Positions 1-64,000 of a stretch of DNA of 64,000 nt are shown in pieces. Each line of letters starts with the position of its first letter. Positions within the stretch are counted from its first letter, which is position 1. Position numbers and translations under genes: made by a program. Source of the stretch: Geosiphon pyriformis uo1 (lineage: Eukaryota; Fungi; Glomeromycota); assembly GCA_016748015.1 (NCBI GenBank), contig JAAOMT010000514.1, positions 290,487 to 354,486 on the forward strand, written 5' to 3'. A model generated the notes under the pieces. That model was given only the letters and a program-made list of their open reading frames with translations, was not told where the DNA came from and ran no database searches.

Positions 1-20
1 AATCTTTTTAAAAAGAATAA

Positions 21-385
21 TATTATAATTAAAAATCATAGTTTTTATTAATTATTATATATATTAATCAATAATATTATATAATTAACTATATTATTTT
101 TAAATAATAATTGTTAACTTAATTATTAACTTAATTATTAAATTTGATCAATAATTTGATTAATAACTTAGTTATTAATTTAATTATTAAACTATTTTAA
201 TAATTATATAAATAATAATTTTTTATAAATTTTTTAAAAAAAATTAAAAAATTATAATTTTGAGACTAATTATGTACATTAAATTCTTACAAATTTAATT
301 TGTTTGAATTTTTTTAATATTATTTTTATTATATTTAATAAATTTTTTTTTGCTATTTATTAACTTGTTACTTTAATTTATAATA
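21..385 (+). repeat. Hypermutated, internally deleted 'ghost' solo LTR of Gypsy-B
   Basis: tattataattaaaaatcatagtttttattaattat... aligns to the LTR start tgttatggttgaaacacatagtttttattaattat (61531). ttgctatttattaacttgttactttaatttataata aligns to the LTR end ttgctatccattagcttgttactccaacccataaca. Differences are almost all C>T or G>A. Confidence 0.85.
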
Positions 386-1109
386 ATATCTTAAAATATA
401 AATTATTTGTGTTATTTACATATATTTTTTTAATTTGTATTTGTAAATTAATTTAAAAAATTGTTTATTTGTTTTTGTAGTTTTTTAAATCAAAACACAA
501 TAATATCTGTTATTAATTTTAAAAATTACAAAGTAAAACATAAAATAATAGCAGTAATATTATTTTGTTAATAATTACAAATTATTTTTCTATTTTTAAA
601 TTATTTTTAAAAATTACAACTGTAATTTTAAAGCTGATTATGCAAATTAAATTAATTTGCTCTTTTAATTTGATTATTTTTTATTATTTTCATAGTTATT
701 TCTTTTGTTATTTGTTTAAATAGTTAATTTATATTTAAAAAATTCATCTTATATAATTATTAATAATTGAATTAACAATTAGTTTAACAATTAGTTTAAT
801 AACTAAATTAACAATTAAATTTAATAACCAAATTAATAATTAATAACTATAACATTATAATAAGAATGAAATTGTTTTTTAAAAAAAATTTAGTTACATT
901 GAAAAAACTTTTTTGCTTGTTGCTTTTTCAAATATATTAGCAAAAATAGTGGTAAACTAAAATTTTTCAAAACTAAGAAATAAAAAGGCTTTTTTTTCAT
1001 TTGTTAACATAAGAGAAATTCAATTTTTATTGTGACACAATTTTTAAAATATCAAAATACTTTTAAGTAAACTTATTTATTCAAAAAGATCAACATATTA
1101 ATTTCAGAT

Positions 1110-1160
1110 GCGCGTTGATGATTATACGCGTCTAAAGTGAGGATTTTAAAGATTTCCCGC
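1110..1160 (+). promoter_or_regulatory. Candidate G1/S cell-cycle promoter elements (MCB-like and E2F-like)
   Basis: GCGCGT at 1110-1115, ACGCGT at 1126-1131 and TTTCCCGC at 1153-1160, within ~135 bp upstream of the SPC24 ATG in otherwise very AT-rich DNA. Confidence 0.45.
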
Positions 1161-1242
1161 AGAACTTTTCAACCAGAACTTTTCAACCCATTTATCTTCG
1201 AAAAACAGTGCAAAAACCAATTCAACATTTCATTTCATCAGC

Positions 1243-2174
1243 ATGGCTCACTTCTCGACAATTAACTCTGTCACATCCGCCAATAGTAACTTGGTCAGAG
1301 GTGACGACGAAGATAGCAATAACAACAATAATATTGTAAATTTTCCACCATTAGCAGATATGTTTACCAAGGCTCTTGATAACATGAAAGAAACAGAGGA
1401 ACTTCGCAAACGCTACCGGGATACAACACGTGTAAAATTTCAAGGTAACTAGTGTGCTTGAACTTTGTCCAAAAGTGACTTTAATTCATGACTGGTTTCT
1501 CCCTTGTTTTTTGCAATAGAACTTTCTAGAAAGCTGAAAAGTGCACAAGCCAAAACTGAACGGCCCCCCGACTTATCAGAGGAGGCACATCATCGACAAT
1601 TGGATAAAATCGAGACGGAAAATTATAATTTGCGGAAGTCAATCAACAAAATGGAAGGAGAGATTAGATATCCTTTTTCGTTTGATCGATCTTGTTTCAT
1701 ATTATGAATTTTCCTTAATCAAGGCTATTTTTTATCTGTCTACTTCAATGGAGTCCCGCATTCAGACGCTCAAAATTGAAATAGAAAAGCTGCAAAACTC
1801 AAAAGTCGAGGATGAAGTTATTCCCCAAACGGATACCACCACGTAAAATAAACTTTCTTCCTAATATATTATACTGAAAATCTTGATCGAACTTTGAATT
1901 TTCTCAATTCAAGGATGCAACTCTACGTTTATCACGGTCTTGGTATCGAACTTACAGAGGAAGATGATTGTTTAAAGGCGAGAATTCGTGAGTTTCGCAA
2001 TTATTCGTCATTCGAGTATAAGTAATGTAGCTTAATATCCTAAATGTATTTATAAAGCGTTATCTATTTTCTTTCCCAGAATCCTCGTCGACAAATGATA
2101 TTTACACGGTTAAGATCGATGATAAACTTTCACCACATTTCGTCGCTAATCATATTTGGGATTTGGCACAATAG
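1243..2174 (+). CDS. SPC24: Ndc80 complex kinetochore subunit Spc24-like protein (5 exons, 205 aa)
   Basis: Exons 1243-1444, 1520-1667, 1744-1842, 1914-1987 and 2080-2174 join in frame (618 nt). N-terminal coiled coil, then LYVYHGLGIE...NDIYTVKIDDKLSPHFVANHIWD, typical of the Spc24 C-terminal domain. Confidence 0.8.
1668..1743 (+). other. U12-type (minor spliceosome) AT-AC intron
   Basis: 5' ATATCCTTT, branch-like TTCCTTAAT at 1711-1719, and 3' AC at 1742-1743. Removal restores the frame (EGEI-S-SMESRIQ). Confidence 0.88.
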
Positions 2175-2434
2175 CCGGTGCGTGATAAAAATACTCATTG
2201 AAACAAAATGGGTAGACAGAATATTAATTTAATCAAACACTTAATTAGATGAATTTATTCTGACTTGAATCGAGCATTCAATAAGAAGCTGTGTGAACTT
2301 TCGATCAAGTATAAAGCTATGAAGTTTTTCTGCTCAAGCATTGTTACTTTTTTTGCTTATTTAAGCTATATACAAATTGGGCCCGAAACGTCATATGCTC
2401 TTGTTCTTTTTCCACTTCTTCAAATTTACCAGTT

Positions 2435-4378
<1,944 letters not shown>

Positions 4379-4589
4379 GATAATAAATTAAAAGTGGGGG
4401 AAAATTTTCGCCTGTGTTGTTTCTTTAAAAAGATGTCGAGCAAAATTTGATTGATCAAACGCCAATCATTACCCGATTATTAGCAATAAATTTTTCATGA
4501 TGCAGATAAACATCTTGTATTGATAAATTAATTTCTGACTTGAAAACTTTAAATAAGTCTAAGGCATTTTAATACAACAATTTTGTTAG

Positions 4590-5719
4590 CTATGCTCTCT
4601 GATAATCTAAGGTAATCCCACACTGATTGGCAATTGGCGCAAATGCCGCGATATTGTTCACCCTACCGTCCCAACATATACATCCGAATGCATAACGGTT
4701 AACAAGATATGGGGCATAACAGGTATTTAAAGCCACTCCATTATTCATGCAAAGTTTTGAACAATTAGCACTATACTCGCCACATAAGTTTTTACCCAGA
4801 CATTGTTGAGTTATTGTATACTGAACCGGGGTTATTGCCTGAATGGTTTGCTCGGTATAATTTTCGTTAGGTGCCTTGGTACATTGTACTTGTAACTGAT
4901 CTGGTCTGTAGCGAATACAAGAACTGGTAGCAGACTCAGGGGGTGGGTTACCTGCAATGGTGCGGGCACAAATTGCAGTGAATCCTTGACATGCTTTTTC
5001 TGCGTATTGACGGGAAACGGCAGCAATTTGTGGACGTAATGGGATTAGTCGGTCTTCGATGTTGCGTTCTTCTCGGAATATTACTATAAAAGTGGGTGGT
5101 AGTGGAGATGAAAATGGTTGATGATTTTTAATCAAAGAACAAACAATTCATAAATATAAAATATAAAATATTAATATTTTGAATCAATGTTTTCAGCCAA
5201 CTTACAACTTGAAGAAACCGTGATACAGGTGGCGTAATATTCATTGGGAACTCCGGTATCGGGAGTACTCGGTCGACAGGCGTTCACTCCAATCGGGACT
5301 TGTGTGGCATTACCTCTTTGTTCGCAACTCGCCCTAAAATCATTGCAAAATCCCCTTTGCTTCGGAATTGGCACCAACACCGTACTTAAGGTAAACACTT
5401 GAGCCGCAGTTAGGGTCTTCACCTCACCCGAAGTACAAACACATTCAACGGCGGCAGTTAAAGCATTTTGATTCAAGATACATTTGTTGGTGGACGGTAG
5501 TACGTTAAAATCTTTACATGTACTGATACACGAAATTGTATAGATGTCGCATGGGCTTTTTAATGATGCCGCTAAAAATTCTGGGGGTATTAAAACCGTT
5601 TCTGTTAATGCTATGGTTGGATGAATGCTGGATGCTAAAATCATCAGTAAGATAATCAAAGAGATGTTTGTATGATAATAGGAGAATTTAGCATCATTTT
5701 GTCGTAAGATGGACATCAT
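4590..5719 (-). CDS. Secreted cysteine-rich repeat protein of unknown function (2 exons, ~335 aa)
   Basis: Exons 5719-5206 and 5083-4590 with a GTAAG...TAG intron at 5205-5084, frame preserved. Hydrophobic signal-like segment ISLIILLMILASSIHPTIA. Four units starting C-x2-[YF]-x3-C. Confidence 0.75.
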
Positions 5720-7160
5720 TTTTGCTTAATTATTAAAAATTGCAGTTTTTGTAGATGTATGGTTAGAGAGGCGACTCAAGAAAAAATCGGAATATGGGGG
5801 GTTTATATTCTCTCGATATATTTACCAGCTACTATTGATAAACTAAGTCAGCCACATATATTGCGTTAAGTCTTAAATCTAAAACTCATATACTAATAGG
5901 CGTTACTCCTGCATATTCTTCACAAAAAAATAAATCTTTAACATCATGATTTCTATGATGTTGATTTCTATTTTGGAATTGAAAAATTTATATTATGATT
6001 CTCAGATATTTATTCAACTTGATATTTGATTTGAACTTATGTCCTAAGAGAATCCGAAACACCTAGAACGCAAAATAAAATGTGTTTTTTTGATTTCTTG
6101 TTTGCCAAAACGAGTGAAAGAGGACTAGAAAATTTGCAAAGAAAATAGATTGTCAATTTGAAAATCGTGGCAATCAGATAGGAAGGCCGGATCAACTAAT
6201 TTTTTACGCATGGTGTTTACACAACTATTTTTTACCTTTGATTTTAAAGTCTTGGCATTTTTCAATAATACGGGAAATGGTTCGTGAGACGAAATTTCCT
6301 GAAAAGGAAATCAGATGCAAGAATAAACTTACTGTTACAAATATCGGGATTTTAGTTAATCTGGAAAACTTTTTTGCGATGTTACAGATCTCAAGAGGTG
6401 AAAGCTTCGATCGGATCGAATTGCTGATCTGAAACTATATTTATTATGTTTCATAAAAAAATTATTTTATAAAATTATTTTCAACACTTTCAGTATTAAA
6501 TTTCAAAATAACTGTTTGATTATATTACATGATTTTTTGTTAAATTTTATTCTTAATTGTATTTTTTAAAGTTTATTTTTATTGTTTAAATTTAATATTA
6601 CATTTTTAAACTGTAATTTTGGAATTGTTATTTTATTTTTGATATTTTTAATGTTTTTGAATTATAATTTGAAAATTTTAATAATTTAATTATTATCAAA
6701 TAAAAATAAAAATTTTAACTTTTAACTTTTATTTACTGATTTTAATTCATATAAATTTTATATCTTATGACTAATAAACTTTACATTATACTACAATCTT
6801 TTTTGGATTCCAATTTTTTCTCAAGCATTATTGCTTGAAAATTTTCTTATCTCTAAAATTATGAAATCCTAGTTTCTTGGAAATTTCAAATTGAATCTGA
6901 TTACAAAAATCTAATAAACTCTGCAAAAAATTGAACTTTCAAGCGAAGGTTTATTATTCAAATATATACGACACGCTATCGATCTGGCTAAGTGATATAA
7001 TACATACGCCTTAATAAAAACCGATTCTTGAGCCACTTAATAGATGAACAACGAATCCTTCAGCCTTAATGAACAATGAACATTATCATGTGATAAATTA
7101 AAAACGTGAATAATTTAACCTTTACCTTTATTAAAACCCAAGATTTCAAATTACTTGACA

Positions 7161-9391
7161 TTATGGTTTACACCTGTCAGTAAACCGTGGATACAGACAA
7201 CAATCCCTCACAGTGTGGCGATCCAATAACCACGCCAAAAATCGCTCGACACCTAAACCGAATCCACCATGTTCAGTAGAGCCATATTTACGTTGGTCAG
7301 TATACCAATAATAAGGTGCGGGATCGATTCCTGTTAATCCAAAGGTAATTCTTATATTATTTTATGAACGTGAGAAAATATTGATAAGGCTAATAAATAT
7401 TGATTACCCACCTTCACGTTCATAGCCACGAAGAAGTTCGTCCTATTTATTAAATTCAAATAATCGTTGATATTTTTATTATTAGGTAGTTGAACGGGAT
7501 TTCTATTCAAAATCTTACCAGATCATTAATTCTCATACTTCCACCGACAATTTCTCCTACGCCAGGCATTAATACGTCTACGCTCTCAGTAATACGATTA
7601 TCATCAACACATCTTTTCATATAAAATGCTTTAATTTCGGCAGGAAATCGGCATAGGAAAATTGGTCTGTTAATTTTATCAGTCATTGCTCGTTCAGGTG
7701 CCTCAGGAATATCTTCACCGAATTCATAAAAAGTTCCATCCTCCTTTTTTATATCGTTTTTCTTCAAATAGTCAATCGCATCTTTATAGTCTAGACGTAA
7801 AAATGGTCTTTCGGGTTTTTTAAAATCTTTGTTTAGTGAATAGATTAATTCCGCTATTTTTTTGTTCGCTAACACGCGATCAATTGTATCGCAAATCAAA
7901 TCTTCTAAAATATCTAGAAGGTCATCAAAATTTATAAAAGCCATTTCTGCTTCCAAATGAGAATATCTAAAAATAATCGAAAAAAAAGGCGTTAAATCAA
8001 TAAACTCAAATTAGGAATCAAATCAAGAATCGACAGAAATATACTCGGATAAATGGCGCCGGGTATGGCTTTTTTCTGCTCTAAAAGACTCGGCGATAGT
8101 ATACACATCCCCAAGAGATGGAAGACATGTCTCAAGATAGAGTTGACTTGATTGAGTGAGGAATGCCTATTGAAATCGTGGACATATGATGATCAAATAT
8201 TATTAACACCGTTTTATAAAAATTCAAACCCTTTCAGACATTTATATCAAGAACCTTTTCTCCATAATAGGCTAATTCAAATAAAGTCGAGCCACCTTCG
8301 ACCTGAGTTTGAACCATAGATGGCGGTGTCACCTCAGAAAACCCTTTAGAATCAAAATGATCCCGAAATGCTTTCAACACTGCTGAACGAACTCTTAAAA
8401 CAGCCGAGGCTTTTTCTCCACGAATAACAAGATGACGTCTATCATATAATAATGATGGGTCCGTTTCGGTATTGATCTGATTTGTGAAGGCGTCGTCACC
8501 ACCAGGTGCTTTATGAACAAGTTCCCAGTAATCAACACGAAGTTCGTGATTATCTGGAGCCTAATTGAATAATTCAGAATATAAAATGATTTGCACTCAA
8601 AAGGGCTTTTTGATAAAAGGGAATTTTACCTGCTTCCCAAGCGGTAATTCACAAATGACACCATAAACTGTGATGGTAGACTCTAATGTTAATGTCAAGG
8701 CGTCAAATGTGTGGCACTATGACACAAAAAATGCTCATTTCATTGAATCGTGCAATAATTTGGCATCTTAATAAGTTTGCAAAAGTTCTTGTACTAACCA
8801 AGATACCAGACAAGAGACATTGAAGGTAGCCATTACCATCACGTAATACCACAAACATCATATCTTTTCCTTGTGTACGAAGACGATGAACCCACCCGGA
8901 AATCTGCACACGCTCATTTCGCTTTGAAATACCCTGATAAATCTTTATCTGAATTTATAATTCATTGAGATCATTCAGCATTCACAAATAAAATTATTCT
9001 TATTTAAGTCGCCCCTTCTGTTAAAAATTACTTTAGTGGCTTTAGGGAGTGAAAAATCTTGAGTTAAGACTATTTTTTTGGCATCTTCAAGTTTCTTTTG
9101 TTCTGCTTCGAGAAGCTCCTTCTCTTTTTGTGCCTTCATTTTTTCTTGTTCTTCTGCCTTTTTGGCTTTTTTTGCCAAGTCTACCACACGATTCTTAGCT
9201 TTCTTGAGTGCTGCACCTGATATATCTTTATACTCTTCCTGGGAAGTCTTTCTAATGAGAATTTTAATAGAGTCTTCATGTTTTTGAAGGGCGAAAACAG
9301 CGGTTTGGTACGCCTGCTCTTTGGTTCCTGTCCCAGTCTCGTCAGAACCATTGGTTTCATCAATGTAGATCAAAGAGTTTGACGACGACAT
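7161..9391 (-). CDS. DED81: Cytosolic asparaginyl-tRNA synthetase (multi-exon)
   Basis: N-terminus [16 protein letters not shown]-fold [21 protein letters not shown], motifs [34 protein letters not shown], and C-terminal [10 protein letters not shown]. Several short GT-AG introns. Confidence 0.95.
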
Positions 9392-10572
9392 TCTGAATAA
9401 CGAATATTTCGTAATTTGGGATTGATGTCTAGAAATAATTAATGTTTAATATCTAAATGTCTGATTATCTAAGATCATTGCATCTAAAAACTTATAATTT
9501 TTAGGCCCAAAATCACATTATCAATAACCAATCAAAAAAATTTGCTTGCTTGTGTTCTTTTTTTTAGATAAATGTGATATTAAAAGTTAACCATTATATA
9601 TATTTTTTTTATTAAGCTTTTAATAAGTGAAGCCCAACCACTATCTAGTACAAAAGGCCAAACTAAGTGGCCAAAACTAGATATAACTCACGTATTTTCT
9701 ACATGTGGCTAGTCATTCAGGCCAGACAAGACAATACTACACACCTAAAACAACATAAGAGCTACAATCTAAACTTATAAAAAAAGAACAGAGCTGTTAT
9801 CGGCCAAAACTAACTGCGAAAAACTTGATGATACCAAGCATTTTAACTACTTCCTTTAATAACAAAGACCTAACACAATGTAACAAACCTAAAACTATGT
9901 TATTATTACCCATCAAGCCTGTTTTCTCTATTTCCACTCTATGTTTACATTTTACCAGCCAAATTTTAGAGCAATGCAACTCAGTTAACTGCCTAACAAA
10001 CCCAACAATCATGTAGAAAGCCTCTTTTTTCCCATCAAAAACATTGACAGTTTTCTTACACTAGTCTCTAGGTACAAATTTCTTGTACAAAACTAAATAC
10101 AAGCCAACATCTGAAGAACACTGACCAAGAGTCTGCAAAACAGCAGAAGAAGCTGGGCTGATAACATTCAACAAAGAAGTTCAAGATGTAAAAGCTTCAG
10201 CCAAAACCTCCTTCCAAATTCCAACATCTAATGTACAAGTAAATACATAATTAGACATTTCCACTTCACCACACAATAAACACAATATGTCAGAATATCT
10301 TCTACTATACAACCTTTTTCTAACTACAACAAACAGCCATCGGTGCACAGCTTTCATCAGATATGTACACAAACCAGAAGATTCCTGACTAGTAAAGCTG
10401 GCAAGCATATGGGAATCAGGATGCCAAATCTTAGCCATAGCATCCCAGTCTATACACCCAACCAGATTACTCAGAACAACATTTTGGCCAGGACCAGCCT
10501 CCCAATAAGCATGACAAATAGACTAAAACACATCTTTAACAAAATGATAAGCATTGTCAGACATGGCCATAT

Positions 10573-11331
10573 TGTTATGGGTTGGAGTAACAAGCTAACG
10601 GATAGCAAGAGAGAACAGGATTGTAGGATGATGGAAATAATCAAAGGGGAATTCAATTTTAAAGAGTGAATTAAATGAGTATAGATTCAATATGTGAGAT
10701 CAGTCTCATAAAATATTTCAGTCGCTATTCTTTTCAAAGGTAACTGGCGAATTTGAAAATAGAGGGATAGTCCATACTGTCAACAAATAATCACACTTGG
10801 TATAATTCTATGCCTTATATTGGCACTCTTAGAATTCAATATCAAGTATCAGATGTGCTCTTCAGTCACGTTTTATTCAATAATCTTCAAATACTTTATT
10901 TAATTATTTCAGAAAAAGACAGATAAACACTAACAAGAGATCTTTTATCCAAAAAATATTCAGATACTTGAAGGTAGGGAAAGAAAAATTAATGATAAGA
11001 GAATGTTTAAGATGAAAGTTGTTTTATTATATTTCTTTGATTGTTGGGAACATACTTTTCTACAGCTAAGAGACTCATTATTTATATAGCTATGAAAAGT
11101 AGTCAACAACTAGGTCAATAATCAAGTTAATGATCAGGTCAATGATCAGATCAATGATCAAGTCAACAGTCAGGTTATTGATCAGGTCAACGGTCAGGTT
11201 ATTGATCAGGTCAATGATTAGGTTATTGATTAGGTCAATAATTACTATCTAAAAATAGATTGGTTAATTATATGACATCAGTGGCTAATACATGTGATAA
11301 CTAATAAAAACTATGAGTTTCAACCGTAACA
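10573..11331 (-). mobile_element. Gypsy-B solo LTR
   Basis: TGTTA...TAACA termini, 4-bp TSD ATAT on both sides, internal 12-mer array. Confidence 0.93.
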
Positions 11332-14300
11332 ATATTTTTAGCCACCAGAAAATGTTCATGTACTCTCACAGGCAAAGAAAACTTAGAACATGTAGCATAA
11401 CCAGTAACAGCATCAGCCTCCACATTACCTGTGACCCTAGAATAACTCTTGACATTTACCTACCTCATGACAAGATTTTTATCTCTAACTAAATTAAAAA
11501 TGTGATGCCTTTTTATCCAACATAGAACACAAAAGTCAGACACAGCCAAAGACATTTCAGAAACACATGCATTAATGACAGCCTGACTGTCAAGATGCAA
11601 AACCACTGTACAAGAGGATGAGATACATTCTAATGCCAGAGTGACTGTCTGCAACTTAGATAAAGTAGAAGACAATAGACTTCAAACCTTAACACCAACA
11701 CTAAGATTTACAGAAGGAAAATATGCAACCATGCTGTCAACAACATCAGCAGTCCCAGCCTCTCTTAACAAACCATTTGTGTATATGTCAAACAAACCAG
11801 CCCATATTTCATGCAAACCACTTTGAATATCAGAAAACTCTATGGAATTCAAAATATCTAGCTCAGATAGAAGACTGGTCCTAGCAGGGACAATCAATAA
11901 AGACTTCATATTCATCAAAAACTTCATAACAGCCACAAACCAGAAAAAAACAGGGCCTTTCAGATCTAATCTCTTCCAATGATAAAATGTTTTCCAATCC
12001 ATTATGTGACTCTTTTTATCAAACAGTCTATTACCAAAAGTGACACCAAAATGTTTCAATGAATGGACCGAGCCAAAGTAAAGAGCATCTCCTAACACAG
12101 AAGATATAAAAAACACACCAGAACTGCGAAAAGCACTCGGCAAATTGTTAACTAAAGACAGCTCATTATTCAAGAAAATCTTAATTACACCAGCCAGAAA
12201 ATTGTCCACAGGGCTAACACGTAACTTAACAAGGAACTACAAAAAGTTTAGTGGAGCCTAACTTAGAACCTGCAAATCCAAAAATCTATGATTGAATAAA
12301 TGCCTGAGAATACCAGAAGCATTGGAAAACAAAACCACAGCAGCTGATTTACACTCTGACTGCAACTGCACAAAAGACTTCAAGCCATATAATGAGAGAT
12401 GATGTAATGCTTCGACCAGAAAATCACATGGTAGATGTGCTTTAGATCTAAGACTCTTTTAAATCATAGCATTCCACTTGCAGCAAACTCCTGATAAAAC
12501 AAAACTAAACTGGATCCTATGACTAACAATGGACTGTAGAACAGCTGAGACCAAATAAAAAAACTACTTGTCAGTAATAACTTTCTTTAGCACCACATTG
12601 ACAAAAAAGTGCACATTAGAATGAGCTTTGGCCACACTCAATTTAGACAACCCTTCAGTAGACAAAAAAATACCCAAGTATCTATGAGCCTCACCCTTTC
12701 TAAATATTAAAATTGGCTGACCACTTATGCTCAAAGAAGCCACCTCAACACCCTGATTAATAGGAATGACCACAGTCTTTCATTGTTGATAGAAATGTTA
12801 TTAATTGTAAAAAACTCACTAGCAATATTCAGAATATACTGCATTAATGCTTGACAATTACCAACCCAAATTGTATTATCCACAAATGCACCTGCAGCAA
12901 AAAAGGAGGATAACCTGTCACTAGTCTCAATTCTACCAGTTTTTTCTATAAACTTAATGTCAATTTAATAACCACACAAATGTTTATGCCTCTTGACTTT
13001 GCATAAAAGGGGATCATAGAAAATTCTCCAGAGAAGAGGCAAAAAAACCTCACTTTGATATAAGCCATCATAAACCCTATATCCATCAGTAAGACTGAAA
13101 TCAGTCATAATTCTATTAACCTTATTACTATGTATGCCACCAAAGAATCTAATAAACCTATCACACATTTTGATCCATTGTAAGCTAGCCTCCAAGTAAT
13201 ACCAACTCACAGAATCATAGGCCTTGTACATATTCTGAAGAACCAACCAAAGTTCATAATCTTTTTTAAGAACATCTTTGACAACTAAACCAACCACAAA
13301 TACAGGAAATTGAGTAGATGTTTCCTTCAAAATAGAAAAGTTATTACCATGAAGAACACCAAACTTGCTGCATACAGAAGAGATTCTATTAGAAAAAATC
13401 TTGAAGAGAATCTTCCTGGCAGTCTTGATCAAAGCTATAGGCTGTGTATTCGTAAGAACTCTATCCCAATCATAAGGTTTAGGAATCATTAAGACCCAAG
13501 TCCTTCTTCATAAAACAGAAACACTACTGACCAGCAAACATGTATTCAACAACCTTAAAAGATATCCCAACATTTCATTACCACCATGCTTCCAAAGTTT
13601 ATTAGGAATGCCGGACAAGCCAGCAGCTTTACCATTGGACAAACTATTGACAACCAAGAGCAACTCACTCAAACTAACAACACTTATTACACCAAAAAAG
13701 GCACAATTCTGTATATAATTCAATGAAGCATATTAACAAGCCCAAAGGTCAGGCACCACCAAAGGCACTGCCTATTTCCTAGTCCAACTCTCCATGATCT
13801 TATCAACATTAAGCTTCACTTCCTCAGGTTCCAAAATTAATTTATCATCTACCACTAAGTGATCCAGAACTACTTTGCAAAAAGGCCGATTCAAAATACT
13901 TCTGATCATGATATCTTTGTCAGAGCAAAAATTTTCCATGCATTTTGAAATTGCCAATCTAATAGAAGCCTCCTCAGCCAATTTTGACTTACACATCTTA
14001 GATCTTCTGTATTCTTTACAAACCAATAACAAATGTCTCAGAACTACTTCAAACTTCTCACCCAAGCCAACCAAGTCAGTAAAAGCATGAGCCTTGATGC
14101 TATCCAATGTCGACCATGTTCTCACAAAACAATCAACTCCAAACAAGTCACTCGAACTAAACTTTTTAACAATTTTGGCAATCAACAATTCCAAACCAAA
14201 GAACTTAGAAGAAAGTTTATTCCTAAAACAATGAAATTTACTAAACCAATATCTCAAAAATATCTTATCAGCTGACTCCATTATTACTCTCTCCAAAACT

Positions 14301-16356
14301 GCCCATATAGTCTCCATATTACTATGAGTTTCAGCACCAAGAAATTTATCAGCACCTGCCAAAAGTTTGGCAAAAAGACAATCCTTAAATCCAGTCTACT
14401 TGGGGCCATTAGCATTTTTGATTTTGAACTTCCAATGATCCTTGTTAGCCTGTTTGTGCAAACTATTTAACCAAACATCTAGAAGTCTACCCAAGCCAAT
14501 TAAAACCAAAACAGCATTATGATCAGTATCAAAAAAACCAGACACAGAGCAAATCTGATGACCAGTGACGACAAAAAAAAAATTACCACTGACAAAAATA
14601 AAATTGATCATCTTTTCAACTCCTCATGAATTGCTCCATGTGAAGACTTTTACTATATAATAATTGGTAAATAAATTGACCAAACTCAGATCCAAACAGA
14701 ACTTGAACATTGCACTCTTTCTAGACCTATTTTCATTAAAATCTCCATTTGCAATCACAGAGTTCACCTCCAAAGCTTAATCAAATCTGGTCTCAAAAGA
14801 GGCACCAGCATACAAATCCAGAACCATAACTGAAAGCTTGCCTTTAAACAAAAGCTGAACTGAAATAACTCAGCCAAGAACCTCTTTAATCTTAGACACA
14901 TGGCAAGCCAATGAATTGTTCATAATCACAGCAACTCCAGTACCAAGAAAACTTTTATTCAAGTCAGACATGAAAACACACACACCCTCAAACTTATTAG
15001 CAATTCAAGACTTGCTACTGGACCTCAATTTTGTTTCCATAATGATAGATATCATGTTTTCAGACTCTTTGTGCCAATGAACAACATCTTCTTGTTTAGT
15101 AGAGATATTGAGACCTCAAACATTACATGTAGCAAACTTCTACACAAACTTTGTTATTGAGAAGAGAGAACAGCAAAAACCAAACCAGCATTGTCAATTT
15201 TGGCTGAGAGGCCCATAACTGTGATTGAAAAATTGTTCAGAGTTTTTTCTATTTTAGAGATAACTGATGAATTAAAAACCACCACTCTTGCAATAGTCTC
15301 ACCACCAGTGGCCACACCTGAACTCTCACTTATCACTATATCTGCCCCTTGATTCTGTGATGAAGGGGTCACCAATGGCTGATGTTCAGAGCTAAGCTGG
15401 TGTTACCAGAGGTTTTTGGTCTCTTCTTAGCTCTTGTAAGTTTGTTGTAATGCTGTTAATTCACGATTATGAGAAGTGTTTGAACCTCCGATAACTAAAT
15501 TTATCTTCAAATTATCTCCTATAATTTGAACTGCTGGGCTTATAAGTGGAATGGCCAATTCTGTGCCAATTACTTTATATAGTTATGTTGTAGTAAATGT
15601 CAACTCTTTCCCAAGAATTGTTTATCTGAAAGCTCACTAAAAATGTGTAGTTACTTTGCTGTGAAAGTTAACTCTTCTATAGAAATTCTTGTCTGTAGAC
15701 TACCCAAATGATTTATAATAAAAAAAAGAAAGAGAATAAAAGAAATGTAAAAGAAAAAGTAAAACTGATAATTTATGGAAGTCATTTTGGATCCAGGCCT
15801 GGAAGTGCTTTAACAGTCTACTGAAATTAATAGCTAATCAATTTCAAACTGTTTAGTAGGAATTGGTTAATTTCAAGGGAAATAATTTAAGAATTTGGCT
15901 TTTCAAATTTATTTGATATTTATTTTGTTTTTGTGTATAAAAGATGATTCTAATTATTAAATCTGAAATAAGATATATTTTCTTGAAGAGAGAAGCTCTT
16001 CTTTTATACAACTTGTCGTAACACTATTCTATGAATTTGAACTTTGCTCTTTTCTACAATTTTGCTAAACTAAAGATACATTTTGGCAAACTACAAGTTA
16101 TTTCTGCAAACTATTAGATATTTTGGTGAACTATCAATTATTTCGGTGAATTTCTACAAATTTTGGCAAACTTTTAAATGTTATATATTTTGGGGTATTA
16201 CATGATTGATCATCGCACTTAGGTTACATTTGTGTTATGTACAAATTGAATTATTAATTAAATGATAATTTTGGATATTTTGTTAATGTAATAAGTAATA
16301 ATTTGAAACAATAATATATGCTAATTAATGATAAGATTTATAAGGGTAATTTCATG

Positions 16357-16815
16357 CTAAACAATATTTCTAATTTTGTTTGGTAACATAACCTCCTCCT
16401 CAAGACTGAGCTCTATCGAAGTCCAAGTACTGTCTGTAATTTCCAGATAATAATCCAAAATTATTGAAGAAATTTGGTCTGAAAATTGTTGAAATTTCAG
16501 TTCTGTGAGCTTTCCAATGTATTGAATCTTCAAAGGCTGTAAAATTGGGTTTTGTAGGACATTTTCACAGGTGTGAAATAGGTCATAAAGTCTAAGAGCA
16601 GCTCTTAGTTTATAATGACTATTTGTAGGTTTAGCTGTTGTCTTGAATTTATTGTAGAGTTGTTTCCGAATAGCTTTTTTTTGTGAGGTTTGTTGCTGTA
16701 AGCTCCCGTTTTTGTTTATGAAGTGTTTTTCCAATGTAGAAATATCTATATATTGGAGTATAGTCATAGTTTTTTTCATTAAGACACAATTGAAGTTTTT
16801 GTTAAATAGTAGCAT
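16357..16815 (-). pseudogene. Extra ORF between integrase and 3' LTR of Gypsy-A (unknown function)
   Basis: 152-aa sense-strand ORF in the env position. No signal or TM segment visible. Confidence 0.55.
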
Positions 16816-19800
16816 TTGGTGGAATACTAATAGGAGTGAGCATTAAGTTTTTTCTTAAAGCAAGCTTTAGAAGTTCTGGCAGGTGAATTCCAGAATAACT
16901 TCTTGTGTTCTTTTTATACAGGTAATATTTTTGTGCATTTGGGGCTAAATTTGTAACTACTTCTGTTTGGGTATAATTAATGTGGTTTCCAGTAATAGTA
17001 ATAGATAATTCGAGTATTTTTTTTAAAGCTAATATTAGTTTTTGGGATAATTGTTGAATGTTTTGAGGAATAGATATTATAAGAGATTTGAAAATAAAAG
17101 AAAATTATTTTTGGTGTATGGGTTTTTATGTTATTTTTGTTTTGTTTTTGTGAGATTGTTTCTAAATTATAATAATATAACTATAATGATAAATTTAAAT
17201 TAAGTGTTCAAGTTGGGAGGTTGTTCAATGACAACTATTGGTTCTAATTTTCGGAGAATATCTTCAGGATTGATTAAAGGGGAATGTGTACCAATTTGTG
17301 AAATTAATAGTTCAGGATTGTTTCTAAAATTATAGTGTTTCAAACAATCTCCATGTGCAACTTTTGTTAGAATTTTGTTATCAAGTCTTAGCTTGTATGA
17401 TCCATTGTCTAGGACTTCATAGATAAAGAATGATCTATCCCATTTATTTTCAAATTTTCCACTCTATTGTTTTTCAGCTTTAGTTCTGTGTAAGAGAACT
17501 TTGTTTCTGATTTTAAATTCATTGGTAACTGGAGGCAATTTGTTATCATGCTGTTCTTTCTGTTAAGCTTGGGAGTGTTTAATATGGGTGGCTGCTATTC
17601 ATCATTTTCCTTCCAACGTTTTAAGCAGAGTGTAGGCTCTTCATTGTAGTGTTTTTTAGAAATTGTTTTTATCAATTGGTTGTGTTAGGTATGTTTCCAT
17701 GGTGAAACTAATTGGTAATGTTGCTGTCCTTCTATAAGTTAAATCAAATGGTATGTGTTTTGTGGTATCTTGTTTTAGTGTTCTATATGCCAGTAACACT
17801 GATGGAATAAAGAGATCCTATTCTTGCTTAAAATTAGTTGAAACTTTGGCTAATGATTCACACAATGTCCTATTGAAACATTCTACAAGTCCATTTGTTT
17901 GTGGATGGTAGGGCAAAGATAATAGTCTCTTGACATTAAATTGTCCACAAATTTCCTAGATTAAATTGTTCATGAAATGTGTTCCTTGATCAAATAAAAG
18001 TTCTATTGGGCATTCATGTCTACAAATGATGTCTTCATAGATGAAGTTTGCTACTGATTTCGCATCTACTTGTTGTATGGCTCTGGCTTCAGGCCATTTG
18101 GTAAAATAGTCTACAGCTACTACAATATAACGGTTTCCTTGGTTTGTGATAAGAAGTGGTCTGACTAAATCGATACCAACTCAGTCAAATGGCTGTCCAA
18201 CTTTGATTGGGTTTTAAGGTTCTGTAGGGCAAGTTCCTCCTCTTCTTTGACAACTATTACAAGACTTAACATATTCATGAATGTTTTTTCTTATTTGAGA
18301 CCAAAAATAATATGCTAGTGTTCTCTGGGTGGTGCTGTCTTTTCCTAGGTGTGCTGATAAAAGGTCTGAGTGCATGTTATATAAAATGGTTTCTTTTTTA
18401 TGTTTTTGTATTAATCTGAGCGGATTGTCTGGGTTTCTGAAGTTTTAATAATAAATAATATTGTTGTGTAAGAAGTATTATTTGGCTTGTTGTTGTAACT
18501 GATGTTTTTCATCTGGGGACCAATCTGTTGGGATTGTTAATGTCTCCAGATATTGTTTAAGATTGTTGTAGTTTTTGGGGTTCATTTTTTGTTGTTTTGT
18601 TGTTAATTCAAATGAGTGTTGTTTTTATGTTCTAATCTTGTCTTATTCTTGAGAGACAATCAACATTGGTGTGGAGTTTTCCTGGTTTGTGATGTACAAT
18701 GTATCAGTAGTTGGCTAAAAATCCTGTCCATTGGGTTTGTTTGGCATTTAGCTAAGTGTTTTTGTTTTGAAGCCATTTGAGTCCAATATTATCAGTGATA
18801 ATATCAAATTCTTTGGGTCTGAGGTAAAAGTTGAAGTGATGTAGGGCCCAAATTACTGCTGCAGTTTCTAATTCTGTTGCAGAGTAGTTCTTTTCAGCTG
18901 GTTTCAATGTTCTGCTAGCATAAGCAATTACTTGCTCATTTCCATTGTCATCTAACTGTGATAGGATGGCACCAAAGGCAGTATAAGAGGCATCTGTTGC
19001 TAACCAGAATTGGTTGCTGAAATCTGGGTAGGCGAGAATTAGAGCTGTAGTTAGTTTTTCTTTAAAGATTTCAAATGCATTTTGGTGTTCAGCAGTCCAT
19101 TTGTATTCAACATTTTTGGTGGTAAGCTGGTTGAGAGATTTTGCAATTTCTGAGAATTCTTTGATAAACTTCCGATAGTAAGAGGCTAACCCTATGAATC
19201 CTCTTAATTCTGTAGTGTTTTGAGAAGTTTTGAAGTTTTTAACAGTGCTGATTTTTCCAGGGTCTGGTTTGATTCCATCTTTACTAATGACGTGACCAAA
19301 AAAGGCCAAGCTTGTTTTTCCAAAGTAGCATTTTTTGATGTTGAGTTTCAATTCTGCTTTTCATAATCATTGAAATACTTCTTACAAGTATTTTAAGTAT
19401 AATTCGAACAATGAAGAATAAACATCAGTATCATCAAAATAAATGACCACTGACTTCCAAAGGAGTCCTTTGTACACAATATCTATTAATCTCTGAAATG
19501 TTGCTAGTGCATTGCATAATCCAAAAGGCATTACATTGAATTTGTAGTTTCTTTTTTGGGTTGTGAAGGCTGTTTTGAGACTATCTTTGGAATTCATGGC
19601 AACTTGTCAGTATCCGCTTTCTAGATCTAGTGTTGAAAAGTATTTGGATTTTCGAAGGGCATCTAACATGTCATCAATTCGGGGAAAAGGGTAGGCATCT
19701 TTCATGGTAATACTGTTGAGTTGTCAATAATCAACAAAAAATCATATCTTTCCATTTTTCTTCTTAATTAGGACCACAGGTGAGGCCCATGAACTTATTG

Positions 19801-20470
19801 ATAGTTAAATAAGCCCATTGTTAAGCATCCGTTGTACTTCTTCTCAGATAAATTAGTGACTTTCTGGAGCAACTCGGTAGGCTTGTTGTTGCCTTGGTTT
19901 GGCATCTCCTGTATAAATTTGGTGTTAAACCAAATCAGTTTTTCCTAAGTCATTGTTGTTTTCGGTAAAGATATTGGCAAATTCTGCAATTAGCTTTTTA
20001 AGCTGGTTCTGTTGTTGTGGTTCAAGTTGTCCCATGTTGATTCGAAATAGTTTTTCTATAACAACATGATAGTTTTCAGAGCTGGTGTTTGGGTTGATTT
20101 TTGGTAGTAAATGTCCAATAATTTCAGAGAAATTGGGGATTGTTTGGGGTAATTCTTGTTGAAAGATATTACTGTGAATAACTCCAATTTCTAAGTTATT
20201 TAATAAAACTATGGGGAAATTGTTGGGATTGTAAAAAGTAACTTGGATTTTCTTTGTTTCTTCTAGAATATAAATGTTTGAGATCGAGATATTATATTCC
20301 AAGCAGATTTGTTCATTGGACTCAAAAATTTGTTGTGTAGTTGTTGGCTTTTCACAAGTATAAATTTCAGGGTGTTTTCTAAAAGGTAAAATGATAATTG
20401 GTTGTGGAAGTTGTAAAATCTGGTAAGATTCTTTCTGTTCATTGAGGGCTATGTTTACTGAAACTGTGAA

Positions 20471-21058
20471 TCATCCAGTTGAACCAAAATTTTGGGTTCC
20501 TCTTTCACTTTTTCCCAATAGTTCTCTTTGATTGACTAATTGTAAACCCAAAATGTTGATTAAGGGTAAATAAATGGCTTGGGCAATTTTTTCGGCATGT
20601 TCAATCTTAAATGGCTTGTTAGTTTCATTTTGGAGTATTACTGTTATGTCACCAGTATATTCAGCATCGATTATTCCTCCTCTGACATTGATTCCTTTGC
20701 TTGCCAAAGAGGACCAGGAGGCGATTTGAACCATTGCTCTTGGCAGAATTTCGAAAGCAATTTTGAAGTTGATTTTTGTGAGAGATTTGGGTTTGAAAAC
20801 GAGAGTATTCTTGTCTGGATATTTTAGGTCATATTCAGCATTAATTTCATGTGTTTTTTTGGGTTTTATTCCTTGTCCATTGTTGTTAAAGTATTTGAGT
20901 TGTAAGGCAGGCTGGTTTTTGATGAGATAGATAAGTGTTGTTTCAATTTCTTCTGTTGCTTCAGGTTCTCCAAATTCAATTTTGTTCTCATCATTTTTAC
21001 TGGGCAGAGGAATGCTAAAAGCATAGCATTCAGGACACCACTGTTCATCACAAGGCAT
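20471..21058 (-). pseudogene. dUTPase domain within Gypsy-A pol
   Basis: All five dUTPase motifs are present, partly decayed: AEYDL, ASWSSLA, GGIIDAEYTGDI, KIAQAI, RGTQNFGSTG. Confidence 0.92.
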
Positions 21059-24000
21059 AATGCATTCTTCACATAGCCTAATGTTTATTTGCTCTAATTA
21101 TTGAATTTGAGCTTCTTGGGTTGGGTAGGTGTGACTTGCAATTTGGTGATAAACTTCTACTTCATCTTCATAATCAAATTTAGCTAATTTCATGGTGTAT
21201 TCAATGTATTCTGTTTCCTTCATTTGATGGACATCTTCTTTGGTAGCTCTATTAATTAATGCTATTGCTAGGTCGAAAATCATCTCAGCATCATGGGGGT
21301 AGTGATAAAGTTTGTTGAGAGCATTGTTATATGCCACATTAAAGAGTGTTCCTCTTTTTACTTTTTTTGAAATTGATAAAGCATATTAGCAGATCTGATC
21401 ACAGACTTCTCCTCTCATTGTTACATCAATCCAATTGCATTTTTCTGGTAGCATATCTCCACAAGTCAAACAAGGGGTGTTATCCCATTTTTTGCTTCTT
21501 TTTATTAGATGACTCTATCATTTTCTGTGGCAAGCCTTGCAGTAATAACAAGTATAATTTTCATATTCTTCTTCAGGTGAAATGAAGGCTCCCATTGAGA
21601 AGAGTTTCTTGTGACAGTCCTTGTATTTGAGTGGAATGTAGGGGCATTGTTTTCGTGGTTCTGGTTTTGAATAGGAGACATTCTATCCGGTTGTTATTGG
21701 TTCTTTTGTTTCAAGAGAATCATTTGTTGAAAAGTACTGTTGTTCAGTTTCATCGGCCCAATTGGAGGTTGATTCAAGTACCATAAATGTTTCAATGATG
21801 GGCTTTTCTTTTTCTGGTTCAAATTCAAAAGCCGGTGCTTTTTTAGAGCATTTGTTGAATGTACCACAAGTGGCAGGTACCTGGGTATGTTGTTCTTGGT
21901 AGAAGATTGTTAACTCTTGTGTCTCCCAATTCAGATTAGCATTGGCTTTTTGAAGCCAATCATTTCTGACGAGAGCTTAGTACTGGGGCGCGTCCATTAC
22001 AAGAACTTTGACTGGAATAGTAATTCCATCAAGAGTGAACGGAAAATTGTCAATTTCTCCTACTGAAGTCTTTTTCATGCCATCAGCAGTAATGATTACT
22101 GTTTGAGCTGATTGGTCGACATTTCTCTTTAACTGTTGCATTAACTGGTAGATGATGATGCTTCCAGCAGATCTACTGTCTAAGATCAAGCGAATTGCCT
22201 TTCCTTCGACTTCTGCTTTAGTGTTCATAGCAGTGATTGCTTTTTGTTCATTGGCAGCCACATTGCTAAGCAGAAATGGTGACTTATTTGTTTCAAACTC
22301 AAAAGGGAATATGTCTGAAAGATTGGCATTTTCAGCAATTCTGGCTGGTGGGATTGTGGTAGAAGTATAAGAAAAGTTTTGTTGTCGTGCTGCAGTTCTA
22401 CCTTCCGAGAATGCAGTATGGTGAAAATCCTGTTCTTCAGGTATTATAAGATAGCTAGGTTAAGTATAATAATGGGTGGGTCTCGGCTGAGCTGGATTTT
22501 GGGAAACTAATTGGTTATTCGAATTGATTCTATTGTTGTTTACTTGGTATTGGTTTTGTGATGTAAATTGATTTTGCGGAATTAATCTTTGAACAGACAC
22601 TTGATAATGTTGTGTGGATGGTTGTTGGTATTGCTGTTGAATTGGCTGTGGGGCAGACTAATAATAGTTACTTTGATATTGGGGTCTTGGTGGATAGTAA
22701 GCTGGTGGTAGTTGATAATAAGATTGCTGTAGTGAAGAATAACATTGATTACTCCTATTTTGTTGGTCTTGTTGTAGCTTTCTGCAATCTCTTTTCCAGT
22801 GGCCAGGAATTCCACAGTAATGGCAACTCTAAGACTGGTTATTAGAGGGTGATGTGAAGTTGTTTTGATTCTGTCTTTGGAGTGGTTGATATCTTTGTGG
22901 TTGCTGTTGTTGTTGGTTGGTGAAATAGTTTTTGACTTTCTTTGCAATTTGGTCAATTTTCTCTTCAGCTGCTGAGCTGGTTTTTCCAATGGCTAAGTTC
23001 ATGAGTTTTGTATGATTGGCTTCTTCCATGGCCATTTCATATCTCTTTGCATGCTGAATGGCAGAGTTTAAATCTTCTGGGACATGTGGGCAAACCTTTT
23101 TAATCAGTTTATCCTTTAAATCAGTGATAAATTGATCTAAGATTTGAGCATCGGAATAATAATCATTAGTTTCAAGTTGGCGAATTCGTCTGAGAAGTTT
23201 GTTGAATTTTCTAATATAAGTCATAATAGATTTGGAAGGTTCTTGTTTGATATTGTGAAAACGATTTCAAAGAGTAATTAAGGTGTTGTTATTGGTGAAT
23301 TGTTCTAAGAAGGCAGTTTTGAAAGCTGTTCAGTCATTAAAAAGTGTGGTCAAGTTTTCAAACCATTCGTCTGCTGTTCCTTTAAGAAAGTAGGGAATTG
23401 TTCTTAACATTCTGGTAGCATTCCATCCATTTGCATCTCCAGCTTTAGTAACTTGGTCAAGCCATTTTTGGGGACTGGTCTCAATGTCTTCTCCATTGAA
23501 TTTAAGAATTTTTGTGATGTATGCTATCATTTCGTCTTTTTCATTTTCACTGTTTATTGATTCTTCTTCAGATATTTCAGAGTTGTTTTCTTCATTCACT
23601 GCTGTCTTAGAGTGTTCACTTCAATTTTCAGCTAGAAAGTCAAGAAGATTGGAACTAGTTTGAAGGGGTTCTTGTTATCTGGTGGGACTTCTGGGTGATG
23701 TAAAATCTTCTAGTCTTGCAAATCAATTTAAGGGTAAATTAGGTGTTTGTACTTGTACAAGTGAAGCTGGAAAAGGTGTGATAGTAAGTGGAAGTTTTGA
23801 ACTGGTTTCTTGTTCAGGTGTTTGTAAGTGTTTGGCAGTTGTTTTTGGTAGTATTGGGGTATTTGGGGTGGTTTTTGAATATTGCTTCAATTTTTGTTTG
23901 CCTTTGTTGCTTGTTTCTGTCTCTGATTCAAAATCAATGGAGTATTGAAACTGCACTGGATATGTTTCTTCACAGTACTTGATAATGTTAAAATTTAGTT

Positions 24001-27000
24001 CTTGAAAGTAAGTGACAAGTGTTTCACTGTTAAGGTCTTCAGTTTCCAACTGTGAATAGTGTACTAAATTATTGTAAAGATTGTTTCTAACTTCTGAGAT
24101 ATTGTAATTTCCAAAAAGATAATTGTTGATGTGGTTTTCAATGTATTGGTATACTGATTTCTTGACAACTTCAATTCTGTCTGGAATGTTGAATCTTTGC
24201 TTGCAGTGGGTGTAAATTGATTGGTAATACTCTAGAGTTGTTGCGTCTGGTGTGGTCGCCACTTTAAAGTTGTTTTGCTGTATTGTTTCTATGGAAGAAC
24301 ACCAAATGTTACCAGAGGTTTTTGGTCTCTTCTTAGCTCTTGTAAGTTTGTTGTAATGCTGTTAATTTATGATTATGGGAAGTGTTTAAACCTCCAATAA
24401 CTAAATTTATCTTCAAATTATCTTCTATAATTTGAACTGCTGGGCTTATAAGTGGAATGGCCAATTCCATGCCAGTTATTTTGTATAGTTACATTGTAGT
24501 AAATGTCAACTCTTTTCCAGGAATTGTTTGTTTGGAAGCTCACTAAAAATGTGTAGTTATTTTGCTGTGAAAGTCAACTCTTCTATAGAAATTCTCGTCT
24601 GTAGGCTACTCAAATGATTTATAATAAGAAAAGAAAGAAAATAAAAGAAATGTAAAAGAAAAAGTAAAACTGATGATTTATAGAAATCGTTTTGGATTCA
24701 GGCCTGGAAGTGCTTTAACAGTCTACTAAAATTGGTAGCTAATCAATTTCAAACTTTTTAGTAGGAATTGGTTAATTTCAAGAGAAATAATTTAAGAATT
24801 TGGCTTTTCAAATTTATTTGATATTTATTTTGTTTTTGTGTGTAAAGGATGATTCTAATTATTAAATCTGAAGTAAGATACATTTTCTTGAAAAGAGAAG
24901 CTCTTTTTTTATACAACTTGTTGTAACACTATTCTATGAACTTGAACTTTGCTCTTTTCTACAATTTCGCTGAACTAAAGATATATTTTGGCAAACTACA
25001 AGTTATTTCTGCAAACTATTAGATATTTTAGTGAACTATCAATTATTTCAGCAAATTTCTACAAATTTTGGCAAACTTTTGAATGTTACATATTTTGGGG
25101 TATTGCATAATTGATCATCACACTTAGGTTACATTTGTGTTATGTACAAATTGGGTTATTAATTAAATGATAATTTCGGACATTTTGCTAATGTAATAAG
25201 TAATAATTTGAAACAATAATATATGCTAATTAATGATAAGATTTATAAGAGTAATTTCATGTTAAACAATATCTCTAATTTTGTCTGGTAACACTAGGAA
25301 ACCATTGGCCCAAGTGAGTCTAACCTTTTAGCCAACTTGTCAATATGTTCTATAAGGCTGGTAAGACTATACTCAAGAGCGGCAAACCTATTATTCAATT
25401 CTATAGACACCATTAGAGTAGGTCTCATCTCCAAAGAGAAACTAGAAGAAGCTGAGCCATTGCATACAGAAAGAGAAGAGAATGAAGACCTACCAACAAT
25501 ATTAGTCCATAAGACACTACCAAAAGAAATAGGATGGAAGATTGGAGCAGAACATCTAGCATAAATAAAAGCCAGTTTGCTTTTATCATCATTCGACAAT
25601 ATCTTGCGAATTGGTCCACCAGGAGAAATCTTCTCATCCACAAAACAATTCAGAGATGTGTGACTCAAACTCTCACACTTAGCATACTTAACAGAATCCA
25701 GGTAAGACCAATGCAAATTGGCACTCTTTAAGACTGTGTAGTTTTTATAATAGCATTAATTGAAGCTACAGAGTCAAAACAAACAACAGTACATTTGGTC
25801 CAGGCATATGTAATAGGGTGTTAATTGATAACATATGTTTTCTCATCCACAGAACCAATAAAGTCTCAGATATCATGAGCATTTGTGCTTATTGGTAGTG
25901 TATAAAGCAAAGCCTTATGCTAATCCCTTGTATTTCATAATTTCTTGTCTATATTAACCTTGGCCACTCTTATGGCATTTTTTTTGATCAAGATAGACCA
26001 TCTAGCTGTGACCAAATCAGTCTGATTTGATTGGGCAAATTTAACCACAGCCTTTTGTTATAGCTTTATTAATTGCATCTTGATTGACACAACAGAACCA
26101 AATTCAAAAAACGCAGCACACACAGCCTCAGCTGATGTTCCAACTGGAATTTTCTTCACCACCACAGCCTGATCTGAATGACCAGTTTATTTCTTGAGAT
26201 TAGTGTTTACCAAAATGTTTGTTGCTCTTGCCTTTTCTGTAGCCTGTACCAAACTAGCTTTAGAAGTGAAGAAAGCATGAATAATCTTAGAAAATTTTGA
26301 GAGAGCAAAGGCCCTCCCAAAACCATTGACTTTTGAAAACAATTTTCTGACCATTATCAGCTTTTCTTAAGAGAATTTTCTAACCACTTTATCCAAGCCA
26401 ATATTCAAAGCAAAAGATTTCCTAACAGAAACAATAACCAAATTCTTCAAGGAAGGGAGAAGTTTTAAGAGGATATCCAAGAAAATATCATCATCATTAT
26501 TATGACTTGAGAAATCTATTTTCTCTAATGGCTTGCCCAATGCTTTTTTAGTTTTGATACCTGGTTCTTTAGACATTTGATCATGATTCCCATTTGCAAT
26601 AGTGCCATTCACACCATAGTCAAAACTAGTTTCTTCTACTAGACATTCTTTCTCCATATCAATACTTTCAGACTTGGTAATGTCATCAGTCTCAGAACCC
26701 CATAAACAACCACCTGGCACCATAGTTAGCATTCCTTTGCCACCAACACCTTCTTTCAAAGCGACACCTTTTCTCTTCTTTCTTGACAAAACAGGCTTGA
26801 AACCTCTACCAGAACCAGATTCTTTAGTGACTTTCTTCATAATAGCAATATTAGGGCCAACAGTAGCCTCAAAATTGAAAAATGGTTTGGTTTTATCATA
26901 CTGAATGTTGAAAAAAACTTCTTTCAAATAAACTTTGACTCTTTTTTGGGAATTTGGGATAAATAAAAGAAAGAAGTTTTTTTTATTATATTTGTATAAA

Positions 27001-27148
27001 CCTAATTTTAAAATTACATTATTTTATTATTATTATTTTTTAAAAGTGTTGTTTTTATATTTTTATAATTAAAAACTTTATTTTAATTAATTATTAAAAT
27101 AATATTATATAATTAGTCATTTTTTTTAAATAATAATATAATTTAATT

Positions 27149-27330
27149 ATTATTTAATACAATATGACAATAAATATTTTAAATTAAATATAATTTATAT
27201 TTTTTTTTATTAAATGTTTAACAAGTGAAGCCCAACTGCTATTTAATACATAAAACCAAACTAAGTGATTCAAACTAAATATAGCTTATGCTTTTACTAC
27301 ATATAGCCAGCCATTTAAATTTATATAATT
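27149..27330 (-). repeat. Decayed copies of the LINE-A-type 3' tail
   Basis: aagtgaagcccaactgctatttaatac (~27222) matches 9625. attatttaatacaatatgac (~27149) matches 27691. Confidence 0.7.
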
Positions 27331-27653
27331 ACTATATATAATTAATTATTTAAACCAATTAAAATTATATTATATATTTACAATAACTAAAACTGTATTT
27401 AAACTTAAAAAGCAGATATTTTTTTCTAAAATCAAAATTAATTATATGTTTTTTAATAATATTTAATAAATAATTAATTTTTTTAAATAATTAATTTATA
27501 TTTTTAAAAAATTTTTAAAACTTTAAAAAATCAATTTTTAAAAACAAATTATATATATATATATATATAATTAAGTGTTTTTAATATAATTAAACAAAGT
27601 TTAAAGCATTTAAAACAATATAATATTAACTTAAATTAATTTTTTAATATATA

Positions 27654-28997
27654 TTTTTTTTTATTAAAATTTAATAAGTAAGGTTCAACTACTATCTAAT
27701 ACAATATGACCATATAGAGTCTTAAATTAAATGTGGCTTACATATTTTCTACATATAACCAGCTACTCAAGCCAGTTCAAACTATACTACATTAATGCAC
27801 TAAAAGAAAATTTATCCAAAAATGACATTTTTTGAATAATAAGAAACAAAGTCGCACTGCAAGGAACCAATCCAACCAGCCATTTAGCTGTTTTCAAGGC
27901 ATCAGTCTTAATATCAATAGTCTTATGTTCTCAAAGAAACATCAAGTTAGAAAACACTTCATCATCCAAACCAACTGGATGCTTTGAATTATCAGACATA
28001 TCAATATCCTCTATATAGTACTTTTTTTTTAAAGAAACCACTTCTTTTCCCAACTTACCAACAACTTTACTAAAAGAATCTAAATGTATAATAATCTTAT
28101 TAACCCTAAGGCCAAGTTTACTGCTTGAGACCAAATTCTCATTAATAAATTGTTTGAACAATTTGACCAAGAAACCAACTGGTTTAACAATAGACTCAAT
28201 TAAAACAAAAAACTTAACCAAATTAGATTCTACAGAAGCCAATCGAGAAGACACTATAGGATTACCAACAATCATAGAAGGAGAAGTAGGAGCTGTCAGG
28301 AGAGGAAACTCAGAAGAATTCAAGAAAGCTAAAGCTTTTACATAAGAAACACCACCCACAAATTGTGTTTTAAACATCTTGGAAGCCTTGAGAAAGGAAA
28401 ATGGAGAAACTTTGCAGTTTACAACCAAATGATTCACTTCTTGACACCTAAGCAGTGCTAACAACCAGAAGTTTCCCACAAAATATGACATTTTTTTAAG
28501 ATACCCATTTTGACAACTGCAGAGTTCAAATCAACTTGAGAATCAAATGTAACCAGAGCAAACTAAAAATGACAACCAGAATCAGACAAATAAGGAATGA
28601 AACAAGTCTGGCCACCAACTTAGAAGATCATATCACTAATCTTAAAGGCAGTACAGCCAAAAGAAAGATTGACCAACTTGGTCTTAAACTGATCATAAAA
28701 CAAAATTGTCTTATTTTAATTGATAAGAAGAAGAATATGAACACTATTTTTGTCTACCAAAATTGACTAGTAAGTAAGAACAAAGGCAGCAGCATCCAAT
28801 TCTTTAAAATAAACAACCACATATTGCCAAACACCAGCAGGCTTTAGCATGACATAAAAACTAACTTAATATTAGCAGCAGATACACCCAAAGACACATC
28901 ACACAATGCAACAACAACAAAAAAAGAACCAGACTCAGAAACCACCAAAGATTTGGTAATTTTAAAAGTGACAAAATGAACAAAGCTTGTAAGCTCA
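27654..28997 (-). mobile_element. Older ORF1-only (HAL1-like) element, 3' part, with LINE-A-type tail
   Basis: ORF1 CCHC, SY(V)KA motif and coiled coil, reading through a TGG>TGA stop to ...TAKW...KMSFLDKF...ALM* (stop at 27787-27789). Immediately followed by a tail homologous to LINE-A 9603-9736 and by poly(A). Confidence 0.8.
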
Positions 28998-30942
28998 ACT
29001 AGAAACACAACATACATTTCTTAACTAACACATCCATAGCAGTTAGAGTAGACAGCAATTTAGTAACTAATACAACCAAAGCACCAACAGGCTTAATCAA
29101 GGACTTTATCAACATAGATAGTTCACTAAGGTGGGATTCCAGAGAAGTCAACCTAGATTTAACAGCAAAATTGAAAGCAAAAAAAACAGCAGGCAACATG
29201 GGTGTTGCAGTTTTGAAGAGACTACCAAGATTTAAGTTCATATTAGCAGCAGCAACAACAGGAGGAACCAAAAAGGCAGCAGCTTTGGCATAAGATTTAG
29301 ATCTAGTAAATAAAAATTTGAAAACTTTGGAGCCACCAAAAGTATTGAAAAAGAATTTGGGTGGGAGAAAAGGTAATATCTTGCAGTTCACAGCCAAATA
29401 ATTCAAGTCTTGACATCTGTAGCAGTGGTAACATCCAAGAGTTTTTTACCAGATGTGGCAACCACACAAAGTATTAGTCTTTGACACAGCAACATTCAGA
29501 AATTTTAAAGAATCAAAAATAATTACAGCAAAGCATTAATGTCAGTAAAATTTGGAGGAATAAAGAATGAAACATATACAGCCACCAACTTGGGAGACCA
29601 AATTACTTATCTTAAAGACAGTACAGCCAAAAGAAAGATTAACCAACTTAGCTTTAAAGGTATCTCTTGAAGAAATAACATTATTTTGGTTGATAACAGA
29701 AAGAATCCTAATATTGTCTTTCCTAATCAGCACAGACCAATGAATAAAGACAGTAGTGGCAAAAAAAATGTCTTTAAAATGAACCACAGCATATTGCCAT
29801 AAACCAGTAGGCTTTAACTTAACAAAAGTAACAACACCAAAAATGCCAAGAGCAATTTTAATGTCATCAAAAAAAGTGCTCAAAGGCATATCATGAAGTA
29901 CAACTGACAAAAAAGGAGAAAAAACAGAGATTATACTAGAAGACTGTACAATCTTAAGAGTGGTCAGAAAAACTTCATCACTAATGACCACTTTGGTGGT
30001 ATCATTTAGACTTTTTTGAGATGCAAATTTCACACAAAACAACTTAACAGCATTTTTTGAAACAGATTTAAGCCCAATACAACCAGACAGCAATTAAAAC
30101 AAAGAACTAAGCAGGGCCATCTTAATATTAAATATAGCACCAGATACTAAATTAAAGACCACCCAACCAGAGTATCTTTAATGATCATTCATATTCTTCC
30201 AAGCACCACCATCAACAGCACCAGAAAATGAAGGAGAAGCAGTTGATTCTATTTCTATCTGATCAGTCCAATCTTTAAGATCATCTAAAATGATAGACTG
30301 TTTTGCTTCTGAGATTGGTAATGATCTGCTGGAGATCACCACATTAGGCAACACAGCCAGTGGTTAATCTTAGCCCATCTTGGAAGATATGCCACTGTTG
30401 TTGCCATCCATATCAGAAAGAGGGCTGGCTGCTGCTGTAAAGATCTTACCCAAGATTTCATCTGAAACCACAAAGAAATTAGGTGTGACCATAGCAGTTG
30501 CAACTGTCTGCTGCTGTTTTTTGGAATTTTTTGCTTTCACAATTATTTGTGAAGCAGTAGTAGTAGTAGTAGTAGTAGTAGTGGAAGTAGTGAGAGCAAG
30601 AAAGACCAACTTGCTGACTGGTCTGTTATTAAAAATCTTTGGGCTTTTTGAAGTGGTAAAAACAACACTGAGACTAATCCAAATGTGCCTTTTTGAAGAA
30701 ACTTTGACTGGAAAAGAACTTCCAGCCAAAAAAGAAGAAAATGAACCAGAAACTGCTAAAGACAGCTTTTTACTAATATTTTTTAAAGGAAATGTTGTCA
30801 GAATGTTTTACTTAGCTACTTTAATAACAAAAAAACCCTTTCATGTTAAAACTTTATTAGTTACTATAGAAAAAGTACTGTTTGCAACTTTTTTACTCTT
30901 AGCTCTAATCGTGGTCATAAAAATTAGAAGAGAAAAAGTTTG
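28998..30942 (-). mobile_element. ORF1-only element copy, 3'-truncated
   Basis: Colinear with the copies at 43616-46007 and 57552-59988 from the 5' end up to MDVLVKKC. Confidence 0.85.
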
Positions 30943-30944
30943 TA

Positions 30945-31006
30945 TCACTAAGTGGTTATGTCTAACTACATGCTAATATAACCAGAAACTCTATAGAGTA
31001 TTACAC
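30945..31006 (-). mobile_element. Short fragment of LINE-B ORF2 end / 3' UTR
   Basis: Reverse complement matches 41562-41625 (tttctggttatactagcatgtagttagg). Confidence 0.7.
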
Positions 31007-34000
31007 TGTTATGGGTTGGAGTAATAAGCTAATGGATAGCAAGGAAGAACAGAATTGTAGGGTGATAAAAGGAATCAAAAGAAATTCAACTTCAAAGAGT
31101 GAATTGAATAAGCATGAATTCAATGTGTAAAATCAGTTTCATAAAATATTTCAGTTGCTATACTTTTCAAAAGATAACCAGAAATCTGAAGGTAGAAAGA
31201 TAGTTTGTACTGTCAACAAATAATCATGCCTGATATAATTCTATGTCTTACATTAGTACTCTTAGAATTCAATATCAGGTATCAAATGTATTCTTCAATC
31301 ATGTTTTATTTCAATAATCTTCAAATGCTATAATTACATGTTTTAGGAAAAGGGTAAATAAAGGTCAACAAATATCTTTTATTCCAAAATGTTCAGATAT
31401 TTAAAAGTAGGAAAAAAGAAATTAGTAATAAGAGAAAAATTGAGATAAAATTGTTATTTTATTTCTTTTATTTCTTTAATTTTTATATGCTTTTCTATAG
31501 CTAAGAAATTTATTACTTATATAGCTATCAAAAATAGTCAATAATCAGGTCAACAACTAGGTCAATGATCAGGTCAATGGTCAGGTCAATGATCAGATCA
31601 ATGGTCAAGTCAATAATCAGGTCATTAATCAGATCAATGATCAAGTCAATAGTTAGGTCATTGATCAGGTCAATAATTACTTTCTAAAAATAAAGTGGCT
31701 AATTTATGTGATATCAGTGGCTAATACATGTGATAATTAATAAAAAGTATAAATTTCAACTGTAACATTATTCTCTCTAAAGAGATTAAGCTCTGGCAAA
31801 ATCAAGCTATTCATGATATAATCTATTTAAAGAGTTTTATTTAACTCAAAGCTAATTAATTTGTTGAAGTCTTTTATGGATAGAATATATAATACTTGAG
31901 GTGAAATAAGTTTTGTATCTAAGAAACCAAATCTTTGTATTAGAGTTTTGGCTTTTTTAGCAATAATTAAAACTCTTGAGATATCTAACCGTATAATGCC
32001 CAAAATTTCTGCCTGTATCTCTGAAGTTGTTTTCTTCATGAGTTTCATATCTTCTATGATTTCTTCAAGGCAACTATAGAGTTCTAATTGCCTTCCATAT
32101 GATAAGTTTTTGTCTATAGGTAAGATTTCTTGGAGTGTTTTTCCAATTGTGCTAAAAGGTAGGAGTATAGCTGCTGTTATACTTTCCAACAGATATTTAT
32201 CCATTTTGCTACCAATTTTTTCTCTTCTGGTAGTAGTTTTCTTTGATCTAATAACAGTATGTATTCCACTGTTATCAGTTATGGTGGTTTGTTTTTCAAT
32301 GGTTAGAGTAGCATTTGGATAATTTTTGATCCAATACTCATGGAGAGTATAAAAGACATTTTAAATGTTTTGATCCAAAAAATAATTGTTTATGTCAATT
32401 AAAGATACTGTTATGGGTTGAAGTAACAAGTTAATAGATAGCAAAGGAAAACAAAATTGTAAGATGATGAAAAAAATCAAAAAAAATTCAATTTTAAAGA
32501 GTGAATTAAATAAGTATGAGATTTAATGTGTGAGATCAGTTTTATAAAACATCTCAGTTGCTATACTTTTCAAAAGATAACCAGGGAATCTGAAGGTAAA
32601 AGAATAGTCCATACTGTTAACAAATAATCACACATTGGTATAACTCTATGCCTCACATCAGAGCTCTTAGAATTTAATATTAGATATTAGATATACTCTT
32701 CAGTTATGTTTTATTCAATAATCTTCAAATGCTCCAATTACACATTTCAGAAAAAGGGTAAGAAATAACCAACAAGTAATCTTTTATCCTAAAATGTTCA
32801 GATACTTAAAAGTAGAGAAAGAGAAATTAGCAATAAGAAAAGGATTGAGATAAAAGTTGTTATTTTATTTTATTTTTTTCTTTGATTCTTACATGTATTT
32901 CTACAGCTAAAAAATTCATCATTTATATAGCTGTCAAAAGTGGTCAATGATCAAGTCAACAACTAGGTTAATGATCAGGTCAATGATCAGATCAATGGTT
33001 AGGTCATTGGTCAGGTCAATAATCACTTTCTAAAAATAAAGTGGCTAATTTATGTGACATCAATGGTTAATACATGTGATAATTAATAAAAAGTATAAGT
33101 TTCAACTGTAACAATACCTCTGTTTTGGGAATGGTACATTAATTTATACTTGATTTTTGCTGATTATTTGAGTCAGTATTATTACAACAGGCAACCAATC
33201 AGGTCATTTATAATATTTTTTAAGTTATGTACCATGAACAGAACAATCATTGAAGATTGTTCCAAATTAATCTTGAAGAATATAAAAACCATTGTTCAAA
33301 ACTTTGTTGACTATAAAGGATCCTTTCCACTAACTAGAGAATTTATTACCATAAATATTGTCTCTGTTTGATCAGTATTCTAATACCAAGTCACCAACAC
33401 TTAAAGAAAGTGTTTTATAGGTTTTTTTTCTTAAGCTTTTTTTAGAACTGTTTTATTTTTTCAAAAGCAATTATTCATGCTTCTACCAAGGAGTCAAGAA
33501 TGGTACCAAGTCTTTTTTGCAAAATGTTTTTGTAATTTTCTATTGTGATCTCTTTAAAAGATATTGTTTTAATGTCAGTTTCTATTGGTAATGTTGCCAT
33601 GCATCCATAGAGCAGATAAAAAGGTTCATAATTTGTTATGTCATGATTTACAGTTCTATAAGCAAACAAAGCTGAAGGCAGTACTTTGTTCCATAAGTTT
33701 GTTTCTTCACTGGTTTTGGCTAGAGTTTTACATAGTGTTCTATTAAAATGTTCCACTAGGCTATTTGTTTGGAGGTGATAAGAAGAGAAAAATTTATGAT
33801 GTATTCCCATTTTTCTACAAAGTTTTTCAACCAGTGTACTGAAAAAAGTTCTTCTTCTATTAGATAAAAGTTCTTTGGAACAGCCATAATGACAGATGAT
33901 ATCTTCATAAATGAAATTGGCTATTAAGACTGCTGTTTGGTCTGGGGTGGCTTTTGCTTCTATCCACTTTGTAAGATAGTTAGTAGCTATAATAATGTAT

Positions 34001-37000
34001 CTGTTGTCATCAGAAGTTATTATTAAAGATCCAACAACATCTATACCAATTCTGTCAAATGGTTAACCAACAAAAATTGAATGGATATCTTCTTTGTGAT
34101 TGAAGTTGTCTCTTCTTTGGCAGATGTCACAGGTTTTAATGTATTCAACAATGTTTTTTTCCAAGGTAGGCCAATAATAGTGAGCTAAAGTTTTTGAATT
34201 GTTTTTGTTTTTTCAAAGTGTCCAACTAATGGGTCAGTGTGCATGTTGTATATTATAATTTCTCTTTCTTCAAATCTGATGACTCTCTGGGGGCAGTCAG
34301 GATCTTTTCTGTTTCTTTTGTATAATTGGTTTTGGCAGATCAAATAAAAATTTGATTATTTGCGCAAATGTTCTCTTTGCTGTCAAGTATATTCTGGTGA
34401 GTATTGTCTTTTATCCAAAAATTCCATTAAGACAGAATAGTTGTCCAAGTCTATTATCATGTTTGTTTGTAAAAAAGTTACTAATAATTAAGTTGGTTTG
34501 GTTTAAGAGGTTGTACTATCACTGGATGGTAAGTCTAGAGAGAGCATTGGCATTTTGATGATTTGCTCCTTTGTGGTGTTGAATATTATAGTTAAATTCA
34601 TTCAAGTGGAGTATTCAACAAGTTATTTGTTTGTGTTCCAGCTTCTTTTTATTGTGCAGCCAAAACCAAAACTTGATAATCTGTTACTACTAAAAATTTT
34701 CTACCAAGAAAATATTAATTCCAGTAACTAGTAGCCCAAACTACTATTAAACATTCTTGTTCAGTAACTAAATAGTTTTTTTCTGCTGGTGTGAATAATC
34801 TACTGGCATATGCTATGGCATGTTCTCTGTTATTTTCATTTTTTTGTAAAAAAACAGCACCAAGTCCATAGCCAGATATATCAGTGTGGAGGATAAAAAG
34901 TTGGTTCAGATCAAGTTGTTTGAGAATTGGTTCAGTAACAAGTTTTTCCTTCAGAATTTCAAAAGCTTTTTGTTAATAAGTGTCTCAATAATAATTAACA
35001 TTTTTCCTGAGTAGCTGATTGAGAGGAAAGGCAATTTTGGAGAAATTCTTGATAAATTTGTGATAGTAAGAAGCCAAACCAAAGAAAGAGCATAGTTCAG
35101 GAACATTCATTGGTTGTCTAATGTTTTGAACTTTTTCAACTTTAGCTGGATCAGAGAAGATTTCATTTTTTGTAATATAATGACCAAAAAACTGAGTGAA
35201 TTGATGTTCAAAAAAAGATTTGATTGGGTTGATCTTAAGACCAGCATTTCTGAGCAGGTCAAAAATCTTCTGCAAATGTTCAAGGTGTTCATCCCAGGTT
35301 TTTGAATATACTATTATGTCGTCCAAGTATACCAAAACAAAGTTTTCTTTTACTAATTCAAACACTTTATTCATTAGGTGTTGAAAGGTGGAAGGAGCAT
35401 TGGTGAAACCAAAAGACATGACAGTGAATTCATAGGTGCCATACTTGGTGATGAAGGCAGTTTTTTTTCTGCTTTCTGGATCCATCTCTACTTGCCAGAA
35501 TCCAGCAGTTAAGTCAATGGTTGAGAAAAAAGCAGCACCATTGAATTTATCTAGCATTGCATCAATTTTGGGAAGTGGGTACATGTCTCTTATAGTTATG
35601 GCATTTAGTTGGCAATAGTCAACACAGAAATGTAGGGTTCTACCTTTCTTGGATACCACTACAACTGAAAAAGCCCATTTACTCTTGGTTTTTTGTATAA
35701 ATCCAAGATCTTTCATTCAGTTTATTTCTTTCTTGATAAACTCATCATTGTGTCAATTAGATTGATAAGGCTTCAAATAGATGGAGTGAGTTTTTTTTGT
35801 GGTGATAGTGTGTTGTATCATATGGGTTCATCCAGGGGTATTACTTTCTTTTGAAATAACTGGACTATTTCTAGCCAACAGATTTTCAATGTCCACTTTT
35901 TTTTCTTTAGAAGAAAGTTCTCTTTGTTCTATAACTAATAATTGGATTTCAGGTGGTTTATTCTCAAAGGACTTTTGTACTTTTTTAAGTTCTTCTTGAA
36001 GTATCAAGCTAATTGGTTCCCAATCTTTGTAATAGATTAGGCAGGATTTGCATTTATTACTTAGTGAATACAAAGATTTATTACACTAGCACTGTGCACA
36101 AGAGCCATACTACCAATAACTGTATTTGGCTTTCTTACTAGGTTTTCTGTCAAAGGTTCTTCTGAAGATATTATAATAGGGCCAGCAGATTAGCTTGCCA
36201 TTTACCATGATTCTTTTTTTGTCAGCTTTAACATTGTTCAGTGGCTTGCCATTGCTGGTGAAGATGATATAAGTAAGTTCAACAGTTTTTTTTTGTTCTT
36301 TTTGATCTTTTTCATTATCACTCTTATTATCATCTGATTCATCTGATTGTTCTTTTTCTTGGTTCTGTTTGGTTGCTGGAGGAGTTGTCCAATGACAGCA
36401 TTTAACCACAATGGGTTTTTTACCACATCTGATGATTAGCTTACACAGTTCATAGTTAAAGAATGCTTTGGCTTTCTTAAGCCACTTATTACCAACAATA
36501 ATGGTATACTCTTTTGCTTCAGATACTTTCATATCTGTTTCAATGCTGATACCATTGATGCGGACAGAAATAGCTTTGGCTATGCCTAAGCCTTTCTTCT
36601 TGTTACCATGTATGTTGGTCATTGGTCTTGTGGAAGGTTCATCAATTTTTCTGCCAATTGCTTCAAGAAAGTGTTTGGCAATTACACTAACAGATGATCC
36701 ACTGTTTAGGATCAGGTCAATGAAATAACCAGCCACTTGGGCTTTACAAATCAGAGAGGTGACATTGCTGTTATCAGCAAGTCCAGCTTGGCAAAGGCAT
36801 TTGTTGGTCTTTGGTGTTTTCTTTTTTGGTATCAATAATTTGTAAAGATCTTTTTTGAACTGTGGATGGGTCATTAGTTGGCCAAATGTAATGTGTACAG
36901 GCATTTCCATGAGATCTTTGACAACAGAATAGGGTCCAGATTTTTGTACAATTTCTGGGAGTTCCAACTTTGAAGGATTTTTAAAATTTTTAGCTTTTAG

Positions 37001-40000
37001 TGGTTCATTGTTATCAGCAGTTGATGTGAAAACTTTCTTTGAATCTAGAATGAAATCAATCTTGGCTTTCTTCTTCTTTCTTGTTGATTCAGAGATGTTG
37101 ATTGCTAATTCATCCATGTTATGGTCATTATCAGTTAGGTTAAAAACATAAAAAGGGTTTTTTTCTGGTTGGCTTGTACTCTCACTCTTTGGAGATGCAC
37201 CTATCAGTTTAAAGGCTGATAAACAGTGGCTTCAACCAGGGGATTCTCTCCAAAGAAATTGATGTTAGCATAATTGGGTCTTTGATTGGGGACATTGTTG
37301 TTGATGGTTCTGTTGTTTTAATTGTCATTGTTTTTAGGAGCTGGAGGAGGCAGGGGAGAATTGTTACAATTTCTGGAAAAATATCCAGTTAATCCACAGC
37401 AGTAACACACAGGTGGGCCACGATTTTGTTGTCTTTGATATGGGAATTGCTGGGGTTGATTAAAATGGAGTTCAAATCTGGGTTTTTGGGGTTGTTGATT
37501 CTCTCTAACAGCTTGGGCTAAGGGTTTCAGTAATTGAGCAAGATTAGCTATGAGTCTATTTATTAACTGTTCATTTGGGTCTTGAGTTTGGGCAGCAAAA
37601 GAGACAGCAGCCATTTGTGGAGCTAGAGCCATGACAGGAGCAGAAGCAAAAACTGGAAGTGTAGATCCCAAATGCATTCTTTGGTTATCTTCAATTCTTT
37701 ATGCCAGTTCAATAGCCATGTCCATTGTTGGGTTGTTTTTTAAAGCCAAGAGAGGCCAAAGAGCATACAATAGATCAGTTCTTAATCTTTTTGTGAAGGA
37801 ATGGATCTTTTATTTTTCTGTTCAGTTTCTTCCAGAGTCTACACGTTTGATTAGCTTTCTGATAGCTTTGGCATATTCAGTTACTACTTCTCCAGGGCCT
37901 TGGGTTCTTTTTTCTAATTCCATGTGCCATTTGGATATTAATATTGCAGTTTTGAACTTGGCCTCAAACTGGGTAGTGAAAGAGGTATTTTCTTCTCCAG
38001 CATTGGTTGGTTTCCATCTGATTATTTTGTTGTTACGAATTGAAGTAACAAGCTAATGGATAGCAAGGGAGAACAGGATTGTAGAGTGATGGAAATAATC
38101 AAAGGAGATTCAACTTCAATAAGCAAATTGAATGAGTATGAATTCAATGTGCAAGATCAGTCTCATAAAATATCTCAGTTGCTATTTTTTTTAAAAGGTA
38201 ACAAGGGAATTTGAAGGTAGAGGAATAGTCCATACTGTCAACAATTGATCACCACTGGTATAATTCTATGCCTCATGTTGGCACTCTTAGAATTTAATAT
38301 CAGGTATCAACTTGTGCTTTTCAGTCACATTTATTCAAATAATCTTCAAATGCTACAATTATATATGTCAGGAAAAGACCAACAAGTAATCTTTTATCCT
38401 AAGATGTTTGGATACTTGAAGGTAGGGAAAGGGAAATTAGCAATAAGAGAGTGATTGAGATGAAAGTTGTTATTTTTATTTATTTGATTTTTGTCTGAGA
38501 GATGATTTTCTACAGCTAAGAGACTCATCACTTATATAGCTAATGAAAGTGGTCAATGACCAGGTCAACGACTAGGTTAATGATCAGGTCAATGATCAGG
38601 TCAACAGTCAGGTCATTGATCAGGTCAATGATCACTATCTAAAAATAGAGTGGCTAATTATATGACATCAGTGACTAATACATGTGATAACTAATAAAAA
38701 TTATGGATTTCAACCATAATACTGTGTTGAGCATTGGCATCTGTTTCTTGTAAGAACCAGGTAGCAGAAGAGCCTTGGAGATAGCCACCAATAATTTAGA
38801 ACTTGTATTCTTCATTATACTGGTTGGCTGTGACAGCTCTCTTAAAATCATCTAACCATTTAATTGGATCTTGTACATCACTTCTAAATAGTGGTAGTGG
38901 GGTATTGTTTCTTCTTCCTAGAGCAGTTTGTATATCTTGGAGGGTGGCCAGAATGTTTGCTTTCATGGGGTCATTAGCCATTGGTTCAGGGGTAACTGTT
39001 TGTGCAGATGAATCTGATTTGCTTGATAAAAGGTCAAAAACAGAGGCAGTTTGGTAGCTTTCTTCTTCTGTTTCAAAGAGAGTTTCAGTTGCTTGATGGA
39101 CAGCAATCCAAATGTGGATTTGATGATTCAAATATTCGAAATCAGGGGGCTGTTGTTCAAAGATTGCAGAATATAAGAGCTGATTGATACTGTTGTTTCT
39201 TTCTTCAAAATCATCTTTAAAATAAGCTTGGTCAAAGTAATAGTGTTATGAGTTGGAGTAACAAGCTAACGGATAGCAAGGGAGAACAGTATTGTATGGT
39301 GATGGAAATAAACAAAGAGGGAATTACAATAAGGGAGCAAATTGAATAAGTAGGATTTCAATGTGCATGATCAGTCTCATAAAAATTACAGTCGCTAATC
39401 TTTTCTTAAATCTAAAGGTAGAGGAATAGTCTGTGATTGTCAACAAGATAACACCGCTGCTATTATTCTATGCCTCAACTCAGCAATTCTTAGAATCAAT
39501 AACAAGTATTGTTGTACTTTTCAATTGTTTCTTTATTCAATGAATTACAAGAGCAAGCCAATTACTTCTCAGGCTAATTCTAACAAATACAAATCAAGAA
39601 GGGGAAAAGATAAGGTATGTGAATGCCAACAAGTAGATATTTGAAGGTAAGGAAAGGGGAATAAGTGATTATGAGAGGAAGTAATTAATATTGTTTATTT
39701 TGTTACTTTGATCATGTCTTTCTACAGCTAAGGGAATCATTGCTTATATAGCTATCTAAAGTGGTCAACGACCAGGTCAATGATCAGGTCAATGATCAGG
39801 TCAACGGTCAGGTCATTAATTAGGTCAACGATCACTATCTAAAAATAGGATGGCTAATTATATGACATTATTGGCTAATACATGTGATAATTAATAAAAA
39901 CTATGTGTTTCAACCATAACAATAGGTTGTATAAGTTGTGTAGGTTTCAGCTGAATGCTTATTCAGGAACCAGTTCCAAAAGTCTTGGAATTGTCTGCTG

Positions 40001-40846
40001 GATTGTTCTTCAATGGGAAAGCAAATCAAGCAGGAAGACAAAGGATTAAGTTCAATAAAGTCTAGATCATTTTTGTTGTGTGCTTCAAAGTGTTCTTCTA
40101 ATTGTTGTGGCAGGTATAAATAATCATCCATACAATAGGAAACAAAGTGGATTTTGACAACCTTACAGGGAGCACCACTTTTATGTTATGAGTTGAAGTA
40201 ACAAACTAATGGATAGCAAGGGAGAACAGGATTGTAGAGTGATAGAAATAATCAAAGAGAATTCAACTTCAAAGAGCAAATTGAATAAGTATGGATTCAA
40301 TGTGTGAGATCAGTCTCATAAAATATCTTAGTCGCTATTTTTTTCAAAAGGTAACTGGAATCTGAAAATAGAGAGATAGTCTGTACTGTCAACAAATGAT
40401 CATGCTTGCTATAATTCTATGCCTCACATTGGCACTCTTAGAATTCAATATCAAGTATCAGATGTGCTCTTCAGTCATGTTTTATTCAATAATCTTCAAA
40501 TGCTACACTTATACATTTCAGAGAAAAGGGTAAGAAAATACCAACAAGTAATCTTTTATCCCAAGATGTTCAGATACTTGAAGGTAGGGAAAGGAAAATT
40601 AGCAATAAGAGAATGATTGAGATGAAAGTTGTTATTTTATTTATTCTTGATTATTTTGAACATACTTTTCTACAGCTAAGAGATTCATTGCTTATATAGC
40701 TGTCAAAAGTGGTCAATGATCAGGTCAACAACTAGGTCAATGATCAGATCAATGATCATTTTCTAAAAATAGAGTGGCTAATTTATATGACATCAGTGGC
40801 TAATACATGTAATAATTAATAAGAAGTATAAGTTTCAACTGTAACA
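31007..40846 (-). mobile_element. Gypsy-B copy 1: complete domain set, with three nested solo LTRs
   Basis: 3' LTR 31007-31767 and 5' LTR 40184-40846. PBS TGGTGCTCCCTGT, gag with CCHC, protease (LILNSGS), RT (YLDD, 34985-35716), RNase H, integrase. Nested LTRs at 32409-33113 (TSD ATAC), 38031-38721 (TTGT/CTGT) and 39244-39921 (ATAG). Confidence 0.92.
31827..32204 (-). CDS. Extra ORF between integrase and 3' LTR of Gypsy-B (unknown function)
   Basis: Uninterrupted 125-aa ATG-initiated sense ORF ending just before the PPT. Confidence 0.55.
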   Translation of the reverse strand: MDKYLLESITAAILLPFSTIGKTLQEILPIDKNLSYGRQLELYSCLEEIIEDMKLMKKTTSEIQAEILGIIRLDISRVLIIAKKAKTLIQRFGFLDTKLISPQVLYILSIKDFNKLISFELNKTL

Positions 40847-41740
40847 ATATAGACTAGATGTGCACAACTAAGATTTGGAACTGGGATGGTAAAATGTCAT
40901 TAGGCTTCACCTTAGCTGGTTCTTCAGCAATGTGCACATTTATTATGAAATCATTTTACAATATGCTGCCAACAGCAGAGGTGCTATACAACAGACATCC
41001 CTTTGTATACCTGAATAATCTTTGCAAAATATGTCACAGGGAAGTGGAAACCAACTGGCACTTTTGGGAATGCTCTCTGAATACCCAAGAGGGCAAGACA
41101 CTAATTAATGATATAAGAGATATGTGGATATGGTGCCTTTCAGAGGCTGTGAAAAGGAGATGTGAAGCCCTAAACACTGATGAGAAGATTGTACTGTCTA
41201 ATAAATATAAATCTGCTATGTAAAGGATTGATCAATAAGCAATTTGGAAGAATCAATGCTTTTGCTAATATAGACCTAAGGACTAACAATAATATATTAA
41301 TTAAGGTGTGTAAATGGGCAATTACTCAAGCAAGGAATAGATTGTGGAGAGGATGTTGTAAATTGCAAACTGAATGGGAAAAATCAATGTGTATTGATAA
41401 CAGGATCAAGAGAAATCTATCTAATGGCTCCAACATACATAGTACTTCAAAGAATAGTGATAGGGATACTGGCAAACCCATAGTTAAAATAGGTGATGTA
41501 TTCACACAGTATAATAATATACTGACTAATGTTTTTTATGATAGGAGTACTTTGTGTAATAGTGTAATACCCCATAGATTTTCTGGTTATACTAGCATGT
41601 AGTTAGGCATAACTACTTAGTGGTTAGCCATATCTTGTAATATAGATTATTGGGTGAGTTGGCTTTATGAAAAAGTCATGCTTTTTGAGTGTGGCTAAAC
41701 TAATAAAAGACCAGCATGGCTACACATTAACAAAAAAAAA
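40847..41740 (+). mobile_element. LINE-B: 3' end of ORF2 (zinc finger), 3' UTR and poly(A)
   Basis: MLPTAEVL...LCKICHREVETNWHFWEC zinc finger, RNRLW motif, ends YTSM* at 41602, tail ...ggctacacattaac(A)n. Confidence 0.88.
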
Positions 41741-43615
41741 CAGTAGTTGACACAGAAGCATAAGTTCCACCTTTCTTGGATACCACTACAACTGGGAAAG
41801 CCCATTCACTCTTGGTTTTTTGTATGAATCCAAGATCTTTCATCCAGTTTAAGGCTTTAAATAGATGAGATGAGTTTCTTATGTGGTGATGGTGTGTTGT
41901 ATCACATGGGTTTGTCCAGGAGTATCACTTTCTTTTGAGATAACTGGGCTATTTCTAGTCAATAGATTTTCAATGTCCACTTTTCTTTCTTCAGAGAAAG
42001 GTTCTTTTTGTTTTATAACTAGTGATTGGATTTCAGGTGGTTTATTTTCAAAGGACTTCTGTACTTCTTTTAGTTCTTTTCTGGGTATCAAACTAATTGG
42101 CTCCCAATCTTTGTAATAGATTAGGCAGGACTTGCATTCATCACTAGGGAAATACAAAGATTTATTGCACTAGCACCTGGCACAAAAACCATGCCATCAA
42201 TAACTGTATTTTGCTTTCTTGCCAGGTTTTCTATCAAAAGTTCTTTTGAAGATATCATAGTAGGGCCAGCAGATTAGCTTGCCATTTACCAGAATTTCTT
42301 TTTTGTCAGCTTTAACATTTTCCAGTGGCTTGCCATTGCTTATGAAGATAGTATAGGTGAGTTCAGTAGTTTCTTCTTGTTCTTTTTGATCTTCTTTTTT
42401 ATTGCTCTCATCATCATCTGATTCATCTGATTGTTTTTTTTTTGGTTCTGCTTGGATACTGGAGGAGTTGTCCAATAATGGCACTTAACCACAATGGGTT
42501 TCTCACCACATCTAATGATTAGTTCACAGAGTTCATAATTAAGTAAGACTTTTTGCTTTCTTGAGCTATTCATTGCTAACTATTATGGTGTATTCTTTTG
42601 CTTCAGATACTTCTATGTCATTTTCAATGCTGATATCATTGATTCAGACAGGAACAGCTTTGGATTAATAGATAAAAATGGATACAATTGTACGGGATGT
42701 TCAGACATTAGTTATTAGTCTTGTAGATGGTTCATTAATCTTTCTGCCAATTGCTTCTAAGAAGTATTTGGCAATGACACTTATAGATGATCTACTGTCC
42801 AGGATCAGATCAATGAAATAACCAGCCACTTGGGCTTTACAAATGAGAGGGGTAACATTGCTGTTGTCAGCAAGTCTAGCTTGGCATGGGCATTTGTTGG
42901 TCTTTAGTGTCTTTTTCTTGAGAATCAAAGATTTGCAAAGGTCTTTTCTGAATTGGGGACAACAGAATAGGGTCCAGATTTTTGTATAATTTCTGGGGGT
43001 TCCAACTTTGGAGGATTTTTAAAAACTTTAGCCTTTGGTGGCTCATTGTTATCAACAGTTGATTTGGATGCCTTGTTTGGATCTATAATGAAATCAACCT
43101 TGGCTTTTTTCTTCTTTCTTGTTGATTCAGAAGTGTTGATTGCTAGTTCATCTATGTTATGGTTATCATCAGTTAGGTTAAGAGCATAAAAGGAGTTTTC
43201 TTCTGGTTGGCTTGCACTCTCATCCTTTGGAGGTGCATCTACCAGTTTAAAGGCTAATAAACAGTGGCTTCAACTAAGAAATCCTCTCCAAAGAAATTGA
43301 TGTTGGCATGATTGGGTCTTTGATTGGGGATATTGTTGTTGATGGTTCTGTTGTTTTGATTGTTATTGTTTCTGGGGGCTGGAGGAAGCAGGGGAGGATT
43401 GTTGCAATCTCTGGAGAAATGTCCAGTTAAGCCACAGTGATAACACACAGGTGGGCCACGATTTTGTTGTCTTTGATAAGGGGGTTGCTGGGGTTGATTA
43501 AAATGGGGTTCAAATCTGGGTCTTTGGGATTGTTGATTCTCTCTGACTGCTTGGGCTAAGGGTTCCAGTAACCAGGCAAGATTAGCTGTGAGTCTATCTA
43601 TTAACTGTTCATTTG

Positions 43616-46007
43616 TTTTTTTTGTTTTTTTTGTTAACATGTAGCCATACTGGTTGTTTATTAGTTAAGCCACAATAATATGGCAGTTTCATAAAGCCAG
43701 CTCACCCAATAATACAAAAATCACAAGATCCGGCTAACCATAAATGGAAAGCCCTAACTACACACTAATACTACCTTTGCTACCTAATATATCAAACATA
43801 TCTAATTCATACATCTTACCCATAATGCTAACAAGCTCATGACTATTCTTAACCATACCACTCATCCACTTAGCAGTCTGATTAGGACTGGATTTGATTC
43901 TAGAAGACTGATCTTCCCATAGGTGCATTATGACATTGAAGGTGTTATCATAAACTGAAAAATCTATTTTCATCATCATCATCATCAACATCATCAACCA
44001 TGTCATCAACATCTGATCCATTCTCCAAGCAAATCCACTCACTTATTGTCTCAAGATGTGTTTTGTTTAGCCAACCCATCCACACATTCCTTAACTGACA
44101 CATCTATGGCAGATGAAGTAGACAGCAATTTAGTAACCAATGCAACCAGAGCACCAACAGGTTCAACCAAGGATTTAATCAACACAGATAGTTCACTAAA
44201 GTGAGATTCAAGAGAAGCCAACCTAGATTCAACAGCAGTATTGGGAACAGAGGGGACAGCAGACAACACAGGTGTTGCAGTTTTGGGAAAACCACCAAGA
44301 TCCAATTCCATATCAGCAGCAGCAGCACCAGAAGGAACCACAAAAGCAGCAGCCTTGGCATAAGATTTAGATCTAACAAATGAAGATTTGAAATTTTTGG
44401 AGCCACTAAAGGTGTTGAAAGAGAGTTTAGGTGGGAGAGGAGGCAACTTCTTGCAGTCCACAGCCAAATAATTCAAGTCTTGACACCTGTAGTAGCGGTG
44501 ACACCCAGGAGTTTCTCACCAGATGTGACAACCACGCAAGGTACCAGTTTTTGACACAGCAACATTCAGAGATTCCAAAGAATCAAAGGTAACCACAGCA
44601 AAGCATTGACGTCGATAAGATTCAGGGGAGCAAGGAATGAAACATGTATGGTCACCAACTTGGGAGACCAAATCACTTATCTCAAAGGCAGTACAGCTAA
44701 ATAGAAAATTGACCAACTTAGCTTTGAATGCATCTCTTGAGGAAATAACCTCCTTTTGGTTGGCAATGGGAAGGATCCTAACACTATCTTTTCTGACCAA
44801 TACAGACCAGTTAGAGAGAGCAGCAGCAGCAGAAGAAATGTCCTTAAAATTAACCACAGCATATTGTCATAAGCTAGCAGGCTTCAACATAACAGAAATG
44901 ACAACACCAAAAATGCCAAGAGCAGTTTTGATGTCATCAGGAGAGGTATCCAAAGGTACATCGCACAGTGCAACCAACAAGAAAGGAGAAGAAACAGAGG
45001 CCACTCCAGAAGACCATGCAATCTTAAGAGTGGTCAAAAAAACATCATTACTAATGGCCACTCTGGTGGCACCATTTAGACTCTCCTGAGATGCAAATTC
45101 CACACAGAACAACTTGACAGCATCTTGTAAAACTGATTTAAGCCCAATACAACCAGGCAGCAGCTGAAACAAGGAACTAAGAAGAGCCATCTTGATCTTG
45201 AATGTGGCACCAGGCACAAGAGTAGAGGCCACCCACTCAGAGAATCTTTGACAACTATTCACATTCTCCCAAGCACCAGCATCAGCTGCACCAGAAACTG
45301 GGGGGGAACAGTTGATTCCATTTCCATCTGATCAGCCCAATCTTTGAGATCATCTAAAATGATAAGCTGTTTTGCTTCCATGGCAGGAGATGATCTGCTG
45401 GAGATTACCACATTAGGCAACACAGCCAATGGTTGATCTTGCTTCATATTAGGAGTTGAGCTGTTGCTATTGACATTCATATCAGAAAGAGGGCTGGCTG
45501 CTGCTGTGGAGATCTTACCCAAGATCTCATCTGGAACTACAAAGGGGTTTGGTATGACCATAGCAGTTGCAACTGCTTGCTGCTGTTTTTTGGAATTTTT
45601 GGCTTTTGCAGCCATTTGTGAAGCAGAGGTAGTAAAAGTAGTGAGAGTGGTGAAAGCAGGAAAGACCAACTTGTTAACTGATCTGTTATTAAAAATCTTT
45701 GGGCTTTTAAAAGTAGTAGAGACAACACTGAGACTAACCCGAGTGTGCTTTTTTGAAGAAACTTTGACTGGAGAAGAACTACCAGCCAAAGGAGAAAAAA
45801 ATAAACCAAAAGCTGCTAAAGGCAGCTTTTCACTAATGTTTTTTAAAGGAAATGTAACCAGAATGTTTTGTCTAGTTGCTTCAATAACAGAGAGACCCTC
45901 TTATGTTGAAACTTTATTAGTTACTATAAGAAAAGTACTGTTTGCAACTTTTTTACTCTTAGCTCTAGTCATGGTTATAAAAATTAGGAGAAAAAGAGTT
46001 TTTTCTT
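43616..46007 (-). mobile_element. ORF1-only (HAL1-like) element, full length
   Basis: Poly(A) tail and 12-bp TSD actgttcatttg (43604-43615) / actgtttatttg (46008-46019). Single ORF1 with RRM-like regions, CCHC, coiled coil and acidic tract. No RT. Confidence 0.92.
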
Positions 46008-47137
46008 ACTGTTTATTTGGATCTTGAGTTTGGGCAGCAAAAGAAGTAGCAGCCATTTGGAGAGCAGGAGCCATAACAGGAGCAGGAGCAAAAACTAGAA
46101 GTGTGGATCCCAAGTGCATCCTTTGGTTGTCTTCAATTCATTGGGCAAGTTCAATGGCCATGTCCATTGTGGAATTGTCTTTTAGGGCCAGAAGAGGCCA
46201 AAGAACATAGGACAGATCTGTTCTCAATTCTTTTGTAAAAGAATGAATTTTTTGTTCCTCTGTCCAGTTTCTTTTAGAGTCTACTCTTTTAATTAACTTT
46301 TTGATGACTTTGGCATATTCAGTTACCACTTTACCAGGACCTTGGGTTCTTCTTTCTAGTTCCATGTGCCATTTAGATATCAAGATAGGAGTTCTAAATT
46401 CCATTTCAAACTGGGTAATAAAAGAGGTGTTGTCTTCTCTGGCATTTGCTGGTGCCCATCTAATGATTCTTTGCATTGGTTTCTTGTGAAAACCAAGTAG
46501 CAGGTGAGCCTTAAAGGTAGCCACCAATGATTTGGAACTTATATTCATTATCATATTGGTTGGTCATGGCAGCTCTTTTAAAGTCATCCAACCATTCAAT
46601 TGGATCTTGTATATTACCTTTAAACAAGGGTAATAGAGTGTTGTTTCTTCTTCCCAAAGCAGTTTGTATGCCTTGGTTCAGGAGTTACTGTTTGAGTAGA
46701 ATAATCTGATTTACTTGAGAAGAGATCAAAAACAGGAGTGGTTTGATAGCTTTCTACTTCTGTTTCAAGAGAAGTTTCAGTTGATTAATGGCCAGCAATC
46801 CAAGTATGAATTTAATAATTCAGATATTTGAAATCAGGAGGCTGTTGTTCAAAGGTTGTAAAATATAAAAGCTGATTGATGCTGTTGTTTTTTTCTTCAA
46901 AGTTGTCTTCAAAATAAGCTTGATCAAAGTAATAAGTTATATAGACTGTGTAGATTTTAGCTGAATGCTCATTCAGAAACCAGTTCCAAAAGTCTTAAAA
47001 TTGTTTGCTGAATTGTTTTTCAATGGGAAAGCAAATCAAACAAAAGGGCAAAGAATTGAGTTCAATAAAGTCTAGATTGTTTTTGTTGTGTACTTCAAAG
47101 TGTTCTTCTGATTGTTGTGGCAGATATAAATAATTAT

Positions 47138-50100
47138 AAAAAACTTTTTCTCTCCTAATTTTCATGACCATGAATAGAGCTAAGAGTAAAAAAGTTGCTA
47201 ATGTTACTTTTCCTATAGTAACTAATAAAGTGTCAACACGAGAGGATCTCTGTTATTGAAGCAGCTAGACAAAACATTCTGCCAACATTTCCCTTAAAAA
47301 ATATTAGTGATAAGCTGCCTTTAGCGGCTTCTGGTTCATTTTCTTTTCCTTTGGCTGGAAGTTCTTCTCCAGTCAAAGTTCCTTCAAAAAGGCACACTCG
47401 AGTTAGTTCCAGTGTTGTCTCTACCACTTCAAAAAGCCCAAAGATTTTTAATAACAGACCAGTTAACAAGTTGGTCTTTTCTGCTCTCACCACTCTAACT
47501 ACTATTTTTTTTTCTTTTTTTTTTTTTGTTAATGTGTAGCCATGCTGGTTGTTTATTAGTTGAGCCACAGTAAATGTGGCAGTTTCACAAAGCCAACTCA
47601 CCCAATAATACAAAAATCACAAGATGTAGCTAACCACAAGTGGAAAGCCCTAACTACACGCTAGTACTAACTTTGCTACCTAATGTATCAAACATATCTA
47701 ATTCATACATTTTACCCATAATGCTAACAAGCTCATGACTATTCTTAACCATACCACTCATCCACTTAGCAGTCTGATCAGGACTGGATTTGATTCTTAA
47801 AGGCTGATTCTTCTATAGGTACATCATGACATCAAAGGTGTTATCATAAACTGAAAAATCTTTATTTTCATCATCATCATCATCAACATCATCAACCATG
47901 TCATCAACATCTGATCCATTCTCCAAGCAAATCTGCTCACTTATTGTCTCAAGACATGTTAATCTTTTTTGCATCATGGTGGCAACAGCAGCCAAGCCTT
48001 TATTTTGCTTAGCCAATCCATTTACACATTCCTTAACTGACACATCCACGGCAGATGGAATAGACAGCAATTTGGTAACCAATGCAACCAGGATTTAATC
48101 AACACAGATAGTTCACTAAAGTGGGATTCAAGAGAAGCCAACCTAGATTCAACAGCAGTATTGGGAACAGAGGGGACAGCAGACAACACAGGTGTTGTAG
48201 TTTTGGAAGGCCCACCAAGATCCAATTCCATATTAGCAGCAGCAACACCAGAAGGAATCACAAAAGCAGCAGCTTTGGCATATGATTTAGATCTACCAAA
48301 TGAAGATTTGAAATTTTTGGGGCCACCAAAGGTGTTGGAAGGGAGTTTAGGTGGGAGAGGAGGCAACTTCTTGCAGTCCACAGCCAAATGATTCAAGTCT
48401 TAACACCTGTAGCAGTGGCAACACCCAGGAGTTTCCCATCAGATGCAACAACCATGCAAGATACCAGTTTTTGACACAGCAACATTCAGAGATTCCAAAG
48501 AATCAAAGGTAACCACAGCAAAGTGTTGACGTCAATAAGATTCAGGGGAGCAAGGAATGAAGCATGTATGGTCACCAACTTGCGAGACCAAATAACTTAT
48601 CTCAAAGGCAGTACAGCTAAATAGAAAATTGACCAACTTAGCTTTGAATGCATCTCTTGAGGAGATAACCTCCTTTTGGTTGGCAATAGGAAGGATCCTA
48701 ACACTATCTTTTCTGACCAATACAGACCAGTTAGAGAGAGCAGCAGCAGCAGAAGAAATGTCCTTAAAATCAACCACAGCATATTGTCATAAGCCAGCAG
48801 GCTTCAACTTAACAGAAATGACAACACCAAAAATACCAAGAGCAGTTTTGATGTCATCAGAAAAGGTACCCAAAGGTACATCATGCAGTGCAACTAACAA
48901 GGAAGAGGAAGAAACAGAGGCCACTCCAGATGACTGTGCAATCTTAAGGGTGGTCAAAAAAACCTCATCACCAATGACCACTTTGGTAGCATCATTTAGA
49001 CACTTCTGAGATGCAAATTCCACACAGAACAACTTGACAGCATCTCGTAAAACAGACTTAAGCCCAATACAACTAGGCAGCAACTGAAACAAAGAACTGA
49101 GCAAAGCCAACTTGATCTTAAACGTAGTACCAGGTACAAGATTGGAGGCCACCCAACCAAAGAACCTTTGATGACCATTCACATTCTCCCAAGCACTAGC
49201 ATCAGCTGCACCAGAAACTGGGGGAGGAACAGTTGATTCCATTTCCATCTAATCAGCCCAATCTTTGAGATCATCTGGATTGATGGGCTGTTTTGCTACT
49301 GGGATTGGCAATGATCTGCTGGAAAGTACCACATCAGACAGCACAGCCAGTGGTTGATCTTGGCCCATCTTAGGAGATGTGCTGCTGCTGTTGCCATCCA
49401 TATCAGGAAGAGGGCTGGCTGCTGCTGTGGAAATCTTACCAAAGATCTCATTTGGAACCACAAAGGGGTTCCATGTGACCATAGCAGTTGTGACTGTCTG
49501 CTGCTGTTTTTTGGAATTTTTTGCTTTTGCGGCCATTTGTGAAGCAGTAGTTGTAGAAGTAGTAGTAGAAGTGGTGAGAGCAGAAAAGACCAACTTGTTG
49601 ACTGGTCTGTTATTAAAAATCTTAGGGCTTTTTAAAGTGGTGGAGACAACACTGGGACTAACCTAATGTGTCTTTTGGAAGGAACTTTGACTGGAGAAGA
49701 GTTACCAGCCAAAGGTAAAGACAATGAACCAGAAGCCACTAAAAGCAGCTTATTACTAGTATTTTTTAAAGAAAATGTTGCCAGAATGTTTTGTCTAGCT
49801 GCTATAATAACAGAGAGACCCTCTTATGTTGAAACTTTATTAGTTACTATAAGAAAAGTACTGTTTGTAACTTTTTTACTCTTAGCTCTAGTCATGGTCA
49901 TGAAAATTAGGAGAGAAAGAGTTTTTTTCATACTTCTCACTACTACTTCTACTACTACTGCTTCACAAATGGCCGCAAAAGCAAAAAATCCCAAAAAACA
50001 GCAGCAAGCAATCACAACTGCTATGGTCACACTGAACCCCTTTGTGGTTCCAGATGAGATCTTCAGTAAGATTTTCACAGCAGCAGCCAGCCCTCTTCCT

Positions 50101-52015
50101 GATATGGATGGCAATAGCAGCAGCACATCTCCTAAGATGGGCCAAGATCAACCACTGGCTGTGTTGCCTGATGTGGTACTCTCTGGCAGATTATCACCAA
50201 TCCCAGTAGCAAAACAGTCCATCAATCCAGATGATCTCAAAGATTGGGCTGATCAGATAGAAATGGAATCAACTGTTCCCCCCCAGTTTCTTGTGCAGCT
50301 GATGCTGGTGCTTGGGAAAATGTGAATGGTCATCAAAGGTTCTCTGGTTGGGTGGCCTCCAATCTTGTACCTGGTACTACGTTTAAGATCAAGTTGGCTT
50401 TGCTCAGTTCCTTGTTTCAGTTGCTGCCTGGTTGTATTGGGCTTAAGTCTGTTTCACGAGAAGCTGTCAAGTTGTTCTGTGTGGAATTTGCATCTCAGGA
50501 GTGTCTAAATGGTGCTACCAAAGTGGTCATTGGTGATGAAGTTTTTTTGACCACTCTTAAGATTGCATGGTTGTCTGGAGTTGCCTCTGATTCTTCCCCT
50601 TTCTTGTCAGTTGCATTGTGTGATGTACCTTTGGGTACCTCTTCTGATGACATCAAAACTCCTCTTGGCATTTTTGGTGTTGTCACTTCTGTTAAGTTGA
50701 AGCTTGCTGGCTTATGACAATACGCTGTGGTTAAATTTAAGGACATTTTTTCTGCTGCTGCTGCTCTCTCTAACTGGTCTGTATTGGTCAGAAAAGATAG
50801 TGTTAGGATCCTTTCTATTGCCAACCAAAAGGAGGTTATCTCCTCAAGAGATGCATTCAAAGCTAAGTTGGTCAATTTTCTATTTAGCTGTACTGCCTTT
50901 GAGATAAGTGATTTGGTCTCCCAAGTTGGTGACCGTACATGTTTCATTTCTTGCTCCCCTGAATCTTATCAAAATCAACACTTTGCTGTGGTTACCTTTG
51001 ATTCTTTGGAATCTCTGAATGTTGCTGTGTCAAAAACTGGTATCTTGCATGGTTGTTGCATCTGATGGGAAACTCCTGGGTGTTGTCACTGCTACAGGTG
51101 TCAAGACTTGAATCATTTGGCTGTGGATTGCAAGAAGTTGTCTCCTCTTCCACCTAAATTTCCTTCCAACACCTTTGGTGGCCCCAAAAATTTCAAATCT
51201 TCATTTGTTGGATCCAAATCTTATGCCAAGGCTGCTGCTTTTGTGGTTCCTTCTGGTGCTGCTGCTGCTGATATGGAATTGAATCTTGGTGGTTCTTCTG
51301 AAACTGCAACACCTGTGTTGCCTGCTGTCTCCTCTGTTCTCAATACTGCTGTTGAATCTAGGTTGGCTTCTCTTGAATCCCACCTTAGTGAACTATCTGT
51401 GTTGATTAAATCCTTGGTTGAACCTGTTGGTGCTCTGGTTGCATTGGTTACCAAATTGCTGTTTACTCCATCTGCCATGGATGTGTCAGTTAAGGAATGT
51501 GTAGATGGGTTGGCTAAGCAAAATAAAGGCTTGACTGCTGTTGCCACCATGATGTAGAAAAGATTAACACGTCTTGAGACAATAAGTGAACAGATTTATT
51601 TGGAGAATGGATCAGATGTTGATGACATGGTTGATGATGTTGATGATGATGATGATGAAGATAAAGATTTTTCAGTTTATGATAACACCTTCAATGTCAT
51701 GATGCACCTATGGAAAGATCAGCCTTTAAGAATCAAATCCAGTCCTGATCAGACTGCTAAGTGGATGAGTGGTATGGTTAAGAATAGTCATGAGCTTGTT
51801 AGCATTATGAGTAAAATGTATGAATTAGATATGTTTGATACATTAGGTAGCAAAGATAGTACTAGCATGTAGTTAGGACTTTTCACTTGTGGTTAACCGC
51901 ATCTTGTGATATTTGTATTATTGGGTGAGCTGGCTTTATGAAACTGCCACATTACTGTGGCTTAACTAATAAACGACCAGTGTGGCTACACGTTAACAAA
52001 AAAATAAAAAATAAA
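47138..52015 (+). mobile_element. ORF1-only element, full length, split by a nested antisense copy
   Basis: Perfect TSD atataaataattat at 47124-47137 and 52016-52029. 5' part 47138-47504, 3' part ~49934-52015. Confidence 0.92.
47505..49928 (-). mobile_element. ORF1-only element, full length, nested in the (ACT)n tract of the previous copy
   Basis: Long poly(T) at 47505-47527, 5' end at ~49928, imperfect ~12-bp TSD ending actacta. Confidence 0.9.
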
Positions 52016-52035
52016 ATATAAATAATTATCTATAC

Positions 52036-52678
52036 TGTTTTGGTTGAAACCCATAATTTTTATTAGTTATCACATGTATTAGCCACTGATGTCATATAAT
52101 TAGCCACTCTATTTTTAGATAGTGATCATTGATCTGATCAATGACCTGACCGTTGACCATTTTCATTAGCTATATAAGTGATGAGTCTTTTAGCTGTAGA
52201 AAATCATCTTTCAGACAAGAATCAAATAAATAAAAATAACAACTTTCATTTCAATTACTCTCTTATCACTAATTTCTCTTTCTCTACCTTCAAGTATCCA
52301 AACATCTTAGGATAAAAGATTACTTGTTGGCCTTTTCCTAACGTATATAATTGTAGTATTTGAAGATTATTTGAATAAACATGACTGAAAAGCACAAGTT
52401 GATATCTGATATTGAATTCTAAGAGTGCTGATGTGAGGCATAGAATTATACCAGTGGTTATCAATTGTTGACAGTATGGACTATCCCTCTACCTTCAGAT
52501 TCCTTTGTTACCTTTTGAAAAGAATAGTGACTGAGATATTTTATGAGACTGATCTCACACATTGAATTCATACTCATTCAATTTGCTTATTGAAGTTGAA
52601 TCCCCTTTGATTATTTCCATTACCCTACAATCCTGTTCTCCCTTGCTATCTGTTAGCTTGTTACTCCAACCCATAACA
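52036..52678 (+). mobile_element. Gypsy-B solo LTR
   Basis: TGTT...TAACA termini, TSD ATAC on both sides. Confidence 0.92.
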
Positions 52679-55161
52679 ATACAATAGAAAACAAGGTGAA
52701 TTTTGACAACCTCATAGGAAGCACTACTTTTATGTTATGAGTTGGAGTAACAAACTTACAGATAGCAAAGAAGAACAGGATTGTAGAGTGATGGAAATAA
52801 TTAAAGAGATTTCAACTTCAAAGAGCGAATTGAATAAGTAAAAATTCAATGTGCAAGATCAGTCTCATAAAATATCTCAGTTACTGTACTTTTCAAAAGA
52901 TAACTGGAGAATCTGAAGGTAGAGGAATAGTCCATACTGTCAACAAATGATCATGCCTGGTATAATTCTATGTCTCACATTGGTACTTTTAGAATTCAAT
53001 ATCAGGTATTAAATGTGTTTTTCAGTCATGTTTTATTCAATAATCTTCAAATACTACAATAATTTATTTCAAAAAAATGGTAGGTAAAGGCCAACAAGTA
53101 ATCTTTTATCCCAAGATGTTCAGATACTTGAAGGTAAGGAAAGGGAAATTAGTGATAAGAGAAGAATTGAGATAAAGTTGTTATTTTATTTTATTTCTTT
53201 CTTTGATTCCTACATGCTTTTTTACAGCTAAGAGATTCATTGCTTATATAGTTATCAAAAGTATTCAATGATTAGGTCAATGACTAGATCAATAATCAGG
53301 TCAATGGTCAAGTTATTGATCAGGTCAATGATCACTTTCTAAAAATAGAGTGGCTAATTTATATGACATCAGTGGCTAATACATGTGATAATTAATAAAA
53401 AGTATAAGTTTCAATCATAACAGTATTATCTTGTTAACAATTATGGACTATTTATGAAACTGATCACACATATTGAATCCTTACTTATTCAATTTACTCC
53501 CTTATTGTAATTTTCTCTTTAATTATTTCTATCACCCTATAATCCTGTTCTCTCTTGCTATTCATTAGCTTGCTACTTCAACCTGTAACATAAAAGTGGT
53601 ACTCCCTGTGAAGTTGTTAAAATTCACTTTGTTTCTTATTGTATAGATGATTATTTATACTTGCCACAACAATCAAAAAAACACTTTGAAGCATACAACA
53701 TAAATGACCTAAACTTTATTAATCTCAATCCTTTGCTCTCCTGCTTGATTTGCTTCTCCATTAAGAACAATTCAATAAATAATTCCAAGACTTTTGGAAC
53801 TGGTTCTTGAATGAGCATTCAGCTGAAACCTACACAGCCTATACGACCTATTACTTTAACCAAGCTTATTTTGAAGACAACTTTGAAGAAAGAAACAACA
53901 ACATCAATTAGCTTTTATATTCCACAACCTTTGAACAACAGCCTTCTGATTTCGAATATCTGAATCACCAAATTCACATTTGGATTGCTGTCTATCAGCT
54001 AGCTGAAACTCTCTTTAAAACAGAAAAAGAAAGCTATCAAACCACTCCTGTTTTTAATCTCTTTTTAAGTAAATCAGAATATTCTACACAAACAACTACT
54101 CCTGAACCAATGGCTAATGACTCTATGTAACAAAACATTCTGGCTGCCCTCTAAGGCATACAAACTGCTTTAGAGCAAAGAAACAATACTCCATTACTTT
54201 TATTCAGAGATGATGCACAAGACCCAATTAAATGGTTGGATGATTTTGAAAGAGCAGCCACTGCAAACCAGTATGATGATGAATACAAGTTCCAAATTGT
54301 TGGTGGCTACCTTCAAGGCTCTTCTGCTACTTGGTTCTCACAAAAAACTAATGCTGGTGCTCACCAAAGAATTATTAAATGGACACTAACAAATATTGGA
54401 AAAGAAAACACTTCTTTCACAACCCAGTTTAAAACTAAATTTAGAACTTCCATATTAATCTCAAAATGGCATATGGAACTGAAAAGAAGAACCCAAAGTT
54501 CTAGTGAAGTTGTAACTTAGTATGCCAAAGCAATTAGAAAGTTAATTAAGCAGATAGACCCTGGAAGAAACTGGACAGAAAAACAGAAAATTCACTCCTT
54601 TACAAATGGATTGAGAACTGATCTTTCATATGCTCTTTGGCCCCTTCTGGCCCTAAAAGACAATTTCACAATAGATATGGCCATTGAACTTGTCCAGAGA
54701 ATAAAAGACAATCAAAGAATGCACCTAAGATCCACACTTTTAGTTTTTGCTCCTGCTCTTGTTATGGCTTCTGCTCTCCAAATGGCTGCTATCTTCTTTG
54801 CTGCCCAAACTCAAGACCCAAATGAATAGTTGATAGATAGACTTACAATCAATCTTGCCCAGTTACTGAAACTCTTAGCACAAGCAGTTAAAGATAATCA
54901 GCAACCACAAAGACCCAAATTTGAATCCCATTTTAATCAGCCCCAGCAATCTTCTTATCAAAGACAACAAAATCGTGGCCCATCTGTGTGTTATTACTGT
55001 GAATTAACTCCAGAGATTACAACAATCCTCCTTTGTCTTCTCCAGCTCCTAGAAATAATAATAACCAGAACAACAGAATTAACAACAACAATGTCCCTAA
55101 TCAAAGACCTAATTATGCCAACATTAATTTCTTTGAAGAGGATCCCTTAGTTGAAGCTACT

Positions 55162-57543
55162 AGAAGATCAAAAAACTTTTTCTCTCCTAATTTTCATGAC
55201 CACAAATAGAGCTAAGAGTAAAAAAGTTGCAAACATCACTTTTCTTATAGTAACTAATAAAGTTTCAACATAAGAGGGTCTCTCTGTTATTGAAGCAGCT
55301 AGACAAAACATTCTGGCAACATTTCCTTTAAAAAATATTAGTAATAAGCTGCCTTTAGTGGCTTCTGGTTCATTTTCTTTACCTTTGGCTGGAAGTTCTT
55401 CTTCAGTCAAAGTTCCTTCCAAAAGGCACACTCAGGTTAGTCCCAGTGTTGTCTCTACCATTTCAAAAAGCCCAAAGATTTTTAATAACAGACCAGTCAA
55501 CAAGTTGGTCTTTTCTGCTCTCACCACTCCCACTACTACTTCTACTATTACTGCTTCACAAATGGCTGTGAAAGCAAAAAATTCCAAAAAACAGCAGCAG
55601 GCAGTCACAACTGCTATGATCACACCAAACCTCTTTATGGTTCCAGATGAGATCTTCAGTAAGATCTCCACAGCAGCAGCCAGCCCTCTTCCTGATATGG
55701 ATGGCAACAGCAGCAGCACATCTCCTAAGATGGGCCAAGATCAACCACTGGCTGTGTTGCCTGATGTGGTACTCTCCAGCAGATCATCACCAATTCCAGT
55801 AGCAAAACAGTCCATTAATCCAGATGATCTCAAAGATTAGGCTGATCAGATGAAAATGGAATCAACTGTCCCCCCCCAGTTTCTGGTGCAGCTGATGCTG
55901 GTGCTTGGGAGAATGTGAATGGTCGCTAAAAGTTCTCTGGTTGGGTGGCCTCCAATCTTATACATGGTGCTATGTTTAAGATCAAGATGGCTTTGCTTAG
56001 TTCTTTGTTTTAGTTGCTGCCTAGTTGTATTGGGTTTAAGTTTGTTTTATGAGATGCTGTCAAGTTGTTCTGTGTGGAATTTGCATCTCAGAAGTGTCTA
56101 AATGATGCTACCAAAGTGGTCATTGGTAATGAGGTTTTTTTGACCACCCTTAAGATTGCATGGTCATCTGGAATGGCCTCTGTTTCTTCCTCTTCCTTGT
56201 CAGTTGCACTGCGCAATGTACCTTTGAGCACTTCTGTTAAGTTGAAGCCTGCTGGCTTATGGCAATACACTGTGGTTGATTTTAAGGACATTTCTTCTGC
56301 TGCTGCTGCTCTCTCTAACTGGTCTGTATTGGTCAGAAAAGATAGTGTTAGGATCCTTCCCATTGCCAACCAAAAGGAGGTTATCTCCTTAAGAGATGCA
56401 TTCAAAGCTAAGTTGGTCAATCTTCTATTTGGCTGTACTGCCTTTGAGATAAGTAATTTGGTCTCCCAAGTTGGTGGCCATACATGTTTCATTCCTTGCT
56501 TCCCTGAATTTTATTGACGTCAACACTTTGCTGTGGTTACCTTTGATTCTTTGGAATCTCTGAATGTTGCTGTGTCAAAAACTGGTACCTTGCATGGTTG
56601 TTGCATCTGGTGGGAAACTCCTGGATGTTGCTGCTGCTATAGGTGTCAAGACTTGGATCATTTGGCTGTTGGACTGTAAGAAGTCACCTCTTCCTCCACC
56701 CAAACTCTTCTTCAACACTTCTGGTGGCCCAAAAATTTTCAAACCTTTATTTGCTGGACCTAAATCTTATGCCAAAGCTGCTACTTTTGTGGTTCTTCCT
56801 GGTGCTGCTGCTGCTGATATGAACTTGAATCTTGGTGGTCCTCCCAAAACTACAACACCCATGGTGTCTGCTGTACCTTCTGTTCCCAATTCTGCTGTTG
56901 AATCTAGGTTGGCTTCTTTGGAATCCCACCTTAGTGAACTATCTGTGTTGATAAAATCCTTAGTTGAGCCTGTTGGTGCTCTTGTTGCATTGGTTACTAA
57001 ATTGCTGTCCATTCCAACTGCTGTAGATGTATCAGTTAAGGAATGTGTGGATAGGTTGGCTAAGCAAAATAAAAGCTTGGCTGCTGTTGCTTCTGTAATG
57101 CAGGGAAGAATTACACACCTTGAGAAAAAATGTGAACAGGCCAGCTTGGAGAATGGATCAGATGTTGATGACATGGTTGATAACAATAATGGTGACAATA
57201 AAGATTTTTTGGTTTATGATAATATCTTTGATGTTATAATGCACCTATGGGAAGATCAGCCTTCCAGTATCAAATCCAGTCCTGATCAGACTGCTAAGTG
57301 GATGAGTAGTATGGTTAAGAATAATCATGAGCTTGTTAGCATTATGGGTAAGATGTATGAATTAGATATGTTTGATACATTAAGTAGCAAAGGTAGTACT
57401 AGTGTGTAGTTAGGGCTTTCCACTAGTAGTTAGCTGCATCTTGTAAACTTTGTATTATTGGGTGAGCTGGCTTTATGAAAGCACTAACTTTATTGTTAGA
57501 CACAACTAATAAACAATCAGCATGGCTACACGTTAAAAAAAAA
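55162..57543 (+). mobile_element. ORF1-only element, first unit of a tandem dimer
   Basis: ATG at 55196, stop at 57409, 3' tail and poly(A). Confidence 0.92.
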
Positions 57544-57551
57544 GTAGTAGT

Positions 57552-59988
57552 AAGAAAAAAAAAACTCTTTCTCTCCTAATTTTTATGACCATGAATAAAG
57601 TTAAGAGTAAAAAAGTTGCAAACATCACTTTTCCTATAGTAACTAATAAAGATTCAACACAAGAGGGTTTCTCTGTTATTGAAGCAGCTAGACAAAACAT
57701 TCTGGCAACATTTCTTTTAAAAATATTAGTGATAAGCTGCCTTTAGTGGCTTCTGGTTCATTTTCTTCTCTTTTGGCTGGAAGTTCTTCTCCAGTCAAAG
57801 TTTCTTCCAAAAGGCACACTCAGGTTAGTCCCAGTGTTGTCTCTACCACTTCAAAAAGCCCAAAGATTTTTAATAACAGACCAGTCAACAAGTTGGTCTT
57901 TTCTGATCTCACCACTCCCATTACTACTTCTACTATTACTGCTTCACAAATGGCTGTGAAAGCAAAAAATTCCAAAAAACAGCAGCAGGCAGTCACAACT
58001 GCTATGATCACACTGAATCTTTTTGTGGTTCCAGATGAGATCTTCAGTAAGATCTCCACAGCAGCAGCCAGCCCTCTTCCTGATATGGATGGCAACAGCA
58101 ACAGCACATCTCCTAAGATGGGCCAAGATCAACCACTGGCTGTGTTGCCTGATGTGGTACTCTCTGGCAGATCATTGCCAATCCCAGTAGCAAAACAGTC
58201 CATCAATCCAGATGATCTCAAAGATTAGGCTGATCAGATGAAAATGGAATCAACTGTCCCCCCCAGTTTCTAATGTAGCTGATGCTGGTGCTTGGGAGAA
58301 TGTGAATGGTCGCCAAAGGTTCTCTGGTTGGGTGGCCTCCAATCTTGTATCTGGTACTATGTTTAAGATCAAGATGACTTTGCTCAGTTCTTTGTTTCAG
58401 TTGCTGCCTATTTGTATTGGGCTTAAGTCTGTTTTACGAGATGCTGTCAAGTTGTTCTGTGTGGAATTTGCATCTTAGAAGTGTCTAAATGATGCTACCA
58501 AAGTGGTCATTGGTGATGAGGTTTTTTTGACCACCCTTAAGATTGCACAGTCATCTAGAGTGGCCTCTGTTTCTTCCTCTTCCTTGTCAGTTGCACTGCA
58601 TGATGTACCTTTGGGTACCTTTTCTGATGACATCAAAACTGCTCTTGGCATTTTTGGTGTTGTCACTTCTGTTAAGTTGAAGCCTGCTGACTTATGACAA
58701 TATGCTGTGGTTGATTTTAAGAACATTTCTTCTGCTGCTGCTGCTCTCTCTAACTGGTCTGTATTGGTCAGAAAAGATAGTGTTAGGATCCTTCCTATTG
58801 CCAACCAAAAGGAGGTTATCTCCTCAAGAGATGCATTCAAAGCTAAGTTGGTCAATTTTCTATTTAGCTGTACTGCCTTTGAGATAAGTGATTTGGTCTC
58901 CCAAGTTGGTAACCGTACATGTTTCATTCCTTGCTCCTCTGAATCTTATCGAAATCAACACTTTGCTGTGGTTATCTTTGATTCTTTGGAATCTCTGAAT
59001 GTTGCTGTGTCAAAAACTGGTACCTTGCATGGTTGTCACATCTGGTGGGAAACTCCTGGGTGTTGCCACTGCTACAGGTGTCAAGACTTGAATCATTTGG
59101 CTGTGGACTAAAAGAAGTTGCCTCCCCTCCCACCTAAACTCCCCTTCAATACCTTTGGTGGCCCCAAAAATTTCAAATCTTCATTTGGTGGGTTTAAATT
59201 GTATGCCAAGACTGCTGCTTTTGTGATTCTTCCTGGTGCTGCTGCTGCTAATATGGAATTGGATCTTGGTGGTCCTCCCAAAACTGCAACATCTGTGTTG
59301 TCTGTTGTCTCCTCTGTTCCCAATACTGCTGTTGAATCTAGGTTGGCTTTTTTTGAATCCCACCTTAGTGAACTATCTGTGTTGATTAAATCTTTGGTTG
59401 AACCTGTTGGTGCTCTGGTTGCATTGGTTACCAAATTGCTGTCTACTCCATCTGCCATGGATGTGTCAGTTAAGGAATGTGTAAATGGATTGGCTAAGCA
59501 AAATAAAGGCTTGGCTGCTGTTGCCACCATGATGCAAAAAAGATTAACACGTTTTGAGACAATAAGTGAGTGGATTTGCTTGGAGAATGGATCAGATGTT
59601 AATGATATGGTTGATGATGTTGATGATGATGATGATGATGATAAAGCTTTTTCAGTTTATGATAACACCTTCAATGTTATGATGCACCTATGGGAGGATC
59701 AGCCTTTAAGAATCAAATCCAGTCCTGATCAGACTGCTAAGTGGATGAGTGATATGGTTAAGAATAGTCATGAGCTTGTTAGCATTATGGGTAAAATGTA
59801 TGAATTAGATATGTTTGATACATTAGGTAGCAAAGGTAGTACTAGTGTGTAGTTAGAGCTTTCTGCTTGTGGTTAGCCACATCTTGTGATTTTTGTATTA
59901 TTGGGTAAGTTAGCTTTGTGAAACCACCACATTTACTGTGGCTCAACTAATAAACAACCAGCATGGCTACACGTTAACAAAAAAAAAA
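57552..59988 (+). mobile_element. ORF1-only element, second unit of a tandem dimer
   Basis: Stop at 59852, tail and poly(A). The dimer is flanked by gttgaagctact (55150-55161) / gttgatgctact (59989-60000). Confidence 0.92.
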
Positions 59989-60603
59989 GTTGATGCTACT
60001 GTTTATTAGCCTTTAAACTGGTAGGCACACCTCCAAAGGGTAAGAGTACAAGCCAATTAGAAGAAAACCCCTTTTATATTTTTAACCTAACTAATAATGA
60101 CCATAACATAGATGAACTAGCAATTAACACCTCTGAATCAACAAGAAAGAAGAAGAAAGCCAAGGTTGATTTCATTCTAGACTCAAACAAAGCATCCACA
60201 TCCACTGTTGATAACATTGAGCCACCAAAAACTAAAGTTTTTAAGAATTCTCTAAAGTTGAAATCTTCAGAAATAGTACAAAAATCTGGTTCCTATTTTG
60301 TTGTTAAAGATCTCATGGAAATCTCAGCTTACATTACCTTTGGCCAGTTAATAACCCATCCACAATTCTGAAAAGATTTTCACAAATCATTGATTCTAAA
60401 GAAGAAAACACCAAAGACCAACAAGCACTCTTGTCAAGCTGGACTTGTGACAACAGCAATGTTACTCCTCTCATTTACAAAGCCCAAGTGAATGGTTATT
60501 TTATTGACTTGATTCTAGACAGTAGATCATCTGTTAGTGTAATTGCCAAACACTTTCTGGAAGCCATTAGAAAAAAGATTGATGAACCTTCCATCCAGCC
60601 TAT

Positions 60604-61530
60604 TGTTATGGTTGAAACTTATACTTCTTATTAATTATCACATGTATTAGCCACTGATGTCACATAAATTAGCCACTCTATTTTTAGAAAGTAATCATTG
60701 ACCTGATTAATGACCTGACCATTGACCTGATCATTGACCATTTTTGATAGCTATATAGGCAATAAATCTCTTAACTGTAGAAAAGCATGAAGAAATAAAG
60801 GAAATCAAATAAAGAAAATAACAACTTTCATCTCAATTCTTCTCTTATCACTAATTTCCCTTTTCCTACTTTCAAGTATCTGAACATCTTAAAGATAAAA
60901 GATTACTTGTTGGTTATTCCTTACCCTTTTCCTGAAACATATAATTGCAACATTTGGTGATTATTGAATAAAACATGACTGAAGAGCATATCTGATACTT
61001 GATATTGAATTCTAAGAACAATGTAAGACATAGAATTATACCAAGTGTGATTATTTGTTGACAGTACAGACTATCCCTCTACCTTCAGATTTCCTAGTTA
61101 CCTTTTGAAAAGAATAGTGACTGAGATATTTTATGAGACTGATCTCACACATTGAATCCATACTTATTCAATTTGCTCTTTGAAGTTAAATTTCCTTTGA
61201 TTATTTCCATCACCTTACAATCCTGTTCTCCCTTGCTATCCATTAGCTTGTTACTCCAACCCATAACATAAAAGTGGTGCTTCCTGTAATGTTGTCAAAA
61301 TCCACTTTGTTTCCTATTGTATGAGTGATTATTCATATCTGCCACAACAATTAGAAGAACACTTTGAAGCACACAACAAAAACGATCTAGACTTTATTGA
61401 ACTTAATCCTTTGTCTTCCTGCTTGATTTGCTTTCCCATTGAAGAACAATCCAGCAGACAATTCCAAGACTTTTGGAACTGGTTCCTGAATAAGCATTCA
61501 GCTGAAACCTACACAACTTATACAACCTAT
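60604..61530 (+). mobile_element. Gypsy-B copy 4 (5' LTR 60604-61268, PBS, start of gag)
   Basis: Inserted after CTAT in the protease of copy 3. PBS taaaag-TGGTGCTT. Confidence 0.88.
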
Positions 61531-64000
61531 TGTTATGGTTGAAACACATAGTTTTTATTAATTATCACATGTATTAGCCAATGATGTCATATAATTAGCC
61601 ATCCTATTTTTAGATAGTGATCGTTGACCTAATCAATGACCTGACCGTTGACCTGATCATTGACCTGATCATTGACCTGGTCGTTGACCACTTTAGATAG
61701 CTATATAAGCAATGATTCCCTTAGCTGTAGAAAGACATGATAAAAGTAACAAAATAAACAATATCAATTACTTCCTCTCATAATTGCTTATTCCCCTTTC
61801 CTTACCTTCAAGTATCTACTTGTTGGCATTCACATACCTTATCTTTTCCCCTTCTTGATTTGTATTTGTTAGAATTAGCCTGAGAAGCAATTGGCTTGCT
61901 CTTGTAATTCATTGAATAAAGAAACGATTGAAAAGTACAACGATACCTGTTATTGATTCTAAGAATCGCCGAGTTGAGACATAGCAGCGGTGTTATCTTG
62001 TTGACAATCACGGACTATTCCTCTACCTTCAGATTTAAGAAAAGATTAGCGACTGTGATTTTTATGAAACTGATCACACACATTGAATTCCTACTTATTC
62101 AATTCACTCCCTTATTGTAATTTCTTCTTTGTTTATTTCCATCACCATACAATACTGTTCTCCCTTACTATCCGTTAGCTTGTTACTCCAACCCATAACA
62201 TAAAAGTGGTGCTCCCTGTGAGGTTGTCAAAATTCACTTATTCCCTCATTGTATGAGTGATTACTTATATCTGCCACAGCAATCAGAAGAATACTTTGCA
62301 GTACACAACAGAAACGACCAAAGTTTCATTAAACTTAATCCTCTGCCCTCCTGCTTGATCTGCTTCTCCCTTGAAGAACAATCCAGTAGACAATTCTAAG
62401 ACTTTTGGAACTGGTTCCTGAACAAGCATTCAGCTGAAACCTACACAGCTTATACAACCTATTACTTTGACCAAGCTTATTTTAAAAACAACTTTGAAGA
62501 AAGAAACAACAGTATCAATCAGCTCTTATATTCTGCAACCTTTGAACAACAGCCCCCTGATTTCGAATATCTGAATCATCAAATCCACATTTGGATTGCT
62601 GCCCATCAAGCAACTGAAACTCCCTTTGAAACAGAAGAAGAAAGCTACCAAACTGCCCCTGTTTTTGATCTTTTATCAAGCAAATCAGACTCGTCTACAC
62701 AAACAGTTACCTCTGAACCAATGGCTAATGACCCCATGCAAGCAAACATTCTGGCCGCCCTCCAAGGTATACAAACTGCTCTACGGCGAAGAAACAACAC
62801 CCCAATACTATTATTTAGAGATGATGCACAAGATCCAATTGAATGGTTGGATGACTTTGAAAGAGCTGCTACAGCCAATCAATATGATGATGAGTACAAG
62901 TTCCAAATTGTTGGTGGCTACCTTCAAGGATCCCCTGCTACCTGGTTCTCACAAAAAACAGATGCCAATGCCCAGCAAAGAATCATTAGATGGACACCAG
63001 CAAATGTGAGAGAAATCAACACTTCTTTCACTACCCAGTTTGAAAACAAGTTCAGAACCCCAATATTAATATCAAAATGACGTATGGAATTGGAAAGAAG
63101 AACCCAAGGTTCCAGTGAAGTTGTAACCAAATACGCCAAAGCAATCAGAAAGTTAATCAAACGAGTAGACACTGGAAGAAATTGGACAGAAGAGCAGAAA
63201 ATTCACTTCTTCACAAAAGGATTGAGAACTGATCTATCGTATGCTCTTTGGCCCCTTCTGGCCCTGAAAGATAATCCCACCATGGATATGGCCATTGAAT
63301 TAGCACAAAGAATTGAAGACAACCAAAGGATGCACTTGGGATCCACACTACCAGTTTTTGCTCCTGTTCCTGTCATGGCTCCTGCCCCTCAAATGGCTGC
63401 TACTTCTTTTGCCACTCACACTCAAGATCCAAATGAACAGTTAATAGACAGACTCACAGCAAATCTTGCTCGGTTATTAGAACTCTTAGCCCAAGCAGTC
63501 AGAGAAAATCAGCAACCACAAAGACCCAAATTTGAACCATGCTTCAATCAGCCCCAGCAACTACCTTATCAAAGACAACAAAATCGTGGCCCACCTGTAT
63601 GCTATTGCTGTGGATTAACTGGACACTTTTCAAGAAATTGCAACAATACTCCACTGCCTCTACCAGTCCCCAGAAACAATGATGCTCAGAACAACAGGAT
63701 CAACAACAACAATGTGCCCAACCAAAGACCCAATCATGCCAACATCAATTTCTTTGGAGAGGATCCCCTAGTTGAAGCCACTGTTTATCAGCCTTTAAAC
63801 TGGTAGGCGCACCTCCAAAGGGTGAGAGTGCAAGCCAACCAGAAGAAAACTCCTTTTATGCTCTTAACCTAACTGATGATAACCATAACATAGATGAACT
63901 AGCAATCAACACTTCTGAATCAACAAGAAAGAAGAAAAAAGCCAAGGTTGATTTCATTATAGATCCAAACAAGGCATCCAAATCAACTGTTGATAACAAT
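61531..64000 (+). mobile_element. Gypsy-B copy 5 (5' LTR 61531-62200, PBS, gag, frameshift site); runs off the window; least decayed copy
   Basis: gag ORFs 62721-63080 and 63084-63806 (CYCCGLTGHFSRNC). Retains more CpG than the other copies. Confidence 0.92.
63794..63800 (+). promoter_or_regulatory. Predicted -1 ribosomal frameshift slippery site U UUA AAC
   Basis: Correct phase, one codon before the gag stop. The -1 frame is open into DELAINTSESTRKKKKAK. Conserved at 37207-37213, 43245-43251 and 60012-60018. Confidence 0.8.

Follow-up and report, generated by a model that had tools for sequence, protein, structure and literature searches.

How can members of one family of ORF1-only retroelements carry the 3' tails of two different LINEs? 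The question is raised by a 64,000-nt stretch of the Geosiphon pyriformis genome (the window below), which is AT-rich (GC 23 to 42%) and densely packed with nested retroelements. An old element in this window ends in a tail resembling that of one LINE, LINE-A, and younger copies encoding a protein of the same family end in a tail resembling that of another, LINE-B. ORF1-only derivatives of LINEs are usually viewed as short-lived deletion products of a parent, as for HAL1, and tail exchange is known from non-coding SINEs. The original prediction saw here instead a long-lived lineage of protein-coding LINE parasites that acquires or tracks the 3' modules of different LINEs.

The old element and its family

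The old element lies on the reverse strand and spans 27624-29016, so that the extent first given to it, 27654-28491, was too short (Table 1). It is a decayed copy of an A-tailed ORF1-only element, truncated on its 5' side at position ~886 of a ~2270-nt unit, of which it covers positions ~886 to 2300, and it is 83% identical over 1417 nt to the full-length copy L002. Translation of 27640-28491 (-) reproduces exactly the peptide that had been quoted for it. The open stretch of 186 aa closes with the letters ...LMFL, directly followed by a TGA that is TGG (W) in better-preserved copies; past this codon, the old element reads EHKTIDIKTDALKTAKWLVGLVPCSATLFLIIQKMSFLDKFSFSALM, then TAG at 27787-27789. 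On its other side, it abuts a 3'-truncated copy of a B-related subfamily. That this composite, with its junction at 29011/29016, is a single template-switched insertion was considered and found unsupported, as no TSD flanks it.

Table 1. Features of the window, numbered from its first nucleotide
Feature	Position	Strand	Evidence or remark
LINE-A, autonomous type, 5'-truncated: ORF1 end, APE, RT, C-terminal zinc finger	9563-15400	-	tail 9563-9741
Unrelated repeat, inserted in LINE-A	10565-11339		repeat families D1-D20
5' part of another LINE-A-type element (outer coordinates approximate)	24300-27000	-	ORF1 pieces 26367-26927 and 25294-25716
Second A-class tail fragment, isolated, just downstream of the old element	27135-27319	-	tail alignments
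Old element (5'-truncated, decayed)	27624-29016	-	83% to L002; 78-85% to at least 40 genomic copies
A-class 3' module: stop codon, ~135-nt UTR, A-rich end	27624-27791	-	tail alignments; hairpins
Frame after TGG>TGA: ~50-aa helical 'TAKW' end domain and TAG (27787-27789)	27787-27930	-	intact in L002 and L030; AF2 helices, pLDDT ~80
End of CCHC knuckle, SYxKA motif, coiled coil, acidic linker (186 aa open)	27931-28491	-	aligned to A-, B-, C- and D-type proteins
B-related ORF1-only subfamily, 3'-truncated, abutting the old element	29011-30941	-	80% to young copies
LINE-B 3' end: ORF2 end and tail 41590-41747	40847-41747	+	sequence match
B-tailed copy, full-length	43627-46004	-	sequence match
B-tailed copy, full-length	47505-49927	-	sequence match
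B-tailed copy, 5'-truncated	49935-52006	+	sequence match
B-tailed ORF1-only copy, full-length	55170-57543	+	281-aa open C-terminal part, 56564-57409
B-tailed copy, full-length, head-to-tail after the 55170-57543 copy	57559-59984	+	sequence match

A search of the organism's own genome, a 128-Mb assembly, with 27600-28900 as query brought up the further A-tailed copies that had been called for: at least 40 scored copies (1579 first-look candidates), 78 to 85% identical, with matches running through the tail. Most are full-length at ~2.27 kb, and the scored copies sit on different contigs. The 30 loci that were fetched display a unit of ~2.27 kb with a common 5' end (CTCTTTGTCTCCTTAATTTTATGACC...) and a common 3' end (...TTGGGCCTTGCTTATTAAACTTTAATAAAAAAA). 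TSDs of 10 to 12 bp were found in L004, L015, L017, L019 and others, placed beside the A-rich tail and 12 to 15 nt upstream of the conserved 5' motif. The hallmarks of TPRT are therefore present in the A-tailed family, namely a common 3' end, an A-rich tail, 5' truncations, TSDs and dispersed copies.

The B-tailed family is 2.38 kb long, has the 5' terminus of the A-tailed form, and comprises many full-length copies at 82 to 93% identity (1210 candidates). Over positions 27 to 1513, the A and B forms are 64 to 65% identical at the nucleotide level. B-type copies and LINE-B occur on the same contigs, and head-to-tail arrays of copies are seen. All copies read carry stops or frameshifts, the longest stretch left open in the DNA being 454 aa, and the comparisons reported here were made on individual copies.

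The ORF1-only protein

The unit holds a single ORF of ~650 to 700 aa, which starts ~20 nt from the conserved 5'-terminal motif; behind it come a 3' UTR of ~150 nt with predicted structure and an A-rich tail. Its layout, pieced together from several copies and the annotated 653-aa model P0073, is in order a basic and serine-rich N-terminal region, RRM-like domains, a CCHC knuckle, a SYAKA motif, a long coiled coil, an acidic linker and an end domain. The 653-aa model may bypass frame defects via introns. Neither endonuclease nor reverse transcriptase was found in the 2.27-kb unit by reading its ORF and by Pfam, where only RRM_1 matched, at 24.1 to 27.1 bits in P0066, P0067 and P0156 (the Pfam cut-off being 20.7) and at 19.9 bits, under that cut-off, in the window copy. 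The CCHC motif was read directly (CFRCQKMGHLAVDC in L030). We take this succession of RRM fold(s) and CCHC knuckle to be the architecture of a type II LINE ORF1p.

The last 281 aa of the protein, taken from a B-tailed copy, gave nothing above threshold in Pfam. For the last 168 aa of the A type, AlphaFold predicts two long helices, a disordered acidic linker and an end bundle of ~50 aa made of three to four short helices (pLDDT ~80, in a model with an overall pLDDT of 67 and a pTM of 0.33), and a Foldseek search with this model returned generic helical hairpins only, none at E <= 0.001. A profile of the C-terminal region matched 123 proteins among 1.84 billion representatives, and the ten looked up were all from G. 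pyriformis.

Five young copies carry the MMHLWEDQ...TAKWM...ELDMF quoted initially (...MMHLWEDQPLRIKSSPDQTAKWMSGMVKNSHELVSIMGKMYELDMFDTLGSKGSTSV). The claim that the old element is colinear without gaps with this C-terminus holds, as the gapless alignment reaches a BLOSUM62 local score of 63, against 19.9 +/- 4.0 for shuffled sequences, and none of 2000 shuffles scored as high. The entire region after the knuckle is collinear between the old and young forms, and the end domain is collinear across the A, B, C and D types of the protein. Divergence between the A and B types is uneven: the N-terminal two thirds are 50 to 59% identical in amino acids (64 to 69% in nucleotides), with a dN of 0.31 to 0.41 and a dS of 0.83 to 1.45, and the C-terminal third is 33 to 35% identical, with a dN of about 0.8. 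The difference between dN and dS indicates that the N-terminal two thirds were under purifying selection in the past, although the neutral decay of the copies inflates dN.

Attempts to trace the C-terminal part to LINE-A did not succeed. On a resemblance judged by eye, the end domain was considered as an in-frame remnant of the C-terminus of LINE-A ORF2, and this was rejected (pairwise z at most 2.1, hhalign probability 0.3%); homology of the end domain or coiled coil with the N-terminus of LINE-A ORF1 was likewise rejected (hhalign probability 4%), the sole match lying in a chimeric gene model, within its ORF1-only portion.

Two classes of 3' tails

In the window, the tail of the old element matches LINE-A (9563-9741, 70% over 185 nt, E 2e-14 within the window) rather than LINE-B, as had been noticed at the outset, and the young tail matches LINE-B (41590-41747, 75%, E 5e-20). 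Overall, the tails of ORF1-only elements are 70 to 82% identical to those of their partner LINEs, and in a multiple alignment, the tails fall into two clearly separate groups, A and B. What similarity remains between the groups consists of TGTAGT at the stop and GGCT.CAC..TTAA.AAAA at the end. There are thus two classes of 3' module, and each shares homology with the 3' end of its own LINE, the two LINEs being very distant from one another.

The homology with the partner switches on, in both pairs, within the last ~5 to 15 codons before a shared stop. For the B pair (four LINE-B 3' ends and six B-type copies), identity rises from 35-50% to 75-95% ~17 nt before the common TAG, and persists at this level for ~150 nt, to the A-rich tail. 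In the A pair, homology sets in at the stop or slightly ahead of it, the stops align (..TGTAG, then TAT..), and the shared coding stretch is short, if any. Annotated ORF2 proteins of the LINE-A type end ...LFFSGLDFSSHVIIDM, so that the TAG of the LINE-A in the window is the ORF2 stop, reading through one internal stop. The coincidence of the ORF1 stop with the ORF2 stop of the partner, which the original prediction reported for both pairs, is thereby borne out, on the LINE-A side from one genomic 3' end and the annotated ORF2 C-termini.

In the predicted RNA folds of B tails, the first eight bases (UGUAGUUA, stop included) pair with UGGCUACA just before the A-rich end, in an 8-bp helix that closes the UTR. 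It is found in the consensus fold and in the MFE structure of every copy folded, and is invariant, hence without covariation; the z-score of the tail fold is -3.05 for LINE-B, and -0.6 and -1.9 for ORF1-only copies. Such a predicted closing helix would account for an exchanged module that begins at the stop codon. The predicted folds of A tails have two hairpins, CAUGUA...UGCAUG and a longer one, which LINE-A and the ORF1-only copies retain although their bases differ: the outer stem is AUCUAGU/ACUAGAU in the former and AUCUAAU/AUUAGAU in the latter, and the inner stem GGCCA/UGGCC and AAGAC/GUCUU, respectively. The consensus energy of A tails is weak (-6.3 kcal/mol).

The partner LINEs

The ORF1 of LINE-A, read in 18 genomic copies, encodes RRM-like domains, a CCHC knuckle and two coiled coils, and ends ...NAGLV..SSQ before its stop. 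The start of the APE domain overlaps the end of this ORF1, and the end domain of the ORF1-only protein is absent from the 18 copies, as originally claimed. Identity between the two proteins is 27 to 33% in the RRM-knuckle core (27% over 313 aa, E 3e-30). Some LINE-A copies show, upstream of the ORF1 start, a weak likeness to the coiled-coil/LW region of the ORF1-only protein. P0157 and extended HMMER matches pointed to a LINE-A subfamily in which the coiled coil of the ORF1-only protein would be joined to the upstream side of KPFF. This possibility was also rejected: the genome does not contain, as contiguous sequence, the junction that P0157 implies, and the exons of P0119 lie ~2 kb apart, so that we read these models as spliced across neighboring elements.

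The 5' half of LINE-B is known from one DNA copy (L062) and gene models. L062 is longer than the window fragment but lacks the 5' end, and encodes APE, RT, RNase H and a zinc finger, all with matches over the Pfam cut-offs. The ORF1 of LINE-B, for which the presence of the 'TAKW' end domain was to be checked, proved to be a different protein devoid of it, which ends ...SMETDDV before its stop and is barely alignable with either LINE-A ORF1 or the ORF1-only protein. Pfam scores are 46.3 bits for Exo_endo_phos, 38.9 for RVT_1 and 36.3 for RNase_H in LINE-B, and, for the LINE-A type, 26.7 bits for Exo_endo_phos and 37.6 for RNase_H (the latter in P0119). By their domain content, both tail donors are autonomous-type APE-RT-RNaseH LINEs (I/Tad-like). 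They are far apart from each other, with 36% amino acid identity in RT and 26% in APE.

Discordant histories of ORF1 and tail

A maximum likelihood tree built from 20 rows and 306 columns of the ORF1 core places the ORF1-only proteins of types A, B, C and D in one clade (96/94), with B (86/86) and A/C/D (98/98) as separate groups inside it. The LINE-A ORF1s form a separate clade (98/99), and the LINE-B ORF1 stands far off on a long branch. Since the ORF1s thus group as a single ORF1-only clade while the tails align by LINE, the histories of ORF1 and tail disagree, which is the incongruence that the original prediction proposed to look for. By their 5' end, their ORF1 phylogeny and their collinear end domain, the A-, B-, C- and D-type elements are one lineage.

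Exchange inside this lineage is also apparent. Subfamily B2 ends like B, and subfamily D is close to A. Type C has a core inseparable from that of A in the tree, a C-terminal third 22% identical to that of A, and an A-class tail. The lineage is therefore modular and recombines, and it shows as a mosaic whose 3' third has had another history than its 5' two thirds.

How were the two tails acquired?

We think it probable that the old element represents a HAL1/HeT-A-like non-autonomous, protein-coding LINE derivative of G. pyriformis, whose tail has been exchanged at least once. The notion of a long-lived lineage of LINE parasites acquiring or tracking 3' modules is supported by the single ORF1-only clade with its two tail classes. 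Other scenarios deserve consideration. A lone broken ORF1 fragment may have landed beside a LINE-A tail fragment by chance, and the setting invites this idea, the window being made of dense nested repeats and the old copy abutting another truncated element without a TSD. However, the same junction between ORF and tail is found in at least 40 copies, on different contigs and with TSDs, so that the A-tailed form is not the single-copy accident that the original prediction had feared; chance juxtaposition is refuted, and we give it virtually no credit. Alternatively, each form could derive by internal deletion from its own autonomous LINE, a 'LINE-X' endowed with this ORF1 and with an A- or B-class tail, and no exchange would be needed. 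HAL1 arises repeatedly in such a manner (PMC5753468, PMC5786205), and the distant relationship of the ORF1-only core with LINE-A ORF1 (27% over 313 aa, E 3e-30), as well as the weak coiled-coil/LW similarity upstream of the ORF1 start in some LINE-A copies, could be vestiges of this kind. Yet the LINEs bearing the A and B tails have other ORF1s, and the end domain is unrelated to the N-terminus of LINE-A ORF1 or to the C-terminus of its ORF2. Because the LINE-A and LINE-B ORF1s differ from the ORF1-only protein, and have no end domain, independent deletion from LINE-A and LINE-B is excluded, and neither form is a recent internal deletion of the LINE whose tail it bears. In particular, the element is not a simple deletion derivative of LINE-A, as had been argued, given that LINE-A ORF1 is a different protein, in a separate clade. 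Among the 123 profile matches, three of the long ones examined (P0119, P0123 and P0156) and the shorter P0157 and P0036 do carry LINE sequence, apparently spliced across adjacent elements. No autonomous LINE with this ORF1 was found among the copies and library proteins examined, and we hold the existence of such parents to be rather improbable.

The original prediction left partner switching and co-divergence side by side. Under pure co-divergence, the ORF1-only lineage would predate the split between LINE-A and LINE-B, and its tails would have tracked their partners by point mutation, without recombination. The residual similarity of A and B tails at the stop and at the end could date back to such a common origin, and the C-terminal third, with 33 to 35% amino acid identity between A and B, is as diverged as the RT of the partners; for this third alone, old co-divergence is possible. 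In contrast, the N-terminal two thirds of the ORF1-only protein are closer to each other (50 to 59%) than any segment of LINE-A is to LINE-B, and the tails are 70 to 82% identical to those of the partner while the two tail classes have only scattered motifs in common. Moreover, partner homology begins abruptly near the stop, and the A/C mosaics reveal recombination in the lineage. Given an RT identity of 36% between the LINEs, against 50 to 59% for these two thirds, exchange fits better than pure co-divergence, which we regard as very unlikely.

If the tail was indeed exchanged, several steps can be proposed. The ORF1 protein of the element would coat its own RNA, and, by analogy with stringent LINE/SINE pairs, the ORF2 protein of the partner would recognize the 3' module and reverse-transcribe the RNA by TPRT in trans. 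Stringent LINEs recognize tails, and LINE RTs switch templates (PMC5786205). Replacement of the tail, at least once, may have involved template switching by RT, or recombination between co-packaged or tandem copies, and would let the lineage pass from one LINE host to another. That copies lie head to tail in arrays, and that B-type elements and LINE-B occupy the same contigs, is circumstantial but fits a shared integration machinery; such arrays would also supply a substrate for tail exchange. A more daring extension, to which we grant a small chance, is that the whole last third, from the coiled coil through the end domain to the 3' UTR, serves as a 'partner adaptor', a cassette that can be traded. 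In this view, the end domain, which turned up in no autonomous LINE here and, within the libraries searched, in no organism besides G. pyriformis, might dock the RNP onto the ORF2 protein or the tail RNA of a given LINE, and the lineage might survive the loss of individual LINE families by passing the cassette from one sub-lineage to another and taking fresh tails from whichever LINE is active.

Comparison with known elements

Kojima places HAL1 together with HeT-A and Ag-Sponge among the 'ORF1-present bipartite nonautonomous LINEs', which result from internal deletion (PMC5786205). The Geosiphon element resembles them in having an ORF1-type protein without APE or RT and a 3' end common to an autonomous LINE; unlike theirs, its ORF1 and 5' part do not come from the tail donor by internal deletion, as far as the ORF1s of LINE-A and LINE-B tell. 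HAL1 arose several times from the L1 of mammals (PMC5753468), and is likewise multi-copy, non-autonomous, limited to ORF1p and dependent on an autonomous LINE (PMC5753468; PMC5786205), a dependence that we infer for the Geosiphon element. However, HAL1 elements are recent L1 deletions retaining the ORF1 and ends of L1, whereas the Geosiphon ORF1 belongs to neither tail donor, and comes with an extra end domain and with a specific structured tail that differs between sister families. L1 itself recognizes little beyond poly(A).

HeT-A (with TART/TAHRE) and Ag-Sponge are ORF1/Gag-only non-LTR elements that have persisted for long beside RT-encoding relatives, which makes them similar in another respect. 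They differ as insect elements of the Jockey and CR1 clades, HeT-A being specialized for telomeres, and the text consulted does not report that they ever moved from one LINE partner to a distantly related one (PMC5786205).

With regard to tails, the closest parallel is with SINEs. In SINEs that share tails with LINEs (stringent-type LINE partners, CORE- and Ceph-SINEs), the 3' tail is copied from the partner and thought to be recognized by the LINE protein, and SINE tails are occasionally replaced by that of another LINE (PMC5786205). SINEs, however, are short and non-coding, with pol III heads, whereas the 5' end of the Geosiphon element leads directly into a long ORF, in a unit of 2.3 kb whose protein of ~650 to 700 aa was apparently under purifying selection.

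Among fungi, a parallel comes from Blumeria graminis, where the ORF1s of I-type LINEs have multiplied into the EKA family (PMC4641428). The Satine and Kryze LINEs of this fungus belong to the I superfamily, with a CCHC ORF1 and an RT-RNaseH ORF2, and the sequences derived from their ORF1 have likewise proliferated greatly and evolve fast (PMC4641428). EKA sequences, in contrast, are truncated ORF1 copies co-opted as effectors, and are not described as ORF1-plus-tail units with exchangeable tails. A survey of transposable elements in Glomeromycotina makes no mention of ORF1 or of non-autonomous LINEs (PMC11952901). What sets the Geosiphon element apart from these known elements is an ORF1 and 5' end that do not come from the tail donor, a probable SINE-like exchange of tails, and a private end domain. 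If this is confirmed, LINEs would have hyper-parasites that last long, are built of modules and can switch host element, and the two tails, the two LINEs and the one ORF1 would make up a natural system in which to study stringent recognition by RT and the contribution of ORF1p in cis.

Finally, our results bear on genome annotation: copies of the ORF1-only element account for dozens of the 'hypothetical proteins' annotated in G. pyriformis, and some of these models are spliced into neighboring LINEs.

Junctions and genomic clustering of ORF1-only elements and LINEs

In the G. pyriformis genome, the best LINE-B 3' ends share contigs with the best B-type ORF1-only copies (C439, C540, C404, C615, C658, C699, C594, C484, C554, C633, C631, C607, C423 and C490), where they are frequently found no more than a few kb apart, head to tail. 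This co-occurrence suggests that B-type elements and LINE-B have a common clustered target preference.

Within the window, about 57 nt of a LINE-B end (..TTTCTGGTTATATTAGCATGTAGTTAGACATAACCACTTAGTG..) adjoin the 5' terminus of the B-related ORF1-only copy at 29011-30941. The ORF1-only copy seems to have inserted within a LINE-B tail at this site (Table); alternatively, both seem to have been joined there. At its other extremity this copy is 3'-truncated and fused directly, at 29011-29016, to the old A-type copy, which is itself 5'-truncated. The composite formed around this junction is not flanked by a TSD, and the absent 3' portion of the B-related copy is not present downstream of it.

In public annotation, five 'hypothetical proteins' (P0119, P0123, P0156, P0036 and P0157) appear to come from gene models whose splicing runs out of an ORF1-only copy into an adjacent LINE of LINE-A or LINE-B type. 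The locus tags listed with the first four are G9A89_000728, G9A89_012446, G9A89_011169 and G9A89_021364. Dozens of further models are pieces of the ORF1-only element.

Table. Positions of the features discussed (window positions, unless a contig, C, or genomic locus, L, is named)
Feature	Position (strand)	Remark
LINE-B ORF2 end, stop and first part of B tail	30942-31000 (-)	just upstream of 5' end of B-related copy
A-class tail plus about 100 nt of AT-rich sequence 3' of it	27059-27311; 27511-27763	two occurrences
Tail of an A-type copy, LINE-A-like in its middle	L017:1521-1658 (-)	..TTTAGTCCTGAAACTCTTAATTTG..
LINE-A-type copies with upstream extension	C718:1892434-1893384; C667:742853-744133; C658:53009-54112	examples
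Repeat of about 0.7 kb	10565-11339; 30999-31770; 32405-33120; 38023-38729; 39240-40849; 52725-53431	
Separate, younger repeat family	15400-15700 (-)	300 nt immediately upstream of truncated LINE-A
ORF antisense to B-type RRM region	44637-45089 (+); 50495-50947 (-); 58475-58927 (-); 56088-56492 (-); 48629-49009 (+)	

A-class tails and LINE-A copies

The A-class tail occurs twice together with its AT-rich 3' sequence, at 72% identity and a spacing of 452 bp; the DNA between and following the two occurrences is almost pure A/T. In one A-type copy (L017), the mid-tail is closer to the LINE-A version than to that of other ORF1-only copies, and may result from local conversion by a LINE-A tail.

In some LINE-A-type copies of the genome, the protein match reaches 25 to 80 codons further upstream than YDK.KPFF, where ORF1 usually starts, and there shows weak similarity to the coiled-coil/LW region of the ORF1-only protein. 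Probably an LTR or solo LTR, the 0.7-kb repeat is located inside LINE-A and also on the flanks of a Gypsy-type element that lies at about 33.4-37.7 kb. The younger repeat family has many genomic copies, at 92-94% identity.

Codon decay and antisense ORF

At 27928-27930, the LW motif's conserved tryptophan codon, TGG, is replaced by a stop, and the same codon is hit in L012, L015 and L019, the change to TGA or TAG having arisen independently in several of these copies. Differences between copies appear rich in transitions, an uncounted impression from the alignments; such an apparent excess is expected from cytosine deamination.

The ORF antisense to the B-type RRM region (peptide MKHV.SPTWETKSLISKAVQLNRKLTNLALNASLEEITSFWLA...) is found in five copies; in three of them it encodes exactly 150 aa, and in the other two 126-134 aa. 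It could be an artefact of codon composition or a genuine antisense ORF.
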